DNA of 64,000 bases, from assembly GCA_002686885.1 (NCBI GenBank), contig NYYT01000012.1, positions 84,161-148,160 of the forward strand. Reading direction: 5' to 3'. This document shows, one piece after another, positions 1 through 64,000 of this stretch. A program made the translations under genes and the position numbers. Every line of letters begins with the position of its first letter. Position 1 is the stretch's first letter. Under the pieces are notes generated by a model. The model ran no database searches and was not told the DNA's origin. It worked only from the letters and a program-made list of their open reading frames with translations. Source of the stretch: Pedosphaera sp. (GTDB lineage: Bacteria > Verrucomicrobiota > Verrucomicrobiia > Limisphaerales > AAA164-E04).

Positions 1-1
1 A

Positions 2-1447
2 GGTTTTGATCTGGAAGGATCCTGGAAGACAGTCGGTGATCCACGCTACCTGGAAGCTTCGCCCGATGGCCGCCAGCTTGCCGTAAGCGGCACTTGGTCC
101 AGGCAGATTCAAATCATGAACGTTCCTGGTGATTCTCTTCCCCCGGAGCTATTGCTGACCCTCGACTTGAGCTTCAACCCGGGCCCCATGGTATTTGTGC
201 CAGACGAAAAACTTTTGCTCGTCATGCACGCCTTCGGAGGGCTTCTTGCCTGGGTCGAGCTGGACACGGGAAGCGTCCGATCGGTTGTCGAACTCCCGAT
301 GAACAACTTCGGGCGGCCGAAGATCCAAACGACCCATCAAGGGCCAGTGCTCTGGCTGGCCGGGCAGTCGCTCAACCCAAGGGCCACCACGTTTCAAACC
401 GAGGTCATGTGGGGGGTCTTGATGGACAATCAAATCCGCTCCATACCCGTGAGCTTGGCCCTCGATCCCATGACCCCTGTCCACCAAATGGGACGCGTGT
501 ATGGCATGGGGGATGAAACCGGTCCCGGTGGCGATCCGGGCAGCGTTTGGAGCACCCGAAAGGGCACTTTGATCGCTGCTTTGGAGGGGGTGGATAAGAT
601 CGCCCTCAGACCGCGATTGGATCAACCCGGCGTTCAACGGGTTGCTGTCGGAGATCGACCAGTGGACATGGCAATCAACCGGGAAGAAACCCGATTGTAT
701 GTAGCCAACCAGTTTTCGGATACCATATCCATTGTCGACCTCGAGGAGAACCGAAGCATCATGGATATCTCACTGGGAACTCAGCCGATGCTGGAAATCC
801 ATGAAAGAGGAGAGCGCGTTTTCTACGATGCCGAACTTTCTCTGCGCGGATGGTTCAGCTGCCACAGCTGCCATCCAAAGGGGCATTCCAGCGGATTGCT
901 GAACGACAACTTGGGAGATGATCATTTTGGTGCCCCCAAACGTATCTTGAGCCTGTTGGGCATCAAAGATACAGCCCCCTTTGCATGGAAAGGAAGCCTC
1001 TCCACTCTGGAAGATCAAATCAGCAAGTCCTTCCGTGACACGCTTCTCCATGCCGATAACACACAGGAAAAGGCCCTGGAAATCGGAGCGTTTCTTCGAA
1101 CCCTCAAGTCTCCGCCTTCCTGGAGAACACTTCGGGATGAAGTGGATACAGATCAAATCATCAAAGGAAAACGCCTTTTCAGAGATCTTGGCTGTCAGGA
1201 ATGCCATCGCCCCCCCACCTACACTTCCGATGGTCGGTACAAGGTGGGTATCCAGGACGAGGCCGGCGAAGCAGATTTCAATCCGCCCAGTCTAAGGGGG
1301 CTCAGCCAGAGGGATGATTTATTTCACGACAACCGTGCCCATTCCATCGAAGCTGTTTTGGTGGACCATGGTCACCCCGATCCGACCGCCCCCCCCATTA
1401 CTCAAAAGGATCTCGAGCCCTTGATTCACTTCCTGCTGAGCCTGTAG
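2..1447 (+). CDS. beta-propeller repeat / di-haem cytochrome c peroxidase-like protein (5' end cut by window edge)
   Basis: The reading frame is open from nt 2 through the listed ATG at 116 (translated ...ASPDGRQLAVSGTWSRQIQIMNVP...). The gene therefore probably begins upstream of the window. The C-terminal half has two CxxCH haem motifs (CHSCH, CQECH) in a CCP/MauG-like context. Confidence 0.7.
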   Translation, partial: GFDLEGSWKTVGDPRYLEASPDGRQLAVSGTWSRQIQIMNVPGDSLPPELLLTLDLSFNPGPMVFVPDEKLLLVMHAFGGLLAWVELDTGSVRSVVELPMNNFGRPKIQTTHQGPVLWLAGQSLNPRATTFQTEVMWGVLMDNQIRSIPVSLALDPMTPVHQMGRVYGMGDETGPGGDPGSVWSTRKGTLIAALEGVDKIALRPRLDQPGVQRVAVGDRPVDMAINREETRLYVANQFSDTISIVDLEENRSIMDISLGTQPMLEIHERGERVFYDAELSLRGWFSCHSCHPKGHSSGLLNDNLGDDHFGAPKRILSLLGIKDTAPFAWKGSLSTLEDQISKSFRDTLLHADNTQEKALEIGAFLRTLKSPPSWRTLRDEVDTDQIIKGKRLFRDLGCQECHRPPTYTSDGRYKVGIQDEAGEADFNPPSLRGLSQRDDLFHDNRAHSIEAVLVDHGHPDPTAPPITQKDLEPLIHFLLSL

Positions 1448-1451
1448 GCCA

Positions 1452-4400
1452 TCAGGAAAGGCGCTGCATCCAGTAGATCACCCGCTCACGCAAGTTACCT
1501 CCCCCAACCCTTCCAGGACCGAAGTGATCACGCTCGATTTGTTGAATCTCCTGGACCAATTCGATCTGTGCTGGATCCTCTGAAAACCGCGAGGACTTGA
1601 GCTGTCTAAGATACGCGATGGCCTGAAAAGGAGTCATGTCATCGGGTAAGTTGATCTCGACAGTGGCATCGTCGAGCACTGGTGTCGATGGTTGACGGTA
1701 AAGAAACCAGGCAGTCATCAACGCAACTCCGACGACGGCCAGAATCCAAGGCCATTGGCTGCCCCCGCCACCATAGCCACCACTGAGCAGGATTTCCGGA
1801 CCCACTGTTTCCAGGTCCGCATCTCGGTAGGTCAGATAGATGGCGTCCTTGACCGGAATGGAAGGCTTGGGAAAGACAAACCGATCGGGGCGCTCAGGCA
1901 AGGATGGCTTGGCCTTGAACTCCAACAACCACTGGCGTTCACTGAGGGCTGCCAGATCCTCGCTCTCCCCATCCAATTGACGCACCAGAACCCCTTCATC
2001 CTGCATGCGGATCCTGTCAAAAGCTTCTTCCTGAAAAGAAACGAGATGTTCGATCCCCGGCACCAGCCCCCTGGCGGTGGCCTTGATTTCAAGCACAAGC
2101 ACCCCCTCATCAGATCTCCTTTCATCGATGGTCTGGGTCAAGGTCAGATCTCTGTAGGGTCGTTGCGGTTGACCGTTCTCCTCCGATTGCAGGGAAAGGT
2201 GAGAGGAGGCCACTGGGAGCACGACGTATCCCGAGGTATCCATGAAATCCAGATCCATCTGCAGACTGGGCAACATGTCCACCTCAGGGCCAAGGGCACG
2301 AAGCAACAGGTAGGCATAGGGTGTTCGTCTCCAGCCGGGTTGAGCATCCCCCACCGATCCGGTTTTTTCATTGTGAAAAGTGACAGAAAGAACCTCGAAG
2401 TGCTCCTTGAGCGTTTCACGAGCCGCCTCCTCAAAGTCGTCTCGATAATTCACCGTGGGCCTTCCATAGTTGTAGTAGTAACCGACGTTGTTTTGATTCT
2501 GCAGATATTTGGAAAAGCCGCCTGACTCGCGCTCTACTTCTTTGGTGTGGCGGATATCCACAAACAACCCGAAAGGTTCCGTATGCCCCACCTGAGCAGA
2601 TCCATCCAAACGGGCTTCGAGCTCAATTTCCGTCACCAGATCCTGATAATAATCGAACAACTTGCGGGCCTGAAGGGCCTTCTCGTGATCTCCAGCGATG
2701 GCAAGACCCGATTTGAGGTATCGGTGCTTGAGCTCGGCCTTCAGCGCCGAAATGCGAGTCGAAAGCGAATTGGCAAAACGAGCCAGATGCCGCTCGGAAG
2801 CGGGTTGTGGCAGCTGTTGGATGGCTTCACGAATACGCTCTACCTGTCGCCCGTCCGGTTGATGATAGTCCCTGAGTCCAGCCAGGTCTGTGGCCCCCAG
2901 GCTGGCATAAAACCAGAAATCATACACCTCGGAGGATTCATCCTCCTGAGCCATCGAAGGTAATTGCTTGGCGTAGGAGGCAGCTGCTTTCTCAAATTGC
3001 TCAAAGGCAGAGGCTCGCCTCTGACTGAATTGCGTGTCTTTGCTGAGCTCATACCGATAGGTGTTTTCATCAAACAGGATGCAGGCATGTGCCAAAGCCA
3101 TGGACCAATGCTCCGGGTAGCGCTGTAACCCTTTTCGGAGAACCTCGCCAGCTACCTGGTAACCACGAAAAACCTCAGCCTGTAATTCCTGGTCTTTGCG
3201 TTGTGTTTGATTTTTTTTCTGCACGTCAGGCTGACGCCACACCGTTGCCAGATTGGACCGCATGGTTTGAATCATGCCTGCCAGGGTTTCCGGTTCGAGG
3301 GTGTCCGCGCTGCCAAAAACATTCTCGATATCTTCAAGACGATAGACTTCGGCGACGCTGTGACAGGTGGTGAACGCCCTTGCCAAAAGCTTTTCATCCA
3401 CCCCTTTGATGGGAAGGGCTCGCAGCCGTTGGACCCATTGAGTCAGCTCCTTCAAATTGCGAACCTGCTTGGAGCGCGTCAATGGGATTCCCTCGGCATT
3501 ACGGTTGTAACCGTAGATATACATGTAGGTGCTACGACGATTCTTATCGGTGTTTGGATCGTGATTTTCTGTCCATATTCGAACGAATTCGTTGGCCAGC
3601 TCATGCGCCAGATTCGGGTGTGTCCGGGCCAGCTGCTCAATATAGGGAAAAGCGCTCTCCTCTTCCCTGACCTTGAGATGCAGCTTGGCCAGCACTTCCA
3701 TGAAGCGTGATTGGATACTCGGCTCGACCGATTGGAGCCAAGGTTGGGTAGGTAAGTTCTTGAGCAGATCCCCTGAAGCAATCGGCTGCGGTTCATTGGG
3801 GCGATTGGCCGTCGCTGAGGATTTTGGACGGTAGTATAGGTTCCCGTACATGTCATACTGCATGAGCGGAGAAGCACTCTTTGAGGGGTCTTTTTCCAAC
3901 GAATACTCTGCTTCGGACAACCAATTGAGAGCCATGAGGGAAAGAGCGTGCCTGGCTCGCCCATTGGGATCTCCCAAGATGCGAATCCATAACTCGGATG
4001 CGCGAGATTGCAACACCAAGGCATCCAGCCGCTGATCGGCTTCGCGTTGTTCACGCTGGGCTGCTGTCATGGAACCGATGAGGCCCAGAACATCCAAACC
4101 GACGGCAGGTGAACTCTCAAACAGATCCTCAAGCCATGATTGACCGACCTCAGGTGGCAGTTGATGGGTCAATTTCAGGGCGCGCTGAAGTGCCAGCAGA
4201 CGCTCCGGCTCGTCCACCTGCTCCAGGTCCAGCACCGCCTGAGAGGCAGACCAGGCAGCCTGAAGGTGCTGGTCATCGGGAGATTGACCATGCTTGGCAA
4301 GAAAAGCGACGGCCCTGAAATTCAGGGCTTCGGCATCTCCTTCCTGGATGGCCTGCTCCTGCGAGGGGATGAAGGAAAGCATTCGAGTCTCAAGCCCTGA

Positions 4401-5258
4401 ATGGAAAAGGAGCCGTGCCGCCGATCGACGGCCTTCGGGATCATCCCCCCCCACCCTGCGCGTACCTCGTTGGAGGGTATCTAGAATGGGCTCTGGATCG
4501 TATCCCTGGGTAAGCATTTTCCTCAGCAGGACTCCCATCTTGGTCCAATCATCGGATTCCATGTCCCCCGGCATGCTGTCAATGAGTCCAAAAAAATCAT
4601 CAGGTCCCAGGTCGTGATCTTCGGCCCGCTGCCGATTGGGTGGCACGGGCTGTCCTGGACGAAACCCCGGTCGGGTCGAAAGTTGCTGCACCAGGTGCCG
4701 CCAGGCGGCTTGCACGGACTCAGCTTCCATGGACCAGAAAAAACCCCTCACAGCCTCCCATTGACCCAGAGTCACTTGCCTGGAAAGTATACGTAATTCT
4801 TGCCCAATGGCATCTTTCAGCATCTGGGTTTCATCCTTCTGCTCACTCTCAGTTTCAGCATTTGCCGATGCATCTCCCGGGGAGTCTTTGCCCGTATCAA
4901 ACCCGCGTAAGGTTTCAAGGATCACCGAAGGACGTCGGTCAAAAGATTGCTTGAGGAATGCCTGAGAAAGCAAAACCGAACGACTGGGTTTGGCAGCCGG
5001 GGCATTGGTTGGCGTCGTGAGGGTAGCGGAAGTCGCAAGGGTGGATTCCGCTCCAGCAGGAACCACCGAACGCCCCGGGAGGGTGGAACGCTCTTCAACC
5101 ACCTTGGGCTGAGATGAAACACCCGGAAGAACCTTGATTGCTGGAACCATCTGGATCGCAGGCCCCACGCCTTTAGCTGCACTGGATTGAGCCAACATGG
5201 CTTTGGTCAGCCATGCATCCATCGCAATGAGGGAGATCAAGATGAAAAAAATGCGCAT
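1452..5258 (-). CDS. very large (1268 aa) secreted, C-terminally membrane-anchored protein of unknown function
   Basis: Single uninterrupted ORF. N-terminal signal-like segment MRIFFILISLIAMDAW. One hydrophobic helix near the C-terminus (WPWILAVVGVALMTAWFLY) followed by a cytoplasmic tail of about 90 aa. I recognise no catalytic motif. Confidence 0.7.
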   Translation of the reverse strand: MRIFFILISLIAMDAWLTKAMLAQSSAAKGVGPAIQMVPAIKVLPGVSSQPKVVEERSTLPGRSVVPAGAESTLATSATLTTPTNAPAAKPSRSVLLSQAFLKQSFDRRPSVILETLRGFDTGKDSPGDASANAETESEQKDETQMLKDAIGQELRILSRQVTLGQWEAVRGFFWSMEAESVQAAWRHLVQQLSTRPGFRPGQPVPPNRQRAEDHDLGPDDFFGLIDSMPGDMESDDWTKMGVLLRKMLTQGYDPEPILDTLQRGTRRVGGDDPEGRRSAARLLFHSGLETRMLSFIPSQEQAIQEGDAEALNFRAVAFLAKHGQSPDDQHLQAAWSASQAVLDLEQVDEPERLLALQRALKLTHQLPPEVGQSWLEDLFESSPAVGLDVLGLIGSMTAAQREQREADQRLDALVLQSRASELWIRILGDPNGRARHALSLMALNWLSEAEYSLEKDPSKSASPLMQYDMYGNLYYRPKSSATANRPNEPQPIASGDLLKNLPTQPWLQSVEPSIQSRFMEVLAKLHLKVREEESAFPYIEQLARTHPNLAHELANEFVRIWTENHDPNTDKNRRSTYMYIYGYNRNAEGIPLTRSKQVRNLKELTQWVQRLRALPIKGVDEKLLARAFTTCHSVAEVYRLEDIENVFGSADTLEPETLAGMIQTMRSNLATVWRQPDVQKKNQTQRKDQELQAEVFRGYQVAGEVLRKGLQRYPEHWSMALAHACILFDENTYRYELSKDTQFSQRRASAFEQFEKAAASYAKQLPSMAQEDESSEVYDFWFYASLGATDLAGLRDYHQPDGRQVERIREAIQQLPQPASERHLARFANSLSTRISALKAELKHRYLKSGLAIAGDHEKALQARKLFDYYQDLVTEIELEARLDGSAQVGHTEPFGLFVDIRHTKEVERESGGFSKYLQNQNNVGYYYNYGRPTVNYRDDFEEAARETLKEHFEVLSVTFHNEKTGSVGDAQPGWRRTPYAYLLLRALGPEVDMLPSLQMDLDFMDTSGYVVLPVASSHLSLQSEENGQPQRPYRDLTLTQTIDERRSDEGVLVLEIKATARGLVPGIEHLVSFQEEAFDRIRMQDEGVLVRQLDGESEDLAALSERQWLLEFKAKPSLPERPDRFVFPKPSIPVKDAIYLTYRDADLETVGPEILLSGGYGGGGSQWPWILAVVGVALMTAWFLYRQPSTPVLDDATVEINLPDDMTPFQAIAYLRQLKSSRFSEDPAQIELVQEIQQIERDHFGPGRVGGGNLRERVIYWMQRLS

Positions 5259-5267
5259 CGTCCCGTA

Positions 5268-5287
5268 GGTTCAGGTTGGTTCAGGTT
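5268..5287. repeat. perfect tandem 10-mer GGTTCAGGTT x2 in the leader region of the 1268-aa gene
   Basis: Read directly. The complementary CCTGAACC at 5317..5324 could pair with either copy. CGACCG x3 lies at 5383..5400. Confidence 0.6.
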
Positions 5288-5414
5288 TTCAAGAACCCTG
5301 ACCATCGGGCGGCGGCCCTGAACCTGCGCCCCGACTGTCTTCGGGAAGTGCCCCTTGTTGCCCCTTTCCTTTGCCATTGCCTCGACCGCGACCGCGACCG
5401 CTACCACAGCCCTG

Positions 5415-6008
5415 TCACTGGCTGGGAAGGGGGAGTCCCTGCAGGTCCCCCAGGTCCATTCTCGCAAGCTGAATGGCCGACTCCAGATCCCTCTGATGTT
5501 GAGCTCTTGTGGATTCCTTGTCTGGGGTTGTTGGCTGGGTCGCCAAGAAACCATAATGCTGCCGAGCCGACTCGGCATGCCGCCTCCAGGTAGCCTCATC
5601 CACACCTTCCAGGCGCATCAGCCAGGTGAGATAAAATTCAGCATTCGCCAAAGATTGACGCACCTCATCACCCAAAGCAGCCTCGGACTGTTCATCTCCT
5701 GAAACTTCATCCATCAAAGCCACGAGTGACTCCCGGGCTTCGGGCAGTTGAGAGGCCATCATCTGGGCTTTGGCTTTCTCGAGGCGTATACGACGCGAAA
5801 GAGCCTCTTCACCCTCCGGCATACTTTGCAAACTTTGATCATAAAGATCGATGGCCTTTTCCCACTGCGCATCCTCCGAGTAATGATGGGCCGCCTGAGT
5901 CATGAGGGCGACTTCATCCAATGCGGACTGCTTTTGGCCTGGACCATAGTGGTAGGCAAGCAGAAGAGCAGGCAGTAGGAACCAGGAGGATAAAATCAAT
6001 CGCTTCAT
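5415..6008 (-). CDS. small secreted TPR-like/helical-repeat protein
   Basis: The ORF track gives 5415..6065. The internal ATG at 6008 yields a clean signal peptide (MKRLILSSWFLLPALLLA). The rest is helical-repeat-like. It sits immediately upstream of, and co-directional with, the 1268-aa gene. Confidence 0.5.
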   Translation of the reverse strand: MKRLILSSWFLLPALLLAYHYGPGQKQSALDEVALMTQAAHHYSEDAQWEKAIDLYDQSLQSMPEGEEALSRRIRLEKAKAQMMASQLPEARESLVALMDEVSGDEQSEAALGDEVRQSLANAEFYLTWLMRLEGVDEATWRRHAESARQHYGFLATQPTTPDKESTRAQHQRDLESAIQLARMDLGDLQGLPLPSQ

Positions 6009-6112
6009 GAACTTCTTTGCTGAAGTGAACCATCGTAATTTTTGCGATGTGGAATGCAACACCAAAGATCAAATAGGGTTTGATGGAAACGCCTGCTGTG
6101 CTTTGAGGTCAC

Positions 6113-6931
6113 TCAGAGTTGCCATGAAGGAGCAAACAAACTTCTGGCATTGCACCCTAGTTGCTCTTGAAGTTTCTGATGTGAGATGCCCCATTCGCTG
6201 GAGACAAACTCGTAGATGGCCCTTATGTTGCCGGGATGATTGATCGCCTTGCCGGATTCGGTGTCACTCAATGGACAGAAGCACCAGTCTGATGGGGGGA
6301 GCATCTCCGGTGCATCGGTTTCCAGAAGCAAGCGTTCCATGGGGATGGTCTTGAAGACCTCGAGTTGCCGAGATTTGCGTGGGTGCATGAACCCGCCAGA
6401 AAAAGAAAAGTAAGCTCCCAGGTTCAAAAATTCGGGCACCATCTCTACAGGTCCTCCGTAGGAATGAAGCAGAAAACCCGGGCCTTCATGCGGATGGCTT
6501 TCCACCAACTCCAGCAAGCGGCCCCAAGCCTTGAGGCAATGCACGGTCACCGCACGCTTGTGTTCGTTGGCCAAACTCCACTGAGCAAGAAACACCTCGA
6601 CTTGTTCTTCCAGATTGTCCTTGCGCAACCAGCGATCCAGACCAATTTCCCCAACGGGTGTTCCATCCTGCTTCAACCAATGCCCCAGGTTTTCCAACCA
6701 TCGCAGCGATCGCTCATGAATATACCAGGGATGCAGTCCATAGGAGCAAAGAATGCGATCGGATTGTTTACCCAATCCATGCACCTTGGCCCAATCCTCC
6801 TCTGAGGTTCCATTCACAACGGCCATACCCACCGATGCGGTCGTGAGGATTTGCCTCAGATCAGGCAAGCACCGCTCAAGGCGCGGGTCCTGCCAATGAA
6901 GGTGTGCATCGACCAGCATGACTTGATTCAA
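6113..6931 (-). CDS. tatD: TatD-family metal-dependent hydrolase
   Basis: N-terminal DAHLHWQD and C-terminal LLLETDAP metal-ligand motifs. Length of 272 aa is typical for TatD/YjjV. Confidence 0.85.
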   Translation of the reverse strand: MNQVMLVDAHLHWQDPRLERCLPDLRQILTTASVGMAVVNGTSEEDWAKVHGLGKQSDRILCSYGLHPWYIHERSLRWLENLGHWLKQDGTPVGEIGLDRWLRKDNLEEQVEVFLAQWSLANEHKRAVTVHCLKAWGRLLELVESHPHEGPGFLLHSYGGPVEMVPEFLNLGAYFSFSGGFMHPRKSRQLEVFKTIPMERLLLETDAPEMLPPSDWCFCPLSDTESGKAINHPGNIRAIYEFVSSEWGISHQKLQEQLGCNARSLFAPSWQL

Positions 6932-6976
6932 TGAAGAAAGAACTTGGAGTGAAGGGCCAGCCTAGCCCTTCCCACA

Positions 6977-8482
6977 TCATACCAGAGGCAGGATCTTGGA
7001 GAAGACGAGGATTTCAATCAGTCCCACAATCGCAATCACCGTAAGCAGCACGGTCCATGTACGTAGGGTTTCCTTTTCGGTAAACCCGCTCAATCGCTGC
7101 ACCACCCAAAACCCACTGTCATTCATCCACGACAGGGTGATGGAGCCAAACCCAATCGCGAGGAAAACATAAAGCGGATGATAAGGCAGTCCACTGCCAT
7201 CGCCGATCACCGCGGACATCAGCCCCACGCCGGTAATCATGGCTACCGTGGCAGAGCCCTGGGCAATCCTCACCACGGCCGTCGCGACCCAGGCCAGCAG
7301 AATGTAATTGAGGCTGAATTTTTCTGCCAAACCCTCAATGGCCTCTCCCACCCCCGCCAGACGAATCATCCCGCCAAAAGCCCCACCAGCGCCGGTGATC
7401 AGGATGATGACTCCAGCCGTAGCCAGGGGAGATTCCAGTTTTTCCGAAAGGGCCTTGGCCAGCTTTCCCTTCAATTCGGGCTGGTTTCGCAGCATTTGAC
7501 GTGCATAGGTGAAGATCGAAAATCCAGCAGCAATGAGCATGGCAATATTTGGTTGCCCAACAAATTCGAGCATGGGGAAAAACCCAAAATCCGTCGTCTT
7601 GAGAAGTTTTAAAATGGAAACCAAGGAAATGACCACGACTGGAAAAGCCACGGGAATGGACGAAACAAACAAGCCTGGCAGCTGATCGTCCTTTTGATCA
7701 ACGATGCTCTGAAGATCCTGATGCGAAGCACCTGGTGTTTCCCGCATGGGGATATGGAGTCGATCATTGAACCGCCTTGCCATGACGAGCACCACCCAGG
7801 CTGGAAGCACACTGGCTGCCAGGCCTGCAACCATGGCGATGCCCAATTCTATTTTGAGGCCATCGGCAATCATGAGTGGCCCTGGAGTCGGCGGCACCAT
7901 GGAATGGGTAATGGCCCCGGCACCCGCCATGGCAATCACATAGAGGGTGTAGTTCTTGCCGATGCGCAGACTCAAGGCACGAGCCAGGGGGATGAGGAGG
8001 AAGAAAACCGTATCAAAGAACACAGGTATGGAGAGCAGAAACCCACTCGAGAGAAGGACCAAACCTGCCCGCTTTTCCCCGCATAAGGCCAGCAAGGCAC
8101 GAACCACGCGATCGGCTGCCCCACTGCCCATCATGCAGGTTCCAATGATGGCGGCCAAAGCGACGACCAAACCAATGCCACCCGCAGTATCTCCAAAGCC
8201 CATAAGTGACCAGGTCACGGCTTTGTTCCAGTTGTTGCCACTCATCTCGGAGGTATCCAACGCCACGCGACTGTGGAACAAGCCTTTGTTGAGGTTGTTG
8301 GTATCTGGAAGATCTCCTGTCATCAAACCCGCCAGAAAGGCTGCCAGAATGAGGGCCAGAAAGGCATGCACCCGCAACTGGGTAATGGCGACGACAATGA
8401 ACACGACGCAGACCATTAAAATCATGAAAGGCCAGAGAGAAATGGGCGTCTCTGAAGAGACCTGAGCAAGGAAAGGAATCAT
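6977..8482 (-). CDS. GntP-family (gluconate:H+ symporter-like) permease
   Basis: Polytopic membrane protein. The N-terminus (...LRVHAFLALILAAFLAGLMTG...) and overall pattern resemble GntP/DsdX transporters. There is an insertion of about 45 aa after the first helices. Confidence 0.75.
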   Translation of the reverse strand: MIPFLAQVSSETPISLWPFMILMVCVVFIVVAITQLRVHAFLALILAAFLAGLMTGDLPDTNNLNKGLFHSRVALDTSEMSGNNWNKAVTWSLMGFGDTAGGIGLVVALAAIIGTCMMGSGAADRVVRALLALCGEKRAGLVLLSSGFLLSIPVFFDTVFFLLIPLARALSLRIGKNYTLYVIAMAGAGAITHSMVPPTPGPLMIADGLKIELGIAMVAGLAASVLPAWVVLVMARRFNDRLHIPMRETPGASHQDLQSIVDQKDDQLPGLFVSSIPVAFPVVVISLVSILKLLKTTDFGFFPMLEFVGQPNIAMLIAAGFSIFTYARQMLRNQPELKGKLAKALSEKLESPLATAGVIILITGAGGAFGGMIRLAGVGEAIEGLAEKFSLNYILLAWVATAVVRIAQGSATVAMITGVGLMSAVIGDGSGLPYHPLYVFLAIGFGSITLSWMNDSGFWVVQRLSGFTEKETLRTWTVLLTVIAIVGLIEILVFSKILPLV

Positions 8483-8760
8483 GGAAGCAAGATCGCTGGG
8501 TTTGGCTCAGTCCGTCACAAAAAGCCCAAACGGTCAAGCGTATCTTGAACCTCGGCAAATCAGCCTCCAAAGAGGGGGGCCCGTAGCTCCATCACTTAGT
8601 TCAGTGAGAAGCCCAAGGATCTTTGGGGATGAAGAGGCGCATCCAATTATCCGAAATTCGAATGAGTTGTCTTTTTTTCAACACCTTTCATGAAGGCTCA
8701 GCATCCCCTTTCAGAAATAATCAGAACAGGTGATCCAATCACCGTTATCAGGCTCGAAGT

Positions 8761-8819
8761 GGCCGGGTGTGCCGAGTATCCTTTGGTAGGGATTTTGGAT
8801 GGCAGCCCGGCCACTTTTT
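8761..8819 (+). terminator. GC-rich hairpin followed by a T5 run (candidate intrinsic terminator/attenuator) inside a 463-bp intergenic region
   Basis: GGCCGGG (8761-8767) pairs with CCCGGCC (8806-8812). The inner segment has further pairing potential (ATCC/GGAT). ACTTTTTA follows. Confidence 0.35.
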
Positions 8820-8945
8820 ATGGACTGCCCAGCCGCTTACATGAGCGGGCATGGCCCTCGAGCGTCTTCTGGGCCAACCTGAGTCATCCATGATGCGACT
8901 CATTCCCTTCTTGGCCATCGCTCGAAACTACGTTAAGCCTACAGA

Positions 8946-9554
8946 GTGTCGGCGCCACGTCAGATTAAAAACATTGCCCTGACAGGATTCATGGGAGTCG
9001 GAAAATCCACCATTGGAAGACATCTTTCCGAACTCCTGGGTTTCACCTTCATCGATACGGATGAGAGGATTGAAACACAGGAAAAGTGCAGCATCAGTGA
9101 AATATTCACCCATCAGGGTGAAAGCGCGTTTCGGCACATGGAACAAAACCTCGTCCGGGAGATGAAGGACTGGAGCCAATGCATTATTTCCACAGGTGGT
9201 GGCCTGGTCACTTACGAAGACAACATGGATTGTCTGAAGCAAAGCGCTTTTGTCGTGTGCCTGTGGGCTTCGCCCGCAACCATCTATGAGCGCGTTCGAA
9301 GGCAATCGCATCGACCCCTCCTGCAAACGCCCAACCCCCTGGAAACCATCACCCACTTACTGGAAGAGCGAAAGCATGCCTACCAGTCCGCGGACCTCAT
9401 GATCAACACGGAAGTCCGCCCCATGCGTCAAATGGCACAGATCATCCTTCGATCCTATCAGGCGGCCATCCGACGTTGGAATCGATCTTCGACCCCGAGG
9501 AAGGAATCCACCCCCAGAAACAATCCTCAGGCATCTTCAACAAAGCATCCATGA
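8946..9554 (+). CDS. aroK: shikimate kinase
   Basis: P-loop GFMGVGKSTIG close to the N-terminus followed by FIDTD. GTG start as listed in the ORF track. Confidence 0.9.
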   Translation: MSAPRQIKNIALTGFMGVGKSTIGRHLSELLGFTFIDTDERIETQEKCSISEIFTHQGESAFRHMEQNLVREMKDWSQCIISTGGGLVTYEDNMDCLKQSAFVVCLWASPATIYERVRRQSHRPLLQTPNPLETITHLLEERKHAYQSADLMINTEVRPMRQMAQIILRSYQAAIRRWNRSSTPRKESTPRNNPQASSTKHP

Positions 9555-10600
9555 GCTCCTCCCTAGAGCAGCCCATTCGTGAGGCAGCATGGAAATTGGG
9601 TTTCGGGGCCTGCCAGTTCACTCATGCTGGCCAGCCGGACCGTTTCAGTGCTTACCAAAAATGGATTCAGGACGGCATGCATGGGGAAATGAGCTATTTG
9701 GATCGACATCAGGAGAAAAAGGGAGACCTCCAAAAAGTCCTTCCGGGAATGAAGTCGGTCATCACTCTGGCGACTTCGTATCTTCCACCAGAAAGTTCAG
9801 CACCTCACCCTGAGACATTCACCGGCAAGGTGGCTCGATATGCCCGGTTTGAGGATTATCACCATGTGCTGGAAGCGCCCTTGAAGGCGCTTTGCAAGGA
9901 ACTTGAAACCCTTGGAGGCAAGGGGCACACCCATCTTTATTACGTCGATACCGGCCCCATCATGGAGCGGGACCTCGCCCAGAGGGCTGGGTTGGGGTTC
10001 ACGGGCAAGCATACCAATCTCATTTCCCGTAAGCTGGGCAACTGGTTTTTTATTTCCGAGATACTCACCACCCTCAAACTGATACCGGACAAACCGGAGC
10101 CCAATCGCTGCGGTCATTGTGCACGTTGTTTGGAGGCCTGCCCGACCGAGGCGATCACCGAACCCTTCAAACTGGACGCACGTCGCTGCATCTCTTACTG
10201 GACCATCGAATACAAAGGTTCCATCCCCATGGAAATGCGACCGCTGATCGGCGACCGGGTCTTTGGCTGTGACGATTGCCTGGAAGTCTGCCCCTGGAAT
10301 CGTTTCGCGAAGGAAAGCGAACGTATGAAACCCGTCTACCTCGAGAGACTGCATCAACCCGATTTGTTGGAGTGGCTGGAGCTGGATGATGAGGGGTTTA
10401 AGCAAAAGTTTCGAGGAACGCCCATGATACGAACCAAACGTCGCGGCCTTTTGCGCAACGTCTGTGTGGCACTAGGCAACACGGCCAATGCACAAGCCCT
10501 GCCCGCCCTTGAAAAAGCTCGGCAAGACCCCAATGGCCTGATTGCCGAACATGCACGGTGGGCGATCGACCAAATCAAAAAGCGATTAAATTCGCGTTGA
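9551..10600 (+). CDS. queG: epoxyqueuosine reductase (tRNA queuosine biosynthesis)
   Basis: Two ferredoxin-type clusters (CGHCARCLEACP, CDDCLEVCPWN) plus C-terminal HEAT-like repeats. I place the start at the ATG at 9551, which forms an ATGA overlap with the aroK stop (9552-9554). The ORF-track start at 9476 would overlap aroK by 79 nt. Confidence 0.88.
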   Translation: MSSSLEQPIREAAWKLGFGACQFTHAGQPDRFSAYQKWIQDGMHGEMSYLDRHQEKKGDLQKVLPGMKSVITLATSYLPPESSAPHPETFTGKVARYARFEDYHHVLEAPLKALCKELETLGGKGHTHLYYVDTGPIMERDLAQRAGLGFTGKHTNLISRKLGNWFFISEILTTLKLIPDKPEPNRCGHCARCLEACPTEAITEPFKLDARRCISYWTIEYKGSIPMEMRPLIGDRVFGCDDCLEVCPWNRFAKESERMKPVYLERLHQPDLLEWLELDDEGFKQKFRGTPMIRTKRRGLLRNVCVALGNTANAQALPALEKARQDPNGLIAEHARWAIDQIKKRLNSR

Positions 10601-10631
10601 GTTGGGATCCGCTTGGGCCTAAGGTGGAGTC

Positions 10632-11036
10632 ATGGCTGAATTCGTCCGATTCGTGAACAATGGTGCTTCCCTCATCACACCGGCCGTTGTCGAGAAGGTG
10701 ATCCGACAACTACCCGTCTGGAAAGCAGAATTCACCCAAATAGAGGCACCTAAATACCCTCATTTGATCGACCAGCTGGAGTTTCTGGCCAACGCCGTGG
10801 AGGACACCTACGAGGGTGCCTACAACGAGCTCCCCTACTTCGCCCTTGCCGAGGCTGTTTTTGCCCTGACCTACGCCCATCGGAAAGTCGATATCATTCC
10901 TGATTCGATCGTGGATCTAGGACATGCGGACGATTCGAGTGTGGTCCGGGCGGTCATCCTTCAAAACGAGCGTGCCTTAGAAAAATACGCCCGAGCCCAG
11001 GGCGTTGATTGGAAAACCATCACAGCCGAGCCCTAA
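10632..11036 (+). CDS. small conserved hypothetical protein (DUF1232/YkvA-like motif)
   Basis: The DIIPDSIVDLGHADDSSVV segment resembles the D(L/I)IPDxIPxxGxxDD core of DUF1232. No clear TM helix. Its stop overlaps the glgB stop convergently. Confidence 0.4.
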   Translation: MAEFVRFVNNGASLITPAVVEKVIRQLPVWKAEFTQIEAPKYPHLIDQLEFLANAVEDTYEGAYNELPYFALAEAVFALTYAHRKVDIIPDSIVDLGHADDSSVVRAVILQNERALEKYARAQGVDWKTITAEP

Positions 11037-13006
11037 ACACTGCCGGCATCATCACTTCCGGCATGGGGCGCACCCCCAGCAGTCTCAGGGCTGGGGACAT
11101 ATTTGAGGAAGTGAACACCCAATGGAGCCAGAGAGAGTAAAAGGCTGTTGGATCGCCAATTCCACCCTTGGTCACTTGTGTGAATGGCCCCCAAGTTTCC
11201 TACGCCACTCCCTCCGTAGTGTGATGAATCGCTGTTGAGGCACTCCTGCCAAAGCCCTGCATGCTGCACCCCCACACGGTATTGATGTCGGGCCACTGGA
11301 GTGTAATTGAAGACCACCAGAACAGCTTCTCCCGTATCGGGGTCCTGCCTCTGCCAACTGATCACGCTTTCATCGGCATTATCGCAATCCACCCACTCAA
11401 ATCCCTGTGATGAGCAATCATTCCGATGCAGCACTTTTTCCTGACGGTAAAAGCGATTGAGATCGGAGACCCATCGCATCAAACCCCGATGCGACTCCAT
11501 GTCCAGCAAGTGCCAATCCAGGCTCGTGTCATGATTCCACTCCCTCCGTTGACCAAACTCACCTCCCATGAAGATGAGTTTCTTTCCGGGCTGCGCAAAA
11601 AGATTCCCGAAGAGCATCCTTAAATTGGCAAATTGCTGCCAGGCATCACCTGGCATCTTGTCAATCAGGGAACCCTTTCCGTGAACCACTTCATCATGCG
11701 AAAGGGGCAACATGTAGTTTTCAGAGAAGGCGTAAAGACCACGAAAAGTCAGCTGATGGTGGTGATGCTTCCGGTAGACCGGATCGCGTGAGAGATATTC
11801 CAGTGTATCATGCATCCATCCCATGTCCCACTTGTAGCCAAACCCAAGACCTCCAAGATACAGGGGGCGGGAAACCAGGGGCCACGCGGTCGACTCCTCG
11901 GCGATCATCTGTATGGATGGAAAGGCATGGTAGACTTCCTTGTTCAAGCACTGAAGAAACTCAATGGCTTCCAGATTTTCATTCCCTCCATATCGGTTGG
12001 GAATCCACTCCCCTTCCTTACGGGAGTAATCCAGGTAAAGCATTGAAGCGACTGCGTCCACCCTCAATCCATCCAGATGAAAATGGTCCAACCAGAAAAA
12101 GGCACTGCTGATGAGGAAACTCCGAACTTCATGCCTGCCATAATTGAAAATCGAACTTTTCCAATCAGGATGAAATCCCTGCCTTGGATCCGCGTGTTCA
12201 TAAAGGTGCGTACCATCAAAGAAGCCAAGACCATGGGCATCGCTTGGAAAGTGAGAGGGTACCCAGTCGAGGATCACGCCAATGTCATTCTGGTGAAGGG
12301 CATCGACCAGAAAGGCAAAATCCGATGGCCCTCCATAGCGACTGGTTGGAGCAAAGAAACCCGTACTCTGATAACCCCATGAACCATAAAAGGGGTGCTC
12401 CATGACAGGAAGGAATTCCACATGGGTGAAACCCATGGCCAACACATGCTCCACCAGCATGGGAGCGATTTCCCGATAGGAGAGATGCCTTTCGGGTTCG
12501 GAAGGATCACGCTTCCAGGACCCAAGGTGGACTTCATACACGCTCATCGGGCTTTGGTGTGAGGCATGCTGCATCCGCTGATCCAGCCATGCCTGATCTT
12601 TCCAGGCATGGTCCATGGATGTCACCAGGGAATGCGCATCCGGAGGCAGCGCATGCTGGCGGGCAAAAGGATCCGCTTTCTCAACATGATGGCCGTTCAA
12701 AGCGGATTGAATATGGTATTTATAGGCGGCTCCCGCCTGAACTCCTTCGACAAAAAGCTCCCACAATCCTGATTCACCACAACGAGCCATGGCATGCTGC
12801 GACCGGGACCATTGATTGAAGCTTCCCATGACATGCACCTGCCGTGCATTGGGGGCCCACAAGGCAAAATAAACCCCCGATCGTCCATCCTGCTCAGTCA
12901 GGTGACTACCCAGTTTTTCGTAAAGCCGGAAGTGCCTCCCCTCGTTGAACAGGTGCAGGTCATCATTGGTCAGTCGACAGGATGGAGTTGGTTGCGAATC
13001 GGACAT
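11033..13006 (-). CDS. glgB: 1,4-alpha-glucan branching enzyme
   Basis: GH13 branching-enzyme motifs (DWVPSHF, GLRVDAVASMLY, AEESTAWP, LSHDEVVHGK). Start placed at MSDSQ (13006), which leaves 28 nt after glgC. The ORF-track start is 13084. Confidence 0.93.
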   Translation of the reverse strand: MSDSQPTPSCRLTNDDLHLFNEGRHFRLYEKLGSHLTEQDGRSGVYFALWAPNARQVHVMGSFNQWSRSQHAMARCGESGLWELFVEGVQAGAAYKYHIQSALNGHHVEKADPFARQHALPPDAHSLVTSMDHAWKDQAWLDQRMQHASHQSPMSVYEVHLGSWKRDPSEPERHLSYREIAPMLVEHVLAMGFTHVEFLPVMEHPFYGSWGYQSTGFFAPTSRYGGPSDFAFLVDALHQNDIGVILDWVPSHFPSDAHGLGFFDGTHLYEHADPRQGFHPDWKSSIFNYGRHEVRSFLISSAFFWLDHFHLDGLRVDAVASMLYLDYSRKEGEWIPNRYGGNENLEAIEFLQCLNKEVYHAFPSIQMIAEESTAWPLVSRPLYLGGLGFGYKWDMGWMHDTLEYLSRDPVYRKHHHHQLTFRGLYAFSENYMLPLSHDEVVHGKGSLIDKMPGDAWQQFANLRMLFGNLFAQPGKKLIFMGGEFGQRREWNHDTSLDWHLLDMESHRGLMRWVSDLNRFYRQEKVLHRNDCSSQGFEWVDCDNADESVISWQRQDPDTGEAVLVVFNYTPVARHQYRVGVQHAGLWQECLNSDSSHYGGSGVGNLGAIHTSDQGWNWRSNSLLLSLAPLGVHFLKYVPSPETAGGAPHAGSDDAGSV

Positions 13007-13034
13007 GGCCCGGTTAACTGGCGAAAGGCACGCG

Positions 13035-14348
13035 TCAAATGACCGTGTTATCCGGCACAATGGCGTTTTTAGGGATGATGACAATGCCGTCTCTCATGTG
13101 GTAGAGCTCATGATCCATGTCCTGAGGTTTACCATCCGGAGTGATCTGACAGTTTTTTCCGATCCTGGCATTTTTGTCGATGATGGCATGGCGCACGGTG
13201 GTTCCACTTCCTATGCCGATTCTTGGACAGCCTTGGACCTCGGACTGCTCGATGGAATCCTGACTCTCGTAGAAATCCCCCCCCATCATCACAACCTCTT
13301 CCAGGTCTGCGTCAGCCCCAACAATGCTGCGGATCCCCAACATGCAATCCTTGAGACGGGCTCCCTGCACGATACAACCGTCGGAGAGAAGACTGTGCGC
13401 AATATGCCCTCCATTAACCTTGCTTGCGGGTAAAAATCGAGGGCGGGTAAAAACAGGAGACTGCATGTCAAAGAAGTTGAACTTTGGAACGAGCGATGTC
13501 AGATCGAGATTTGCCTCGAAAAAGGCCTTGATGGTTCCCACATCTTCCCAGTAGCCCTGAAACACATAGGAGGAGAGCTTGTGAGTCTGAATGGCACCTG
13601 GAATGATGTGCTTGCCGAAATCAGTCTGGGCATTATCCAGCAACTCAAGAATGGTTTTACGGTTGAATATGTAGATTCCCATGGAGGCCAGCCACAGATC
13701 TTTGTCGGAAGAAATATTCAATCGTTCATACCAGGTTTTGGGCAGCTGAAGGGCCTTTTGTAGCTCAGGATCCTTGGGTTTCTCCTCGAATCTTGTAATT
13801 TCGTATGCATCGTTCATCTGCATGATCCCCAACCCGGCCACCGAGTCCTGCTCGACCGGGATCGTGGCCACGGTGAGATCGGCTTCTGTTTGGATGTGAT
13901 GGGCAAGCATTTGGAGGTAATCCATGCGATAAAGCTGATCGCCACTCAGAATCACCAGATATTCGAAGGGCTGGCTAGTCAGATGCACCAGATTCTTGCG
14001 CACGGCATCAGCCGTGCCTTCATACCATGAGGTGCTGGTCGGCGTCTGTTCCGCTGCCAGAATTTCCACAAAACCTCGGGAAAAATGATCAAATTTGTAG
14101 GACTGGGAGATATGTCGATGCAGGCTGGCGGATAAAAACTGCGTCATGACAAACACACGATGAAGCCCCGAATTGATGCAGTTGGAAATAGGAACATCCA
14201 CCAAGCGATATTTGCCCCCAAGTGGCACCGCAGGCTTGCTGCGCTCCTTGGTTAAAGGAAAGAGACGAGTACCTGCCCCACCTCCCAGAATCACGCTTAG
14301 GACGTTTCTGGAGAGGAAGGAGGCGGAAAAAATCGGATTGGATGCCAT
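13035..14348 (-). CDS. glgC: glucose-1-phosphate adenylyltransferase
   Basis: ILGGGAGTRLFPLTKERSKPAVPLGGKYRLVDVPISNCINSG signature and a C-terminal left-handed beta-helix region. Start placed at MASNPIF (14348). The ORF-track start at 14456 adds an implausible hydrophobic extension. Confidence 0.93.
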   Translation of the reverse strand: MASNPIFSASFLSRNVLSVILGGGAGTRLFPLTKERSKPAVPLGGKYRLVDVPISNCINSGLHRVFVMTQFLSASLHRHISQSYKFDHFSRGFVEILAAEQTPTSTSWYEGTADAVRKNLVHLTSQPFEYLVILSGDQLYRMDYLQMLAHHIQTEADLTVATIPVEQDSVAGLGIMQMNDAYEITRFEEKPKDPELQKALQLPKTWYERLNISSDKDLWLASMGIYIFNRKTILELLDNAQTDFGKHIIPGAIQTHKLSSYVFQGYWEDVGTIKAFFEANLDLTSLVPKFNFFDMQSPVFTRPRFLPASKVNGGHIAHSLLSDGCIVQGARLKDCMLGIRSIVGADADLEEVVMMGGDFYESQDSIEQSEVQGCPRIGIGSGTTVRHAIIDKNARIGKNCQITPDGKPQDMDHELYHMRDGIVIIPKNAIVPDNTVI

Positions 14349-14472
14349 AGGGTGTCGTTGAATACGTTGGACCGTTGACCCATAGACTAATAAAAACCAT
14401 GAAAAAACCACAAGCAGCAAAGACTTCGAACGATGCTTGCAGCCTTGGAGGTTCATGAGCCACTCTTAACAC

Positions 14473-15144
14473 ATGACTTCCAAACGAGTCATCATCACCG
14501 CAGGTCCCACCTCCGAACCGATTGATCAGGTTCGCAGGCTGACCAATCATTCCACCGGTTCACTGGGCAGTCAACTTGCAGAGCGCTGCCGTGAAGAGGG
14601 GTATGAAGTGGTGATGCTTCGAAGTCGTCATTGCGTGGTTCCTCCACCTCGAGGGTTGGATCAAGTCATTCCTTTTGAAACGACCGATGATCTGCTGGCA
14701 CGACTCAAGGAGCTTTCCAAATTTCCTGCATGTGCCCTCTTTCATGCGGCAGCGGTAAGTGACTTCAAACCCGGAGGCATTTTTGTTGAAGGCGAAGGTG
14801 GATGGAATGCACTGAGCGAAGGAAAAGTCAGTAGCCGACAGGAACAGGTAATGCTCCGACTGGTTCCCACCTCCAAGATCATTGCTCAGCTTCGGAGCTG
14901 GTTTCCCAATGCCTGCCTGGTGGGCTGGAAATATGAGGTGGAAGGCACCTGCCAGGAATTGGCTCAAAAGGCCATGCACCAGCTCTCACAATGTCAGACG
15001 CATTATTGCGTGCTCAACGGGCCTTGCATCGGTGATACCTATCGGGTGTTTGAAAAGGATCTGACCCATCCCGCAGAGCTGATTGACAAAGACCGTCTCT
15101 GTGAGCACCTGATTCATTGCCTCTCCAAATTCACAGGCGCGTGA
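14473..15144 (+). CDS. coaB: stand-alone phosphopantothenate-cysteine ligase (CoaB-domain) protein
   Basis: ITAGPTSEPIDQVRRLTNHSTGSLG and AAAVSDFKP match the CoaB half of bacterial CoaBC (Dfp). No CoaC flavoprotein domain is fused or adjacent. Confidence 0.75.
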   Translation: MTSKRVIITAGPTSEPIDQVRRLTNHSTGSLGSQLAERCREEGYEVVMLRSRHCVVPPPRGLDQVIPFETTDDLLARLKELSKFPACALFHAAAVSDFKPGGIFVEGEGGWNALSEGKVSSRQEQVMLRLVPTSKIIAQLRSWFPNACLVGWKYEVEGTCQELAQKAMHQLSQCQTHYCVLNGPCIGDTYRVFEKDLTHPAELIDKDRLCEHLIHCLSKFTGA

Positions 15145-15156
15145 GCAAGGAATGCC

Positions 15157-16926
15157 TCACATGGAATCGGGTGTCTCGATCCCCAGGAGCTCAAGGCCCT
15201 TGTTGAGGACACGGCGAGTCAACAAACAGAGCAACAGGCGACTGGCGCGCAGCTGGCCTTCGGATTTGAGAACGGGACAATGTTCGTAGAAGGCCGTGTA
15301 ACATCCAGCAAGCTCATACAGGTAATTGCAGAGAAAATTCGGACGATGGTCTTCCAAAACCGATTCAAGGATCAGGCCAAAATGAATCAACTTGCGAGCC
15401 AGGATTCCTTCCTGCTTCTCTTCCATGACAAGTTGGAGGGCCCCTTGGCTCCACTGGGCAAGGAAAGCCTCCTCGTTCAAATCAGCCTTCTTGAAAATAC
15501 TTCGAATACGGGTTGAAGCGTATTGCAGATAGGGCGCGGTGTTGCCACTCAGGGAGAGCATCTTATCCCAATCAAACACATAATCGGTCTGTCGGTTGGG
15601 GAGCAAATCAGCATATTTGACAGCTCCAATACCAATGATTCGGGCAATCTCCCTGGCGCTGTCTTCTGCTAAATCCGGGCTCTTGGCGCGGACCGCTTTC
15701 AATGCACGCTCCTCAGCCTCATCCAGAAGATCGTTGAGCTTGACCGTATCCCCGGAGCGGGTCTTGAAAGGTTTACCGTCAGGACCCAAAATACTCCCGA
15801 ACCAAGTGTGGGAGAGTTGGATACCGGACTCAGGCTGCCATCGCTTGAAAATTTGAAACAGCTGTTTGAAGTGGAGCTGTTGCCTTCCATCGGTGACGTA
15901 GATGATTTCATGGGGTTCCCAGCTCTTACGTCGATAATCGAGCGTCGCAAGGTCCGTCGTGGTGTAATTGGCACCGCCATCCTTTTTAAGGATCAGCGCA
16001 GGGTGATCCTCCAATTCCGGAATCCCTTGAAAAAAGACAACCTTGGCGCCCTGACTTTCGACAGCAAGACCCTGATCTATCAGCTCACTGACCACCGCAG
16101 GCAGTTGATCGTTGTAGAAACTCTCTCCCAATGTGTGATCAAACTGCACCTGAAGGCGTGCGTAGACTTGATCGAATTGGACTCGTGAAACCTCCTGCAT
16201 TTCCTTCCATATGGAAAGATTGGTGGAATCGCCCCGCTGCAATGCCACCAATTCCTGGCGCGCCTCTTCCAAGGTAGTCGGCTCCTCTTCACAGGCCTTG
16301 TTCACCAGGCGGTAAAGCCGTTCCAATTCTCCAAGTGCGTCCGTTGCCAGCGCATCTCGATCCAAGTGGTTCTTCCAACCCACCAGCAACTTACCGAATT
16401 GTGTTCCCCAATCGCCGATATGATTGTCGGTGATCACCTCGTGGCCGAGGAATCGCGATACCCTTGCCAAGCAGTCCCCCAAAATGGTCGAACGGATGTG
16501 CCCCACATGCATGGGCTTGGCCACATTGGGCGAACTGAAATCGATCACCACCCGTTTGGGGCTTGTCACAGGTTGGGTAAAAGCCTGTCCGGATACAGCG
16601 GCTTGAAGAAGAGCTCGGGAGACAGCTTCCGACTTGAGCCGAATATTGATGAAACCAGGTCCAGCCAATTCCGGGTCATGAGCCACTTCGGAAATATCGA
16701 GATGGCCCAACACTTCTTCCGCAGCCTTTCTGGGATTGAGCTTGAGCCGCTTGGCAATCGCCATGACCGACGTGCACTGGTAATCGCCAAAGGCAGCATT
16801 GGTGCAAATCTGAAGACGGATGAGACGCAAATCCACGTCGGGAAAAACCGCCTGGATGGCCTCCTGAAGACGGGTTTCAATCCATTTGGTCAATACCACG
16901 GTAGAAACATCCTCAGTTTGGCTCAT
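15157..16926 (-). CDS. argS: arginine-tRNA ligase
   Basis: Class I HIGH-type motif (SPNVAKPMHVGHIRS), HIGDWGTQFG, and a C-terminal DALR anticodon-binding region. Confidence 0.95.
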   Translation of the reverse strand: MSQTEDVSTVVLTKWIETRLQEAIQAVFPDVDLRLIRLQICTNAAFGDYQCTSVMAIAKRLKLNPRKAAEEVLGHLDISEVAHDPELAGPGFINIRLKSEAVSRALLQAAVSGQAFTQPVTSPKRVVIDFSSPNVAKPMHVGHIRSTILGDCLARVSRFLGHEVITDNHIGDWGTQFGKLLVGWKNHLDRDALATDALGELERLYRLVNKACEEEPTTLEEARQELVALQRGDSTNLSIWKEMQEVSRVQFDQVYARLQVQFDHTLGESFYNDQLPAVVSELIDQGLAVESQGAKVVFFQGIPELEDHPALILKKDGGANYTTTDLATLDYRRKSWEPHEIIYVTDGRQQLHFKQLFQIFKRWQPESGIQLSHTWFGSILGPDGKPFKTRSGDTVKLNDLLDEAEERALKAVRAKSPDLAEDSAREIARIIGIGAVKYADLLPNRQTDYVFDWDKMLSLSGNTAPYLQYASTRIRSIFKKADLNEEAFLAQWSQGALQLVMEEKQEGILARKLIHFGLILESVLEDHRPNFLCNYLYELAGCYTAFYEHCPVLKSEGQLRASRLLLCLLTRRVLNKGLELLGIETPDSM

Positions 16927-16956
16927 AGAGAAGTAGCAGAAGGATCCAGAGCCCTC

Positions 16957-17469
16957 TCAGGAGGGCGATCCGGCCTGTTGCTTGAAGAGCGTTTCCATGG
17001 CATCAGCATCACTGGCTTGCTCCAGGGACTGTCGGAAATCATTGTTATGGAGTATTTTTGCAATGTTGGCCAGCGTGTGGAGATGTTTCTGAAATTGCCC
17101 TTGAGGGACCAAGAAGAGCATCACCAGGTTGACAGGTTTGTTGTCTAGGGCATCAAAGTTGACCCCTGCCTGAGAACGGCCAAAGGCCCCAACCACATCA
17201 TAAATCAAATCGGTCGAAGCATGAGGAATGCCCACCCCGAAACCAATTCCCGTGCTCATGCTGGATTCACGCTTCTTGACGACATTGGCAATGGATTCAC
17301 GATCAGCTGGGCGAATCTTGTTGCATGAAACAAGTAAATCGATCAATTCCTCAATCGCCTCCCAACGCGTGGTGGCCTTCATCGAAGGAATGATCTGGTC
17401 TTTGGTAAGTATTTCGCCCAGCAACATACGCTTTAACAAATTTGGCTGCCTATTTCGCAATAGAATCAC
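16957..17469 (-). CDS. ptsN: PTS EIIA(Ntr)-like regulatory protein
   Basis: EIIA fructose/nitrogen-type fold signature with a phosphorylatable His in GIGFGVGIPHAS. The start could alternatively be the internal ATG at 17427. Confidence 0.7.
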   Translation of the reverse strand: MILLRNRQPNLLKRMLLGEILTKDQIIPSMKATTRWEAIEELIDLLVSCNKIRPADRESIANVVKKRESSMSTGIGFGVGIPHASTDLIYDVVGAFGRSQAGVNFDALDNKPVNLVMLFLVPQGQFQKHLHTLANIAKILHNNDFRQSLEQASDADAMETLFKQQAGSPS

Positions 17470-17488
17470 TGGCTTTTCAAGACCGAAT

Positions 17489-19879
17489 TCAAAAGCCCCT
17501 CATACTCCCCAACAGATTCAATGCCGGAGAATAGCCTGGCTGGATTTGAAGAGCCCTCTCGGCAACTCGCCGGGCTTCCTCCATGCGCCCCAAATTGAGA
17601 AGAATCGTGGATCGGGCATAAGGGATTTCAGGATCAAAAGGGTTGGCGGATTCCGCGCGAATCAAACTCTTCAACGCCTCCTCCTTCTGACCCTTGCCAT
17701 TTTGAGCCAGGCCCAGGTTGTACCATGCACGACTGTGGCCGGGATCCACCCTCACAGCCTCTTCCAATGCGCGCATGACTTCCTGCTGATTCCCCATTTC
17801 ATTCCAGGCCAAAGCCAGTTTGTAGAAATACTCCCCTTCTTCGGGGTCCAGTCGACAGGCCTCCTGCATTTCCTTGAGTGCTCGACCGGCATCGCCGCTC
17901 ATGCTGCAAACCACTGCCAGTTCATGACGCAGCGGAGCACTGTTGGGATCCCAATCCACCGCCTTTTGATAACGTTTGAGCGCCTCGGGTAAATCTCCTC
18001 TGGCAAGGTGAAAGGCTCCTTTCTGCATTTGGCCTGAAGGTTGATCCAAATGGAGATTGAGAAAATGTTCCAGCTCCTGCCCCGCAAGGGAACCGGATCG
18101 GACTTCGCCTCTCAGAGACCATGCGGCATTGACCCTGACACTGCGAATGGGGTCCTCCAACTGCCGTTCAAGAGCGGCGATGACCTCGCGGTGGTCCGCC
18201 TGGGCGGCAGGCCCCATGGCGATGGCCGTTTGGGATCGTACCAAGGCATCCTCATGACGCGATGCTTCCACCAGAGCTTCGCTGACTTCATCCTCAAACC
18301 ACCAGATATCCAACATGCGAGCAGCAACTGACTTCCAGAACGCAGTGGTTTGATCATCTTTCAGCATGGCCAGCATGGGTCGGTGCGAACCCTCTTTGGA
18401 AGTGCGGGCAGCAGCCATCCAACGTGCTCTCTGTCGGGTCGGGCGATCCATGCGATCTCCATACCATCGCTCGGTCGCCTCAATCGCCCAGTCAGTGGTC
18501 TGATCCTCGTGACAACGATTGCAAGCGTTGGGCACCCCAAGCTCCTGAGTCAACAAAGGATCAGGTATGGTGAAACCGTGGTCGCGTCGGGGATGACGCT
18601 GCATGTAGGTGGTTTGAGGCATGTGGCAATCCACGCAGCGACCCCCCGGGGTTTCATTGGGGTGGAACATGTGTTGATCCGGTTGGATGACCGGTGAACC
18701 TGGATAACCGCCTGAATGACAGCGCATGCAAAGTGCATTACCCGGCAGAATGGTCTTGTTGGAATGAGGATCATGACAATCCAGGCAGTGGACCCCCGCA
18801 TGGTGCATCCTGCTGCTCAAAAAGGAGGTGAAGACATAGTTTTCTTCCCGGACCTGCCCATCAGGGTAGTAGATATCCGAGGCATCGGGAACCACCAGCG
18901 AGTAATGATCCAAAAAGGGTTCACCGGGTGCAAAATCACCCGTCAGTTCGGTGCGCCTGGAATGACAAGATCCACAGGTGTGAAGCACTTGATCCGCGTC
19001 ACGCTTGCCAAGAGGCACTTCGGGTGGACTTTCTCCAGGTGGCGGATTGCGATAAAACTCGACATGCTTTTTCAATGGACCATGACAGGATTCACACCCA
19101 ACGGACATTTCCGCCATGGTGGTATGATAGCTGTCGGTTGATGCTTCATAATTTTTGCGGAGTCGGGTATTGTGACAGCCTGCACACATGCTGTTCCAGT
19201 TCATGCCCCGGCCGGTCCAATGACCCCACTCTCCTGCAGCGCGATCCTCTTCTCCGTAGACATTGAACCAATCTTGCTGATGAGGGTCCCAGGAGAGATC
19301 CACGGCCTGCATGCGCCCTTGGCCCTGGTCCACCAGAAATTGTCTCAAGGGATCATGTCCGATGACTCGCTCTACAGCGTGCGGACGGTTGGTGCGTCCC
19401 ACTCCTTGGGTTTGGATTCGGTAGGACTCACCTTCTGCAGACACTTGGGATGCCACCGAACCAATATCAAAACTCTTGCTCGGCTCAAAAGCTTTCTGGT
19501 CCACCGAGGGATGAGGAAGTCGCTCCGCCATGCCATGATTGGAGGGTTGCCACTTGTCGAAGACGTCCTGATGACAGTCCACGCAACTGGAGGAGCCAGC
19601 ATATTGGGCAAAGACCGACGCATCGCTCTGTTGGAGACGATCCATGCTTGCAGGTGGCAGGCTGGAATCACCCAGGTCAAGGTGGGCCTTGGAAGCGTCC
19701 TGGGAAACGACCAGAGGCTTCTCAGAGAGATCCTCCTCGCTGGCGAATTTCCACCAAAGACCCAGGCAGATCAAAACCGTCAGACTCAAGATCATCCCCC
19801 CACCCAAACCTGCCCGGCCATCGGAGCTGGAAGGAGCTTGAGGCTGTTTGGATTTGGATTGCGACCGAGGCTTTGCCAT
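17489..19879 (-). CDS. membrane-anchored octahaem c-type cytochrome fused to HEAT-like and TPR repeats
   Basis: N-terminal TM helix (MILSLTVLICLGLWW). Eight CxxCH motifs (CVDCH, CAGCH, CESCH, CGSCH, CLDCH, CMRCH, CVDCH, CNRCH). The C-terminal ~330 aa is helical repeats with clear TPR units. Confidence 0.8.
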   Translation of the reverse strand: MAKPRSQSKSKQPQAPSSSDGRAGLGGGMILSLTVLICLGLWWKFASEEDLSEKPLVVSQDASKAHLDLGDSSLPPASMDRLQQSDASVFAQYAGSSSCVDCHQDVFDKWQPSNHGMAERLPHPSVDQKAFEPSKSFDIGSVASQVSAEGESYRIQTQGVGRTNRPHAVERVIGHDPLRQFLVDQGQGRMQAVDLSWDPHQQDWFNVYGEEDRAAGEWGHWTGRGMNWNSMCAGCHNTRLRKNYEASTDSYHTTMAEMSVGCESCHGPLKKHVEFYRNPPPGESPPEVPLGKRDADQVLHTCGSCHSRRTELTGDFAPGEPFLDHYSLVVPDASDIYYPDGQVREENYVFTSFLSSRMHHAGVHCLDCHDPHSNKTILPGNALCMRCHSGGYPGSPVIQPDQHMFHPNETPGGRCVDCHMPQTTYMQRHPRRDHGFTIPDPLLTQELGVPNACNRCHEDQTTDWAIEATERWYGDRMDRPTRQRARWMAAARTSKEGSHRPMLAMLKDDQTTAFWKSVAARMLDIWWFEDEVSEALVEASRHEDALVRSQTAIAMGPAAQADHREVIAALERQLEDPIRSVRVNAAWSLRGEVRSGSLAGQELEHFLNLHLDQPSGQMQKGAFHLARGDLPEALKRYQKAVDWDPNSAPLRHELAVVCSMSGDAGRALKEMQEACRLDPEEGEYFYKLALAWNEMGNQQEVMRALEEAVRVDPGHSRAWYNLGLAQNGKGQKEEALKSLIRAESANPFDPEIPYARSTILLNLGRMEEARRVAERALQIQPGYSPALNLLGSMRGF

Positions 19880-20008
19880 GTGGAAAGAAGACTAGCAGAT
19901 GGTCAGAGATGATCAACCAGGGGTTCCAAGCTTTGATATCCCCGAACAAAGGTACCAAGTTCTACCTGACATCGGTTCGAGAACCTGAAATACTTTTCTG
20001 ATTCATAC

Positions 20009-20755
20009 ATGGCCAAATCAACCTCAGAAGCCCTCGAGGGAACCCTGCCCGGTGAAGGCATGCTCTTCATGGTCCCTACCCCGATTGGAAACCTGGAGGA
20101 CATCACCCTGCGTGCGCTGAACACACTCAAGACGTGTGATCTCATATTGGCGGAGGACACCCGACACTCAGGGATCTTACTCAAGCATTATGGTATCCAG
20201 AAGCCTCTGCTGAGTTATCATAAATTCAATGAATCCGCCCGCCAGGAACAAATCCTCGGCCGCCTGGCCGAGGGCCAGCAGCTTGCCCTCATTTCCGATG
20301 CGGGCACCCCTGGGATCAGTGATCCGGGCGAACGCATTGTTCGGGAGGTGATCCATCACGGCTACACTGTTCAGGCTCTTCCCGGGGCTTCGGCAGGTAT
20401 TTCGGCACTTTGTGCCAGCGGGTTGCCAACCAGTGAATTCCATTTTCTGGGCTTCCTGGATCGGAAAAGTGCCCGGCGAAGACGGAAACTGGAGGCTTGT
20501 CTGGAACTACCCGGCACTTTGGTGCTTTATGAATCGCCTCATCGCATGGAAAAGCTGCTCGAGGAACTCCATGATCTCATGCCCAAACGCGTCGTGGTCA
20601 TCGCCAGGGAGTTGACGAAAAAATTCGAACAATGGACGAGAGGACGCGCAGAAGATCTCTTCGCAAGACGCGAATCCATTCGCATCAAGGGCGAATTCGT
20701 AGTTCTGATCGGGCCTGATGGCTTTGATCCCTTTTCCGACATGCCGACTCAATGA
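20009..20755 (+). CDS. rsmI: 16S rRNA (cytidine1402-2'-O)-methyltransferase
   Basis: Tetrapyrrole-methylase-fold N-terminus (LFMVPTPIGNLEDITLRALNTLKTCDLILAEDTRHSG), typical of RsmI. Confidence 0.9.
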   Translation: MAKSTSEALEGTLPGEGMLFMVPTPIGNLEDITLRALNTLKTCDLILAEDTRHSGILLKHYGIQKPLLSYHKFNESARQEQILGRLAEGQQLALISDAGTPGISDPGERIVREVIHHGYTVQALPGASAGISALCASGLPTSEFHFLGFLDRKSARRRRKLEACLELPGTLVLYESPHRMEKLLEELHDLMPKRVVVIARELTKKFEQWTRGRAEDLFARRESIRIKGEFVVLIGPDGFDPFSDMPTQ

Positions 20756-23700
20756 GCATCAAAAAGGCTGACCGGTCCGATGGGCTCGAGTTGAGACGGG
20801 TCGAGGATCATGTGGCGTACGCGCTTTCGATTCCACGTGTAGGTGATGTGCACCCGGCCGTCTTGCGACTGAATCATGGACGGATAGGAAAACTCACCTT
20901 GATCCGCTGACTCAAGCAAGGCAACGGCTTGCCACTTCCTGCCATCGAGACTCATCGCCAAGTGGATGCGGTTGCGAAACCCCCATCCCTCATTGCGCCT
21001 GCCACCTCCCATGTGGTTGTAGACCAACAGATGTCGACCATCCTCAAGGGTCAGTGATTCAATGCCCGAATTGTTATTGGGCATGTCGGTAAGCTCCAGC
21101 GCAGTCCAGGTCCGGCCTTCATCGCTGGAAAAACTCTGCACAATCCGTTCGTGCTTGGATCGACAAAGGGCCTGAAGGGTGCCATCGGGATGCGTCAGGA
21201 AGGTGGGCTGAATGATTTGAAAGGGCTGTTCGACAGGTTCATGGCGCAGCCAAAGGTCTCCCAGTTCAGGATGGGCCAGATCCACAAGAGTTTCAAAGTG
21301 ATACCGCCAGTCATTGCCATGCTCGGTCGAGGAAGGGCAGAGCAAGTGACCTGAGGACATGAGAAGGGGCTTGCACCTCACTGGCCCATCGATGCCCTCG
21401 GGGAGGCGGCGGCGATCCCTGAAGGATCGACCGCCATCATGGCTGAAGAGCACCTCTCCCCACCATTCCTGAGGATTAGGACCTACCTTGAAGAAAAGCA
21501 TCAAGGGTTGGTTTCCCGGTGGCTGAAAAAGGACAGGATTCCAGGTGGGATACCTGAGGTCGGCGTGCTGCACGCCCGTGGCCCACTCGGTAGGCCCGGA
21601 CCACTGCTTCCCATCATGATAACTACTCCAAATACCGACATCAGGATGCTTCTCCCGCGTACCGCCAAACCATGCAGCCACAAGGCCACGAGGAGTTTCC
21701 ACAATGGTGGAAGCATGACACTGCGGAAAGGGTGCCTCCTGATAAACGAAAGAGGATGCCACCCAGCCCGGAAAGGGGGGCGCCTGCATGGCCTGTGGCC
21801 CCCTGGGTTCGAGAGCTTCGGGAGGATAGGCAATGCAGTCGTCATGAGCGATATGGTAAATGCGCCCGTTTTCTGCTCCCACCAGCAAATCAGGTTTGCC
21901 ATCGCGATTGAAATCGCAAGTTGAAGGACTGGAGGTATGTCCAGCCACATTGCGCTTTGCCAGAGGCCCGATTTTCTTGAGAACGATCTTGCCGCATCGA
22001 GTTTCACAATTCCGATACCAGGTCGCGTTCTCCGAATTCACAAGAATATCCAGCCGCCCGTCACCGTCCCAATCCACCACGTCCAACTTGACGCGCCCGC
22101 TGCGCCCTGAGGTCTGAGCATTCAGCCGAATGGGATGTTCATCTTCATCCATGAAATGTCGTGGGTCTTCCAAGGCACGGCTCTGGCAGGTCAGATACCC
22201 TTCCTGATCCAGAACGATGAGATCCATTTGATCATCTTGATCAAAGTCACAGGCAAAGGGAGTGGTGCGCCACTGAGTCTGAGTGTCCTCTGAGAGGGTT
22301 TGCCACCAGCAAAAGCGCGGGGGCAGCGAGGACTTCCAGAACGGCAAGGGCTGGGCAGTGTAACGCCCCCCCTGGTTTTCGAGCATGAGAAGTCGAGCCA
22401 GAATGGAGTTGACGATGAAGTCCTGATCTCCATCTCCATCCCAATCCGCTACGGAAAAGGTGGTGTATCCCCACTTGGCTTCTGCGGGCCCTTGAATCGA
22501 ACCGGAAACACCCGCCATCACCCGGAAAGGCTTGCCATCGACTTCCAGTTTTTCAGGCGCGCTCCACTGGATTCCGTTCCCATCCATGTTCGTAAAAACC
22601 CCAATCTCTCCTGCCGTGTTGCCGCACAAGATATCCTCATCCCCGTCTCCATCCCAATCGAAGGCAAAAGGAGTGGCCAGGGCACCAAACTTGAGCGTAT
22701 CAGCCTCTTGCTTGAAATAAACCGGTTGCCTGAATAGAGGCATTCCACCTCTCAGGGTTCCCGTGTGTTCGACCAGGGCCACGCGACCATCTTCATCCCC
22801 CACGACCAAATCCATATCTCCATCCCCGTCCCAGTCTACCGCCGTCGGAGTGATCATTTGCAGATCCATCTTCAAGGCAGCCCCATCCGGATCGTTCAAC
22901 CTTCTTCCCGAGGCAAGCACAGGAGATTGACGCTGACCGATGTTTTGAAAGTAAGTGAATCCATCGAGAAATTCTCCACAAAGGAGATCCAAATCTCCAT
23001 CGCCGTCGAAATCCGCCAGATTGGGGCTGGGCCATCCGTAAACATCTACAGGCCCTCCCCCGGCTTCCACCTGGATGGGATGCTCCACATAGACACCGTC
23101 ACGGTTTTCGATCCAGTAGACATGGCCGTGCAACGGGCCATTCTGCCAGCGCCCCTGGGCATCGTAGGCCTGATCCCAGACATAGTCCGACCAGTCTCCG
23201 ATGCCGACCAGTAAATCCTGATCCCCATCCCCTTCCCAATCGACATAGCGCCACATTCGAGCCCGCGTTTGGCCTGCATAGAAACGCGCATGGGGATAGA
23301 CGGTTTCTCGCCGAGCAAAACCATGCTGACGAAAATCCACACACTCCTTATTTTCCACAAGGACCCGCGGCTCACCTCCCACATAACTCACCTGCATGTT
23401 GTGGGATGCCTCTCCGAGACGAATGGCCTTGCGAAAAACCGGAAGCCGCTGACCTACCTTCAATCCCGGATTCTCAAAAAAGTAAACTCCATTGGAAGGC
23501 TTGTCCGGGCAGGCGACCACCAAATCAAGGTCGCCATCGCGATCGTAGTCCATGGGCATGGGCCAGGCCCACAAACCGACGCCCAGATCGACCTCGAGAC
23601 CCTCCTGATGATACTTGAGCTCCTGTAATTTCCACTCCTGGGCCTGAGCCAGGCACCCGATACATCCAAGAAGAAAAACCGTCGTGATGTGGGAACGCAT
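20749..23700 (-). CDS. secreted FG-GAP/VCBS repeat propeller fused to a BNR (sialidase-like) propeller
   Basis: Nine DxDGDGDxD-type Ca-binding repeats in the N-terminal ~650 aa. The C-terminal ~330 aa has Asp-box motifs (SHDGGRSF, SSDEGRTW, SLDGRKW). Start placed at MRSHITTVFLLGCIGCLAQA (23700, signal peptide). The ORF-track start at 23886 would overlap the upstream gene. Confidence 0.7.
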   Translation of the reverse strand: MRSHITTVFLLGCIGCLAQAQEWKLQELKYHQEGLEVDLGVGLWAWPMPMDYDRDGDLDLVVACPDKPSNGVYFFENPGLKVGQRLPVFRKAIRLGEASHNMQVSYVGGEPRVLVENKECVDFRQHGFARRETVYPHARFYAGQTRARMWRYVDWEGDGDQDLLVGIGDWSDYVWDQAYDAQGRWQNGPLHGHVYWIENRDGVYVEHPIQVEAGGGPVDVYGWPSPNLADFDGDGDLDLLCGEFLDGFTYFQNIGQRQSPVLASGRRLNDPDGAALKMDLQMITPTAVDWDGDGDMDLVVGDEDGRVALVEHTGTLRGGMPLFRQPVYFKQEADTLKFGALATPFAFDWDGDGDEDILCGNTAGEIGVFTNMDGNGIQWSAPEKLEVDGKPFRVMAGVSGSIQGPAEAKWGYTTFSVADWDGDGDQDFIVNSILARLLMLENQGGRYTAQPLPFWKSSLPPRFCWWQTLSEDTQTQWRTTPFACDFDQDDQMDLIVLDQEGYLTCQSRALEDPRHFMDEDEHPIRLNAQTSGRSGRVKLDVVDWDGDGRLDILVNSENATWYRNCETRCGKIVLKKIGPLAKRNVAGHTSSPSTCDFNRDGKPDLLVGAENGRIYHIAHDDCIAYPPEALEPRGPQAMQAPPFPGWVASSFVYQEAPFPQCHASTIVETPRGLVAAWFGGTREKHPDVGIWSSYHDGKQWSGPTEWATGVQHADLRYPTWNPVLFQPPGNQPLMLFFKVGPNPQEWWGEVLFSHDGGRSFRDRRRLPEGIDGPVRCKPLLMSSGHLLCPSSTEHGNDWRYHFETLVDLAHPELGDLWLRHEPVEQPFQIIQPTFLTHPDGTLQALCRSKHERIVQSFSSDEGRTWTALELTDMPNNNSGIESLTLEDGRHLLVYNHMGGGRRNEGWGFRNRIHLAMSLDGRKWQAVALLESADQGEFSYPSMIQSQDGRVHITYTWNRKRVRHMILDPSQLEPIGPVSLFDAH

Positions 23701-23798
23701 GGGCAGATAATTGCCCAAACCAAGTGACCGGTCACGCCTTAAAAGTCGCGGTGCATGCGGAGAGCTTGCTGATACAGAGTAGGACCCTATTCCAAAAG

Positions 23799-25148
23799 CT
23801 AGACACCTTTTAATCGAATATCTGAATCGCCAAAAGTTTCCAGAGAAACGCCCATGCGGTCCATGATGGAAAGATAGAAACTGCAAAGTTTGCGCTCTTC
23901 GTCCGATCGATTCAGATAATCAAGCACCCGCCCAGTCTCCAGCGATCCATCGAGTCCGCCAAGGGTGATCAAGGGCACCTTGGTGGAATCGTGTTTGCTT
24001 CCAGACCACATGTTGGAGATCCAGATCAAACACGAGTGATCCAACACGGTTCCATCGCCCTCGGGCATGGCATCCAATCGCTTGGCCAGGTGTGCCATCT
24101 GCCCGATATAATAACGCGTAATTCGTTCAAATTCATCTGACTCATCGTGATGCGATGCACTGTGGTGAGCGTTGCGGGCATCCAAAAAGGGGTAGAAAAG
24201 CCCTGAAATGTCCCGACAAAGAAGCAGGGTCGCCACACGTGTCTTATCCGTTTGAAAAGCCAAGGCAAGGATATCACACATCAACCGCATGTGTTCGCGG
24301 ATATCTTCAGGAAGGCCGTTTTCCGGGCGCTCCATGGTAAAGAGAGCTTCAGGACGTTTTTGCAAGGTGAAGTTCGCTTTGTCCTTGATATCCCGCAGCG
24401 ACTCAATGCGCTTTTCCACCTCCCTGACACTGGTCAGGTATTCATCCAACTTGGCCTTGTCTGCGCCACTGATCTGCCGTGTCAAATCATGAGCTTGTTC
24501 CTTGATACGATCGAGAATACTCAAGTGACGCATGTTTCCCTTGTTCTCGAACAAACTATCGAAAGCCAGGGACGGATACACCTCCATGGGAACAGGTGAG
24601 GATTCGTTTTGCCACGAAATGTGCGACCCGTAAGCCATGGAAAAGTTGGTCTCATGATACCCCGTGACAGGCTGTTCACAGCCCAGCACCAGACTGGGCT
24701 GCATCGTTTGTTTACCCAAATGGTTGGCAAGCACCTGATCCATGCTGATCCCACCCTTGAGCGTCGCCCCTTTCTGCAACGCAGCACCGGAGAGTAGGTT
24801 TCCGGTCTGCCCGGGATGAATGCCCACCCCCGTGGCGTTCTTGTTGAAAAGGCCCGAGATGACATTCATCTTTCGCCTGTATGGAGCAAGAGGTTCGAGA
24901 CTTTTTCCCAAGATCATTCCCTCCTCGCTTTGCTTGGCCCAGAAGTGGTGCTTGTTCACACCATTGGCCATGAACAAGGCCGCAAACCGTTTGGGGTAGG
25001 AGGATCCTTCCTCAGTCGGCAGGTTGGATTCCTGACCAAAGACGGGAATCGATTCCATCCAGGGAAGTGACAGGACCACACCTGTTCCACTTAGGAATCG
25101 GCGACGAGAGAGCGGGGTCCGCAGACCTCTTGGATAGGATGATTTCAT
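23799..25148 (-). CDS. DUF1552 (HXXSHH-motif) family protein with twin-arginine signal
   Basis: SRRRFLSGTGVVL Tat-like signal. HHSASHH matches the HXXSHH family motif. Start ATG at 25148 forms an ATGA overlap with the stop of the upstream DUF1592-family gene. Confidence 0.8.
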   Translation of the reverse strand: MKSSYPRGLRTPLSRRRFLSGTGVVLSLPWMESIPVFGQESNLPTEEGSSYPKRFAALFMANGVNKHHFWAKQSEEGMILGKSLEPLAPYRRKMNVISGLFNKNATGVGIHPGQTGNLLSGAALQKGATLKGGISMDQVLANHLGKQTMQPSLVLGCEQPVTGYHETNFSMAYGSHISWQNESSPVPMEVYPSLAFDSLFENKGNMRHLSILDRIKEQAHDLTRQISGADKAKLDEYLTSVREVEKRIESLRDIKDKANFTLQKRPEALFTMERPENGLPEDIREHMRLMCDILALAFQTDKTRVATLLLCRDISGLFYPFLDARNAHHSASHHDESDEFERITRYYIGQMAHLAKRLDAMPEGDGTVLDHSCLIWISNMWSGSKHDSTKVPLITLGGLDGSLETGRVLDYLNRSDEERKLCSFYLSIMDRMGVSLETFGDSDIRLKGV

Positions 25149-28111
25149 GGTAGATTGGAGCTGATGGTTTGGCGTGGTCCACGGCGATTGAGAAAATGTG
25201 GGCTGAGAACGATTTGTTCCATCAACCATTGCAGACGATAGTTTTCCTCTTCCCATTCGGGCATCAGCGCTTCGAAAAACAACTCATCGGATGGAATGAA
25301 TGCTCGACCCATGGCGTAAGTGAAAAGTTTTTGTGCCAATTGTTCGAGGAAATCCCTCTGACGATCCGCCTTGATATAGGCCAGGAGCCCCTTCAGCCCG
25401 GCACCTTCACTCCCATCAGGAAACGTTGCCAGGTCGGCGATCGGCCGATCAGCCAGATCAAGGGTTCGCAGCTCTCCAACGGGTCCAAAGCCTTCGAAAC
25501 TCAAGCCAATCGAGTCGAATTTTTCGTGACATTGGGCGCATTCTCTGACTTCGCGGTGCCTTGCCAGCATCTCAGGCAAAGACGCCTCCATGAGCCGTTC
25601 ATCTGAGGGCAAGTCAGGGACATTGGGGGGTGGAGGTGCAATGTGCTCACCCAGCAGTTGACGCACGACCCAATACCCTCTCTTCACGGGACTGGTGCGA
25701 AGCCCTGGAGCATTCATGGTCAGAAAAACCCCCATGGGCAAAAGCCCCCCCCTGCCGGAATCTCCAACAGAAAGGCGGGCCCATCCTTGACTTGCGACCT
25801 GAGGTGGCATTTCCAAACCATAATGGTCCGCCAGCAAAGCGTTGACCATGGTATGATCCGCGAAGAGGCATTCCAATGCAGAGCCTTGATTCAGGACCAA
25901 GTCGCAGAAAAACCGGATGGGCTCCTGAAACATGGCCTCACGCAAAGCCGGGGTAAAAGCGGGGAATCGCTCACGATCCACGCTGTTGTGTTCTTCAAAT
26001 CGTCGAAAGCCAAGCCAGTTTCCGAGGAATTCGATGGCGAAACGCTCCATGCGCGGATCGCGGATCATACGGCGAAAATGGTGCATCAGCACCTCGGATT
26101 CAAGAAGCTTCTCTGAGTTGGCATCGGCCATCAGCGCCTCATCCGGCATGCTTGACCAAAGAAAAAAACTCAACCGATTGGCCAAGGCAAGGGATGGAAG
26201 CGGATGCACCTCTGGGAGACCGGCCGGCATGTCCATACGAAACCAAAAATGGGGAGACACCAGAACGCTGACCAATGTATCGCGCACGGCTTGTTCATGA
26301 CTCAAGCCATCCTCAACGATCAGGCGACGATAAAAGGCGCGTAGACTCTCAGCCTCTTCGCCTTCAAGGGGTCTCCGGTAGGCTTTTTCTGCCAGACGCT
26401 CCAAGTCTCTGAGATGATGATAGCGAGCCTCTTGTTCCCAGGATTCAACCTGGCGAATACTGCGGTTGATGTGGTCAAAGTGTTCCTGAATGGCCTCGAC
26501 CGCCAGCGCATCAGCCCCAAGTGAAAGGGCTTTTTCAAGATACACATCGGCAAGACGACGTATTTTCGGCTCCGAGGTAACATCCTTATCTTCAGCTCTG
26601 GCAAAATCAAAGGCTTCATCGCGCATGAATTTTGAGTCGGTTCGTTCAAACCACACCAAACCCTGATGTTGACGCATGGGAGCGCGGGTCATGAAGTCCA
26701 GCTCATCCCACAGACGATCCAGAGTGGCGTTTTCCTCCTGCTCCAACATGAGGGCGCAGAGCGGCTGATCATCCCTGAAATATCCCATCATGCTGTGAAA
26801 TCCAGCACTGAGCAAACGGCCTCTTTCTGCTTTTTCACGATTGGCATCCGGATCAAGGAATTCACGACCCCGTTCGGCGACGTAGAAACGATCCGGAAAA
26901 AGACGTCCAAAGAAGATCACGGATTCTTTTTCATCCTCACTGAGTAGGGTTGAGGCAGGGGCCTGCGCAGATGACAAACCAAGCCATTGCCGATCATCAG
27001 CGGAAAGCGCCGCCAATCGATCGAGATCGACTTTCATGCGATGAGCGGCTTTTTGGCGGTTTCTCCACATCACAAAGGCCTGAGCCCCGTTGTGAATTCC
27101 CTTGGATCTTACGTGTGGAATGTCGAATTGGATTATTTGCCGAGCTACGCTGACGTAATCTACGAGCGGCACCAAGGCCTCGATGCTGGGCTTTGTGCCT
27201 CCATCGGCCATGGGTTCCGGCAAAGCTTGCCACAGGGCTCGAAGCTTCTGGATCGGTCCATGGCCATGCAAGGTCCCTTCCAGGCACTCCCAGAGGGATT
27301 GAAGATACCTTCGACTCAACCCCTTTTCCGCAGCCAGGTCCTCCAACATCTGGCCCCCAAGCTCGAACCTGTCGCGATACTTCCATTGCCAGGCAGCATG
27401 GAAATAGTCTTTCAAATCGGTATTCTGTTGCCGATAGAATGCCACAATTCGTTGCACTCCATATTGATCCCTGTCGGTCTCTGTGGATACCGGCTGGGGA
27501 GCAAAGTGCAACCCACTGGGCGTCATCACCAGATGATCCACCACCTCTCGAGCAGCCTCCAGATACTTTTTGATTAACGCTGGGGAAACACTGAGCGACT
27601 CGCCCGTATTGTCAAAACCTTGCTCGTTGGCAGGATCCACGGGCAAGGGATAGGAAGGGGTCGAGGGGAGTCCTGTCAGATCCTGCAACACGTAGGCAAA
27701 TTCGGAGTGGCTGAGTCTCCGTGCGACCACCCAACCAGGATCGTCCGCGTTTTTCTCGGCTTCCGCTCGTTTGACACGCCTCATCCACTGGATCATTCGC
27801 AACCTCTCCTGATCGGTAGGCATGGCTTGTGCATCTTCAGGGGGCATGTCTCCCAGCTCAAGGCGCTCGAGCATCAAATCCATATGGCCGAAATCAGCCA
27901 CCAAGTCTTGTAATTCACGGTAGGGAGAGATATCGAATTTTGCCTTGGGTCGTTCCCCCTCATGACAAGTCGCACAGTAACGATCCATGAAGGGCCGAAC
28001 ATGCACCTGAAAGGCATCTTCCTGATCAACCGTGGTATCGCAAGAACCGGAAGAGGAAAGAAAGCACCACAGGAACCAGCATGGGAGGGTTTTGGAAATG
28101 GATCGGGTCAT
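25145..28111 (-). CDS. planctomycete-type multidomain protein (DUF1587/DUF1592/DUF1595/DUF1588/DUF1585 architecture) with CxxCH motifs
   Basis: Signal peptide from the ATG at 28111. CATCHEGERPKAKFD near the N-terminus and CAQCHEKFDSIG near the C-terminus. Size and partnership with DUF1552 are typical of this PVC paralogue family. Confidence 0.78.
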   Translation of the reverse strand: MTRSISKTLPCWFLWCFLSSSGSCDTTVDQEDAFQVHVRPFMDRYCATCHEGERPKAKFDISPYRELQDLVADFGHMDLMLERLELGDMPPEDAQAMPTDQERLRMIQWMRRVKRAEAEKNADDPGWVVARRLSHSEFAYVLQDLTGLPSTPSYPLPVDPANEQGFDNTGESLSVSPALIKKYLEAAREVVDHLVMTPSGLHFAPQPVSTETDRDQYGVQRIVAFYRQQNTDLKDYFHAAWQWKYRDRFELGGQMLEDLAAEKGLSRRYLQSLWECLEGTLHGHGPIQKLRALWQALPEPMADGGTKPSIEALVPLVDYVSVARQIIQFDIPHVRSKGIHNGAQAFVMWRNRQKAAHRMKVDLDRLAALSADDRQWLGLSSAQAPASTLLSEDEKESVIFFGRLFPDRFYVAERGREFLDPDANREKAERGRLLSAGFHSMMGYFRDDQPLCALMLEQEENATLDRLWDELDFMTRAPMRQHQGLVWFERTDSKFMRDEAFDFARAEDKDVTSEPKIRRLADVYLEKALSLGADALAVEAIQEHFDHINRSIRQVESWEQEARYHHLRDLERLAEKAYRRPLEGEEAESLRAFYRRLIVEDGLSHEQAVRDTLVSVLVSPHFWFRMDMPAGLPEVHPLPSLALANRLSFFLWSSMPDEALMADANSEKLLESEVLMHHFRRMIRDPRMERFAIEFLGNWLGFRRFEEHNSVDRERFPAFTPALREAMFQEPIRFFCDLVLNQGSALECLFADHTMVNALLADHYGLEMPPQVASQGWARLSVGDSGRGGLLPMGVFLTMNAPGLRTSPVKRGYWVVRQLLGEHIAPPPPNVPDLPSDERLMEASLPEMLARHREVRECAQCHEKFDSIGLSFEGFGPVGELRTLDLADRPIADLATFPDGSEGAGLKGLLAYIKADRQRDFLEQLAQKLFTYAMGRAFIPSDELFFEALMPEWEEENYRLQWLMEQIVLSPHFLNRRGPRQTISSNLP

Positions 28112-28298
28112 GCGGACTGGACTTATAAGAATACGGCTAAACCTTAAGCCGATCGCCAAGGACTGGCAACGGGATACTTCCAAGCATTGTCGAAAGCCAT
28201 CGAGACCCTTGTCATCAAAGGCACCCGCGGCAAAGCCAACTTACAGCAGGAAATTGAACTCGCATCGCATCTGTTCCAATCCTAGCCTCGATTCGGAA

Positions 28299-29342
28299 AT
28301 GTCAGACAAACCCATCATTGCCATCACCATGGGCGACCCGGCAGGCATCGGACCCGAAATCTGTCTCCGGGCTCTGCTTGCTGCGGAAGTCGATCAAACC
28401 TGTGTTCCCATTGTCTTTGGTGATGTTGATGTTCTGAGGAAATGTTCCAACCTCCTGGGGATACCGTTCAAGGCGGCAGTGGCACCTATGACACCAGATA
28501 CTCCCGAGCATGCCCTGAACCTCATCAAGAACAGGCCCAACAATCCTCTGGTCCTGAATATCAAGACCGAAATGGGCGCTGACTGGACTCCCGGAGGCGT
28601 GAATGCTGAAACAGGTAGAGCCAGCTACACCTACATTCAACGTGCCATCGATGCCGCATTGGAGGGGCATGTCGACGCGGTCACCACAGCCCCCATCCAC
28701 AAGGAAGCCCTCTCGATGGCCGGCATCCCCTACCCCGGGCACACCGAAATGTTCGCTGCGCGCTCCCACTCCGAGCGCTGGTGCATGATGCAATATTCCG
28801 AGATTCTCACCTGCACCTTCGTGACCGTCCATGTGGGGTACGCTGAAGTAGTTTCGCACTTGACCACCGAGCGTATTCTGGAGGTCATCGAACTCTCCGC
28901 AGAGGGCCTGGAACGTATTCGGGGGCAGCGACCTCGTATCGCTGTCTGCGGTCTCAACCCTCATGCTGGCGAACATGGCCTGTTTGGCAACAGGGAGGAA
29001 GAAGAGATCATTCTACCCGCCATTCAGAAAGCTCAGGAAAAAGGTATCGAGGTGGAAGGACCCTTGCCTCCTGACACGGCCTTTTTGCCCGGAAAAAGAA
29101 AAACATGTGATGTGATTGTCTGCATGTATCACGATCAAGGGCACATCCCTGTCAAAGCACTTGCTTTTGATAGCGCCGTTAATACGACGCTCGGTCTACC
29201 CATCATTCGCACCAGCGTCGATCACGGGACCGCGTTGGATATCGCGTGGAAGGGGGTGGCAAATGAGTCGAGTCTGATCAGCGCCATTGAACTGGCCACT
29301 CGGCTGGCTGGCAGTGGCAGTACAAAACCAAAGCATTATTGA
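28299..29342 (+). CDS. pdxA: 4-hydroxythreonine-4-phosphate dehydrogenase
   Basis: Start at MSDKPIIAITMGDPAGIGPEI (28299), the canonical PdxA N-terminus. The HTEMF and HDQGHIP metal-site motifs are present. The ORF-track start at 28032 is an upstream in-frame extension. Confidence 0.9.
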   Translation: MSDKPIIAITMGDPAGIGPEICLRALLAAEVDQTCVPIVFGDVDVLRKCSNLLGIPFKAAVAPMTPDTPEHALNLIKNRPNNPLVLNIKTEMGADWTPGGVNAETGRASYTYIQRAIDAALEGHVDAVTTAPIHKEALSMAGIPYPGHTEMFAARSHSERWCMMQYSEILTCTFVTVHVGYAEVVSHLTTERILEVIELSAEGLERIRGQRPRIAVCGLNPHAGEHGLFGNREEEEIILPAIQKAQEKGIEVEGPLPPDTAFLPGKRKTCDVIVCMYHDQGHIPVKALAFDSAVNTTLGLPIIRTSVDHGTALDIAWKGVANESSLISAIELATRLAGSGSTKPKHY

Positions 29343-29773
29343 CCGCCTCGCCCCACCCGAATGCTCTGTGGCTGACAGCTGCGAAAAGCGAAATCATCCG
29401 GAACTTCCACCTCAAGGGCGACGGCAAAGGCCTCCTCACCTGCTTGCTGCGTCAGGTCGGCAACCACGCGAATACGGGTGGCATCCAGGGTCTCCAGAAG
29501 CACGGACTGGCCCTCGACACTCACTGCGACCACTTGCGGTTCGATCACATAACGGTTGGTATCGGTGGAGGAAGTCTGGATAATGATAGGAACATTCTGG
29601 ATCTGACGAATGGCCATCGGACCTCGATTAATCTGACTGGCCTCATATTCTTCAACCACGGCAATCCGAATAACGATCCAGAGGCCGATGGAAAGCAGCA
29701 GAGAAACGATTTTCCAGCCCAAATTGTCGACCAACCTGGCCAGAAGGCTTCGAAACTGGGAACGGGTGATCAT
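29336..29773 (-). CDS. YbbR-domain protein (CdaR-like partner of diadenylate cyclase)
   Basis: N-terminal TM helix plus one YbbR-like beta domain. ATGA start/stop overlap with cdaA. Confidence 0.55.
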   Translation of the reverse strand: MITRSQFRSLLARLVDNLGWKIVSLLLSIGLWIVIRIAVVEEYEASQINRGPMAIRQIQNVPIIIQTSSTDTNRYVIEPQVVAVSVEGQSVLLETLDATRIRVVADLTQQAGEEAFAVALEVEVPDDFAFRSCQPQSIRVGRGGQ

Positions 29774-30594
29774 CGGGCTACGGTTTTCTTTTCCAGTTGC
29801 TTCTCCAAGGCCGCCTGCTGAGCAACACGCTTGTCCGAGCGTGAGGTTTTGACCAACAGTGTGCTTAGGATGGATCGCAATTCTTCACAGGAAAGCCCCC
29901 GGACCAATTTGCCCTCATGGGCGTATGAGATCATGCCAGTCTCCTCGGAAACCAAGACCACGACCGCATCGGTTTCCTCACTCAGGCCGATGGCCGCCCG
30001 ATGCCGAGTCCCGAGAGATTTCTGAAGATCCTGGCGACGGGTGAGGGGAAAAATGCACGCGGCCTGGGCAATCCGATCACCCTGGATCACCACCCCACCA
30101 TCGTGGATCGCGTTGTTGGGGAAGAAGATGGTTTCCAACATTTCCGGCGTGGCTTCGCAATCCACGGGCACCCCCTGCTCAATGACTTGTGAAAGATCGT
30201 GGTTTTGCTCAATGGCAATGAGTGCGCCTATCTTGACATCCGAAAGCCGGTCCACACTCTGAACGATGACCTCAATGGTCTCCCGCAATTCGCGAATGCG
30301 CGCAAAACTGGGTAAGTTCCCCAACCGAGCCAGGAGTCGCCGGATTTCAGGATGAAAGAGAATCAGGATGGCGTAAGCGGAGAAACCAAAGAATTGAAGA
30401 AGCATCCACTTGAGGACACTCAAGTCCAACAGTGCCGTCACCGCCAACATACCCAGAAGCACTAAAAAACCAATCAGCACGCCCCAACCGTGGGTCCGTC
30501 GCACGAACATCAAGACATAATAAATCCCAACAGCCAGGATGAAGATCTCAACCAGCGGGCGCCAAAGGGTTGACCAGGATGCATCTAAACTCAT
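29770..30594 (-). CDS. cdaA: membrane-bound diadenylate cyclase
   Basis: Three N-terminal TM helices followed by a DAC domain (HDGGVVI, LGTRHRAAIGLSEETDAVVVLVSEETG). Start placed at the ATG at 30594, which overlaps the folP stop as ATGA. Confidence 0.88.
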   Translation of the reverse strand: MSLDASWSTLWRPLVEIFILAVGIYYVLMFVRRTHGWGVLIGFLVLLGMLAVTALLDLSVLKWMLLQFFGFSAYAILILFHPEIRRLLARLGNLPSFARIRELRETIEVIVQSVDRLSDVKIGALIAIEQNHDLSQVIEQGVPVDCEATPEMLETIFFPNNAIHDGGVVIQGDRIAQAACIFPLTRRQDLQKSLGTRHRAAIGLSEETDAVVVLVSEETGMISYAHEGKLVRGLSCEELRSILSTLLVKTSRSDKRVAQQAALEKQLEKKTVAR

Positions 30595-31457
30595 GATGAG
30601 GGCAGCGCTTTCAAAACTTCCCACATGTCAAGTGCCTGAACCGTCTCCGCGACATCGTGCGTGCGAATGACTTTCACGCCTCTGTCCATGGCCCAAAGAG
30701 CACAGGCCAGGCCTGCAGGCATTCGCTTGGCAGGCTCTTTGACACCAAGCAGTGAACCAAACATGGATTTTCTGGAAACTCCCAGCAGCAAAGGCCGCCT
30801 GAAGTGACCGAAACGTTCGAGAGATTTCAGAAGCACCAGATTATGCTCCAGAGTTTTACCGAATCCAATACCAACATCCAGAACAACCTGTTGGTTTTTG
30901 ACTCCAGCCTGGTTTATTTGCTCCAGGCGCTGCGAAAAGAAGGTGTCCACCTCCTGCAATACGTCCCCGTAGCTCGGATCCCGCTGCATGGTCTGAGGCT
31001 GCCCCTGCATGTGCATGGCCACATATCCAGCCCCGGTTTGAGCCACCAGTTGCCACATGGCATCGTCCTGACGACTGGCTTCCACATCGTTGATGATGGC
31101 AGCACCTGCATCGAGAACGACCCGCGCCACCGCTACTTTCCGAGTATCGACACTGATGGGTTTGGAAGTCTGTCGGACCAACTCTCGGACCACAGGCAAC
31201 ACCCGGTGTACCTCTTGCTCTTCTGAAACCTCCTGGGCGCCTGGACGGGTCGATTCTCCTCCGATATCCAGAAGATCCGCACCTTGATCCACCAATGCCA
31301 AGGCGTGATCCACGGCTCGCACCGGGTCATCATACTGCCCTCCATCAGAAAACGAATCGGGAGTCACATTGATCACGCCCATGACCAACGGTCGCTGGAT
31401 GAAGTCCAAGGCATGCTCTCGGCATTGCCAGTTGTCTGCGTTTTCCTTGGCGTCCAT
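30591..31457 (-). CDS. folP: dihydropteroate synthase
   Basis: MGVINVTPDSFSDGG and DIGGESTRPG pterin-binding motifs. Confidence 0.93.
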   Translation of the reverse strand: MDAKENADNWQCREHALDFIQRPLVMGVINVTPDSFSDGGQYDDPVRAVDHALALVDQGADLLDIGGESTRPGAQEVSEEQEVHRVLPVVRELVRQTSKPISVDTRKVAVARVVLDAGAAIINDVEASRQDDAMWQLVAQTGAGYVAMHMQGQPQTMQRDPSYGDVLQEVDTFFSQRLEQINQAGVKNQQVVLDVGIGFGKTLEHNLVLLKSLERFGHFRRPLLLGVSRKSMFGSLLGVKEPAKRMPAGLACALWAMDRGVKVIRTHDVAETVQALDMWEVLKALPSS

Positions 31458-31476
31458 CAGCGTTGAAAAAGGGAGG

Positions 31477-32886
31477 TCATCGGGGAAGTCGTGTGGGCAT
31501 GTCTGCCACGATCCACATCATGACCGCAGAGGCAGCGACGCACCGATTGAATTCATCGCGGTCCAGTTTGTCGACCGTATCAGCGGCAGTGTGATGATAC
31601 CAAAAGTAACGCGTGCGATCGACATCAAGCCCCATGACCGGCACACCATCGGATACCAGGTGCATGATATCCGAAACACCTGCTCCCCACTTGAGGCGTT
31701 CGGCTCCCATATCAGAAAGCAGATGGCCAATGGCCTCGAGATACGGCATGGCCTTTTCGCTTCCCGTAAAGCTGAACCCTTCCGGCTCAAAGGTTCCAGC
31801 ATCCGATTCGATGGCAAGGACATGATTGGTCATTTCCGATGCATGCGCCTTCTGGTAGGCGCGGACGCCCGCCATCCCGTTTTCCTCATTGGTCCAGAGA
31901 ACGATCCGAATGGTTCGCCTTGGCTGTCCCTGTGAACGAAGGATCAGGCGAGCGGCTTCCCACATCGCCAAGCAGCCTCCTCCATCGTCCATGGCTCCCT
32001 GCCCCACATCCCAAGAATCGATATGTCCACTGACCAGCACCACTTGCTCGGGAAATTCCTTACCGGGAATCTCTGCCACGACATTCCGAGACAGGGTCGG
32101 CTCCAAGGTTTGCGCCTCCATTTTAAGTCGGACACGAACGGTCTCTCCACGAGCCTGCATGCGCTCCATCATGGAAGCATCCTCCAGCGTGATGGCTGCG
32201 TGAGGGATTTTGGGGACTGATGCCTCGTAGCTCATCATTCCGGTATGCGGCGTTTGCATGGAAAATGGGCCCACCGATCGAATGAGGCTTGCCACCGCAC
32301 CGACTTTGGCCGCCTCGATGGCACCGCGCACTCGGAAGACCACTGTCGCACCATAGTCCGTGAAAGGTGCGTTGAAGAGCACCACGCGACCTCGAGCCTC
32401 ATCTGCTTTTTCCTGCAAGTCCTCAAAGCTATTGACCACCAGGACTTCAGCCTCAATTCCATCTGTCGGTGTTCCGACACTGCCTCCCAGGCCAAGCATG
32501 GGGCACTCCCTGGGTGAAGAGGACAGCAGCAGCAGGGATTCGTTTCCACGAACCCACCGAGGGACCTCGACGGATTCTCCCCGGACATTGGAAAAACCAT
32601 CTTCGCCCATCGTCTGCAGGGCCCAGTCGATGGCTTGCTCCAGGGATTCGGATCCACTGAAACGAGAGCCAAATCGATCGCACATCAAGGCCAGTCGGTC
32701 AAAACCTGTCGAACTTTGGAGTGCCTGCTCAATCAATCTTTCCGAGGTGCTCCTGTAGAGTGGCACCAGAGAAGATGCCTGAGCTGGCAATGCCTGGGCC
32801 TGGAGAACTTGAATCTGACAGCAGAGCCCTAATAACAGAGTTATCTTCAGAAGATCAGGGCGCAAGGCTTTGGTGAAGGACAGCAT
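31477..32886 (-). CDS. secreted M28-family metallopeptidase (carboxypeptidase Q-like, with PA domain)
   Basis: GHIDSWDVGQGAMDDGGG and WTNEENG zinc-ligand motifs. Signal peptide from the ATG at 32886. Confidence 0.8.
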   Translation of the reverse strand: MLSFTKALRPDLLKITLLLGLCCQIQVLQAQALPAQASSLVPLYRSTSERLIEQALQSSTGFDRLALMCDRFGSRFSGSESLEQAIDWALQTMGEDGFSNVRGESVEVPRWVRGNESLLLLSSSPRECPMLGLGGSVGTPTDGIEAEVLVVNSFEDLQEKADEARGRVVLFNAPFTDYGATVVFRVRGAIEAAKVGAVASLIRSVGPFSMQTPHTGMMSYEASVPKIPHAAITLEDASMMERMQARGETVRVRLKMEAQTLEPTLSRNVVAEIPGKEFPEQVVLVSGHIDSWDVGQGAMDDGGGCLAMWEAARLILRSQGQPRRTIRIVLWTNEENGMAGVRAYQKAHASEMTNHVLAIESDAGTFEPEGFSFTGSEKAMPYLEAIGHLLSDMGAERLKWGAGVSDIMHLVSDGVPVMGLDVDRTRYFWYHHTAADTVDKLDRDEFNRCVAASAVMMWIVADMPTRLPR

Positions 32887-32978
32887 GCTTCCTTGTACCT
32901 TGTTCAGCCAAGGAAGGCAATGAGACAGCCGACAGTCCATGGTTGACAGAGGCCATTGAACCACTGCTTCCACGCGGG

Positions 32979-34292
32979 CTATACCAGATCCATCAAATGA
33001 TCTTTCAGGAACTTCCAGGCAGCGCCCTGCATGGCCTTACTGAATACATGCCCCACATCATGCTCCTGGACATAAAGGCGGTCGTCAAAACCGGCCTTCA
33101 CAAAGGCCTGACGCATTTGGGTGTAGGCGGCTCTGGCTCCTTCGTCCTGGAAGAACTGATCCTTACCGCCTCCAAGCACCATCATGGCACCGGGCATGGC
33201 CATGGATGCGAGGTCCGGCAGGTCCAGGTAACGCGTCATGCCTGGTATCAGCACCGAAAAACCCATGGTGAACTTGATGTCATTCTGGAGTTGATAGGGC
33301 ATGGATGTCATCCAGCAGGCATTGACCGTCGCCTTGATGCGATCATCCAGAGCCGCCAGCATCATCGCTCGCATGCCTCCGGTCGAGAACCCCACGCAAC
33401 CAATACGGTTTCGATCCACTTCGTCCCGAGTGTAAAGGTAATCCAGCGTGCGAACATCATCCCATGCGTTGATGCCTGGCCATGTCGCGCCGGCAGCCAG
33501 CAAGGTACGATCCAGCAAGTGTTCGTTATTGGATGAACGGATATTAAAGGCATTGACCTGTTCCGGAGGCAGATCACTGGCACGTTCCCACCAATCCTCG
33601 GAATCTCCATCCAGCATCATGCGACGATTTCCCCAATAAAGAGCATCGATCACCACCACCAGATAACCTTGTCTGGCGAGGTCAGAAGCAATGGATCGTC
33701 CCTCATAATACCGATCTCGATACTCTGTGATGACCGTATTTTCACCTGGCAGTGAGACCAACTTTTCCTTTCCCCAAAGGTAAAATCCGCCATGGTCGTG
33801 AAAACAAATGACCGCAGGAGTTCCCCGCTTTTGAGCGGTTTTGGGAACCAGCACAAAGGCGGGCACCGTGGTTTCCTGAGTCGAATGAAAAACCACCTCC
33901 TCTACCACGAAGTCGCCTTGATCGGTTTCTCCAATCACCGTCGCCTGGGAGGGCCAGGGGCTGGGTCGATAATGGAGCATTTCCATCAGACCCGCTCGCA
34001 CCCCCTGTTTCCAGGCAGTCAAGTCCTTGAAGACATCCTGGGTAAAGGCATAGGGAAAGAACGGTTTCCTGCCTATTTTGCTGACCGTCGCCCACATCGA
34101 CCCAATATCGGATTGATAGGTCGGACGATTCGAAGCCACCGGCACCGCAACGGTAAAAGGCGTGGATGCTGTTTGAGCCTGCCCATGGAAGGCCAAGGAG
34201 CTCCCGCTGACCAAAGCGCCAAGCTGAGCGAGAAAATGGCGGCGATCCGAACAATCGAGGATGGCTTTTTGAGAAGGATTACGAGATTTCAT
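32979..34292 (-). CDS. Tat-exported alpha/beta hydrolase (acetylxylan esterase / dienelactone hydrolase-like)
   Basis: RRHFLAQLGALV twin-arginine signal. Nucleophile elbow GFSTGG. HDHGG oxyanion-region-like segment. Confidence 0.6.
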   Translation of the reverse strand: MKSRNPSQKAILDCSDRRHFLAQLGALVSGSSLAFHGQAQTASTPFTVAVPVASNRPTYQSDIGSMWATVSKIGRKPFFPYAFTQDVFKDLTAWKQGVRAGLMEMLHYRPSPWPSQATVIGETDQGDFVVEEVVFHSTQETTVPAFVLVPKTAQKRGTPAVICFHDHGGFYLWGKEKLVSLPGENTVITEYRDRYYEGRSIASDLARQGYLVVVIDALYWGNRRMMLDGDSEDWWERASDLPPEQVNAFNIRSSNNEHLLDRTLLAAGATWPGINAWDDVRTLDYLYTRDEVDRNRIGCVGFSTGGMRAMMLAALDDRIKATVNACWMTSMPYQLQNDIKFTMGFSVLIPGMTRYLDLPDLASMAMPGAMMVLGGGKDQFFQDEGARAAYTQMRQAFVKAGFDDRLYVQEHDVGHVFSKAMQGAAWKFLKDHLMDLV

Positions 34293-34324
34293 GAAGCAGC
34301 CTTTCTAGGGCATTCTGGGAGCAA

Positions 34325-34492
34325 CTAGAGACGGTTGGTGTAGTAGATGAAGCCTCCGACCAGGGCAGACACCAGAATACCGACAACGATGGCCCACCGG
34401 ACAAATTGTTGGTGACGGCGACGGTTGCTCTTCCCCATGCCTGGCAACAGGTAATAGCGATGCTCTTCAGGGTTTTTCTTTTTCCAAAACAT
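34325..34492 (-). CDS. unannotated small single-pass membrane protein (55 aa from ATG 34492, or 37 aa from ATG 34438)
   Basis: My own translation of the minus strand gives MFWKKKNPEEHRYYLLPGMGKSNRRRHQQFVRWAIVVGILVSALVGGFIYYTNRL*. It has a strongly basic N-terminal region followed by a 20-residue hydrophobic helix. It is below the 60-aa cut-off of the ORF track and lies in the gap between the phoD-like and hydrolase genes on the same strand. Confidence 0.3.
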   Translation of the reverse strand: MFWKKKNPEEHRYYLLPGMGKSNRRRHQQFVRWAIVVGILVSALVGGFIYYTNRL

Positions 34493-34579
34493 GGATGGAT
34501 CAGGCGACTGTCTAGCTCCACGCCTCTGGCTTCATTTATGGCCGGGCCCCGAAGGACCGTCAATCCTCAGTGCTTTCGA

Positions 34580-36190
34580 TTAGAAAGAAAGTTCACTGAG
34601 ATGAACCGAATGACGGTAAACCTCTTCATCATCGATGGTGACAATCCGGTAGGTTGCTCGAGGATCTTTCAAGGTCGTTTCAAACTCCAGCAGACCAAAG
34701 GAGCGTTTGGCATTGTAGCCAAAAAGGCTCCCCTTCATCACGGGGTGAACATGAATATTGGTCAATCGAGAGGACATGAACTCGTAGAGCGGATAGCCTC
34801 CCTCAGCTTCAATCTTCCACAAATCAGAACGATGGCGATCGGCGGCCATGAGCAACACTCCCTCGATATGGTGATCTTGGATATGGGCAAAGATTCGGGA
34901 TCTCTCCTCGGGATATCCATCCCATGGATCACGACTTCCGGGTTTGACGCCTTTGGCAAAAGGAACTGGAGAAGCCAGGATTTTGAAGGTTCCTTTGGAA
35001 TGCTCAAGCGTCTTGAGCAACCAATCGAGCTGGGTCTGACCCAACATGCTTCGTCCAGAGGCATTGGTTGGATCTGTGCGGTAATAGCGACCGTCCAAAA
35101 GGATGAAGTGGACATCACCGATGTAGAAATCATGATAACATCCCGGGTTCTCCTGGCCCAGTCCATAGGCATGGTTGTTCCAGTTTTCCCTGAACACCTT
35201 CCACACCTCCCGCTTGAAGCGTGGCTGGTTCGGATCTCCACCATACCAGCAATCATCATCCCCAAAGTCATGATCATCCCAAATGGAAGCCACATTCACA
35301 TTGGAAACCAATGAGCGGTAAGGGGCGGAACTCTGTCGCCGGTAGTAACCGTAGCGCTGGATAGATGGTTTTTCCGGTTGATCCACATAGATATTGTCAC
35401 CCAGTTGGATGAACGCAATAGGTTGCCGGCTTTTGATGGTGGTAAAGACGCGTTCGAATTCAGGGGTGTAGGCAGCACCTCCCCCGAAAGCCACGGTGAA
35501 ATCCGATGGCCGATGCATCCTGGGAAAGGTCATGAAAGCATGTCCATCGGAAACAATCGCTCCATCCATGCGCACCTGATAATGGTACTTTTGACCCGGT
35601 TTCAACCCATGAATCTCCATGACTGCCGTATGGTCAGTCGAGGGTTGTGTCCAGACCTCGGGTGTGATCAGCGGCCTTTTTGGAAAACGCTCTCCGTCGG
35701 CTCGCAACAGCACTTCAACTCTGGAAGATTGGGAGGTGCGAACCCAGAAACGTGCCGAACGATCGGTAAGGCCACCCACCATGGGCCCGTGCAGTAGAAC
35801 AGGTATCCATCGGGCTTTTCTTTTTTGGAACGCATCAAAAGTGTAGAGCGGCTGCAGCAAATCCCGGGGACCCGCCAAAAACCGCTCGAACGGGAGCCCC
35901 GACTCCAGTGCACGATCCAAAAAAGAGATCGAATTGTCTGCATGACCAAGCCGGGCATGCGCGACGGTTAATCCAAACAATGCTTCCTGTCTGTCTGAAT
36001 CTGATGCCAGACGGTCTTCGTAATGCTTTATGGCCTTGGCTTCCTGACCTTCGTGAATCAGGATCATTTCCTCTCGCCCCTCCTTGTTCGCCCAGGGATT
36101 GAAAGACTGCCCCTCAAGGCTTCCAAGCCCACTTACCCATAGGAACAAGCAAATCTTCAGAATCCAACAAGTCGGTCGCTCCATCATCAT
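34580..36190 (-). CDS. PhoD-like phosphodiesterase/alkaline phosphatase with N-terminal TPR segment
   Basis: Metallophosphatase motifs (FGGGAAY, LGDNIYVD, WDDHDFGDDD). Signal peptide. FN3-like N-terminal PhoD domain. Confidence 0.8.
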   Translation of the reverse strand: MMMERPTCWILKICLFLWVSGLGSLEGQSFNPWANKEGREEMILIHEGQEAKAIKHYEDRLASDSDRQEALFGLTVAHARLGHADNSISFLDRALESGLPFERFLAGPRDLLQPLYTFDAFQKRKARWIPVLLHGPMVGGLTDRSARFWVRTSQSSRVEVLLRADGERFPKRPLITPEVWTQPSTDHTAVMEIHGLKPGQKYHYQVRMDGAIVSDGHAFMTFPRMHRPSDFTVAFGGGAAYTPEFERVFTTIKSRQPIAFIQLGDNIYVDQPEKPSIQRYGYYRRQSSAPYRSLVSNVNVASIWDDHDFGDDDCWYGGDPNQPRFKREVWKVFRENWNNHAYGLGQENPGCYHDFYIGDVHFILLDGRYYRTDPTNASGRSMLGQTQLDWLLKTLEHSKGTFKILASPVPFAKGVKPGSRDPWDGYPEERSRIFAHIQDHHIEGVLLMAADRHRSDLWKIEAEGGYPLYEFMSSRLTNIHVHPVMKGSLFGYNAKRSFGLLEFETTLKDPRATYRIVTIDDEEVYRHSVHLSELSF

Positions 36191-36320
36191 GTTTGGAGAT
36201 TAACACGACCATCGATCATCAGGCTGTAAAAAACACCCCGTCCAGTGAGTTAAACAGACCCCATAAGTCTGCATGACCGAAAAGATGACAAGAAGGGTCA
36301 TACACCCTGTTGACAATGAC

Positions 36321-36357
36321 TTTTTTGGCGGTTTTTGGACTGTTTTTGGTTTTTTTA
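36321..36357 (+). promoter_or_regulatory. four phased T-tracts (predicted intrinsically bent DNA) next to a consensus TTGACA, upstream of an orphan gene pair
   Basis: T6 at 36321, T5 at 36332, T5 at 36343 and T7 at 36350. The first three start 11 nt apart. TTGACA at 36310-36315 and TATATAGT at 36356-36363. Confidence 0.4.
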
Positions 36358-36432
36358 TATAGTATTCAATTAGTGAAGTTCACATTGGAGGGCCATCTTG
36401 GATCAAACCTCAACATAGAAAGGAATGATATC

Positions 36433-37377
36433 ATGCACACTCGTCCAAAACTCCAAACAAGCTCAACCAAAGCTTCTTTTTTCATTCGCGCACTCTTTTT
36501 GATGTGCCTTTACCTGATCACTCATGAGTCCAAAGCAGGTGCACTGGGCAACATCATGAAGTGGGTTGGGAATGAAATCTTTGAACTGGCTCTAGACGAA
36601 GTGGAGGGCGCGGCCTTGGACGCAGCACGGGACATGGTCACCCGTCATGGAACCCTGACCGTCGAGGTGGATGATCTGAAGTTCGATACCGCGCTTGCAG
36701 CCCAAAGGATTTATTACCGGGATGACTTGGCTGGCGCCCAATACACCCTTCAGCTTAATCACCTTCAGGGAGTTTTAATCGGGGGCGGAGGGGCAGGCGG
36801 TTTGCTTGAGCGTAATTTTAGAGCGTATGACTGGCTGATCACCCAAGACGGTGAAACCTCCCATCACTTTGGGCAAGACTGGGCGGGTTTCAATGAATTT
36901 GGGCAAAAGCAAGAGGAGGTTTATCGAGATTTCGGGTGGTTGCAGCAGTGGGAATGCAAGCACGCACTCACCACCAAAATGTCCAACACTGGCAAGGAAT
37001 CCCTCAAACTTCCCTACCCTGGGGTGCCCGATCACTTCACCATCCACATCCAATACAAACTGGCTGATTTGGTATACGAGGGATGGGGGCAAATCAAATC
37101 AACAGAGCGAGACAATCCCTCATTCAGGCAAGTACCGGTCAAGGCCACTATGCCCACCACAGTGACAAACATGGATTTAGTGAAAAAGGACAGCGAAATC
37201 ATCCAAGGCCCCATTGCACTCGGCAAATGCACACGCCGATGGGAGATGAAATTCGATACCTTTGACCTTTCCAAGGTGGGCTTGGACGGCACAGGTCTAG
37301 TCGATGAGTTGACGCGAATCTTCGTTGACGACTCCGAATGGACCGTCCGCCAGGAAATGGATGCAGGCCTTTTTTGA
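36433..37377 (+). CDS. secreted hypothetical protein (314 aa), no recognisable domain
   Basis: ATG at 36433 gives the signal-like FFIRALFLMCLYLITHESKA. A purine-rich AAAGGAA lies 10 nt upstream. The ORF-track start at 36310 is an upstream in-frame extension. Confidence 0.55.
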   Translation: MHTRPKLQTSSTKASFFIRALFLMCLYLITHESKAGALGNIMKWVGNEIFELALDEVEGAALDAARDMVTRHGTLTVEVDDLKFDTALAAQRIYYRDDLAGAQYTLQLNHLQGVLIGGGGAGGLLERNFRAYDWLITQDGETSHHFGQDWAGFNEFGQKQEEVYRDFGWLQQWECKHALTTKMSNTGKESLKLPYPGVPDHFTIHIQYKLADLVYEGWGQIKSTERDNPSFRQVPVKATMPTTVTNMDLVKKDSEIIQGPIALGKCTRRWEMKFDTFDLSKVGLDGTGLVDELTRIFVDDSEWTVRQEMDAGLF

Positions 37378-37456
37378 TTCTTGTGTTTGGATCCTAGGTA
37401 ACCACCCCAAAAACCATACCCCAGCAAGCGATTCGAATCTTCCGCCACCTTCCATC

Positions 37457-38449
37457 ATGCAGGATGCTTTTTCTCAAACCACAGCTCTGAAACGGAGAAT
37501 TCTGGCCATCACCGGGTTAGCCTTCTTGGTCCTGGCCGGGTGGCTTTGGCTAGGGGAATACCAGCACGATAAATCCTCTGGCGAGAAAGCTCTCGATGAG
37601 GCTGGAGTCAGCACATCCGAGCCCGATCCATTGGTGCCCAAAGCACAGCCTGCTGGAACCAGGCTCACCATGGGAATCAGAGAGGGCATTGAGAAAGCCC
37701 GATTGGAGGCTGAGACAAAGCAGCAGGCTCAGCGGGCGATCGATGAAGCCGCCGAGGCTGAGGCCAAGCGCCTGGCACACTGGCGGGCTCACTTCCCCTA
37801 CCCCAAGCAAACCAACTCCATCCTGGCGTATAACCCTTCTCGTTACGACGTCCTCAACCCGGAAACCTTCAACGACGACCCGGTGATGGAAAATGCGGTC
37901 GACGACCACGCGTTCATGACTTGTTTTTATAAAAACCCTCAGATTGACTGGCCTGAATTCGAGCAGCTCTATCATCTATTGGAAGCCGTGGACCGCGGCG
38001 ACAACCCACGGATCACGGCTGAAATCTTCAGTTGCCTCCAGCTCTATCACAAGACGGTTTACTACGGACGGGATGCCTTCGGGCCTAAGACACCGGAAGA
38101 GGCTTATGAAAGTTATGCCGACCCCATCGTGGGGATGCTAGTGCTGGACCGATACTGGCCGGACCGCCCCCCCATGAGTCTGGAAGACGCCCGTCAATAC
38201 CGGGATCGACTCCTAAAAGAAATCCCGCCTGATCGGCTGATCCCCAAACGCCAGCCAAACGAAGTCTTTGCCTTCGGCGACCTAACCATGGCAAATCTCA
38301 AAGCAGGAGATCCCCTGCTCACCTCCAACCCCAACATCCTCTATTACGGTCCCAGGTTCATGCCACCCAACCCAGAGGAGCCACCCCCAAAGCAGCAGGA
38401 TCATTTCATGGATTTTATCCGCTCGCAGGTCCCCAATCCCTCAGAATGA
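37457..38449 (+). CDS. N-terminally membrane-anchored hypothetical protein (330 aa), no recognisable domain
   Basis: ATG at 37457 gives MQDAFSQTTALKRRILAITGLAFLVLAGWLWLG (signal anchor). This is followed by a charged coiled segment (EAETKQQAQRAIDEAAEAEAKRL) and then a globular region. Confidence 0.55.
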   Translation: MQDAFSQTTALKRRILAITGLAFLVLAGWLWLGEYQHDKSSGEKALDEAGVSTSEPDPLVPKAQPAGTRLTMGIREGIEKARLEAETKQQAQRAIDEAAEAEAKRLAHWRAHFPYPKQTNSILAYNPSRYDVLNPETFNDDPVMENAVDDHAFMTCFYKNPQIDWPEFEQLYHLLEAVDRGDNPRITAEIFSCLQLYHKTVYYGRDAFGPKTPEEAYESYADPIVGMLVLDRYWPDRPPMSLEDARQYRDRLLKEIPPDRLIPKRQPNEVFAFGDLTMANLKAGDPLLTSNPNILYYGPRFMPPNPEEPPPKQQDHFMDFIRSQVPNPSE

Positions 38450-38681
38450 TGGGACCTCATGCCCATGCAGGCCGTGACCTCTCCATCAAAATCTCTGCAC
38501 CGATGGGTAGAATCATTCCTTGAAGCTTGAGCGTTTTTATTCAGTCTGGTCTACCTGATCCCAACACTGCATTGAGTCAGGCAGATCAGGCGCTTCTCAA
38601 TCAAGCTCTGCATGAGAATTGCCTGCCTTGTTGCCTTTCCTTGCCACGGGTAGGTTCTTCGTGGCAAATTCTCAGCATCCC

Positions 38682-41384
38682 ATGCGGTTTGAACCCTTCA
38701 CATCCTTGCTCTATGCAGGAGGAGTCCTCTGGATCCTTGGATGCTCAGGCCTAGCCCTGGGGCAGGAGGCAACCCCGTGGTCCTTCAGTCCGATGGTCAG
38801 GCCGGATATCCCGCAGGCACATGATTCAGATACATGGTCTGAACACCCCGTCGATCAATTCATCCAGGAAGCCCTGGCCGGACAAGGCTTGAGTCACTCA
38901 CCTGAGGCCCCTCCCCACCAGCTTCTGAGACGGCTTTTTCTGGATGTCTGGGGCCTTCCGCCCGATACCGACCTACTGAAGGAACTCGATCACGACAACT
39001 TTGAAACAACCTGGACTCAATGGGTTGACCGAGCCCTGGCGGGGCCACAATACGGCGAACGATGGGCCCGGCATTGGATGGATCTCATCCATTATGCTGA
39101 AACTCACGGACACGACGAGGACGCGCCCCGTGAAAATGCCTGGCCCTATCGGGATTATTTGATCCAGTCACTCAATGCAGACAAACCCTACGCAACATTT
39201 GCCTTGGAACAAATCGCAGGGGACGCCATGGAACCGCATGATCCTGAGGCCTTGATTGCCACAGGTTTCCTGGCAGCCGGCCCATGGGATGAAAGTTCCC
39301 AGATGGGCATTCAGGACGGTACCCTCGATAAGGAGCTCGCCCAATATCTGGACCGAGATGACATGATCACCACCGTCATGTCCTCATTCCTGGGAGTCAG
39401 CGTTCATTGCGCGCGATGTCACGATCACAAATTTGACCCCATCCCATTTGAAGATTATTACGCACTGCAGGCCGTGTTTGCTGGAGTGGATCGCCACGAT
39501 CGGCCTTTTGACAAGGACCCGAAGTTACATCGCCTGCGACAAGATCTGCTGACCCAAAAGGAGGCCTTGCTTGCTGAAAGAACCACCGAGTCCGCTCTCC
39601 TATCTTCCATCAACCAAGAAAGGACCCAATCATGGATCTCGGAAAGACAGGATCATCTGTCGCGATGGAAAGCAGGCAGGCCGCTGGCACCACCCTCATC
39701 GGAAATACCTCTGACACCCTGGGAAGTGCTTGAAGATGGATCCCTCTTCATTCAACCAACCGATTCACTCAATGGCAAACTGACATGGTCGCTCCTGTCT
39801 CCCTACCCAAAACCGACCGCGGTGGAATTGGAAGTCATGGCCGACTCCCGCCTGCCTCAAGGGGGCCCCGGCTGGTCAGATGAAGGTGATTTCCAACTCA
39901 CTGAGTTCAAGGTTTATGGCAAAGGAAAAGATTCTGACGACTGGATCCCCATCTTATTGGAAGCTCCTGAAAATGATTTCAGCAAGGAAGGCACTTCAGT
40001 GCGTTATTTGATCGATGACGATCCTGAGACTCACTGGAGCATCTTCCCTCAAAAAGGTCAGAATCATCGCTGTTTCTTCCGCATTGCCTCTCTACCTGAT
40101 GATAGGGATCTTCACATGCTCAGGGTGGAGTTGAACCACCCTGAGGAGCACTCCCAATGGGTGGGTCGCTGTCGAATCCGATGGAGCAATGTTCCCTCCG
40201 ATAGGATCGAGCCCTTTTTGGAAGCCAACCTTCAGGAAGCCTTTGCTTACTCGCAAGAAACGCGAACCTTGGAGCAGAAACTCCTATTGACAAGGCATGC
40301 CTTGGGAAGACATCTGGATCAAACCCTTGAGGCGCTTCCCACACCCCCTCAAGTGTATGCGGCAACCAGCTACTTTTCATCCGAAGGAAATTTCAAGCCC
40401 TCATTAGGACCGCGAACCGTCCGCCAGCTTCGTCGCGGTAGTATTCAGCAACCGGGCAAGGAAGCTCAACCCGCAGCTCTCTCGGCCTTATCCCATATCC
40501 CTTGGAATCCGGAGGGTGCAGACCTTGCTGAAGAAGACAGCCGTCGATTGGCTCTGGGGAAATGGATCACCCACCCTTCCAATGGTCTTTTCTGGAGAAC
40601 CATGGCCAATCGCCTATGGCAGCATCATTTCGGCTCACCGCTGATTCCTACCCCCAATGATCTGGGCAATGGTGGCCAAGCCCCCACTCACCCCGAGCTC
40701 CTGGACTGGTTGGCCTGTGAGTTGAGAGACTCAGGGGGATCGCTCAAGCATGTGCATCGTTTGATTCTCCACAGCCGCACCTATCGTCAGGCATCCACCT
40801 GGCGTAAGCAAGCCGCCGCACAGGATGCAGAGAACACATATTATTGGCGTATGTCTCCCAGACGCATGGATGCTGAGAGCTTTCGGGACAGCCTGCTTCA
40901 GCTGAGCGGTCAACTTGATGCCAGGATGGGAGGCCCGTCGGTCAAACAATTCCTCATGGATCCAGGCATCCACGTCACCCCCATCGTTGATTACAAGGGG
41001 TTCGATCCCACGCATGCTGCCATGCATCGACGCAGCATTTATCGATTCTTGTTTCGAACCCTTCCCGACCCCTTCATGAAGGCACTGGACTGTCCGGACG
41101 CCTCGACCTGGCACCCCGAACGCAATCGCTCCGTAGGGTCTCTCCAGGCGCTTGCCATGCTCCATGACCCTTGGGTGATTGCGCAAAGCCAAGCCATGGC
41201 AGATCAACTTCAAAAGGTATCCAAGCATTTGGAGCGCCAGATTGAGTTACTTTACGAATCGAGCCTGTGTCGAATGCCCAACCCGACGGAAAAGCGCCTG
41301 ATGATTGAATACGCAGACCGACACGGTTTGGCCAATGCTACCCGCTACCTCTGGAACAGCAACGCCTTTGTCTTCATGCCATGA
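38682..41384 (+). CDS. DUF1549 (PSCyt2) / DUF1553 (PSD1) protein with internal discoidin-like insertion
   Basis: Signal peptide from the ATG at 38682. RRLFLDVWGLPP and CARCHDHKFDPI signatures. Central LIDDDPETHWSIF segment. C-terminal DUF1553-like region. Confidence 0.85.
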   Translation: MRFEPFTSLLYAGGVLWILGCSGLALGQEATPWSFSPMVRPDIPQAHDSDTWSEHPVDQFIQEALAGQGLSHSPEAPPHQLLRRLFLDVWGLPPDTDLLKELDHDNFETTWTQWVDRALAGPQYGERWARHWMDLIHYAETHGHDEDAPRENAWPYRDYLIQSLNADKPYATFALEQIAGDAMEPHDPEALIATGFLAAGPWDESSQMGIQDGTLDKELAQYLDRDDMITTVMSSFLGVSVHCARCHDHKFDPIPFEDYYALQAVFAGVDRHDRPFDKDPKLHRLRQDLLTQKEALLAERTTESALLSSINQERTQSWISERQDHLSRWKAGRPLAPPSSEIPLTPWEVLEDGSLFIQPTDSLNGKLTWSLLSPYPKPTAVELEVMADSRLPQGGPGWSDEGDFQLTEFKVYGKGKDSDDWIPILLEAPENDFSKEGTSVRYLIDDDPETHWSIFPQKGQNHRCFFRIASLPDDRDLHMLRVELNHPEEHSQWVGRCRIRWSNVPSDRIEPFLEANLQEAFAYSQETRTLEQKLLLTRHALGRHLDQTLEALPTPPQVYAATSYFSSEGNFKPSLGPRTVRQLRRGSIQQPGKEAQPAALSALSHIPWNPEGADLAEEDSRRLALGKWITHPSNGLFWRTMANRLWQHHFGSPLIPTPNDLGNGGQAPTHPELLDWLACELRDSGGSLKHVHRLILHSRTYRQASTWRKQAAAQDAENTYYWRMSPRRMDAESFRDSLLQLSGQLDARMGGPSVKQFLMDPGIHVTPIVDYKGFDPTHAAMHRRSIYRFLFRTLPDPFMKALDCPDASTWHPERNRSVGSLQALAMLHDPWVIAQSQAMADQLQKVSKHLERQIELLYESSLCRMPNPTEKRLMIEYADRHGLANATRYLWNSNAFVFMP

Positions 41385-42790
41385 CTCTGGATCATCACAT
41401 GCAGCGCAGGGATTTTCTTTGGTCGACGGGTGGGGCCTTTGGCGCCCTGGCCTTGCAGCACATGCTTGGAGCCCCCAACGTCGAATCTCATGCGGGCCAT
41501 TCCATCATCACCCATCGTCCCAAAGCCAAACGGGTTGTCCAGTTGTTCATGAATGGAGGGGTCAGCCCCATGGATACCTTTGACTACAAACCGGCTCTGA
41601 AAAAGCTTGATGGCAAGCCATTTGATCCGGGTGGTGGCCAACGCGTGGAATCGGTCACCCGCTCACCCGGCTTCAAGGTCATGAACAGCCCTTTTGCCTT
41701 CAAGCAGCACGGGCAGTGCGGTCAGTGGGTCAGTGAGGTGTTTCCGCATATGGCGCAACGTGTCGACGACATGGCATTCATCATGTCCATGCACTCCTCG
41801 AGCAATGTCCACGGAGTCGCCAGCTACATGCAAAACACCGGCTTTGCTCTTCCTGGTTTTCCCTCCATGGGGGCATGGATCAGCTATGGACTGGGGCGAC
41901 TGAACCAAAATCTCCCTGAATTTGTGGTCATGCCCGATCCAAGGGGACTTCCTTACAACAATCTAGGCAATTTTTCCTCTGGATTCCTACCTTCCCAACA
42001 TGGAGCCACCGTCATCGATTCAGGTGCTCAAGATCCCATCGCTTTTCTTCATCCCCCAAGCCATGTCACGGACATTACCAAGGAGAGTGAATCGGAAGGA
42101 AGATCCTTGCTTCGCCGGTTGGGGGCGATGAATGCCGAAGACCCCGTCACCCAATCTCGCATTCAATCCTACGAAGGGGCGGCTCGGCTGCAGTTGGCAG
42201 CCCCGGAAGTGTTTGATCTCGATCAAGAGAGTGACAGGGTCAAAAAGCATTATGGCATGGACAGGGAAGTCACTCGCGACTTCGGTAAGCGATGCCTCAT
42301 TGCCAGGCGCATGCTCGAGCGCGACGTGAGGTTTATCCAGTTGTGGAGCGGAGCGGGTGGCCCCAGCAACAACTGGGACAACCATTCTAATATCCACAAG
42401 GAACTCCCATGGATCGCGGAGCAAGTCGATAAGCCCATCGCCGCATTCCTGAGTGACCTCAAAGCCACCGGCCTTCTGGAGGACACTCTGGTGGTATGGA
42501 CGACTGAATTCGGAAGAATGCCTTTCACACAGGGAGAATCCGGTCGGGATCACAATGGTGGCACCTTTGTCACTTGGCTGGCAGGAGGAGGGATTCGCCC
42601 GGGATGTCACATTGGGCGCAGCGACCCATGGGCGTGGAAAGCAGAGAAGCCCATTTGGTGCTACGACCTGCATGCCACCATCTTGCATCTTCTGGGAGTC
42701 GACCACACTCAACTGACTTATCCTCATAACGGCCTTGAACGCCGATTGACCGATGTGCACGGCCATGTTTTGAAGGAAATCTTGAGTTAA
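41381..42790 (+). CDS. DUF1501 (sulfatase/alkaline-phosphatase superfamily) protein with Tat signal
   Basis: QRRDFLWSTGGAFGALAL twin-arginine signal. ATGA overlap with the upstream DUF1553 gene. C-terminal GRDHN motif typical of DUF1501. Confidence 0.85.
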   Translation: MTLDHHMQRRDFLWSTGGAFGALALQHMLGAPNVESHAGHSIITHRPKAKRVVQLFMNGGVSPMDTFDYKPALKKLDGKPFDPGGGQRVESVTRSPGFKVMNSPFAFKQHGQCGQWVSEVFPHMAQRVDDMAFIMSMHSSSNVHGVASYMQNTGFALPGFPSMGAWISYGLGRLNQNLPEFVVMPDPRGLPYNNLGNFSSGFLPSQHGATVIDSGAQDPIAFLHPPSHVTDITKESESEGRSLLRRLGAMNAEDPVTQSRIQSYEGAARLQLAAPEVFDLDQESDRVKKHYGMDREVTRDFGKRCLIARRMLERDVRFIQLWSGAGGPSNNWDNHSNIHKELPWIAEQVDKPIAAFLSDLKATGLLEDTLVVWTTEFGRMPFTQGESGRDHNGGTFVTWLAGGGIRPGCHIGRSDPWAWKAEKPIWCYDLHATILHLLGVDHTQLTYPHNGLERRLTDVHGHVLKEILS

Positions 42791-42887
42791 ACGCACGGTT
42801 TGACTTTCCCTATCTCGTTGAGGAGCAATTTTTTAACAATTACTGGTCAGCTTGAATGAAATTCTAAATGGATCTTGATATCCGTTC

Positions 42888-42907
42888 TTGTAATGGCAGA
42901 ATTACAA
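42888..42907. promoter_or_regulatory. 7-bp inverted repeat TTGTAAT-N6-ATTACAA upstream of the exporter operon
   Basis: Read directly. It lies 63 nt upstream of the adaptor ATG (42970) in an AT-rich 179-bp intergenic region. Confidence 0.3.
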
Positions 42908-42969
42908 CGTAGGCGTATTATTTTTATAGGCTCAAGCCCTGTTTGCTGCGTCGACAGAATCATTCGAAT

Positions 42970-44112
42970 ATGAAAAATTTCTTCTCCACGATCGTCATTA
43001 TTGCCGTTTTGGTTGGTGGTTTCATTTACCTCAAAAAGGGATCATCGTCCGAGACAACAGCTGCGGATGATCTGGCACAGCGGGACACAACGGCGGAAGT
43101 TCAGACCAAGGACATTGAATTTGTCGTGACCGTGGCCGGGGAGATCACTCCTGCGGAACAGGTATCCGTCAGGCCTGAGGTCAATGGTTTGATTTCCGAG
43201 CTTCCGGTCGATGTAGGAGACCAGGTGAAAAAGAATGATCTACTCTTTGCACTGGACGACAAGAACATCCGCATTGAAATCGAGCAAAAGCAAACTCAAA
43301 TTGATGCAGCCAAGCTGCAGCTCGAGAAGGTAAGACGCATATTTGAGAACAATCGAAAGCTTTTTGAAGACAACCTGGTAGCCAAGGAAGAATACGAAAA
43401 CAGCCAAACCGATTACAGTTTGGCGCAAAACAATATCGAGCGTGCTCAAAAGGATCTCGACCTGGCCATGGAGCGGCTGGAAAAAACCCAAATCCTGGCT
43501 CCCTTCGATTGCACGATCCTCACCCGCCCAGTTTCTTCGGGGCAGGCTGTCTCCGGTTCCGGAGGATTCAATAGCGGCACCGAGGTGCTGACGATTGCCG
43601 ATTTGACCCGTATGATCATCAACGCTCACGTCAATCAGGCTGACGTCAGTAGACTCAGCGCGGGCCTCAAGGTGGATATTCAGGTGGAAGCCATCCCCGG
43701 TTTGGTCGTTCAAGGCCAGGTGGAACGGATTGCCCCTCAAGCCACCATACTTAACGGAATCAAGGGCTTCGCTGCTCGCATCCTGCTGACCGAGATTGAT
43801 CCTAGGATACAGCCGGGCATGACGGCCAACATCAAAATCCCGGTTCAGTCCGCCGCGGGGGTGGTAGCCGTTCCGCTGGGAGCGGTCTTCACCGAATATA
43901 ACGAGACTCTCAAAAAGCAGGAGCGTTATGTCTACGTCCAGCAGCAAGAGCGCTTTCAACGGCGGTTGATTCAAATTGGGGTGGCTGACTATTTTTTTGC
44001 CGAAATTTTGTCGGGTCTCAATCCCGGAGAAGTCGTCTCCCTCGAGATGCCCCCACAGGAAGCGATTGATGAGTTGGCAGGCGAGGCGGGTCTTGCCTCC
44101 AATCAAAGCTGA
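42970..44112 (+). CDS. periplasmic adaptor (HlyD/MacA-type membrane fusion protein)
   Basis: N-terminal anchor MKNFFSTIVIIAVLVGG. Lipoyl/barrel-sandwich motifs and a coiled-coil hairpin (QIDAAKLQLEKVRR...). Confidence 0.8.
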   Translation: MKNFFSTIVIIAVLVGGFIYLKKGSSSETTAADDLAQRDTTAEVQTKDIEFVVTVAGEITPAEQVSVRPEVNGLISELPVDVGDQVKKNDLLFALDDKNIRIEIEQKQTQIDAAKLQLEKVRRIFENNRKLFEDNLVAKEEYENSQTDYSLAQNNIERAQKDLDLAMERLEKTQILAPFDCTILTRPVSSGQAVSGSGGFNSGTEVLTIADLTRMIINAHVNQADVSRLSAGLKVDIQVEAIPGLVVQGQVERIAPQATILNGIKGFAARILLTEIDPRIQPGMTANIKIPVQSAAGVVAVPLGAVFTEYNETLKKQERYVYVQQQERFQRRLIQIGVADYFFAEILSGLNPGEVVSLEMPPQEAIDELAGEAGLASNQS

Positions 44113-44117
44113 TCCAT

Positions 44118-44855
44118 ATGGCACTGGTTGAATTACGCGACATCAAGAAGATCTACCATCTGGGAGGCGAAACCATTCGCGCTCTGGATGGGGTGAGCCT
44201 GGATGTTCAAGCTGGAGATTTCACTTCCATTATCGGCCCTTCGGGCAGTGGCAAATCCACCCTCATGCACATCCTGGGCTGTCTGGATACGCCGACTTCG
44301 GGCTCCATGAGTCTGGACGGCATGGACATCCACGACGCCACCCCCCGCCAGCTGGCAAAAGTAAGGGGTGAGAAAATCGGCTTCGTGTTTCAATTTTTTA
44401 ATCTGCTGCCCAAGCTCAATGTGGCTCAAAACGTCGAGCTCCCACTTATCTACCAGGGCACCTCAGGGCGTGGTCGCAAGGAAAAAGCCATGCAGGCGCT
44501 GGAATTGGTAGGGTTGCAGGACCGGGCAGGTCATCGTCCTTCTCAACTTTCCGGGGGACAGCAACAACGGGTCGCCATTGCTCGTGCACTGGTGAACGAC
44601 CCGCGCATCATTTTCGCTGATGAACCTACGGGAAATCTCGACACACATACCGGGGAAATGATCCTGGAAACCTTCTGCAAATTGCATCAGGAAGGCCGTA
44701 CGATCATGCTTGTCACCCACGACCCGGAAATCGCAGCCCTCACCCCTCAGAAAATTGAGATTAGAGATGGCAAGATTGCGCAAAATGTCGACGCCAAGCT
44801 CGCTGGAAAAGAAAGTCGTTTCAAACTCAGCACCTCATCCCATCAGAGTTCATGA
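44118..44855 (+). CDS. ABC transporter ATP-binding protein (MacB/LolD class)
   Basis: Walker [10 protein letters not shown], signature [15 protein letters not shown], Walker B IIFADEPT. Confidence 0.93.
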
Positions 44856-46237
44856 ATCTGCTCGATACCATTCTGGTGGGCATCAAGGAGATTTGGGCGC
44901 ATAAATTTCGATCAATGCTCACCATGCTGGGCATCATTCTGGGTGTCTCCAGTCTGGTCGCCATGTCCGCTCTGGTCAAAGGGATGGAAAATGGCATGAA
45001 GGAAGCACTCGTCGCCATGGGTGGACTGGAAAAGGTTCGTGTAGAGGCGCAGGACGACCTTCCGGCGTATCAAAAACACCTCACCGACCAGACCCCAGGC
45101 TTGCTCATGCGCGATGTCTATGCCCTTCAAGGTGGTGCTCCCCTGGTGGAGAACATTACGCCGATTGTCGAACAACATGGCTACCGATCTCGCATCAACA
45201 TCACTTATCAAAACAAGCGTGCTCGGCCATGGAGGATTTATGGCACCTGGCCCGGCATCCTCGATTTGGAGGACCATCGCGTTGAACACGGACGCATGTT
45301 CAACGAAATCGACAATGGGATGGCCCGCAGCGTCTGCGTGATTGGTGTCGAAATTCGAAATGACCTCTTCGGGGATCCTGAAAAGACAGGCAAGGAAATC
45401 ATTCCCGTCGGGAAGGTGATCCAGATCAATGGTCAGCCCTTCACCATTGTCGGAATGTTTGAACATTACATGACTGAAAAGGAGCGAAAGGAGAAGGAAC
45501 TGGCCCGACTGGAGGCGCTGAAGAATCCACAGGCCCAGGTGGGTGTGGTTCGTGACAAGGGACGCAGGGGCAGTGGCCCCAGCGGTTATGTTTTCCGCTT
45601 GAAGAACAATTCGGTCTTCATCCCCCTTCAAACCATGATGATCCAATTCCGTGCAGCTGCCGGGGTGGATGAAACAGCCGACCCGAAACTCAGTGGAATC
45701 TACATGAAGGTCAAGGATATTGGAGTGCTGGAAACGGCACTGCAGCAGATCCGAAATGTCCTCCAAGTTTCCCATAATGGCATTGAAGATTGGACCTTTC
45801 GCACCGAAGAAGACTTGGCGGACGGCATTCAGCTGACCATCAGCAATTTTCGCATGAGTGGGGTCATCATTGCTGCCATCGCACTGGTGGTGGGAGGCAT
45901 CGGCATCATGAACATCATGCTTGCCAGCATTTCGGAGAGAGTTCGCGAAATTGGTATTCGAAAAGCAGTTGGAGCCACCACCGCGGATATTTTCATTCAG
46001 ATCATCATGGAAAGCCTCGTCATCGCCCTGTTGGGAGGAATGATGGGTCTGGCGGTTTCCATTGCGCTGGTGCAGTCCATCACCGCATTCACTCCCACTG
46101 AAAACAACCCGGTCATCACTCTTCAGGCAATGGTCTTTGCGTTTGGATGTTCAGCCATGGTGGGGATGGTCGCAGGCATGATTCCGGCTTTCAAGGCATC
46201 GAAACTCCACCCGATTCAAGCTCTCAAATACGACTGA
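44852..46237 (+). CDS. ABC transporter permease, MacB/FtsX type with large periplasmic domain (paralogue 1)
   Basis: N-terminal KEIWAHKFRSMLTMLGIILGVSSLV (MacB_PCD). Three C-terminal FtsX helices (GGIGIMNIMLASISERVREIGIRKAVGA). ATGA overlap with the ATPase gene. Confidence 0.85.
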   Translation: MNLLDTILVGIKEIWAHKFRSMLTMLGIILGVSSLVAMSALVKGMENGMKEALVAMGGLEKVRVEAQDDLPAYQKHLTDQTPGLLMRDVYALQGGAPLVENITPIVEQHGYRSRINITYQNKRARPWRIYGTWPGILDLEDHRVEHGRMFNEIDNGMARSVCVIGVEIRNDLFGDPEKTGKEIIPVGKVIQINGQPFTIVGMFEHYMTEKERKEKELARLEALKNPQAQVGVVRDKGRRGSGPSGYVFRLKNNSVFIPLQTMMIQFRAAAGVDETADPKLSGIYMKVKDIGVLETALQQIRNVLQVSHNGIEDWTFRTEEDLADGIQLTISNFRMSGVIIAAIALVVGGIGIMNIMLASISERVREIGIRKAVGATTADIFIQIIMESLVIALLGGMMGLAVSIALVQSITAFTPTENNPVITLQAMVFAFGCSAMVGMVAGMIPAFKASKLHPIQALKYD

Positions 46238-46251
46238 GCTCTTGTCCATCT

Positions 46252-47619
46252 ATGAATCTTTTCAATGCCATTCTTATCGGTCTCAAGGACATTTGGTCTC
46301 ACAAATTCCGCACCCTTCTCACGATGTTCGGGATTGTGCTTGGGGTCTCCAGCCTGGTGGCCATGGCAGCAGTGATTACCGGAATGGAAAAAGGCATGAA
46401 GGAGTCGATGATTGCCATGGGTGGCTTGGATAAGATCCGTATTGACGACGAGGATGTCCCGACCTGGCAAGATCATTTAAAAAACCAGGCTCCAGGACGG
46501 CTGATCAAGGATGTGGAAGCTCTCAAGGCCAGCGCTCCCTTGATCACGACGATTTCACCCGAAATGCGTCTGGACTGGCGAGCCACGCGCGTGACCCGCC
46601 AGGGCCGATCCGCATCCACCTCTGAAATCGTGGGCGTCTGGCCGGCGGTGCTGGATATGAATCTCTACGAAGTCGAGCATGGTCGTTTCTTCTGCGACCT
46701 GGACGAAGAGTTTGCCAACAGCGTCTGTGTGATCGGGACAGGTGTGCGCGATCAGCTCTTTGGAAGTCCGGAGGAAAAAGGAACCGAAATCGTGCCCATC
46801 GGTGAAGTCCTTCAGGTCGGGGGCCAGCCCTTTACCATTGTTGGTATGTTCAAGCATTACGAAAGCGAACAAGAGCGTAAACTCAAGGAACTTGCGAAAA
46901 AGCAAGCCAAGGAGAACGAAGGGGGTGTGAAGCGCCAACGTGGCTGGAGCGGAGCCAAGAAGTGGGGCGATGCGTTCTGGAGGAAAAACAATGTGGTTTA
47001 CATGCCCTTGAATACTGCCTGGATCAAGTTCAGAGCTGCATCCAATGAAGACCAGACACCCGACCCTCGCTTGACGGATATCGACATCAAGATAGCCGAT
47101 CTGGATCTCCTGGAACCCGCTTTGCAACAGGCTCGCAACGTCATGCTGGTAACCCACAATGGCATCAACGACTTTGAATTCGATACTCAGGAAAACCAGA
47201 TCAACGACATTCGCACCCGTATTCGAAACATGCGCATCAGCCAAGGAGTGATTGCCGGTTTGAGTTTGCTGGTGGGCGGAATTGGTATCATGAACATCAT
47301 GCTTGCCAGCATCAACGAACGTATTCGCGAAATAGGCACCTGCAAGGCAGTCGGAGCGAGCAGTGAAGCCATCTTTACCCAGATCATTGTCGAAAGCATT
47401 GCGGTCGCCATGTTGGGCGCTTTAGTGGGTCTTGGATTTTCATTTCTGCTGGTCGAACTCATTGAGATCGCCTCCCCCGCACAGAATTCGCCCATCATTA
47501 CCGTTTACCCCATGGTGATTGCGGTGGGTTTCAGTGCCCTCGTAGGAGTGGTTGCTGGGCTCTTTCCGGCCTTCAAGGCAGCAGGTTTTCACCCAATTCA
47601 GGCCTTGCGCTACGAATAA
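46252..47619 (+). CDS. ABC transporter permease, MacB/FtsX type with large periplasmic domain (paralogue 2)
   Basis: Same architecture as paralogue 1 (KDIWSHKFRTLLTMFGIVLGVSSLV ... GGIGIMNIMLASINERIREIGTCKAVGA). Start placed at the ATG at 46252, 15 nt after the previous stop. Confidence 0.85.
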   Translation: MNLFNAILIGLKDIWSHKFRTLLTMFGIVLGVSSLVAMAAVITGMEKGMKESMIAMGGLDKIRIDDEDVPTWQDHLKNQAPGRLIKDVEALKASAPLITTISPEMRLDWRATRVTRQGRSASTSEIVGVWPAVLDMNLYEVEHGRFFCDLDEEFANSVCVIGTGVRDQLFGSPEEKGTEIVPIGEVLQVGGQPFTIVGMFKHYESEQERKLKELAKKQAKENEGGVKRQRGWSGAKKWGDAFWRKNNVVYMPLNTAWIKFRAASNEDQTPDPRLTDIDIKIADLDLLEPALQQARNVMLVTHNGINDFEFDTQENQINDIRTRIRNMRISQGVIAGLSLLVGGIGIMNIMLASINERIREIGTCKAVGASSEAIFTQIIVESIAVAMLGALVGLGFSFLLVELIEIASPAQNSPIITVYPMVIAVGFSALVGVVAGLFPAFKAAGFHPIQALRYE

Positions 47620-47788
47620 TTATCGTATAATGTAGTGTACTGAGCGGGGTTGAGACAACACAGGTTAAAGTTGGCAGTGGGAGCCAAGATAAAAAGGTGG
47701 TAAAAAACACCAAAAGGCCGCTAAATAGAATTTAGCTAGCTCCATCCCCAGTTCTGGCTCAGGAAAACAGGAAATCAAAGAAATTATT

Positions 47789-48019
47789 ATGGCAGACCTA
47801 GAAAATAAACAGCCTGAGAGCGTGGATGGTAAGTTTTATGTAGATGACCAGTGCATCGACTGTGATTTATGTCGCGAAACAGCACCTGAAAATTTCAAGC
47901 GCCAGGAAGATGGCGGATACTCCTACGTTTACAAACAGCCTGAGAACGACGACGAAGCTACTCAGTGCCAAGAAGCAATGGAAGGTTGTCCTGTCGAAGC
48001 CATTGGCGAGGACGGTTAA
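47789..48019 (+). CDS. small single-cluster ferredoxin
   Basis: CIDCDLC...C...CPVEAI cysteine pattern in 76 aa. Followed by a strong terminator. Confidence 0.75.
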   Translation: MADLENKQPESVDGKFYVDDQCIDCDLCRETAPENFKRQEDGGYSYVYKQPENDDEATQCQEAMEGCPVEAIGEDG

Positions 48020-48047
48020 ACCATCGAAGAGCCCTCAATTTCCATGG

Positions 48048-48079
48048 AAAAGCCCGGGTCAACCACCCGGGCTTTTTTT
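48048..48079. terminator. bidirectional intrinsic terminator between the ferredoxin gene and the end of the BMC operon
   Basis: Perfect 12-bp stem AAAAGCCCGGGT / ACCCGGGCTTTT with a 5-nt loop (CAACC). It has a T-run on the plus strand and, through the A-run, on the minus strand as well. Confidence 0.85.
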
Positions 48080-48114
48080 ATCCCATGGGATCATGGGCCG
48101 GATGCCCTTGAAGT

Positions 48115-49434
48115 TCATCCAAAGATCCGTTTGAGACGATCCTGATCATAGGCACGCCTCTGTTGAGCGGTCATGGTTTTGAAATCGGGTCGCCCATCGG
48201 ACAACATGGGCCAATCCACGGCACAGGGCGCTTCCCCTTGCCCGGATGCATCAGATACTTTGCCGGCAGGCAGTTCGGATTGCCTCTCTGCCTTCTCCGA
48301 CCCGCGAATCGGGCTCTCTCCCATCATGACACGGCTTTTCCCAGAAGAGGATTCATCATAACTCATCGCCTGCTCGGTAATGGCCAGATCTCGGTCCAGG
48401 GATCGGTGGGCCTTGATGCCTTTCTGCTGAAGAACGCCATGATAGGCATGCACCGCCTCCTTGGGTCCAATCACACCTTCGGTGATCAAGCGAAGCATTT
48501 CAATGAAGGCTAATTGATGCTCGGCTTGATTGATTTTACGCCCATAGAGTGCGACCCGAGCGCCATATTTCTGAGCATCGTGAATCAGTTTAAAGGCATC
48601 GTAGGTCGTGCCCGCACTCCCACCCAAAACGCCCACAATCATGTTGGGATCGTATTGAACCAACTCCTCCATCGCCCTGGGTCCATGATAGGGTATTTTG
48701 AGGAAAACAGGACGTCCGGCATCGGTCACACCTGCAAGACTGCGCAAAATATGATCGTTGATGAACTCACCCATTTTTTCAGGAGCGACCCCGGATGGCA
48801 CATTGGGATTGAAGACTTCAAGAAAATATCGAAATCGCTTGGCCTCTGCTTCCTCACGAAAAGCCTTGAAGGATTCCAGGGTGTGTTTATCCCGGGTCAG
48901 ATCGTTCACGAAGGTCACCGAGTAGAGGCCCAGGTTGGCCCCAGGAAACACATCCACCGAACGGTCACACTCGATCTGACCACATTGAATGTGATCGATG
49001 CTCGCTGACCGAAAAGGCTGGGCAGGCTCTGCCGTGTAGCAGCCATGTCGAATGGCCCAAACATCCGTCGCATCATTGGCCCTGGCAGCAGGCGTGATGG
49101 GGGAGGAGTCAAACAAACCCTCCTTGATGGAGAGTAGCTCATTGACGTAAGCCGACATCAAAACAATGTCGACTTGCCCCTGGTGGACGACTTCACGAAT
49201 GATATCGAGGAATTCAGGGAGATTTCGAAAACCAAACTCATCCCGCGACCATATTTCAGGGGAAAATCGTGCCGGCCGCTCTCCCTGAGCGGACAAATAA
49301 TGTCGCCCTCCTGTCGCCCGAACCCCAAAAGCCATGTCCGCATCTTTGGCGTCGGCAATGATGAAGGCTTTCGAGGCAGGATTTGCCCGAATGGCTTCAA
49401 GCTTTTGATCCAGAGATTTGATCATCGACGACAT
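48115..49434 (-). CDS. unassigned 439-aa protein, last gene of the BMC operon (possibly an aldolase-type TIM-barrel fold) with a ~90-aa low-complexity C-terminal extension
   Basis: Core of about 345 aa with AFIIADAKDADMAFG near the N-terminus and FLKIPYHG / GVLGGSAGTTYDAF later. These are reminiscent of DeoC/LacD/Cgl0159-like barrels, but this is by eye only. The tail is SSSGKSRVMMGESPIRGSEKAERQSELPAGKVSDASGQGEAP... and ends in TMTAQQRRAYDQDRLKRIFG. Confidence 0.5.
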   Translation of the reverse strand: MSSMIKSLDQKLEAIRANPASKAFIIADAKDADMAFGVRATGGRHYLSAQGERPARFSPEIWSRDEFGFRNLPEFLDIIREVVHQGQVDIVLMSAYVNELLSIKEGLFDSSPITPAARANDATDVWAIRHGCYTAEPAQPFRSASIDHIQCGQIECDRSVDVFPGANLGLYSVTFVNDLTRDKHTLESFKAFREEAEAKRFRYFLEVFNPNVPSGVAPEKMGEFINDHILRSLAGVTDAGRPVFLKIPYHGPRAMEELVQYDPNMIVGVLGGSAGTTYDAFKLIHDAQKYGARVALYGRKINQAEHQLAFIEMLRLITEGVIGPKEAVHAYHGVLQQKGIKAHRSLDRDLAITEQAMSYDESSSGKSRVMMGESPIRGSEKAERQSELPAGKVSDASGQGEAPCAVDWPMLSDGRPDFKTMTAQQRRAYDQDRLKRIFG

Positions 49435-49454
49435 GGCGAACGATGTTACTCACT

Positions 49455-50381
49455 TCACAGCTGAACCTTTGACATCGTTTCCTTGAGGGCGCGAGCCGAT
49501 TGCTGCAGTCCTGTTTGTTCTTTGGGCCACAACTTGAGTTCTACCTGCTGATGCACACCACCACGCCCCACCACCGTGGGCACGCTCAAACAAATATCCC
49601 TGATCTGATAGGTACCCTGCACCCGTGAAGAAACGGGCAGCAGGCGTCTCTGATCGAGAGCAATCGCATGAATCACGTCCCTGATGGCGATGCCCACGGC
49701 CCATCCGGCCCCACCCTTGCGCTTGATCACTTCCGCACCACTTCCTCGAGTGCGTGTGAATATCTGTCCCTGAAAGCCGGGACCACAGCCGGGATATTCG
49801 GTCAGCGGCAAACCATTCACAGAAGAGGCAGACCAGATGGGAACCATCGAATCGCCATGCTCCCCGAGCGTCAAGGCCTTGACCTGAGTCGGTGCCAGAT
49901 CAAGGGCTTCAGCGATCAGTGAGCTGAATCGAGTGGAATCAAGCATGGTTCCAAGCCCAATGACTTGTTGCCAGGGCAGCCCCAAACGCTCTCCTGCCAG
50001 ATGAGTCAGGATGTCGACAGGGTTGGAAACCACAAAAACGATGGCATCCTGACGCATGCCGGCTTTTTGAATGCTCTCGAGGATTTGAACAAACAGTGCC
50101 ACATTGCGATTGATCAAGTCCAAACGGGATTCATCGGGTTTACGACGAAGACCTGCAGTAATGAGGAAGATGTCCGAATCCGAAGCTTGTTCATAACTAC
50201 CCGCGGTGATGCGCTGATCCGCCGTAAAGGCCGAACCATGCAACAAGTCCAGTGCTTCCCCCTCGGCCATGGCCTGGTTGGCATCGATCAGTTGGATTTC
50301 TGAAACGATGCCACCACATTGCAGAGCAAAGGCTGCACAGGAACCCACTCGACCGCCACCTCCTATTATGCTGACTTTCAT
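49455..50381 (-). CDS. L-lactate/malate dehydrogenase family (L-2-hydroxyacid dehydrogenase)
   Basis: Rossmann motif MKVSIIGGGGRVG. Substrate loop ITAGLRRKPDESRLDL. Catalytic-His motif LGEHGDSMVPIWS. Confidence 0.85.
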   Translation of the reverse strand: MKVSIIGGGGRVGSCAAFALQCGGIVSEIQLIDANQAMAEGEALDLLHGSAFTADQRITAGSYEQASDSDIFLITAGLRRKPDESRLDLINRNVALFVQILESIQKAGMRQDAIVFVVSNPVDILTHLAGERLGLPWQQVIGLGTMLDSTRFSSLIAEALDLAPTQVKALTLGEHGDSMVPIWSASSVNGLPLTEYPGCGPGFQGQIFTRTRGSGAEVIKRKGGAGWAVGIAIRDVIHAIALDQRRLLPVSSRVQGTYQIRDICLSVPTVVGRGGVHQQVELKLWPKEQTGLQQSARALKETMSKVQL

Positions 50382-50414
50382 GATCTATTAAAAAAGGTTG
50401 TCAGTGTTTGCAAT

Positions 50415-51476
50415 CTACTTGTTCCCCAATTGAGACATGATCTGGTCGGTGATGGCTTGTACGGCTTGCTCAGTCGCCGGGTCCTGCGAGGCTCCCCCGC
50501 CCGAGGAAGCCGATGGTGTGGTGGCACAGGTCACTCCGGGCCGCCATTGTTCATTATCGCAGAGCTCACATTCCTTGAGCCCAAACCTCGGATCAGGGAT
50601 GCCAAGGTTTTGTTTGATATTGAGTAAGTCCTTGAGTTGCTCGGGATTCATGGTGTTGAGCGGCGTGCCGAGCTGGGAAGCTACCCAGATGGTTCGGCAA
50701 TAGGCTTCAAGAATCTCCATCTTGAAGTAGGCATCTTCCACGGTGAGGTGGCTCCATGCCACCGCTCCATGATTCCCCATCAATACGGTGTTGTGCTTGT
50801 CCACCAGATCCGCCACCAGCTGGCCCATCTCGGGCGTTCCCGGCGTGCGGTAGGGAGCAATGGGAACCTTGCCAATGAAAACCTCAATTTCAGGTATCAT
50901 GCAGGTCGGTGGTTCCACACCAGCCACCGCGTAGGCGGTTGCGTGGGGCGGGTGACAGTGAACCGTCGCCTTGGCGCGCGGTTGACGTTTCATGATTTCC
51001 AGGTGCATGAGAATTTCGCTGGTACGCTTTTTTTCTCCTGCTTTCTGCTGCCCATCCAGATCCACCAAACATAGATCTGCAGGCTTCATGAACCCCTTGG
51101 AAACCAGCGTCGGCGTGCATAAGGCCAGATCATCGGCCACTCGGATGGCGATATTGCCACCATTGCCATCCACATAGGCGCGTTGCCAAAGCCTTTGCCC
51201 GACATCGCAAATCTCCACCTTCAAGGCCTCCATTTGGGGCGTGCGGAAAAACGTATCAAGCTCCCGCTGCGAACTCTGTGCACTGATGCCGGCAGTCACG
51301 GCAGCCTCCACCGCAGCACCCGCTGCAGGGGTCAAACTGGAGGAATGGGGCTCCTGCTGGTTTCGAATCAAGTCACGGGCAGAGGGTGTCAAAATGGCAT
51401 CGGCAGTGATCGACTCAATGGAGGCTCCCTGCTTGAGTAAGGATTCAACGTCTTTGGCGCTGATTATTTTTTTCAT
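50415..51476 (-). CDS. class II (fuculose/rhamnulose-phosphate-type) aldolase with N- and C-terminal extensions; BMC signature enzyme
   Basis: Aldolase_II core (NGGNIAIR, VHCHPPHATAYA, MGNHGAVAW). It carries an extra ~75 aa at the N-terminus and ~50 aa at the C-terminus. ATGA overlap with the upstream BMC-P gene. Confidence 0.85.
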   Translation of the reverse strand: MKKIISAKDVESLLKQGASIESITADAILTPSARDLIRNQQEPHSSSLTPAAGAAVEAAVTAGISAQSSQRELDTFFRTPQMEALKVEICDVGQRLWQRAYVDGNGGNIAIRVADDLALCTPTLVSKGFMKPADLCLVDLDGQQKAGEKKRTSEILMHLEIMKRQPRAKATVHCHPPHATAYAVAGVEPPTCMIPEIEVFIGKVPIAPYRTPGTPEMGQLVADLVDKHNTVLMGNHGAVAWSHLTVEDAYFKMEILEAYCRTIWVASQLGTPLNTMNPEQLKDLLNIKQNLGIPDPRFGLKECELCDNEQWRPGVTCATTPSASSGGGASQDPATEQAVQAITDQIMSQLGNK

Positions 51477-51781
51477 GCGTCTTCTTTGGGTGTATAAAAG
51501 GTTTCATCGACCAGTGCTGCATTGATGGCATCAATGGGAATGGGAGGGTCAAAAGGTGAGGCGGCTTCTCGGCCTTCCACAAAACCCACTGTATCCCCCA
51601 CCCCTCCTCCGAGGTTGTCATAAATCACCAAAGAGGGTTCGTCAGTGATTTGATTCAAGGGTTGGTGGCCTTGTTGAAAATGTTTCCTGTTGAAGGGGCT
51701 GATCAACAGCCAGCGAGCTCCCTTGAGTTGAGGAACGCTTTGACTGAGGGTCACCCTTCCGATCACCGTTCCAAGCCTCAT
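51473..51781 (-). CDS. BMC vertex protein (BMC-P, EutN/CcmL family), paralogue 3
   Basis: MRLGTVIGRVTLSQ...LKGARWLLISP...DNLGGGVGDTV matches the EutN/CcmL pattern. Confidence 0.85.
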   Translation of the reverse strand: MRLGTVIGRVTLSQSVPQLKGARWLLISPFNRKHFQQGHQPLNQITDEPSLVIYDNLGGGVGDTVGFVEGREAASPFDPPIPIDAINAALVDETFYTPKEDA

Positions 51782-52056
51782 GCAGCAGCCTCCTTTTCAG
51801 GCTCATCAATGATGGCAATGATGATCTGTCTCACAGGGCTTTTGTCATCCATGACCGCCAGACGAGCAGCCGAACCATCCGAGGAAATGATGACCTTCTG
51901 ATGCATGCCCGCCCCCAGCGGATCAATGGCAATCACCGGGGTGCCCTCGGCAAGCCCACGGGCATCGAGGGGCTGGCAAATGAGCATCCGCCACCCTTGA
52001 AGACTCGGGTGTTTTCGGGTGGCGATCATACTGCCTTCGACACGTGCCAGTAGCAT
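51778..52056 (-). CDS. BMC vertex protein (BMC-P, EutN/CcmL family), paralogue 2
   Basis: MLLARVEGSMIATRKHPSLQGWRMLICQPLD...IDPLGAGMHQKVIISSDGSAAR. Confidence 0.9.
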   Translation of the reverse strand: MLLARVEGSMIATRKHPSLQGWRMLICQPLDARGLAEGTPVIAIDPLGAGMHQKVIISSDGSAARLAVMDDKSPVRQIIIAIIDEPEKEAAA

Positions 52057-52084
52057 GGGCTTGTTTGAATGAAGTTGGTTATTT

Positions 52085-53587
52085 TCAGTAAATCCGAAGG
52101 TTGTCCACCATGACGCACCGCCTGACGCGTGTGAAGGTCCGTGGATTGGTCACTCCTTCGCCGGTAGGCGTCGCAATGGAAAAACTCAGGTAACCTTCGC
52201 CCCCCAGGCCCAGCCCTGCCATACAGGGACCATTCTTGATGAACAAGGTCGTATCCAACGCTCGTGCCATCGCAGTCATGTGATTCACATCATGCGAATG
52301 GATGATCGATGTGTGCTTGTATTGGTGCTCTGCCTTGAGGGACTCCTCAATCCCCGCCTCGATGGAAGGCACTCTCACAATGGGAATGAAGGGCATCATT
52401 TGCTCCTCGTCGACAAATGGGTGAGAGGCATCGGTCTCCGCAAATAGCAATTCTGTGCCATCCGGCACACGCAGCCCCGCAGCCTGAGCCAGGACCGATA
52501 CGTCCTTGCCAATCAGGTCTTTATTGACGACGGCATGCGGACATCCTGCTCCCTGCCCCTCCTTGAAAGTGAAGGCAGCTTGAGTCAGCTGATCCAGTTG
52601 AGCGGCATTGAGGCGCACGGCCCCTGCCTTTTCCATCGCACCCATCAACTCATCAGCGATGTTTTCCAGAGCAAACACTTCTTTCTCGCCAATACAAAGC
52701 AAGTTGTTGTCAAAAGCAGCGCCCTGAATAATGGATTCAGCGGCTCGTTTCATACAGGCTGTGTCGTCCACCAGGACCGGTGGATTTCCAGGCCCTGCAC
52801 AGATGGCTCGCTTTCCGGTTTGCATGGCAGCCTTGACCACACCGGGCCCACCGGTCACACAAAGCAGGCGAACTGCTTCATGCGAGCACAATTCCTTGAA
52901 GGACTCCAAAGTGGGTTCTTCGATGATGCAGACTAGATTCTGAATCCCGGTTTCATGCTCGATGGCCTTGTTGAATTCCCTTACGGCCATGGCAGCGCAT
53001 CGCGATGCGGCAGGATGGGCATTGAAAACCACCGCATTACCGGCGGCGACGATATTGACGATATTACCTGCAAGAGTCGGAATGGAGTGGGTGGATGGGG
53101 TGATGGCCCCAACGACACCGAAAGGGGTGTATTCTTCGAGGGTGATGCCATGATCCCCACTACGCCCGTCGGGACGGATCCAGTCGACGCCAGGCACCAA
53201 GCCGATGATCTGGAGCTTACCGATCTTGTGATCCAGACGGCCGATCTTGGATTCTTCGAGCTCTATTTTACCCCACTCGTTGGCTCGATCCTCGCACATG
53301 GTTTTGACAATGCGCTCTACTTGCCGTCGGGCTTCAATCCCCTTTTTCTGTAGTTGTAGAAAGCCTTGTTGGGCGGCTTCACAGGCCTGGGCTGCTGTTT
53401 CAAAGACGCCGTGACGCCCCTTGGAAGAGGATGATACACCGCAAGAAGGAGGCGCGTAAGAGGGTGATGAGGCCACTACCGGCGGCGTGCTCGGTGCCGC
53501 TGGGGCCTGACTAGAGCCACCTCCCAACTTGCCGAGGACCTCTTGAATGACCTCCCGAATCAGGGTTTCGTTCATCTGCGAACTCAT
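52085..53587 (-). CDS. CoA-acylating aldehyde dehydrogenase (PduP/EutE-like) with N-terminal encapsulation peptide
   Basis: ALDH core with the catalytic Cys in NNLLCIGEKE. Start placed at MSSQMNETLIREVIQEVLGKL (ATG 53587). A P/S/A-rich linker follows the helix. Confidence 0.9.
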   Translation of the reverse strand: MSSQMNETLIREVIQEVLGKLGGGSSQAPAAPSTPPVVASSPSYAPPSCGVSSSSKGRHGVFETAAQACEAAQQGFLQLQKKGIEARRQVERIVKTMCEDRANEWGKIELEESKIGRLDHKIGKLQIIGLVPGVDWIRPDGRSGDHGITLEEYTPFGVVGAITPSTHSIPTLAGNIVNIVAAGNAVVFNAHPAASRCAAMAVREFNKAIEHETGIQNLVCIIEEPTLESFKELCSHEAVRLLCVTGGPGVVKAAMQTGKRAICAGPGNPPVLVDDTACMKRAAESIIQGAAFDNNLLCIGEKEVFALENIADELMGAMEKAGAVRLNAAQLDQLTQAAFTFKEGQGAGCPHAVVNKDLIGKDVSVLAQAAGLRVPDGTELLFAETDASHPFVDEEQMMPFIPIVRVPSIEAGIEESLKAEHQYKHTSIIHSHDVNHMTAMARALDTTLFIKNGPCMAGLGLGGEGYLSFSIATPTGEGVTNPRTFTRVRRCVMVDNLRIY

Positions 53588-53636
53588 AACAGCCGAATTA
53601 GTTGAGGATGAGCGGAGTGGAACCACCCCATTGAAT

Positions 53637-53648
53637 TAGATTTTGAAA
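53637..53648. promoter_or_regulatory. internal copy of the TAGATTTTGAAA motif in the BMC-P1/aldehyde-dehydrogenase intergenic gap
   Basis: The 12-mer is identical to 57051..57062 in the divergent control region. Confidence 0.4.
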
Positions 53649-53671
53649 ACATGGCATGGACAGAAAAGCTC

Positions 53672-53986
53672 TCACTCGCTCTGTGCATTGAAAATTTTGG
53701 TTCCTTTGACATCCACGGTATCCACAATGCCAATGACCACGGCATCGACAGGAGCCTGCTTCAAGTTGGGTGCCAGCCGCGCACTGCTGCCCTGACAGAA
53801 CAACACCATTTCACCCACCCCAGCTCCAACGCTGTCCACTGCCACAATGGTGTTTTTCCCTCCACGGAATTGTGTGGGATCCTGATCATCGACCAGTTGG
53901 GGACGCAACAAAAGCAACTTGCGGCCCGACATGGAGGGGTCCTTTTTGGTGGCCACCACCGCACCCTCGACTTTGGCTAGGAACAT
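53672..53986 (-). CDS. BMC vertex protein (BMC-P, EutN/CcmL family), paralogue 1
   Basis: MFLAKVEGAVVATKKDPSMSGRKLLLLRP...VDSVGAGVGEMVLFCQGSSAR. Confidence 0.9.
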   Translation of the reverse strand: MFLAKVEGAVVATKKDPSMSGRKLLLLRPQLVDDQDPTQFRGGKNTIVAVDSVGAGVGEMVLFCQGSSARLAPNLKQAPVDAVVIGIVDTVDVKGTKIFNAQSE

Positions 53987-54016
53987 ACCGTTAACGCTGT
54001 TGGCAAAGCTGATGCA

Positions 54017-54295
54017 TCATCCGGGGAGCACGGCTCCGATATCAGAGTGCGGTCGAGCAATGACATGCACGCTGACCAATTCTCCGCCGACTGATTTGAT
54101 GGCCTCGGCACCGGCGTCAGTTGCGGCCTTGACGGCAGCCACATCCCCCACGACGACCGCCGAAACGAGGGCATTGCCAACTTGTTTCATGGGACCTGCA
54201 AGGGTCACATTCGCTGCCTTGAGCATCGCATCGGTTCCTTCGACCAAGGCGATCAGACCACGCGTTTCAATCATTCCAATTGCTTGATTTGACAT
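54017..54295 (-). CDS. BMC shell hexamer protein (BMC-H, single Pfam00936-type domain)
   Basis: [32 protein letters not shown]...[13 protein letters not shown]. Confidence 0.95.
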   Translation of the reverse strand: MSNQAIGMIETRGLIALVEGTDAMLKAANVTLAGPMKQVGNALVSAVVVGDVAAVKAATDAGAEAIKSVGGELVSVHVIARPHSDIGAVLPG

Positions 54296-54313
54296 AGTAT
54301 TTCTTGTGTGTTG

Positions 54314-55501
54314 TTAAGATTTGTTTTCCAAAAATCGTTTAACCTCCCGAGCCACCACCAACTCCTCATTGGTGGGAATCACCAAGACTTTGACGGGGCT
54401 GTTTGCGTCGCTGATGAAACCCTCCTGCCCCAGGCACCCTTCGTTGAGCGATTCATCGAGCTGGATCCCCAACGGTTCCAGCTCACGACAGATGGCCTTC
54501 CTGAGCTGAGGACGGTTTTCTCCGATACCTGCAGTAAAGACCAATGCATCCAAGCCTCCCAACTCGAGGTAATAAGCCCCCATCCAACGACGCACTTCGG
54601 CGACGAGAAAATCCAGCGCAAGCTGCGCATCAGCATGACCCTCTTCTGCCCTAGACTGCACATCGCGCAGGTCGTTGAAGCCCCCAGAAAGGCCACTGAG
54701 GCCGCCTGAGGAACAAAGGTCGTGGAGCACTTGCTCCATGGTCCAACCCTGTTTCTGGATCATGTATGGAATGGCCATGGCATCGAGGTCACCCACCCGA
54801 TTGTTGTGAGGCAGGCCCGATTGGGGACTCAGCCCCATGCTATTGCCGATGGCCACGCCATCTCGTATGCCCGTCACGGAGGAGCTACCACCCAGGTGAG
54901 CGGATACCACCCGGAGAGACGGCCCTTTTACAAGAGATTGCCCCTGATTCACGTAGAGCTGTCGTGCCCTCTCAGCGACATCTTCCCTGCCAAGGAGTTC
55001 CGAAGAACGCTCAGCTATGAATTTGTGACTGGCCCCGTGAAAGCCCCACCGGCGCACCCCCGCCTCAAACCAACTTTGAGGCACTCCATAGCGTTTGGAA
55101 GTTTCAGGAATCCATTGGTAGAAGGCGGTCTCGAACAACCCCACCAGAGGCGTGTACGGCATGCGCTCGGCGAAAAGCCGAATCCCCGTCAGGTAGGGAG
55201 GATTATGGGCCGGGGCAATCTGGTTCCCTGCTTCCATATCCTTGAGAACCTCTTCAGAAAGAGCGACGCACCCTGTGACCGACTGAGCCAGGACCGTCTT
55301 AAAGCCAATGGCAGAAAGTTCTGATTCCTCCTCAATCGCGCCTGCCTCCTTGAGCTGTTCCAGACATTCCTGAATGGCCGAAGGATAGTCCTTGACCCGC
55401 TCAAGCCCACCACGATGCAATAAGGCAACTTCTTCTGAAGTGAACGCAAAAAGACGCCACTTCAAAGAAGTCGAACCTAAATTGGCAACGAGGATTTTCA
55501 C
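54314..55501 (-). CDS. ackA: acetate/propionate (acyl) kinase
   Basis: KILVANLGSTSLKW N-terminal motif and the typical ASKHA fold motifs. I favour the GTG at 55501, which gives M-KILVANLGS. The ORF-track ATG at 55534 adds 11 atypical residues. Confidence 0.88.
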   Translation of the reverse strand: MKILVANLGSTSLKWRLFAFTSEEVALLHRGGLERVKDYPSAIQECLEQLKEAGAIEEESELSAIGFKTVLAQSVTGCVALSEEVLKDMEAGNQIAPAHNPPYLTGIRLFAERMPYTPLVGLFETAFYQWIPETSKRYGVPQSWFEAGVRRWGFHGASHKFIAERSSELLGREDVAERARQLYVNQGQSLVKGPSLRVVSAHLGGSSSVTGIRDGVAIGNSMGLSPQSGLPHNNRVGDLDAMAIPYMIQKQGWTMEQVLHDLCSSGGLSGLSGGFNDLRDVQSRAEEGHADAQLALDFLVAEVRRWMGAYYLELGGLDALVFTAGIGENRPQLRKAICRELEPLGIQLDESLNEGCLGQEGFISDANSPVKVLVIPTNEELVVAREVKRFLENKS

Positions 55502-55566
55502 GGATAAAAGTCTACCGCTGCGCCACCGATCCAAGGAATACCGTGGATCGTGCGATGCAGAATGGA

Positions 55567-55851
55567 TCAGGATTGTTTGAGCCAGGAGCCCAGACCGCTG
55601 AGGTCTTCATGCGGGCGTGGAATCACCTGCACGCTGATCACTTCCCCCACTTGGGAAGCGGCTGCAGCACCTGCGTCAGTGGCTGCCTTCACAGCAGCCA
55701 CATCCCCTCGGAAGAAGCCAGTAACATACCCACTGCCAATCTTTTCCCAACCCACCATAGTGACATTGGCGGCCTTGAGTGCTGCATCGCAGGCTTCGAG
55801 CATGGCGCAGAGACCACGCGTTTCGATCATGCCTATTGCTTGATTTGCCAT
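55567..55851 (-). CDS. BMC shell hexamer protein (BMC-H)
   Basis: [34 protein letters not shown]...[13 protein letters not shown]. Confidence 0.95.
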
Positions 55852-55889
55852 AATTATTTTGTGTTTGGTTCTTTTAGAAATCGAGAGAT

Positions 55890-56180
55890 CTATCCCTTTT
55901 TGGCTTTGCCATCAGGCACGAATGCCTTCAGCAAATCTTCGTGTGGTCTTGCCAGCAGGTGTGAACTGATCAGTTCACCCACCCGCGCTGCGGCATTGGA
56001 GCCCGCATCTACAGCAGCCTTGACACTGCCGACGTCACCCTGCGCCAGCACGGTGATCATCCCTCCACCAATGGGGATGGTTTTGACAAGGCGCACATTG
56101 GCGGCTTTGACCATGGCGTCGCTGGCTTCTACCGCGCCGACATAGCCTTTGGTTTCAATCATACCTAATGCTTCACTCAT
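55890..56180 (-). CDS. BMC shell hexamer protein (BMC-H, PduA/J-like)
   Basis: [32 protein letters not shown]...[13 protein letters not shown], with a basic C-terminal tail. Confidence 0.95.
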
Positions 56181-56231
56181 AGTATTGTTTTTTGGGGTTT
56201 TACGATTATTGGAAAAAAGGTTCTAAAATAG

Positions 56232-56912
56232 TTATCGGATCAGTTCGCACGACGTGTTGGGAAGCAGATTGCAGGCATTGCCTTCGTCCGTGTCGATGTG
56301 CACTTCCAATTTAAAGCTGGGATCCACTCGCACCAACATCTGTTCGAAAGTCATGCCACAGGCTCCTCCCACCCGCATGCTCATGAAATCGCCCTGCGAG
56401 ACTTGGTAGAAACGGGCATCATCGGGATGCATGTGAACGTGCCTAAGTGCACGAATCACCCCTTGATCCATTTCAAAAAAGCCATTCGGCCCCATCAACA
56501 TGGCACCTGGTGTACCTACAATGTCGCCGGAGCTCTTGAGTGGAATATCAAAACCCAGAGCGACAGCATCGGTGTAGGCCAGCTCGACTTGATTGAGTGT
56601 GCGGCAAGGCCCCAAGATGCGAAGGTTGGAAATGACACGACTACGAGGCCCCACCAGAGTCACTGTTTCCTTCGCAGCAAATTGACCCTCCTGGTAAAGC
56701 CATTTGTGGACTGAAAGCTGGTGTCCTGGACCAAACAAGGCCTCGACCGCCTCTTGAGTCAAATGACAATGCCGCGCACTAACGTTGACCACCAAGGGGT
56801 TGGGAGCCTGCGCAGCCTGAGGCACTGGCTGCCCCATCCGCTGGTAGACAGCCTGCCGGACCCAGTGCTCAACAACCGCACGATGAGGGAGACTTGATTG
56901 GCTCGACATCAT
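56232..56912 (-). CDS. pduL: phosphate acyltransferase, PduL type (PTAC)
   Basis: Two PduL repeats (NVSARHCHL and IRALRHVHMHP). Start placed at MMSSQSSLPHRAVVEHWVRQAVYQRM (ATG 56912). The ORF-track start at 57002 lies in AT-rich promoter-like sequence. Confidence 0.88.
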   Translation of the reverse strand: MMSSQSSLPHRAVVEHWVRQAVYQRMGQPVPQAAQAPNPLVVNVSARHCHLTQEAVEALFGPGHQLSVHKWLYQEGQFAAKETVTLVGPRSRVISNLRILGPCRTLNQVELAYTDAVALGFDIPLKSSGDIVGTPGAMLMGPNGFFEMDQGVIRALRHVHMHPDDARFYQVSQGDFMSMRVGGACGMTFEQMLVRVDPSFKLEVHIDTDEGNACNLLPNTSCELIR

Positions 56913-57120
56913 TTTCTTATGCCTATCAAAATCTACCACGTCCATGATATTGTCAAGAATTATCTTCCAATTTCTACCAAAATCTTTCAAATAATATTTC
57001 AAACATTCATCTTAAGATAAATTTGTGTGAATAAGTTTGAGCCTGATGATAGATTTTGAAAGTTTTTTTAAATGACGACCGTGAACTTTCGTGGCATCTT
57101 TTCCCAAACTCTTCCTTTTC
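56913..57120. promoter_or_regulatory. AT-rich divergent control region between pduL (BMC operon) and the DeoR regulator, with a 10-bp inverted repeat
   Basis: TCAAAATCTA at 56927..56936 and its exact complement TAGATTTTGA at 57051..57060. An 8/10 direct copy CCAAAATCTT lies at 56978..56987. Confidence 0.5.
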
Positions 57121-57879
57121 ATGCAAGCTGAAGAACGCCAGAAACGCATCACCGATCATCTGCAAAAGGTTGAATTTTCAACCTTGGATGAACTGTCCGA
57201 GTTGGTCGATGCTTCCATTTCGACCGTTCGAAGGGATCTAACCCTCCTAGAAACCACAGGTCTGGTCAAAAGGACCCATGGAGGAGCTCGACTCCTGCAA
57301 CCTCAATCCCAGGAATTTATCTTTACTGAGAGGGAAACGCGGGAAAACGACGAGAAGGACCTTATCGGAAAGGCCTGCGCCCGCTTGATCCCCCCGAACC
57401 AAAGCGTGATCATCGATGCAGGAACAACCGCCTTCCATGCAGCCAAGCACTTGGGGGGTGGAGCTCCTCAAATCATCACCAATTCATTACCCGTGGCCAA
57501 CCACTACGCCTCCAACGGCAATGTAGAGGTCATTTTGTCTGGAGGTGTGATCTATCCAAGATTGGGGGTCATGGTCGGCCCCATTGCCAACGAAACTTTT
57601 TCACGTATGCATGCAGATTACGCCATCATGGGCTCTGGGGGGATCACCGAAGAAGGGATCACCAACTCGCACAATCTGCTCATTGATATTCAGAAGGAAA
57701 TGCTTCGAGCAGCTCAAAAAGTCATTTTTTGCCTGGATCACACCAAATTTGGGAGACGCTCGGTTTCATTCCTCTGTGATCTCGGCCAAGTCGATTCCAT
57801 CATCACAGACACCAAGGCCCCCCCTGCCCTGCTGGAGCACTTCTCGTCCAAGGGTATTGAGATCGTCCTTGCTCACTGA
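57121..57879 (+). CDS. DeoR-family transcriptional regulator
   Basis: N-terminal wHTH (RQKRITDHLQKVEFSTLDELSELVDASISTVRRDLTLLE) plus a DeoR C-terminal sensor domain. Divergent from the BMC operon. Confidence 0.9.
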   Translation: MQAEERQKRITDHLQKVEFSTLDELSELVDASISTVRRDLTLLETTGLVKRTHGGARLLQPQSQEFIFTERETRENDEKDLIGKACARLIPPNQSVIIDAGTTAFHAAKHLGGGAPQIITNSLPVANHYASNGNVEVILSGGVIYPRLGVMVGPIANETFSRMHADYAIMGSGGITEEGITNSHNLLIDIQKEMLRAAQKVIFCLDHTKFGRRSVSFLCDLGQVDSIITDTKAPPALLEHFSSKGIEIVLAH

Positions 57880-57907
57880 GCGAATCATTCCGCACAAAGC
57901 AGATCTT

Positions 57908-59383
57908 TCAATCCCAATAGGTGCCTTCCTGCAGGATTTGTTGCCGATAGGCACGAAGATTCTCCACCAGCTTCTCAGCTCTCTCCGGGTATTCCGCAGC
58001 ACGATTGAAGCGTTCTCCGAGGTCCTCTTCGACCTGAAAAAGAAGCGGGGCTGCCTCGGATACCGTAAATCCATAATCATCCCCCAGCTGGGATCCAATG
58101 CGGATATGGCATTTCCAGGGTCCTTCTCTCAAGGCAGAGGCTTGATTGTCATGGTAGGAATAAAGGAATCGAAACGGGGATACCTCTCCGGAAAAGTGCG
58201 CCGGAGCCAGCCAGGGAAGGAGGTCCCTGCCATCCACGGAGCGATCGTCCGGCAGAGGCTGACCCGCCAAATGCATGAGTGTGGGGAACACATCCAGAGT
58301 CGAAGCGGGCTCAAGAATGCGCGTTTGCCCTTTAATGACTCCTGGCCAATAGAAAATGCCCGGTACCCGATGCCCGCCTTCCCAGGTCGAACCCTTCCCA
58401 TCGCGAAACGGGTAGGCATTGCCTACATGCATCCGAGCCTCGCCATATTTGGGGTGTGAGGCTGTCTCCTTGAAGCGCAGCCAGGGGCCGTTGTCCGACG
58501 AAAAGACGATGAGCGTATGGTTGGTCAGTTCCAGCTTGGAGAGTCGTTTCAGAATGCGCTCCATCGAATGATCGATTTCAGCCATGACATCCCCCAGCAG
58601 TCCACGACGAGACCGTCCAACGAAAGCATCGGAAGCGTAGAGTCCCAGATGAGGTTGATTATGAGCCAGATAAACAAAAAAAGGTTGAGATGCGTTTTGC
58701 TCGATAAAGGACAAAGCCGCATCCGTGTAGCGTTGGGTCAGGGAAGCCGAAATACCGGGGTGCGATGGAAGATCACGCCCCAGCTCAACATAGCCCCTCA
58801 CTGGTTGGTCGCCGTTGACATCACTCTGCAAAAGCTTGGCATTATCATAGTCATGGGACACGTTGGTTCCGAGCCACTGATCAAAGCCATGCGCCAGCGG
58901 GAGCGCCTCGGGGGTCCTTTGGTTTTTCTCATTCGGGTTCCCCAAATGCCATTTACCAAAGAGAGCAGTGGCATACCCACTGGCCTTGAACCCCTCAGCC
59001 AAGGTCCTTTCCTTGGGGTGCATGTGGCGTGCAGCACCCGGGCCGATCACCCATGATCCAAGACCGGACCGACCCGGCACTCTACCCGTCAGAAGAGAGT
59101 AACGAGAGGCCGAACATGCCGGCGAAGACGTGTAAAATTGAGTGAATTGGGCTCCCTCCCATGCGAGACGACTGATGGTCGGTGTCTCGATGGTAGGGTT
59201 TCCATGATGGGCAAAGTCTCCGTAGCCCGCATCATCGAGAAAGACGAGAATGACGTTGGGACGATCCAAGGCAGGACGAGTGGCAGCCTCGGCGGCCTTG
59301 GAGGCGGAAAGCACTCCTGTGGCGACACTCAGCAATAATGCGAGCCAGCATGGATACTTTGAAAACTCATTGAAGTAATTCAT
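57908..59383 (-). CDS. secreted formylglycine-dependent sulfatase (arylsulfatase A family)
   Basis: PNVILVFLDDAGYGDF and the active-site segment SSPACSASRYSLLTGR. Signal peptide from the ATG at 59383. Overlaps the upstream TolC-like gene by 17 nt. Confidence 0.88.
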   Translation of the reverse strand: MNYFNEFSKYPCWLALLLSVATGVLSASKAAEAATRPALDRPNVILVFLDDAGYGDFAHHGNPTIETPTISRLAWEGAQFTQFYTSSPACSASRYSLLTGRVPGRSGLGSWVIGPGAARHMHPKERTLAEGFKASGYATALFGKWHLGNPNEKNQRTPEALPLAHGFDQWLGTNVSHDYDNAKLLQSDVNGDQPVRGYVELGRDLPSHPGISASLTQRYTDAALSFIEQNASQPFFVYLAHNQPHLGLYASDAFVGRSRRGLLGDVMAEIDHSMERILKRLSKLELTNHTLIVFSSDNGPWLRFKETASHPKYGEARMHVGNAYPFRDGKGSTWEGGHRVPGIFYWPGVIKGQTRILEPASTLDVFPTLMHLAGQPLPDDRSVDGRDLLPWLAPAHFSGEVSPFRFLYSYHDNQASALREGPWKCHIRIGSQLGDDYGFTVSEAAPLLFQVEEDLGERFNRAAEYPERAEKLVENLRAYRQQILQEGTYWD

Positions 59384-61151
59384 AATCCTTTTCCTCCCAC
59401 TGGCCACCTTCCTTGATAAAGAGAATGCCCATATCTCGCCAGAAGCCCAGACGCGCGATGGTATGACTGATAAGGGCACTGGTCAGCTGATTCTGGGAGT
59501 TGATCAAGTCATTCTGAGCATCGACCAAATCGAGAGCAAGTCCCAGACCCAGTTCTCGCTTGAGGATTTCTTCATCTCGTCGGTTTTGGCTGAGCTCAAC
59601 CCGCACTTGACTGATTTCAAACTCCCTTTTGCGTTGTTCTAGATTACGCCAGCCGTCCTGAATATCGAGTTTTACTTGGTCGAGAAAAAGCTCCTGCTGG
59701 CGACGCGCGCGATCGAAGGCAATGAGAGCTGAGCGGTAGCTGTTTCGTTCTGCCTTGCGATTGATGGGCAAATCGACTCCCAGGGCGGCCGTCCAAGAGC
59801 GCTGGCGAAAATCGGGGAATTGAAAACCCTCACCAGGGCGACTGGAGAGCTGACCAGAAAGCCGCAGATCGAGATCTGCTTGAAGCCCATCGGCCGCAAT
59901 TCGAATACGGCGCTCCGAATCGATCAAACGATCGCGGGTATTGTCCAAGTCCAAACGCATCTTCAACGCGACCTCCACCGCCTGATCTACTGAAAGTTCG
60001 GGATGATGAATCTCAAGATCTTTAAGTTCCGTTTCATCCAAAATCATCAAAGTATCCATCGAGAGTCCCAGGTCCATTTTGAACCTATCCCGCGATAATT
60101 GATAATTGCGAATCGCGCTGATCCATCCCTGTTCGGTAGAAAGCAATGATTCTTTGAGGCGATTGAGTTCGGAGAGAGGTGTCTCACCTTCCGCGGCTCG
60201 AGCCTGTTCCCGTTCCACACTTACCTTGAAACTTTCATATCCCTGAAAAGCATTTCGAACTCGATCCCGATTTTGAAGCACTTGATAGTAGGAGGCGACG
60301 ATCTCGACAGAAAACTCTTTGCGAAAACGGGTGAAATCTCGGATGGCATACAATAGATTACGCTCCGCCTGAGTGAGCCTCTCGATGGCAATCCGATAGC
60401 CTGCCCCTCTCAGCAAAGGTTGTGTCAAGGTGGCACCAAGAGCCGAAGATGTTGCCAAGCCCTCATCGTTTGAAACGAAGCGTACGAAATCGGTAGTGAA
60501 GTCAGCTGCAATACGCCCCCCCGTTCGCAACAACCAGTTGAAACCCACTCCTGCATTACTCTGGATCGTCTTTTCCTTAACCAAACCATCGACACCACTT
60601 TGGGCTTCTCCTGCAAGACGCTGTCGTTCCTGATAAGCCACATCACCACTACTCCCAAAAATCGGAGTGTATTGAAATCGTGCCAAGGACAGATCCAAAG
60701 CCTGCAAATAAAGATCTTCTTTTTGAGTCAAATATCTTCGGTTATAGGCAGTCGCTAGCTCAAGAGCGGCTTCAAGAGAGACGACACGAGCCCCTACTTC
60801 GCTCTGCCCAGTCTTGCCTAGGAATGCTTCCAAATTTTCGGAGACTGGCATGGATGCGAGATCCGAAGGATCCATTTGCTGAAGCTCAAAACTAGGCTCC
60901 GTGTTCGGTATGAGGGTCGACTTTTCGGCAATTAAGGAGGCCGCCTCTCGATTCGCACTTTCTTCGTAGTGTTGGGTCGAGCAACCCGTCCATGAGGAAA
61001 CCAAGAGGAGGCACCAGAGGCAGGTCAACATGCTTCCAAAACCTTGTCCAAGACCCACCCCCTTACACTGCACGGGCGCCATGAACTGCATCCAGTAAGC
61101 GCTGGCTAACCGCATGTTCCAACCTTTGATGAAAGCATCTTGCTGCATCAT
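59367..61151 (-). CDS. outer-membrane efflux protein (TolC/OEP family)
   Basis: Two OEP-type repeats with long helical segments. The start is uncertain: 61151, or the internal ATG at 61031, which gives MLTCLWCLLLVSSWTGCS. Confidence 0.75.
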   Translation of the reverse strand: MMQQDAFIKGWNMRLASAYWMQFMAPVQCKGVGLGQGFGSMLTCLWCLLLVSSWTGCSTQHYEESANREAASLIAEKSTLIPNTEPSFELQQMDPSDLASMPVSENLEAFLGKTGQSEVGARVVSLEAALELATAYNRRYLTQKEDLYLQALDLSLARFQYTPIFGSSGDVAYQERQRLAGEAQSGVDGLVKEKTIQSNAGVGFNWLLRTGGRIAADFTTDFVRFVSNDEGLATSSALGATLTQPLLRGAGYRIAIERLTQAERNLLYAIRDFTRFRKEFSVEIVASYYQVLQNRDRVRNAFQGYESFKVSVEREQARAAEGETPLSELNRLKESLLSTEQGWISAIRNYQLSRDRFKMDLGLSMDTLMILDETELKDLEIHHPELSVDQAVEVALKMRLDLDNTRDRLIDSERRIRIAADGLQADLDLRLSGQLSSRPGEGFQFPDFRQRSWTAALGVDLPINRKAERNSYRSALIAFDRARRQQELFLDQVKLDIQDGWRNLEQRKREFEISQVRVELSQNRRDEEILKRELGLGLALDLVDAQNDLINSQNQLTSALISHTIARLGFWRDMGILFIKEGGQWEEKDYELLQ

Positions 61152-61156
61152 TCAAA

Positions 61157-62464
61157 TCATTCCTGTCTGACGGCTTCAACCGGACTCAAACACGCCGCCT
61201 TGTTGGCAGGATAAATCCCAAACAGAAGCCCGGTGGCGGCCGATACCGAGAATGCCAGAAGCGGCGACCACCAGGTCACGATCGTAATCATGTCCGTAGC
61301 CACTCCGACGACCCAGGGGATGAGCATTCCGAGCGAAACACCCACCAGACCTCCGACGCTTGCGAGCAAGGTGGTTTCCGTCATGAACTGGGAGAGAATA
61401 TCCTTTCGAGTCGCACCCAAGGCTCGCCGAATGCCAATTTCCCGCGTGCGCTCCGACACACTGGCCAACATGATGTTCATAATACCAATCCCCCCAACCA
61501 ACAAGGAGATGCCGGCAATGGAGCCTAGGACAGTGTTGAAGATGCGCTTGGTGCGAAGTGCCTGACGCATCAACATGAGGGGCACCACTACCTCGAAATC
61601 ATTTTTCTCGTGGGTTTGGGACAGGCGCGACTTGATGGCTTCGGCGATGCTTTCCACTTTCTCGAGCCGTTCGACCTTGAGTGTGACTTCGTGCAATTCC
61701 ACCGCTTCAGCCTGAAAATAGGAGCCAATGCGCTGAACGCTGGTCTCTCCAAAAAAACGCTTGGCTGTGGTGATGGGCAAGAACACTCGAGGTGGCACCT
61801 CGGCATCCTCCATATCTTCTTCCACTTCGCTGACCCCTTCCGAGGTAGCCGCATTGGATGAAGATTGGATCACACCGACCACTTCCAGGTAATGTCTGCC
61901 CAAGCGTATGGTTTTCCCGATGATTTGGTGAATGGGAAACAGTGGGTCTTCAAGCGACTCCTCGATCACACACACTTTCGCGTTTTCCTCGAGATCGCGA
62001 AGGCTGAGAAACCTCCCCTGGATCAAATTCATCTGTCGAAGATTCCCATACCATGGAACCGTGCCCACCATTTCGACATTGGCACTTTGTCGACCGCTGT
62101 AGGCAGTCCGTCGCTCCTTACGATCTTCCACCACCAGGGTGATCTCCGGAAACGTCTCTCGGATGCCCAGCACATCCTCATAGGTCAAACCGTAATTGAG
62201 AATGTAGCTGCCCTGCCGCTGCTGCTTGTTTTGCTCTTCGGGAGGCTTGATGGTTCGCAGAATGATGTTCTGGCTTCCAAGTTCCTGGATTTGCTGCTGC
62301 GCCTCGAAATTGGCGCCTTCCCCAATGGCGAGCATGGCGATGACCGAGGCCACTCCGAACACCATGCCCATGGTGGTCAGGATGGAACGCAGACGGTGCA
62401 GCATGAGACTTTTGAGCCCCAGTGCGAGGATATGACTCATGCGGGACGCCGAGAAGGAGAACAT
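61157..62464 (-). CDS. ABC transporter permease, MacB/FtsX type
   Basis: HRLRSILTTMGMVFGVASVIAM N-terminus, a periplasmic domain, and GGIGIMNIMLASVSERTREIGIRRALGA. Confidence 0.85.
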   Translation of the reverse strand: MFSFSASRMSHILALGLKSLMLHRLRSILTTMGMVFGVASVIAMLAIGEGANFEAQQQIQELGSQNIILRTIKPPEEQNKQQRQGSYILNYGLTYEDVLGIRETFPEITLVVEDRKERRTAYSGRQSANVEMVGTVPWYGNLRQMNLIQGRFLSLRDLEENAKVCVIEESLEDPLFPIHQIIGKTIRLGRHYLEVVGVIQSSSNAATSEGVSEVEEDMEDAEVPPRVFLPITTAKRFFGETSVQRIGSYFQAEAVELHEVTLKVERLEKVESIAEAIKSRLSQTHEKNDFEVVVPLMLMRQALRTKRIFNTVLGSIAGISLLVGGIGIMNIMLASVSERTREIGIRRALGATRKDILSQFMTETTLLASVGGLVGVSLGMLIPWVVGVATDMITIVTWWSPLLAFSVSAATGLLFGIYPANKAACLSPVEAVRQE

Positions 62465-62470
62465 GACACC

Positions 62471-64000
62471 CTAGGAATCCTGGCCCGACAAGGTGAAGAG
62501 GGCCTCTTCATCAGATACGGCAGGCCACTGATCAAAGGTCTTGGGATCGATATCTTCTGGAATCTGGAGGTAGACAACCTCTCCTTCATCCACCCCCGAA
62601 GCAATGGCAGCAAAGCGATTGTTGTAGTCTTCCACCTGAACCGGTCGCAGCCTGCTACCCGAAGCCCCTTGAACACAGCAAAAGGTGCGGCCTGCATGAT
62701 TGAAAACCGCCTGCACCGGAATCATCACCACCTCAGGCAATACCCGAATCACAATTCTCGCCTGAGCCGCCATGCCCGGCTTGACCCACTCCTGCAATCC
62801 GGCCATTTTGATGGAAGTACGATAGACCTTTTGATCGGGGTTGAATCGACGATTTTCGGAATCAGGGAGGACCCCCACGCTTTCCACCTCCCCGGTAAGA
62901 GGCCGGTCGGGTTCGGCATCCACCAAAATTTCCACGGGCATCCCTTTCTTCACGCGTTTGACTTGAGACTCGTGAATGCGAACCTTGACTGCCATGTGGC
63001 GCATGTCGGGAATGGTGATGATGGCTTGCCGCTCACGCACTCTGGCCCCTTCACGAATCACTTCATCAGGATCCCAACGATCGCTTCCATCACCGTAAAC
63101 TACCAAGCCGGGACGCTCGGCACGGATGGTGCACGCGGCATATTGTTCGCGCAAATCATCAAGCTGCATTTTTTCCCAACGATACGCCCTCTGCGCACGG
63201 TTCAAATCTCCAACGCTGTCAGCCATCTCCGCAATGGCATCCTTCTTGGCTCGGCTCAAGCGCATAAGGGCTTGCTCGTAGTTAAGCAAAAACTGCTCGG
63301 CATCTTTCTGGATATTGTAGGCCTGGAAGAGCTGCAGCGAGGCTTTGGAGGAAGCCAGGGCGTTCTGGCTTTTGTCGAAATCGATTTTCTTGTTCTGCAG
63401 CTCATTCGGCGTGATGAAGCCTCGATCGGCCAGTCGCACAGCTCCCTCGTAGGTCTTTTTCTTCAATGCAAATTCGGCTTCGGCAATGAGCACGGAATCC
63501 TGCAGCTTTCGCAATTCCTGACGGGCATCCCCATCTCCCAGAAGCTGCTCGTTGCCCTCCTGAGTCAAGGCGCTAAAATCGACATCGTAATCTCGGATAT
63601 CTGGCAACAAATCCTTTTCATCGGCTCCTCCCCAGCTGTTGAAGAGATCCTCGGGACTTTCCAGCCCACCCACAATAGACCCATCTCCTGCCTCGATGGC
63701 ATTGCTGTTGGCAGCACCCATCAAACTTGAAGCAAAAAGTGATTTGCTTGCGTTGATGGCATTTCCCGCATCGTCGTCAATCGTTTCTTCTGAAAGACCA
63801 ATGTCATCCAAGATACTCTGGGCAGCCTCCTCCCCGAGATACTTTTTGAAATCCATAAGGGCGAACTTGGCCTTAACGCTGGCGTCCTTGATACTGCTCA
63901 AATTCGCACTCTCACGAATTTCGCGCATCTTCACGTATTCCATCCAATTCGCAAGGGCGGCCTGAACATCGGTCTCCTGAGCTTTGATGCGCTCAACGAT
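62471..64000 (-). CDS. periplasmic adaptor (HlyD-family membrane fusion protein), 5' end beyond the window
   Basis: The minus-strand frame stays open from the listed ATG (63943) to nt 64000 (...IVERIKAQETDVQAALANW-MEYVK...). Long coiled-coil plus beta-barrel region. Confidence 0.75.
   Translation of the reverse strand: MVERIKAQETDVQAALANWMEYVKMREIRESANLSSIKDASVKAKFALMDFKKYLGEEAAQSILDDIGLSEETIDDDAGNAINASKSLFASSLMGAANSNAIEAGDGSIVGGLESPEDLFNSWGGADEKDLLPDIRDYDVDFSALTQEGNEQLLGDGDARQELRKLQDSVLIAEAEFALKKKTYEGAVRLADRGFITPNELQNKKIDFDKSQNALASSKASLQLFQAYNIQKDAEQFLLNYEQALMRLSRAKKDAIAEMADSVGDLNRAQRAYRWEKMQLDDLREQYAACTIRAERPGLVVYGDGSDRWDPDEVIREGARVRERQAIITIPDMRHMAVKVRIHESQVKRVKKGMPVEILVDAEPDRPLTGEVESVGVLPDSENRRFNPDQKVYRTSIKMAGLQEWVKPGMAAQARIVIRVLPEVVMIPVQAVFNHAGRTFCCVQGASGSRLRPVQVEDYNNRFAAIASGVDEGEVVYLQIPEDIDPKTFDQWPAVSDEEALFTLSGQDS

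Follow-up and report, generated by a model that had tools for sequence, protein, structure and literature searches.

The window, the whole stretch of 64,000 nucleotides that was analysed, carries on its minus strand twelve co-directional ORFs (56912 to 48115), all twelve of them present, with a regulatory gene on one side and a terminator hairpin on the other. Pfam gathering thresholds were the pass mark for domain calls in the operon. The features are as follows.

57091-57879, plus strand: DeoR-family regulator (PvmA-like), PF08220 HTH_DeoR and PF00455 DeoRC
57055-57068, minus strand: second, inverted copy of the motif below, also a motif match
56978-56991, plus strand: conserved operator-/promoter-like motif CAAAATCTTTCAAA in the divergent DeoR-PduL intergenic region
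56232-56912, minus strand: PduL (PvmB), PF06130, 232 bits; NCBIfam PRK15070, 237 bits (cutoff 209)
55890-56180, minus strand: BMC-H 1, PF00936, 89 bits
55567-55851, minus strand: BMC-H 2, PF00936, 100 bits
54314-55534, minus strand: acetate/propionate-family acyl kinase (PvmG), PF00871, 284 bits; TIGR00016, 283 bits
54017-54295, minus strand: BMC-H 3, PF00936, 75 bits
53672-53986, minus strand: BMC-P 1 (PvmH-like), PF03319, 100 bits
52085-53587, minus strand: CoA-acylating aldehyde dehydrogenase (PvmJ), PF00171; NCBIfam PRK15398, 593 bits (cutoff 403)
51778-52056, minus strand: BMC-P 2 (PvmK-like), PF03319, 88 bits
51473-51781, minus strand: BMC-P 3 (PvmM-like), PF03319, 57 bits
50415-51476, minus strand: class II aldolase (PvmN), the signature enzyme, PF00596 at residues 88-262, 151 bits
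49455-50381, minus strand: Ldh/Mdh-family dehydrogenase (PvmO), PF00056 and PF02866
48115-49434, minus strand: 439-aa ORF with no Pfam family, coordinates verified by translation
48048-48079, no strand assigned: hairpin terminator common to the operon and a convergent ferredoxin gene, perfect 12-bp stem and 5-nt loop

The roster of genes and domains given by a sequence-only reading of this DNA is borne out, eleven of the twelve genes being identified by Pfam or NCBIfam models and the 439-aa ORF being without a family. In particular, the shell, PduL, aldolase and aldehyde dehydrogenase ORFs all match the models proposed for checking them (PF00936, PF03319, PF06130, PF00596 and PF00171). The recomputed intergenic gaps (51, 38, 32, 18, 30, 84, 28, -4, -4, 33 and 20 nt) agree exactly with the spacing described earlier, that is, gaps of at most 84 nt or 4-nt overlaps, and the DeoR gene is divergent, as claimed. 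In line with the claimed absence of other signature enzymes, the scan of window ORFs of at least 200 aa, which did not extend to several overlapping or opposite-strand ORFs of this size or, outside the locus, to shorter ones, found neither a diol dehydratase nor an ethanolamine ammonia-lyase nor a glycyl-radical enzyme. Two gene starts may need adjustment: the listed TTG start of the acyl kinase is probably too far upstream, and an alternative start of the DeoR gene is possible at the ATG at 57121.

The order of the genes equals that of the reference, PvmB, D, E, G, H, J, K, M, N, O, and the region is very probably a canonical metabolosome operon of the PVM type, complete and belonging to an uncultured marine member of the Verrucomicrobiota; we found nothing that speaks against this assignment. 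Of 80 genome loci fetched with the 439-aa protein, 58 share this order, which also recurs in about 38 metagenome loci and in loci retrieved independently with the class II aldolase. The comparison with catalogued BMC locus types agrees with the proposed assignment to the Planctomycetes/Verrucomicrobia aldolase-type metabolosome: all defining components are present in the reference order, which recurs in more than 90 fetched loci. Identical proteins occur in Verrucomicrobiota MAGs with Limisphaerales/Pedosphaera-type names. The label "PVM-like" used in the sequence-only reading, however, has to be replaced, because the locus is of the PVM type proper, whereas catalogues keep PVM-like as a separate, mainly Firmicute type. 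The catalogue has 285 entries for PVM loci. Their defining genes are those of the class II aldolase, DeoR and acetate kinase, Ldh stands in for an alcohol dehydrogenase, and a BMC-P triplet is present. The PVM system is already known, and the locus described here is an ordinary copy of the characterised fucose/rhamnose type.

A shell lacking BMC-T had been listed as an open point. It is already covered by the catalogue, where the PVM shell consists of BMC-H and the BMC-P triplet and BMC-T is not listed, and by a prior report of three BMC-H and three BMC-P proteins in marine Verrucomicrobiota. BMC-H 1 shares 49-54% identity with BMC-H 2 and BMC-H 3, and the three BMC-P proteins are mutually only 25-37% identical. 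BMC-H 3 is an extra copy, found in the listed Verrucomicrobiota loci that reach upstream of the first BMC-P gene; of the Planctomycetota loci, L074, L076 and L078 lack it, and L077 does contain a third BMC-H.

Several core enzymes have conserved termini. An N-terminal extension of PduL carries a helix (about 56835-56885), and this N-terminal peptide is conserved in 38 loci. The aldehyde dehydrogenase, 496-500 aa long in public gene calls, begins with an encapsulation-peptide-like helix (53525-53587; MSSQMNETLIREVIQEVLGKL, from translation), a peptide conserved in 47 loci. Four parts make up the class II aldolase: a EutQ/eut_hyp-like motif at the N-terminus (51354-51473), a linker, the catalytic domain and, at the C-terminus, an encapsulation-peptide-like helix (50418-50483, from translation). 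Both termini of the enzyme are conserved in 57 loci. Its residues 2-41 match TIGR02536 eut_hyp (E 2e-4) and the EutQ N-terminus (E 0.017); judged by these profile matches, the fusion of a EutQ/eut_hyp-like motif to the class II aldolase is an additional finding. The two genes at the tail of the operon had been considered extra. The Ldh/Mdh gene is the known PvmO, which scores just under both the L-LDH and the MDH NCBIfam cutoffs; among the genome loci, 25 of 59 have it, and among the metagenome loci, 28 of 38. The points listed as open are largely settled, and only the one on the 439-aa gene was a genuine question.

The regulatory gene is divergent in all Verrucomicrobiota loci; in Planctomycetota loci L074, L077 and L078 it points the same way as the operon. 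A search of 61 intergenic regions between divergent DeoR and PduL genes for the motif CAAAATCTT[GT]CAAA, allowing up to 2 mismatches, found it in 48, versus about 0.8 in controls (89 matches versus 1.3 in size-matched control windows). Only two matches are present in the entire window, both between DeoR and PduL, and the copy at 57055-57068 pairs with 56979-56991 as an inverted repeat (I3) that is 92% complementary. The DeoR repressor probably acts at this inverted, conserved motif, which lies in the promoter region of 180 nt between the two genes.

The last gene of the operon had been described as coding for an unknown protein. It is indeed without a Pfam family (zero matches for 23 family members even at E<=1; PF01791 is not matched by the family, lax thresholds included), but its AF2 model (pLDDT 85.6) has a class I-aldolase-like TIM barrel. 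This barrel takes up residues 1 to ~358 and is followed by a disordered linker (~359-405) and, at the C-terminus, a conserved helix (48118-48219). The best Foldseek matches of the model are ADH synthase, archaeal FBP aldolase, LacD and LsrF (E ~1e-8, TM 0.73-0.78), and the family profile matches LsrF at E 2e-5 with an hhalign probability of 78%. In sequence alignments, the invariant Lys246 (codon 48697-48699) aligns one residue off the Schiff-base Lys203 of LsrF, with low column confidence. The putative active-site residues, namely Lys246, the putative phosphate motifs Gly271-Gly272 and Gly298-Arg299, and D28/K30/D31, are invariant in 81 sequences of the PVM-linked form, a degree of conservation that would argue for retained catalysis. 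We infer a conserved operon member with the TIM-barrel fold of class I (Schiff-base type) aldolases, most likely, on balance, a ketose-phosphate aldolase. The new point at this locus is that its last gene seems to hide a second aldolase, one of class I type, with substrate and location inferred.

The steps proposed for the pathway are those of the established model in the PVM literature. L-fuculose-1-phosphate or L-rhamnulose-1-phosphate, made elsewhere in the cell, would enter a shell made of hexamers of the three BMC-H proteins and pentamers of the three distinct BMC-P proteins, where the class II aldolase would cleave it to DHAP and L-lactaldehyde. Toxic lactaldehyde would be kept in the lumen and converted to lactyl-CoA by the CoA-acylating aldehyde dehydrogenase; PduL would then form lactyl-phosphate, regenerating CoA, and the acyl kinase would yield lactate and ATP. 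The role proposed for the Ldh/Mdh-like enzyme is that of a lactaldehyde reductase, which would recycle NAD+ by turning some of the lactaldehyde into 1,2-propanediol. Short helices of the encapsulation-peptide kind are predicted at the N-termini of the aldehyde dehydrogenase and PduL and at the C-terminus of the aldolase.

The suggested link to fucoidan, fucose and rhamnose has been published for marine Verrucomicrobiota and Planctomycetota with proteomic and transcriptomic support, and microcompartments were seen by EM in Limisphaera grown on rhamnose. The sulfatase, FG-GAP and PhoD neighbours, which had served as the hint, are weak indicators: of 160 related loci, only 9 have a sulfatase homologue at a distance of 10 kb or less. 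It is quite improbable that the operon of this organism processes a substrate other than fucose or rhamnose, such as another aldehyde-generating sugar phosphate, its aldolase being merely FucA/RhaD-like. In favour of this reading, the top NCBIfam match of the aldolase is 3-oxo-tetronate 4-phosphate decarboxylase, with all matches far below equivalog cutoffs, class II aldolases are promiscuous according to the literature, and the scanned window ORFs include no fuc or rha genes: neither fucosidase, fucose isomerase and fuculokinase nor, more generally, the upstream isomerase, kinase, transporter and fucosidases. Against it, in Planctopirus, Lentimonas, Limisphaera and marine MAGs, orthologous, syntenic loci have been shown or inferred to act on these two sugars.

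Similar weighing is needed for the 439-aa protein, which may be a second lactaldehyde-producing enzyme inside the shell, though this is less likely than not. About equally probable is a cytosolic enzyme that handles DHAP or hexose phosphates, namely a class I FBP/fructose-1-phosphate aldolase that is co-expressed to carry microcompartment DHAP into gluconeogenesis and is neither cargo nor signature enzyme. In support of the cytosolic role, archaeal-type class I FBP aldolase and LacD are among its nearest structural matches, its 70-81% identity across Verrucomicrobiota is typical of central metabolism, and relatives without the C-terminal tail adjoin, or are fused to, generic PfkB/ketohexokinase-type sugar kinases, like glycolytic kinase-aldolase pairs. 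Against this stand the tight coupling to the 3' end of the PVM operon, which the gene terminates in 36 of 38 loci retrieved via the aldolase, with gaps as small as 6-43 nt, and the linker and conserved terminal helix, which are missing in the kinase-linked relatives and retained in standalone copies. The tail is also found outside microcompartment loci, directly upstream of an FHA-GAF sigma-54 activator, in three Lys-less paralogues (P0170, P0204, P0256) that keep its motif PDFxxMTxxxKLxYNQxxRDRIFG and have lost Lys246 and the ANDxTD motif, which weakens the case for the tail as an encapsulation signal. The same paralogues would fit a mainly non-catalytic scaffold or regulatory partner whose C-terminal peptide binds a shell protein or regulator, and part of the literature describes catalytically dead, encapsulation-peptide-bearing enzyme paralogues in other microcompartments; such a role is unlikely given the invariant putative active-site residues of the PVM-linked form. 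Very improbable is an LsrF-like reaction, in which a phosphorylated diketone would pass an acyl group on to CoA, yielding DHAP and acyl-CoA, and which would tie the protein to metabolosome CoA chemistry. LsrF is the sole solved protein reached by the sequence profile and one of the top structural matches, and CoA cycles within the compartment; however, ADH synthase, FBP aldolase and LacD fit the model equally well or better, the partners are PfkB kinases rather than an LsrG-like isomerase or LsrK-like (FGGY) kinase, and 6-deoxyhexose catabolism has no known substrate of this type.

The hairpin (AAAAGCCCGGGT-caacc-ACCCGGGCTTTT, then TTT) sits 35 nt past the stop of the 439-aa gene. The perfect bidirectional terminator claimed for this site is confirmed as regards its perfect stem and its high stability on both strands, with folding energies of -29.7 (plus) and -30.8 (minus) kcal/mol and z-scores against shuffles of -6.2 and -5.4, respectively. 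Since only four U follow the stem on the operon strand, the hairpin terminates the operon somewhat less strongly than the ferredoxin gene, for which it is a textbook terminator.

As a locus, the operon holds nothing new: catalogues list PVM loci from hundreds of genomes, and a role in the use of fucose, rhamnose and fucoidan is published. The sequence-only reading was accurate, yet the system that it recognised is well known. The new part is the last gene, labelled "hypothetical" in every annotation source examined, whose 439-aa product is now given a predicted class I aldolase fold. Gene calls, taken from a six-frame ORF listing and Pfam scans with NCBIfam added, bear out the twelve consecutive co-directional minus-strand genes with the domains originally ascribed to them, together with the divergent DeoR regulator.

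Genes and motifs of the PVM locus (window positions, strand, description).
57091-57879, divergent from the operon, DeoR regulator (PF08220 and PF00455)
57055-57068, minus, second copy of the inverted CAAAATCTTTCAAA-type motif in the 180-nt DeoR/PduL divergent region
56978-56991, plus, first copy of the same motif
56232-56912, minus, PduL (Pfam; NCBIfam score over the PduL cutoff)
55890-56180, minus, BMC-H (PF00936)
55567-55851, minus, BMC-H (PF00936)
54314-55534, minus, acetate-family kinase (Pfam and NCBIfam)
54017-54295, minus, third BMC-H (PF00936), between the kinase and the first BMC-P
53672-53986, minus, BMC-P (PF03319)
52085-53587, minus, aldehyde dehydrogenase, EutE/PduP-type (NCBIfam PRK15398, 593 bits)
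51778-52056, minus, BMC-P (PF03319)
51473-51781, minus, BMC-P (PF03319)
50415-51476, minus, class II aldolase (PF00596, 151 bits)
51354-51473, minus, 40-aa eut_hyp/EutQ-like motif at the aldolase N-terminus (KIISAKDVESLL...AILTPSARDLI)
49455-50381, minus, Ldh/Mdh (Pfam)
48115-49434, minus, 439-aa ORF without a Pfam family

Searches with PF00936, PF03319, PF06130, PF00596 and PF00171 match the shell and enzyme ORFs. The three BMC-H ORFs score 75-100 bits on PF00936 (gathering cutoff 24.5) and the three BMC-P ORFs 57-100 bits on PF03319, the latter with a mutual identity of only 25-37%. All four members of the metabolosome core (CoA-acylating aldehyde dehydrogenase, PduL, acetate-family kinase and Ldh/Mdh) are matched by Pfam and NCBIfam. 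The tight spacing described for the operon holds as well, with intergenic distances of 51, 38, 32, 18, 30, 84, 28, -4, -4, 33 and 20 nt. The class II aldolase had been proposed as the signature enzyme, and this stands: its PF00596 score is 151 bits, and the scanned ORFs contained neither a diol dehydratase nor an ethanolamine ammonia-lyase nor a glycyl-radical enzyme. It is the sole aldehyde-generating signature enzyme recognised, although the 439-aa gene may encode a second, cryptic aldolase.

The bidirectional terminator claimed at 48048-48079 has a perfect 12-bp stem and folds at -29.7/-30.8 kcal/mol on the two strands (z -6.2/-5.4 vs shuffles). The hairpin separates the operon, whose final stop codon is 35 nt away, from a ferredoxin gene (76 aa) that runs towards it, and on the operon strand only four U follow the stem. 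A simple sigma-70/terminator scan gave matches at chance level and missed this true hairpin, and an Rfam search of the window returned no matches. The ferredoxin-like 4Fe-4S gene (47789-48019, plus strand), which converges on the operon and shares its hairpin, was seen solely in near-identical, same-species loci and is therefore probably unrelated to the microcompartment.

In the literature, the signature enzyme that defines the PVM locus is a class II aldolase; it is accompanied by a DeoR regulator, an acetate kinase and, as stand-in for the alcohol dehydrogenase, an Ldh/Mdh-type protein, with BMC-H and a triplet of distinct BMC-P, and the locus is confined to Planctomycetes and Verrucomicrobia. 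The PVM type corresponds to cluster 4.1 in Axen 2014 and is represented by 285 loci in the 2021 catalogue (Sutter 2021). The catalogue treats the BMC-P triplet as the PVM hallmark, PVM being the first characterised locus with such a triplet, and names the genes PvmB (PTAC), PvmD/E (BMC-H), PvmG (kinase), PvmH/K/M (BMC-P), PvmJ (AldDH), PvmL, PvmN (aldolase) and PvmO (Ldh). Gene set, order and host all fit, so that the assignment to the Planctomycetes/Verrucomicrobia aldolase-type BMC is upheld and the locus is a canonical PVM locus. The label "PVM-like" used in the title of the sequence-only reading should be dropped, because it names a different, mainly Firmicute locus type; membership of that type fails on the PVM gene order, on the complement of three BMC-H and three BMC-P, and on the Verrucomicrobiota host. 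PVM-like/GRM5 loci also encode a class II aldolase of PF00596 and, in many cases, a DeoR regulator; their gene order, set of shell proteins and hosts are different, and GRM5 loci carry a glycyl-radical diol dehydratase as well.

Compared with catalogued locus types, the gene order follows PVM (PvmB-D-E-G-H-J-K-M-N-O). PVM genes lie directly upstream of the 439-aa gene in the same order in 58 of the 80 species-representative genome loci fetched with the 439-aa protein, and the order recurs in independent metagenome loci fetched with the class II aldolase. Exact copies of the window proteins have been deposited from uncultured marine Verrucomicrobiota MAGs. The PVM metabolosome of Planctopirus (Planctomyces) limnophila, reportedly the subject of work by Erbilgin, McDonald and Kerfeld in 2014, has the same enzymes (PduL, acyl kinase, CoA-acylating aldehyde dehydrogenase, class II aldolase and Ldh/Mdh), a DeoR regulator, a BMC-P triplet and the same PvmB-D-E-G-H-J-K-M-N-O order, likewise without BMC-T.

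Several features separate the Verrucomicrobiota form from the Planctomycetota one. A third BMC-H gene follows the kinase in the former, whereas the Planctomycetota loci L074, L076 and L078 are without it; the catalogue text gives the PVM shell two BMC-H. The DeoR gene is divergent here and co-directional in three Planctomycetota loci (L074, L077 and L078). In the window locus PvmL does not exist as a gene of its own; its motif of about 40 aa, resembling EutQ and eut_hyp, is fused to the aldolase N-terminus instead. The conserved 439-aa gene after PvmO has neither a name nor an HMM in the catalogue tables examined.

A shell of BMC-H and BMC-P without BMC-T had been noted from the sequence, and the catalogue's PVM text likewise names these two classes alone. 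The shell composition is less open than had been thought, since three BMC-H and three BMC-P, along with an AraD-like aldolase, are already described for marine Verrucomicrobiota (Lentimonas and the Ca. Fucivorax and Ca. Mariakkermansia MAGs; Orellana 2021). For those loci a pathway from fucose/rhamnose to lactaldehyde was proposed and the proteins were found in bloom metaproteomes (Orellana 2021); the window belongs to another lineage, Limisphaerales/Pedosphaera-like by protein names. The native substrate had also been listed as open, yet fucose and rhamnose from sulfated algal polysaccharides are already published for marine Verrucomicrobiota/Planctomycetota, with metaproteomic, transcriptomic and EM evidence from relatives. 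Fucose- or rhamnose-induced polyhedral bodies, and shell mutants with a growth or toxicity phenotype, are known from relatives alone. The PVM organelle is ecologically important: it helps to break down recalcitrant sulfated fucans of algae, which gives it a part in the turnover of ocean carbon. As to the two extra tail genes, the first is the known PvmO and hence not extra, and the second is the 439-aa gene described below.

The motif CAAAATCTT[GT]CAAA, present as an inverted pair between the DeoR and PduL genes, occurs in 48/61 orthologous intergenic regions against about one expected, and no further copy was found anywhere in the 64-kb window. The pair is a good candidate for the DeoR operator; a conserved promoter element is another candidate explanation of the same motif. 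The operator-like motif gives a concrete handle on induction of the operon.

Three of the enzymes carry terminal extensions. At the N-terminus of the aldehyde dehydrogenase, MSSQMNETLIREVIQEVLGKL precedes a linker rich in Pro, Ser and Ala; at the C-terminus of the aldolase, ATEQAVQAITDQIMSQLGNK comes after a Gly/Ser linker; and PduL has an N-terminal helix. These end peptides are conserved in 38-57 related loci (47-57 for the dehydrogenase and aldolase ones), and in the dehydrogenase and the aldolase they consist of a short helix-forming, amphipathic-looking peptide beside a low-complexity linker. They are putative encapsulation peptides, and their positions match those published for the same enzyme set; no terminal extension of this kind was seen in the kinase or the Ldh/Mdh protein. 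The 40-aa motif at the aldolase N-terminus gives weak matches to eut_hyp (TIGR02536, E 2e-4) and to the EutQ N-terminus (E 0.017). Planctomycetota loci (L074, 6903-7655; L077, 7556-7678; L078, 7253-7366) have this motif in PvmL, a gene of its own of about 240 aa that lies between BMC-P genes two and three; its product also starts with a helix like those of encapsulation peptides and shows a weak resemblance to RpiB/LacAB (PF02502, E 2.5e-4). In Verrucomicrobiota loci the PvmL gene is lost and its motif fused to the aldolase. PvmO (49455-50381, minus strand) has an Arg right before Lys-Pro in its motif GLRRKPDESR, and such a motif is present in 24/26 sequences (the window and 25 orthologues: GLRRKPDESR in 22, GSRRKPDETR in one and GLRRKPEESR in one). 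We take this position to be the Q102R specificity switch, with Gln in lactate dehydrogenases and Arg in malate dehydrogenases; the Arg would then be odd for the proposed lactaldehyde reductase.

Databases contain over 8000 relatives of the 439-aa protein; the Verrucomicrobiota-type matches listed are 66-81% identical to it, apart from one near-identical cluster at 98%. Every named copy is "hypothetical" and no copy has a Pfam domain. When metagenome loci were collected by their class II aldolase, 38 had at least 2.6 kb downstream of it, and 36 of these carry the gene, after PvmO in 27 and straight after the aldolase in nine. PvmO separates the aldolase from the 439-aa gene in only 25/59 loci of the genome set, where its gap to the aldolase goes down to 6-43 nt. 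Planctomycetota loci also carry the gene, at 53-56% identity. It is a near-universal core ("13th") member of the operon. In the literature other than Erbilgin 2014 and Sichert 2020, searches on this gene and on bacterial ketohexokinase-aldolase pairs found nothing relevant.

The first lead to its nature was a weak NCBIfam match to ADH synthase (TIGR01949, E 0.003). PDB sequence searches with the protein and with a close-homologue profile gave nothing useful, and none of 23 diverse family members matched Pfam at E<=1, PF01791 included. An exhaustive profile search collected 1318 cluster representatives, many of them of 327-348 aa and stopping at the end of the catalytic domain. A profile of the diverse set matches E. 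coli LsrF (E 2e-5; hhalign probability 78%), the only sequence signal besides TIGR01949. The diverse alignment was also what made a usable AlphaFold (AF2) model possible: an eight-stranded beta/alpha barrel with pLDDT 85.6 and pTM 0.86, against pLDDT 52 for the first alignment, of sequences at least 69% identical, whose Foldseek matches pointed in the same direction with TM <0.3. None of the best 50 PDB matches listed by Foldseek falls outside ADH synthase, archaeal FBP aldolase, LacD and LsrF (probability 1.0, E 7e-9 to 4e-7); they include M. jannaschii ADH synthase, Thermoproteus FBP aldolase, a streptococcal tagatose-bisphosphate aldolase and LsrF itself. ADH synthase, FBP aldolase and LsrF reach a target-normalised TM of 0.70-0.78, LacD (tagatose-bisphosphate aldolases) one of 0.53-0.57. 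This predicted structure places the protein in the class I aldolase fold, in the DeoC/LacD/FbaB/LsrF branch.

Class I aldolases have their Schiff-base lysine on strand beta-6. Lys246 (in FLK, codon 48697-48699) lies on the predicted sixth strand and is invariant in 81/81 PVM-type sequences and in all kinase-linked homologues. Both HMMER and hhalign place it one residue before LsrF Lys203, in a column of low confidence, and because of this offset and low alignment confidence it is a candidate equivalent only. The phosphate motifs VGVLGGSAGT (after beta-7) and ALYGRKI (after beta-8) align to IAGGKK and DMGRNIFQ of LsrF, and G271, G272, G298 and R299 are invariant or nearly so.

Beyond the barrel, a disordered linker of about 45 residues (approximately 359-405), variable in length and sequence, leads to a conserved tail with the consensus PDFxxMTxxQRxAYDxxRLxRxFG. 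Its helix (423-438) is predicted with pLDDT of about 80, and W408, G414, P416, F418, M421, R426, R433, L434 and G439 are invariant. This layout of linker and terminal helix recalls an encapsulation peptide, and encapsulation of the protein is possible on that resemblance. The sequence of the tail is much better conserved than that of typical encapsulation peptides, and its polarity is higher; a hydrophobic-moment comparison did not discriminate. Kinase-linked homologues (327-348 aa) are without it, and three divergent paralogues, P0256 (L086, 10001-11221), P0204 and P0170 (L087; L088-L090), keep it while Lys246 and other core motifs are gone. Their genes lie outside any shell locus, directly upstream of and overlapping an FHA-GAF sigma-54 activator, and these paralogues may be a pseudo-enzyme sensor module; a divergent 150-aa gene is on their other flank. 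Tail-bearing paralogues outside shell loci weaken the idea of a microcompartment-specific encapsulation peptide. Because Lys246-less paralogues beside a sigma-54 activator keep the tail, it is better described as a putative protein-binding module.

Isomerase, PfkB kinase and class I aldolase form trios in LacAB-LacC-LacD (tagatose-6-P) and YihS-YihV-YihT (sulfoquinovose). Tail-less homologues of the 439-aa protein occur in similar settings: in the order D-lyxose/mannose isomerase, PfkB kinase, homologue and AraC in L083, next to PfkB kinases in L084 and L085, and fused to one in the 727-aa P0126 (L082, 4165-6348). The similarity to LacD and YihT is detectable by structure alone, not by sequence. 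Two tail-bearing standalone copies (L015 and L031) follow a ketohexokinase-family gene, and in others (L046 and L070), as in the operon of the fusion, a class III aminotransferase and a DeoR gene come first. NCBIfam typing of the partner kinases gave generic ribokinase/PfkB-superfamily matches alone and thus no substrate clue. By analogy with the known trios, gene context supports an aldolase role for the family. The operon of the fusion also encodes an FAA-hydrolase, the class III aminotransferase, a PIG-L deacetylase and a 308-aa protein.

A ketose-phosphate aldolase is the probable function of the 439-aa protein. An LsrF-like acyl transferase would account for the profile match; the barrel resembles ADH synthase and FBP aldolase in the same TM range and the relatives sit beside sugar kinases, and we regard this function as highly improbable. 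A mainly scaffolding role, to which the tail and the paralogues that keep it lend some colour, is very unlikely in view of a Lys246 that is invariant in the PVM-type sequences. Where an aldolase would act is a separate matter. A cytosolic DHAP or hexose-phosphate aldolase agrees with kinase-linked relatives and with tails found away from shells, sits less easily with near-universal membership of the shell operon, and is possible, if rather unlikely. Encapsulation of the protein as a second source of lactaldehyde, which that membership and the terminal helix bring to mind, we consider unlikely. The fullest version of the aldolase reading, in which the protein is a second PVM signature enzyme, a class I (Schiff-base) ketose-1-phosphate aldolase recruited via its conserved C-terminal peptide, is put forward as a tentative and rather unlikely proposal.

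Should the protein act on a ketose phosphate, current pathway diagrams of the organelle would be incomplete, and its substrate range or carbon routing would need revision. Class I DHAP aldolases act on the 3S configuration, in synthesis as in cleavage, and class II enzymes of the FucA/RhaD type handle 3R, so that a second signature enzyme would widen the range of 6-deoxyhexoses. The same organelle would then detoxify lactaldehyde from other 6-deoxyhexoses, for example via ketose-1-phosphates from D-fucose, D-quinovose, D-rhamnose and 6-deoxytalose. SPU metabolosomes, with a DeoC-family class I aldolase (DERA) and an RpiB-like protein, also tie a PF01791-type fold to a microcompartment, and their aldolase-RPI pair is echoed by the weak RpiB/LacAB likeness of Planctomycetota PvmL (PF02502, E 2.5e-4). 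The 439-aa protein differs from SPU DERA in that PF01791 fails on it and its predicted structure is nearer to ADH synthase, FBP aldolase, LacD and LsrF; its extension is C-terminal, whereas that of DERA is N-terminal, and it coexists with a class II aldolase signature enzyme. If the aldolase reading is true, it would, with the RpiB-like PvmL, suggest common ancestry of the PVM and SPU enzyme cores. Among microcompartments, a DeoC-family aldolase is given for SPU loci alone (Dwyer 2024), a statement that a cryptic DeoC-type relative in PVM loci would qualify.

The sulfatase, FG-GAP/BNR and PhoD neighbours had been read as a hint of sulfated fucans. Only 9/160 related loci have a sulfatase homologue within 10 kb, and a fucan-utilisation island was rejected, as these neighbours are not conserved and the ORFs scanned in the window include neither a fucosidase nor fuc/rha genes; the isomerase and kinase of the pathway were not found there either. 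Large ORFs without a Pfam match at E<=1e-5 are located at 1452-5258 (minus strand, 1268 aa), 36310-38449 (plus strand, 355 and 374 aa) and 61865-63730 (plus strand, 621 aa). The other neighbours are housekeeping genes, generic PVC-superphylum genes and efflux systems. Gene pairs typical of PVC, namely DUF1552 with a multi-domain DUF1592/1588/1587/1595/1585 protein and DUF1549/DUF1553 with DUF1501, occur at 23799-28183 (minus strand) and 38619-42790 (plus strand), and a 1045-aa FG-GAP/BNR protein (20749-23886) is encoded beside the first of them. On each side of the locus lies a separate MacB/FtsX-type ABC efflux system, at 42943-47619 (plus strand) and 59367-62464 (minus strand), one with HlyD, an ABC ATPase and two MacB-like permeases and the other with an outer-membrane factor and a MacB-like permease.

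Follow-up and report, generated by a model that had tools for sequence, protein, structure and literature searches.

A predicted class I aldolase-fold protein with a conserved C-terminal motif in PVM microcompartment operons

Background

It is through PVM microcompartments (BMCs) that Verrucomicrobiota and Planctomycetota use the fucose and rhamnose of algal polysaccharides such as fucoidan, and this use is a recognized control point of marine carbon turnover. The last gene of one such operon, from Pedosphaera sp., raises the question of what a protein of no named family contributes there, and what its long C-terminal tail is for. Neither Axen 2014 nor Aussignargues 2015 lists the gene as a PVM part, and Sutter 2021, which names only PvmB-O, has it in neither the main text nor Supplementary Data 2 or 6; it is also missing from the pathway model of Orellana 2021. 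The existing PVM pathway model works without a second aldolase. Because the accepted list and pathway were built largely by Pfam-based locus comparison, they are blind to a protein that lacks a Pfam match. Our literature searches returned no mention of the gene in PVM loci, no characterized member of its family and no class I fuculose/rhamnulose-1-phosphate aldolase.

A preliminary description, made from the sequence alone, had suggested an aldolase-type barrel with an encapsulation-peptide-like tail, and the peptides that it quoted are all found in the translation: AFIIADAKDADMAFG at residues 23-37, FLKIPYHG at 244-251, GVLGGSAGTTYDAF at 268-281 and, at the C-terminus, TMTAQQRRAYDQDRLKRIFG at 420-439. 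The reading that we prefer is a joint one, which we regard as evenly balanced: the target would be an aldolase-family enzyme that serves as a second aldehyde-producing lyase of the PVM BMC and is docked through its tail to a partner.

Operon context

The window (that is, the whole 64,000-nucleotide stretch of DNA that was analyzed) contains the complete target gene at 48115..49434 on the minus strand. According to the list of open reading frames it begins with ATG, encodes 439 aa and ends with a stop codon at 48115-48117, as the terminal gene of a PVM BMC operon. Read toward the target, and all on the minus strand, the preceding genes are PduL (56232-57002), two BMC-H (55890-56180 and 55567-55851), AckA (54314-55534), BMC-H (54017-54295), BMC-P (53672-53986), AldDH (52085-53626), two BMC-P (51778-52056 and 51473-51781), the class II fuculose/rhamnulose-1-phosphate aldolase PvmN (50415-51476) and Ldh/Mdh (49455-50381). 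Each was identified by Pfam scan, and as a whole this remainder of the operon (49455..57002) is the canonical PVM BMC set. A DeoR-family regulator (Pfam HTH_DeoR and DeoRC) is transcribed divergently at 57091..57879 on the plus strand, a placement that is kept in related loci.

The stop codon of Ldh/Mdh lies at 49455-49457 and the target ATG at 49434, which leaves a gap of exactly 20 nt, the spacing given in the preliminary description. That description also put the gene at the end of the operon, next to a terminator, and both sequence and fold energy bear this out. Approximately 40 nt past the target stop codon, at 48048..48079, lies a bidirectional intrinsic terminator consisting of A7, a 7-bp GC stem, a 7-nt loop and T4 (AAAAAAA-GCCCGGG-tggttga-CCCGGGC-TTTT, read from 48079 to 48048), with a hairpin of -30.8 kcal/mol (z = -5.4 against shuffles). 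On its other side lies a convergent ferredoxin gene, and the terminator serves both that gene and the end of the operon. A consensus scanner missed it because its T-run has four T's, not five. Promoter- and terminator-like matches inside genes occur at chance level, and the only strong hairpin is the one downstream of the target. The target is on the same strand as the shell and core-enzyme genes and, on these features, probably in one transcription unit with them.

The association extends well beyond this genome. When GTDB loci are anchored on the target, the gene immediately follows the aldolase and shell genes in 49 of 57 cases (86%), and the orthologue does not adjoin a BMC operon in 8 (14%). 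Counted at loci in this way, orthologues are not common away from BMC operons; it was their commonness in genomes without BMC shell genes that the preliminary description had named as speaking against it. Among 27 metagenomic PVM loci anchored on the aldolase, 18 (67%) contain the target gene and 11 contain Ldh/Mdh (PvmO); one third have no target gene nearby. In PVM loci of both Verrucomicrobiota and Planctomycetota the gene follows either the aldolase or Ldh, and in both phyla it is a recurrent component, frequent but not universal. In other words, a gene whose predicted class I aldolase site is intact is found in approximately two thirds of PVM operons and is commoner than the Ldh/Mdh to which cofactor recycling is assigned. 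Some tail-bearing genes stand alone, outside BMC operons. One tail-bearing gene from another phylum (Sumerlaeaceae, P0422), expected in a BMC locus, was found stand-alone and with a degenerate motif.

Annotation status

The family comprises at least 550 species genomes and 1317 clusters at 50% identity. The preliminary description could assign no named family, correctly: the source names read 'hypothetical protein', and a Pfam scan of 93 family members gave no match at an E-value of 1 or less, PF01791 included. NCBIfam matches are sub-threshold throughout (14-18 bits against cut-offs of 241-299), and the curated thresholds of PF01791, TIGR01949, NF005556, NF006081 and NF040816 are all missed. 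In profile searches, 92 of the 93 members weakly match the ADH-synthase subfamily model and 88 match LsrF, with a best E-value of approximately 6e-6; identity to characterized aldolases is 10-17%. Judged by these profiles, the family is a superfamily relative and a member of no modeled family. Two automatic JGI names within it read 'DhnA family fructose-bisphosphate aldolase class Ia'.

Three other leads were discarded. A glucanotransferase match (E = 0.49), obtained when PDB sequences were searched with a single sequence or a shallow profile, was noise; a luciferase-like monooxygenase match to PDB sequences (E = 0.011) arose through the low-complexity linker; and the Pfam matches of tail-less relatives, all sub-threshold, were spurious. 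The predictions described below allow a family left as 'hypothetical' by PGAP, Pfam and NCBIfam to be annotated as a sugar-phosphate enzyme of the class I aldolase fold.

Predicted fold and active site

The catalytic core, residues 1-359 (48358..49434, minus strand), is predicted from AlphaFold2, Foldseek and profiles to be a (beta/alpha)8 barrel of the DhnA/LacD class I aldolase type. Our AlphaFold2 model was built on an alignment of 93 sequences that included tail-less relatives, and has a pLDDT of 85.8, a pTM of 0.79 and eight strands; an alignment of 33 near-identical orthologues gave a pLDDT of only 53.8. A Foldseek search of the PDB returned 161 matches at an E-value of 1e-3 or less. The top matches (2qjg, 3jrk, 3glc and 1w8s, probability 1.0, E-values of approximately 1e-8 to 1e-9, among them 3.5e-9) all have the class I aldolase fold: ADH synthase, LacD, LsrF and the T. 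tenax FBPA. Target-normalized TM scores are 0.69-0.77 to 2qjg, 1w8s and 3glc, and approximately 0.55 to LacD. The aldolase-type TIM barrel that the first reading had recognized by eye thus stands up to two of the checks it had named, AlphaFold and Foldseek, and the prediction is an aldolase barrel, not the non-enzymatic fold that it had listed as counting against the idea. Its core of approximately 345 aa was too short, the core being approximately 360 aa; its Ser/Gly/Glu/Pro-rich tail is confirmed, as a 48-aa linker and a 32-aa conserved motif. On this reading, the target would branch deeply within the superfamily of DhnA/FbaB/LacD-type class I (Schiff-base) aldolases, outside every curated model, an assignment that we hold with moderate confidence jointly with those of function, operon role and docking.

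An HMM alignment to LsrF places the predicted Schiff-base lysine at Lys246 (codon 48697..48699, minus strand) on strand 6. This residue, in the strand at 245-247, pairs with K203, the lysine of 'IIKTYY' in LsrF, a position occupied by Ala in the 4p2v chain. In LsrF, K203 has the catalytic role and is structurally conserved (PMC2728841). Lys246 is also the lysine of FLKIPYHG that had been singled out as a Schiff-base candidate. In the same alignment, G271-G272 and G298-R299 of the target pair with 'AGG' and 'GRNI' of LsrF, that is, with G226/G227 and G253/R254, which contact phosphate (PMC2728841). The strand-7 phosphate loop of the target reads GVLGGSAGTT. Invariant residues occur at the C-terminal ends of all eight barrel strands, and the barrel mouth carries invariant Asp28, Arg118/Asn120, Ser172/Thr174 and Glu206. 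D28, invariant together with D31 and D33 at the C-terminal end of strand 1 in the target, is a candidate for the general acid/base Asp of the superfamily. The BMC-linked clade is distinct at six positions of the active-site loops, where the changes mostly bring in more hydrophobic side chains. Tail-less homologues have N, N and R where the target has V97, H250 and Y278.

Given the fold and the aligned active site, the 'second C-C lyase' of the preliminary description is the best-supported function. It is very improbable that the barrel is a non-catalytic scaffold or sensor that binds a sugar phosphate and organizes cargo, or reports metabolite level through the tail: K246, D28, E206, GG and GR do not vary in any of the 93 aligned main-family members or in the window protein, and this invariance favors catalysis over a scaffold role. 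The scaffold idea draws on three tail-bearing relatives that lack the lysine (P0254, P0171 and P0387), the first two of which are translationally coupled to a transcriptional activator, and on non-functional enzymes that retain encapsulation peptides in other BMCs (PMC11585597).

Substrate class

Relatives without the tail, at approximately 50% identity and from Proteobacteria and one Opitutaceae, suggest a substrate class. None of their 10 contexts contains shell genes, and all 10 are sugar-catabolism clusters. A sugar kinase (FGGY, PfkB or ADP-PFK/GK) is present in nine, and the remaining one has a lyxose-isomerase-family neighbor. Three contexts include a GlpD-type dehydrogenase, and the Vibrio gene has an aldehyde dehydrogenase directly downstream. 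These kinase, GlpD-like dehydrogenase and aldehyde dehydrogenase neighbors point to ketose-1-phosphate cleavage; that is, the contexts fit a ketose-1-phosphate aldolase yielding dihydroxyacetone phosphate (DHAP) and an aldehyde. For Rhizobiales and Vibrio they suggest a candidate pathway of kinase, GlpD-like dehydrogenase and aldolase.

Characterized aldolases offer partial parallels. The ADH synthase MJ0400 of M. jannaschii, the FBP aldolase of T. tenax and LsrF of E. coli share with the target the barrel, the strand-6 lysine, the GG/GR loops and, putatively, the strand-1 Asp, and enzymes of this type give the only recurrent sequence-profile matches. At 10-17% identity they are distant, however; the target core is approximately 90 residues longer, with extra loops, and none of the three has the linker and C-terminal motif of the PVM clade. 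LacD, the tagatose-1,6-bisphosphate aldolase of S. pyogenes, is a class I, DHAP-dependent enzyme and a strong structural match, and its adjoining PfkB-type kinase gene recalls the tail-less homologues, but its TM score is low, and the partner kinases of the target family include FGGY and ADP-PFK/GK, in addition to GlpD-like dehydrogenases. YihT, a sulfofructose-1-phosphate aldolase, is likewise class I and DHAP-dependent and is encoded beside a PfkB-type sugar kinase.

The same fold could also support other chemistry, such as an LsrF-like CoA-dependent thiolase or an ADH-synthase-like transaldolase. For example, a diketo or deoxy-keto sugar phosphate might be converted to DHAP and an acyl-CoA passed directly to PduL and AckA, in an operon that already has a CoA-dependent AldDH and PduL. 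LsrF and ADH synthase are the best sequence-profile matches of the family and among its top structural matches, and both run non-canonical reactions through the same lysine (PMC2728841). These matches are nevertheless too weak for a reaction to be transferred, LacD and FBP aldolases match equally in structure, and the neighbors of the tail-less genes fit plain aldol cleavage. We consider a departure from aldol chemistry unlikely.

The C-terminal tail

Residues 360-407 (48214..48357, minus strand) form a Ser/Gly/Glu/Pro-rich linker of 48 aa that is predicted to be disordered, with pLDDT below 50 for residues 364-402. Across 74 orthologues the linker measures 26-71 aa (median 49) and is poorly conserved (0.31). 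It is followed by a conserved motif of 32 aa, putatively for docking, at residues 408-439 (48118..48213, minus strand), with a helix at 423-435. The motif follows the pattern WP-x4-G-x-PDF-x2-M-x4-R-x2-Y-x3-RL-x-R-x-FG. Its conservation is 0.63, 11 positions are conserved at 86% or more, and in 52 of 58 proteins PDF stands exactly 24 residues from the C-terminal end. The motif has a Verrucomicrobial variant, WP..PDF..M..QRRAYD..RLKR.FG, and a Planctomycetal one, PDF..MT..EKLAYN..RRDRIFG. The linker-plus-terminal-helix layout noticed at the outset is thus real and conserved across orthologues; a tail that varied freely among them, which had been named as evidence against it, is not what we found. 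In the 1.9 Mb searched, 87 of 89 motif matches fall at the C-terminus of the target family, and no other protein carries the motif. One apparent second carrier, L032, proved to hold an extra copy that is a duplicated 3' fragment of the target gene, around an inserted MazF-like toxin module. The tail peptide had no match among PDB sequences and nothing meaningful in Pfam (DUF3784, E = 0.045, under its cut-off).

Whether the tail is an encapsulation peptide (EP) is a separate matter. Canonical EPs are amphipathic helices of approximately 12-18 aa with approximately 34% I/L/V, under 1% aromatics, almost no Pro and an unconserved sequence, and in BMC aldolases the linker before the EP is 23-81 aa (PMC4594438). 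The target tail resembles them in being terminal and helical, on a poorly conserved linker. The motif is missing from all of the non-BMC tail-less homologues, the Opitutaceae one included, but some stand-alone genes and the sigma54-coupled subclade described below carry it. Its composition is not that of a canonical EP. Residues 422-438 contain 12% I/L/V, 12% F/W/Y and 59% K/R/D/E/Q/N, with a net charge of +3 and a muH of 0.23, compared with a muH of 0.34-0.38 and 24-35% I/L/V for EPs elsewhere in the same operon. Unlike an EP, then, the tail is basic, aliphatic-poor and aromatic, has a conserved Pro/Gly pre-helix segment, and is conserved in sequence.

PvmN, the class II signature enzyme of PVM BMCs, shares with the target the operon, the proposed reaction class and a long linker that carries a C-terminal extension (PMC4594438), but it has a metal-dependent PF00596 fold in place of the Schiff-base TIM barrel, and its C-terminus is a canonical amphipathic EP, EQAVQAITDQIMSQL, unlike the basic motif, conserved in sequence, of the target. 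In SPU BMCs the signature enzyme is DERA (pfam01791), a class I aldolase-fold aldehyde producer in a metabolosome with a targeting extension (PMC11585597; PMC8217296). Among BMCs it is stated for SPU loci only (PMC11585597), and it differs in being recognizable by PF01791 and in having N-terminal EPs, whereas the target is of the PVM type, is undetected by PF01791 and has a C-terminal motif that is not EP-like.

The conserved peptide is not exclusive to BMC operons, because it is also present in a separate tail-bearing subclade whose genes are translationally coupled to an FHA-GAF-sigma54 activator. We found no shell genes within 10 kb of these genes in the two long loci, and the catalytic lysine is lost in three of the five aligned members. 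The subclade is monophyletic (56 of 60 bootstraps); we had expected it to be nested inside the BMC-linked clade, and the phylogeny places it apart. The EP-like tail of the preliminary description therefore survives as a layout, but not as an established EP, given its composition, its sequence conservation and its presence in this subclade. Since the tail lacks canonical EP character and occurs in a non-BMC subclade, encapsulation of the enzyme is only plausible.

These same observations would suit a cytosolic accessory aldolase, co-regulated with the BMC and acting outside the organelle, with the peptide as an oligomerization arm, an autoregulatory arm or a non-shell docking motif. The tail is basic and conserved with few I/L/V residues, its motif is shared with a phylogenetically separate subclade without nearby shell genes, and AckA and Ldh/Mdh of the same operon are likewise without obvious EPs. 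Decameric assembly is found in relatives of the same fold, and swapped terminal helices in related aldolases (PMC2728841). The motif has a pLDDT of 71-94 in the monomer model, and values this high could mean that the tail packs on its own barrel. Against this, a disordered linker of free length is a tether and not a short-range structural arm, and the tail-less homologues evidently fold and function without the tail. The tail-bearing clade also matches the only two phyla known for PVM BMCs, with 86% of its loci in the operon. We regard a cytosolic role as possible but doubtful.

Proposed role

Under the preferred reading, that of a tail-docked second lyase, genomic context suggests that the family cleaves a 2-keto-sugar 1-phosphate to DHAP and a short aldehyde. 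The target would be co-transcribed with the PVM microcompartment and would act as a second aldehyde-generating lyase beside the class II fuculose/rhamnulose-1-phosphate aldolase. Its probable substrate is one on which the class II enzyme performs poorly, either a stereoisomer of 6-deoxy-ketohexose-1-phosphate or another ketose-1-phosphate, and the aldehyde product would pass to the encapsulated aldehyde dehydrogenase. The linker and the 32-residue peptide may expose a conserved helix face (Met421, Gln425, Arg426, Tyr429, Arg433, Leu434 and Phe438), and in the least certain step this face would dock the enzyme on one particular partner, for which a shell protein or core cargo enzyme is the likeliest candidate.

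A broader version of this proposal is more tentative. The PVM BMC may have a second, mechanistically unrelated signature enzyme, a Schiff-base ketose-1-phosphate aldolase of an undescribed family that widens its sugar range and is recruited by a sequence-specific basic C-terminal docking peptide distinct from EPs. The sister clade may reuse this peptide to couple a sugar-phosphate-binding pseudo-enzyme to the FHA-sigma54 activator. Encapsulation of the enzyme would mean two aldehyde-producing lyases in one organelle, whose substrate range and stoichiometry would then have to be reconsidered. If the tail binds shell or cargo, it would offer a compact, sequence-defined targeting tag for the engineering of synthetic compartments.

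In two tail-bearing loci, in keeping with the proposed substrate class, the target orthologue lies downstream of a PfkB-type ketohexokinase. We considered the PF25270 ketohexokinase as a general partner of the family and set it aside, as it is present in only two related loci.

The last gene of a microcompartment operon

The 439-aa open reading frame at 48115-49434 (minus strand; ORF list) lies downstream of genes that form a textbook PVM (Planctomycetes-Verrucomicrobia microcompartment, BMC) operon. The order is PduL, two BMC-H, acetate kinase, BMC-H, BMC-P, aldehyde dehydrogenase, two BMC-P, class II aldolase, Ldh/Mdh and the target gene, with a divergently oriented DeoR regulator. The target ATG lies exactly 20 nt beyond the Ldh/Mdh stop codon, and the terminator that the preliminary description placed at the operon end is a hairpin (A7, a 7-bp GC stem and T4; 48079-48048) about 40 nt past the target stop codon. 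A convergent ferredoxin gene lies on the far side of this hairpin, whose fold energy is -30.8 kcal/mol (z = -5.4 against shuffles). Within the target, promoter-like and terminator-like consensus matches are no more frequent than expected by chance. We are confident that the target is co-transcribed with the microcompartment. All peptides quoted in that description are found in the reading frame, and the protein is indeed unassigned: it has no Pfam match, its NCBIfam matches reach only 14-18 bits, and all named members of the large homologue set are labelled 'hypothetical protein'.

Linkage was measured in both directions. Taking the target as anchor and requiring at least 5 kb of upstream sequence gave 57 GTDB loci; in 49 of them (86%), from both Verrucomicrobiota and Planctomycetota, the target comes directly after the class II aldolase and shell genes. 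For the reverse sample the PVM-type class II aldolase served as anchor in 80 metagenomic loci; where at least 2.5 kb of downstream sequence was available (27 loci), the target was present in 18 (67%), versus 11 for Ldh/Mdh. The target is a frequent, not universal, last gene of PVM operons. Ldh/Mdh (PvmO; 49455-50381), regarded in the literature as the NAD+ recycler of the PVM compartment, is missing from over half of the sampled PVM operons (loci L001-L168) and present in 22 of the 49 target-anchored BMC-linked loci.

Within the accessible BMC literature the target gene is unlisted: it appears neither in Axen 2014 nor in the encapsulation-peptide review (PMC4594438), the PVM description and HMM table of the 2021 catalogue (PMC8217296) contain PvmB-O only, and the Verrucomicrobial and Planctomycetal fucoidan papers do not mention it. 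Among BMCs, pfam01791 aldolases are confined to SPU loci according to the SPU paper (PMC11585597).

A new subfamily with the class I aldolase fold

Because the orthologues are extremely conserved (about 70% identity across Verrucomicrobiota), a first AlphaFold run was useless (pLDDT 54). An exhaustive profile search yielded 1317 clusters at 50% identity, including a sister group whose 330-350-aa members span the core alone, and 68 of these were added to the orthologues to give a 93-sequence alignment. The model built on it (pLDDT 85.8, pTM 0.79) has eight strand-helix units, and its top Foldseek matches in the PDB are exclusively DhnA/LacD-type class I aldolase-fold enzymes (probability 1.0, E about 1e-8 to 1e-9): M. 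jannaschii ADH synthase, S. pyogenes LacD (tagatose-1,6-bisphosphate aldolase), E. coli LsrF and T. tenax FBP aldolase. The resemblance to aldolase-type TIM barrels, previously noted by eye, is borne out by the model. Weak profile matches (best E about 6e-6) link 92 of the 93 members to the ADH-synthase subfamily, 88 to LsrF and 44 to archaeal class I FBP aldolase; none matches Pfam PF01791, and no curated family model covers the target core.

In LsrF, the Schiff-base lysine is K203 and phosphate is bound by G226/G227 and G253/R254 (PMC2728841). Profile alignment places target K246 (FLK) on the lysine of LsrF 'IIKTYY' (Ala in the 4p2v chain), G271-G272 on 'AGG' and G298-R299 on 'GRNI'; the candidate lysine proposed earlier was the correct residue, since K246 falls on K203. 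Every one of the eight strands has invariant residues at its C-terminal end (D28/K30/D31/D33, L92, R118/N120, S172/T174, E206/N211, K246, G271/G272/T276, G298/R299). The fold and these residues together indicate a deep-branching class I aldolase relative, predicted to be catalytically intact; we hold with high confidence that the target is a class I aldolase-fold enzyme whose predicted Schiff-base and phosphate site is preserved, and the subfamily is new. After strand 1, the loop of Verrucomicrobial orthologues is longer by ~13-15 residues (…RHYLSAQGERPARF…; residues about 43-57; 49264-49308, minus strand), a segment missing from Planctomycetal and tail-less members and modelled at lower confidence (pLDDT 75-85).

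Tail-less relatives and the probable reaction

Core-only members come chiefly from Alpha-, Beta- and Gammaproteobacteria, often on Rhizobiales chromids, with one from Opitutaceae. All ten contexts examined are sugar-utilisation clusters, none with shell genes nearby. Nine include a sugar kinase: a PfkB kinase overlapping the tail-less gene (Shinella, P0384), an ADP-PFK/GK-family kinase with an SDR (Herbaspirillum, Acidisoma, A. tumefaciens), an FGGY kinase with a GlpD-type FAD dehydrogenase (homologue P0127, A. tumefaciens 1D1609, Vibrio) or an FGGY kinase alone (homologue P0142); the tenth, from Opitutaceae, adjoins a lyxose-isomerase-family gene.

From these kinase and dehydrogenase contexts we assign the family, with moderate confidence, to the ketose-1-phosphate aldolases; the reaction favored by genomic context would convert a ketose-1-phosphate to DHAP and an aldehyde. 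The order in Vibrio nigripulchritudo is Zn-ADH, GlpD-like dehydrogenase, tail-less member, aldehyde dehydrogenase. In such clusters the GlpD-type enzyme would turn a polyol phosphate into a 2-keto-1-phosphate. The family member, acting as a class I aldolase of the DHAP type, would cleave that product to DHAP plus an aldehyde for oxidation by the next enzyme, a pathway that we propose as a cytosolic counterpart of the BMC logic. LsrF- or ADH-synthase-like chemistry in place of plain aldol cleavage would suit the profile matches, and we consider it improbable given the contexts. Six active-site-loop positions distinguish the BMC-linked clade from the tail-less one (G35A, P36F, N97V, I117A, N250H, R278Y, tail-less residue first), most of the changes giving a more hydrophobic or aromatic residue; speculatively, they would suit a 6-deoxy sugar substrate.

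A conserved tail and its possible docking partner

Across 74 complete orthologues, conservation is 83% in the core, 31% in the linker (26-71 aa, median 49) and 63% in the final 32 residues. W408, P409, G414, P416, D417, F418, M421, R426, Y429, R433 and L434 are each 86-100% conserved, and in 52 of 58 proteins the distance from the PDF tripeptide to the C-terminus is exactly 24 residues. Conserved helix positions (421/425/426/429/433/434/438) follow an i, i+4 pattern with the other face variable, which indicates a single specific docking surface. Judged by this pattern, the tail is probably a specific docking peptide, with the shell or the cargo core of the BMC as a tentative partner. No further protein in 1.9 Mb of related DNA bears the motif, which also lacks a match to any Pfam domain or PDB chain; tail-less homologues all end directly after the core.

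The tail shares the encapsulation-peptide layout recognized in the preliminary description, and this linker and terminal-motif arrangement is conserved, but its composition departs from the published criteria (PMC4594438): aliphatic residues make up 12%, aromatic ones 12% and charged or polar ones 59%, the net charge is +3 and the hydrophobic moment is 0.23, versus 0.34-0.38 for the canonical peptides of the same operon's aldolase (EQAVQAITDQIMSQL) and aldehyde dehydrogenase (LIREVIQEVLGKL). We regard it as a probable new terminal signal, similar in layout and chemically distinct. At one locus (L032, 11303-12279) a MazF/PemK-like toxin gene (11406-11759, minus strand) is inserted just past the target orthologue, whose last ~50 codons, tail motif included, are duplicated beyond the insertion.

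Our best explanation, given roughly even odds, is the composite reading that the target is a second, encapsulated aldehyde-generating lyase. Encapsulation is complicated by the 8 of 57 orthologues without BMC genes within 5-10 kb, and by a separate tail-bearing subclade (P0171, P0254, P0387, P0392, P0395), monophyletic in 56 of 60 bootstraps and not nested in the BMC-linked clade; all tail-bearers were monophyletic in only 2 of 60 replicates. The three members with readable context (P0171, P0254, P0395) overlap by 4 nt the gene for a ~620-aa activator with Yop-YscD/FHA, GAF, sigma54-interaction and HTH_8 domains (L169 10001-13071; L171 433-3458; L174 10001-13047), and the two long loci have no shell genes within 10 kb. 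Such observations would suit an enzyme that stays in the cytosol, is regulated together with the BMC and uses its tail for oligomerisation or regulation, an alternative that we regard as possible but less likely beside the linkage to PVM operons.

The subclade motif, PDFxxMTxxEKLxYNxxRRDRIFG, with a conserved Thr ('MT'), is nearly identical to that of Planctomycetal BMC-operon proteins, which suggests that the motif arose once and serves as a portable protein-binding element. K246 is lost in three of the five aligned members (P0254, P0171, P0387) while the motif is kept, and lysine-less members may act as pseudo-enzymes that sense a metabolite in partnership with the regulator. For the target, with its K246, a non-catalytic role as scaffold or sensor is very improbable. 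Follow-up is worthwhile because the organelle is ecologically important and the experiments are simple.

Variant loci and neighboring genes

In two Verrucomicrobial MAGs a tail-bearing orthologue (L015 8687-9982; L031 8744-9919) is not beside a BMC operon and comes immediately after a gene for a PfkB-type 'prokaryotic ketohexokinase' (PF25270), a pairing seen in no other fetched locus. At L051 (2160-10101) the BMC operon matches are fragmented, with the aldehyde dehydrogenase in four pieces, BMC-P in two and an AckA stub, and the target tail is frameshifted (…PDFAHMARLSAVLMTKRD); either the operon is decaying or the long-read MAG contains indel errors.

In the window, the class II aldolase (50415-51476, minus strand) has its Pfam domain at residues 88-262 only. 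Its N-terminal 87 aa (MKKIISAKDVESLLKQG...ILTPSARDLI) may be a fused counterpart of PvmL, a short flavoprotein-like element in the 2021 catalogue (PMC8217296), and its C-terminus is a canonical amphipathic encapsulation peptide behind a Cys-rich stretch (CELCDNEQWRPGVTC). The gene convergent with the target, with which it shares the bidirectional terminator, encodes a single-cluster 4Fe-4S ferredoxin of 76 aa (Fer4_13; 47789-48019, plus strand). MacB/FtsX-type ABC efflux modules flank the BMC locus on both sides (44852-47619, plus strand; 59367-63943, minus strand), the far flank also having an outer-membrane factor and an HlyD-like adaptor. A sulfatase gene (57908-59479, minus strand) adjoins the DeoR regulator, as would suit an organism that degrades sulfated polysaccharides.
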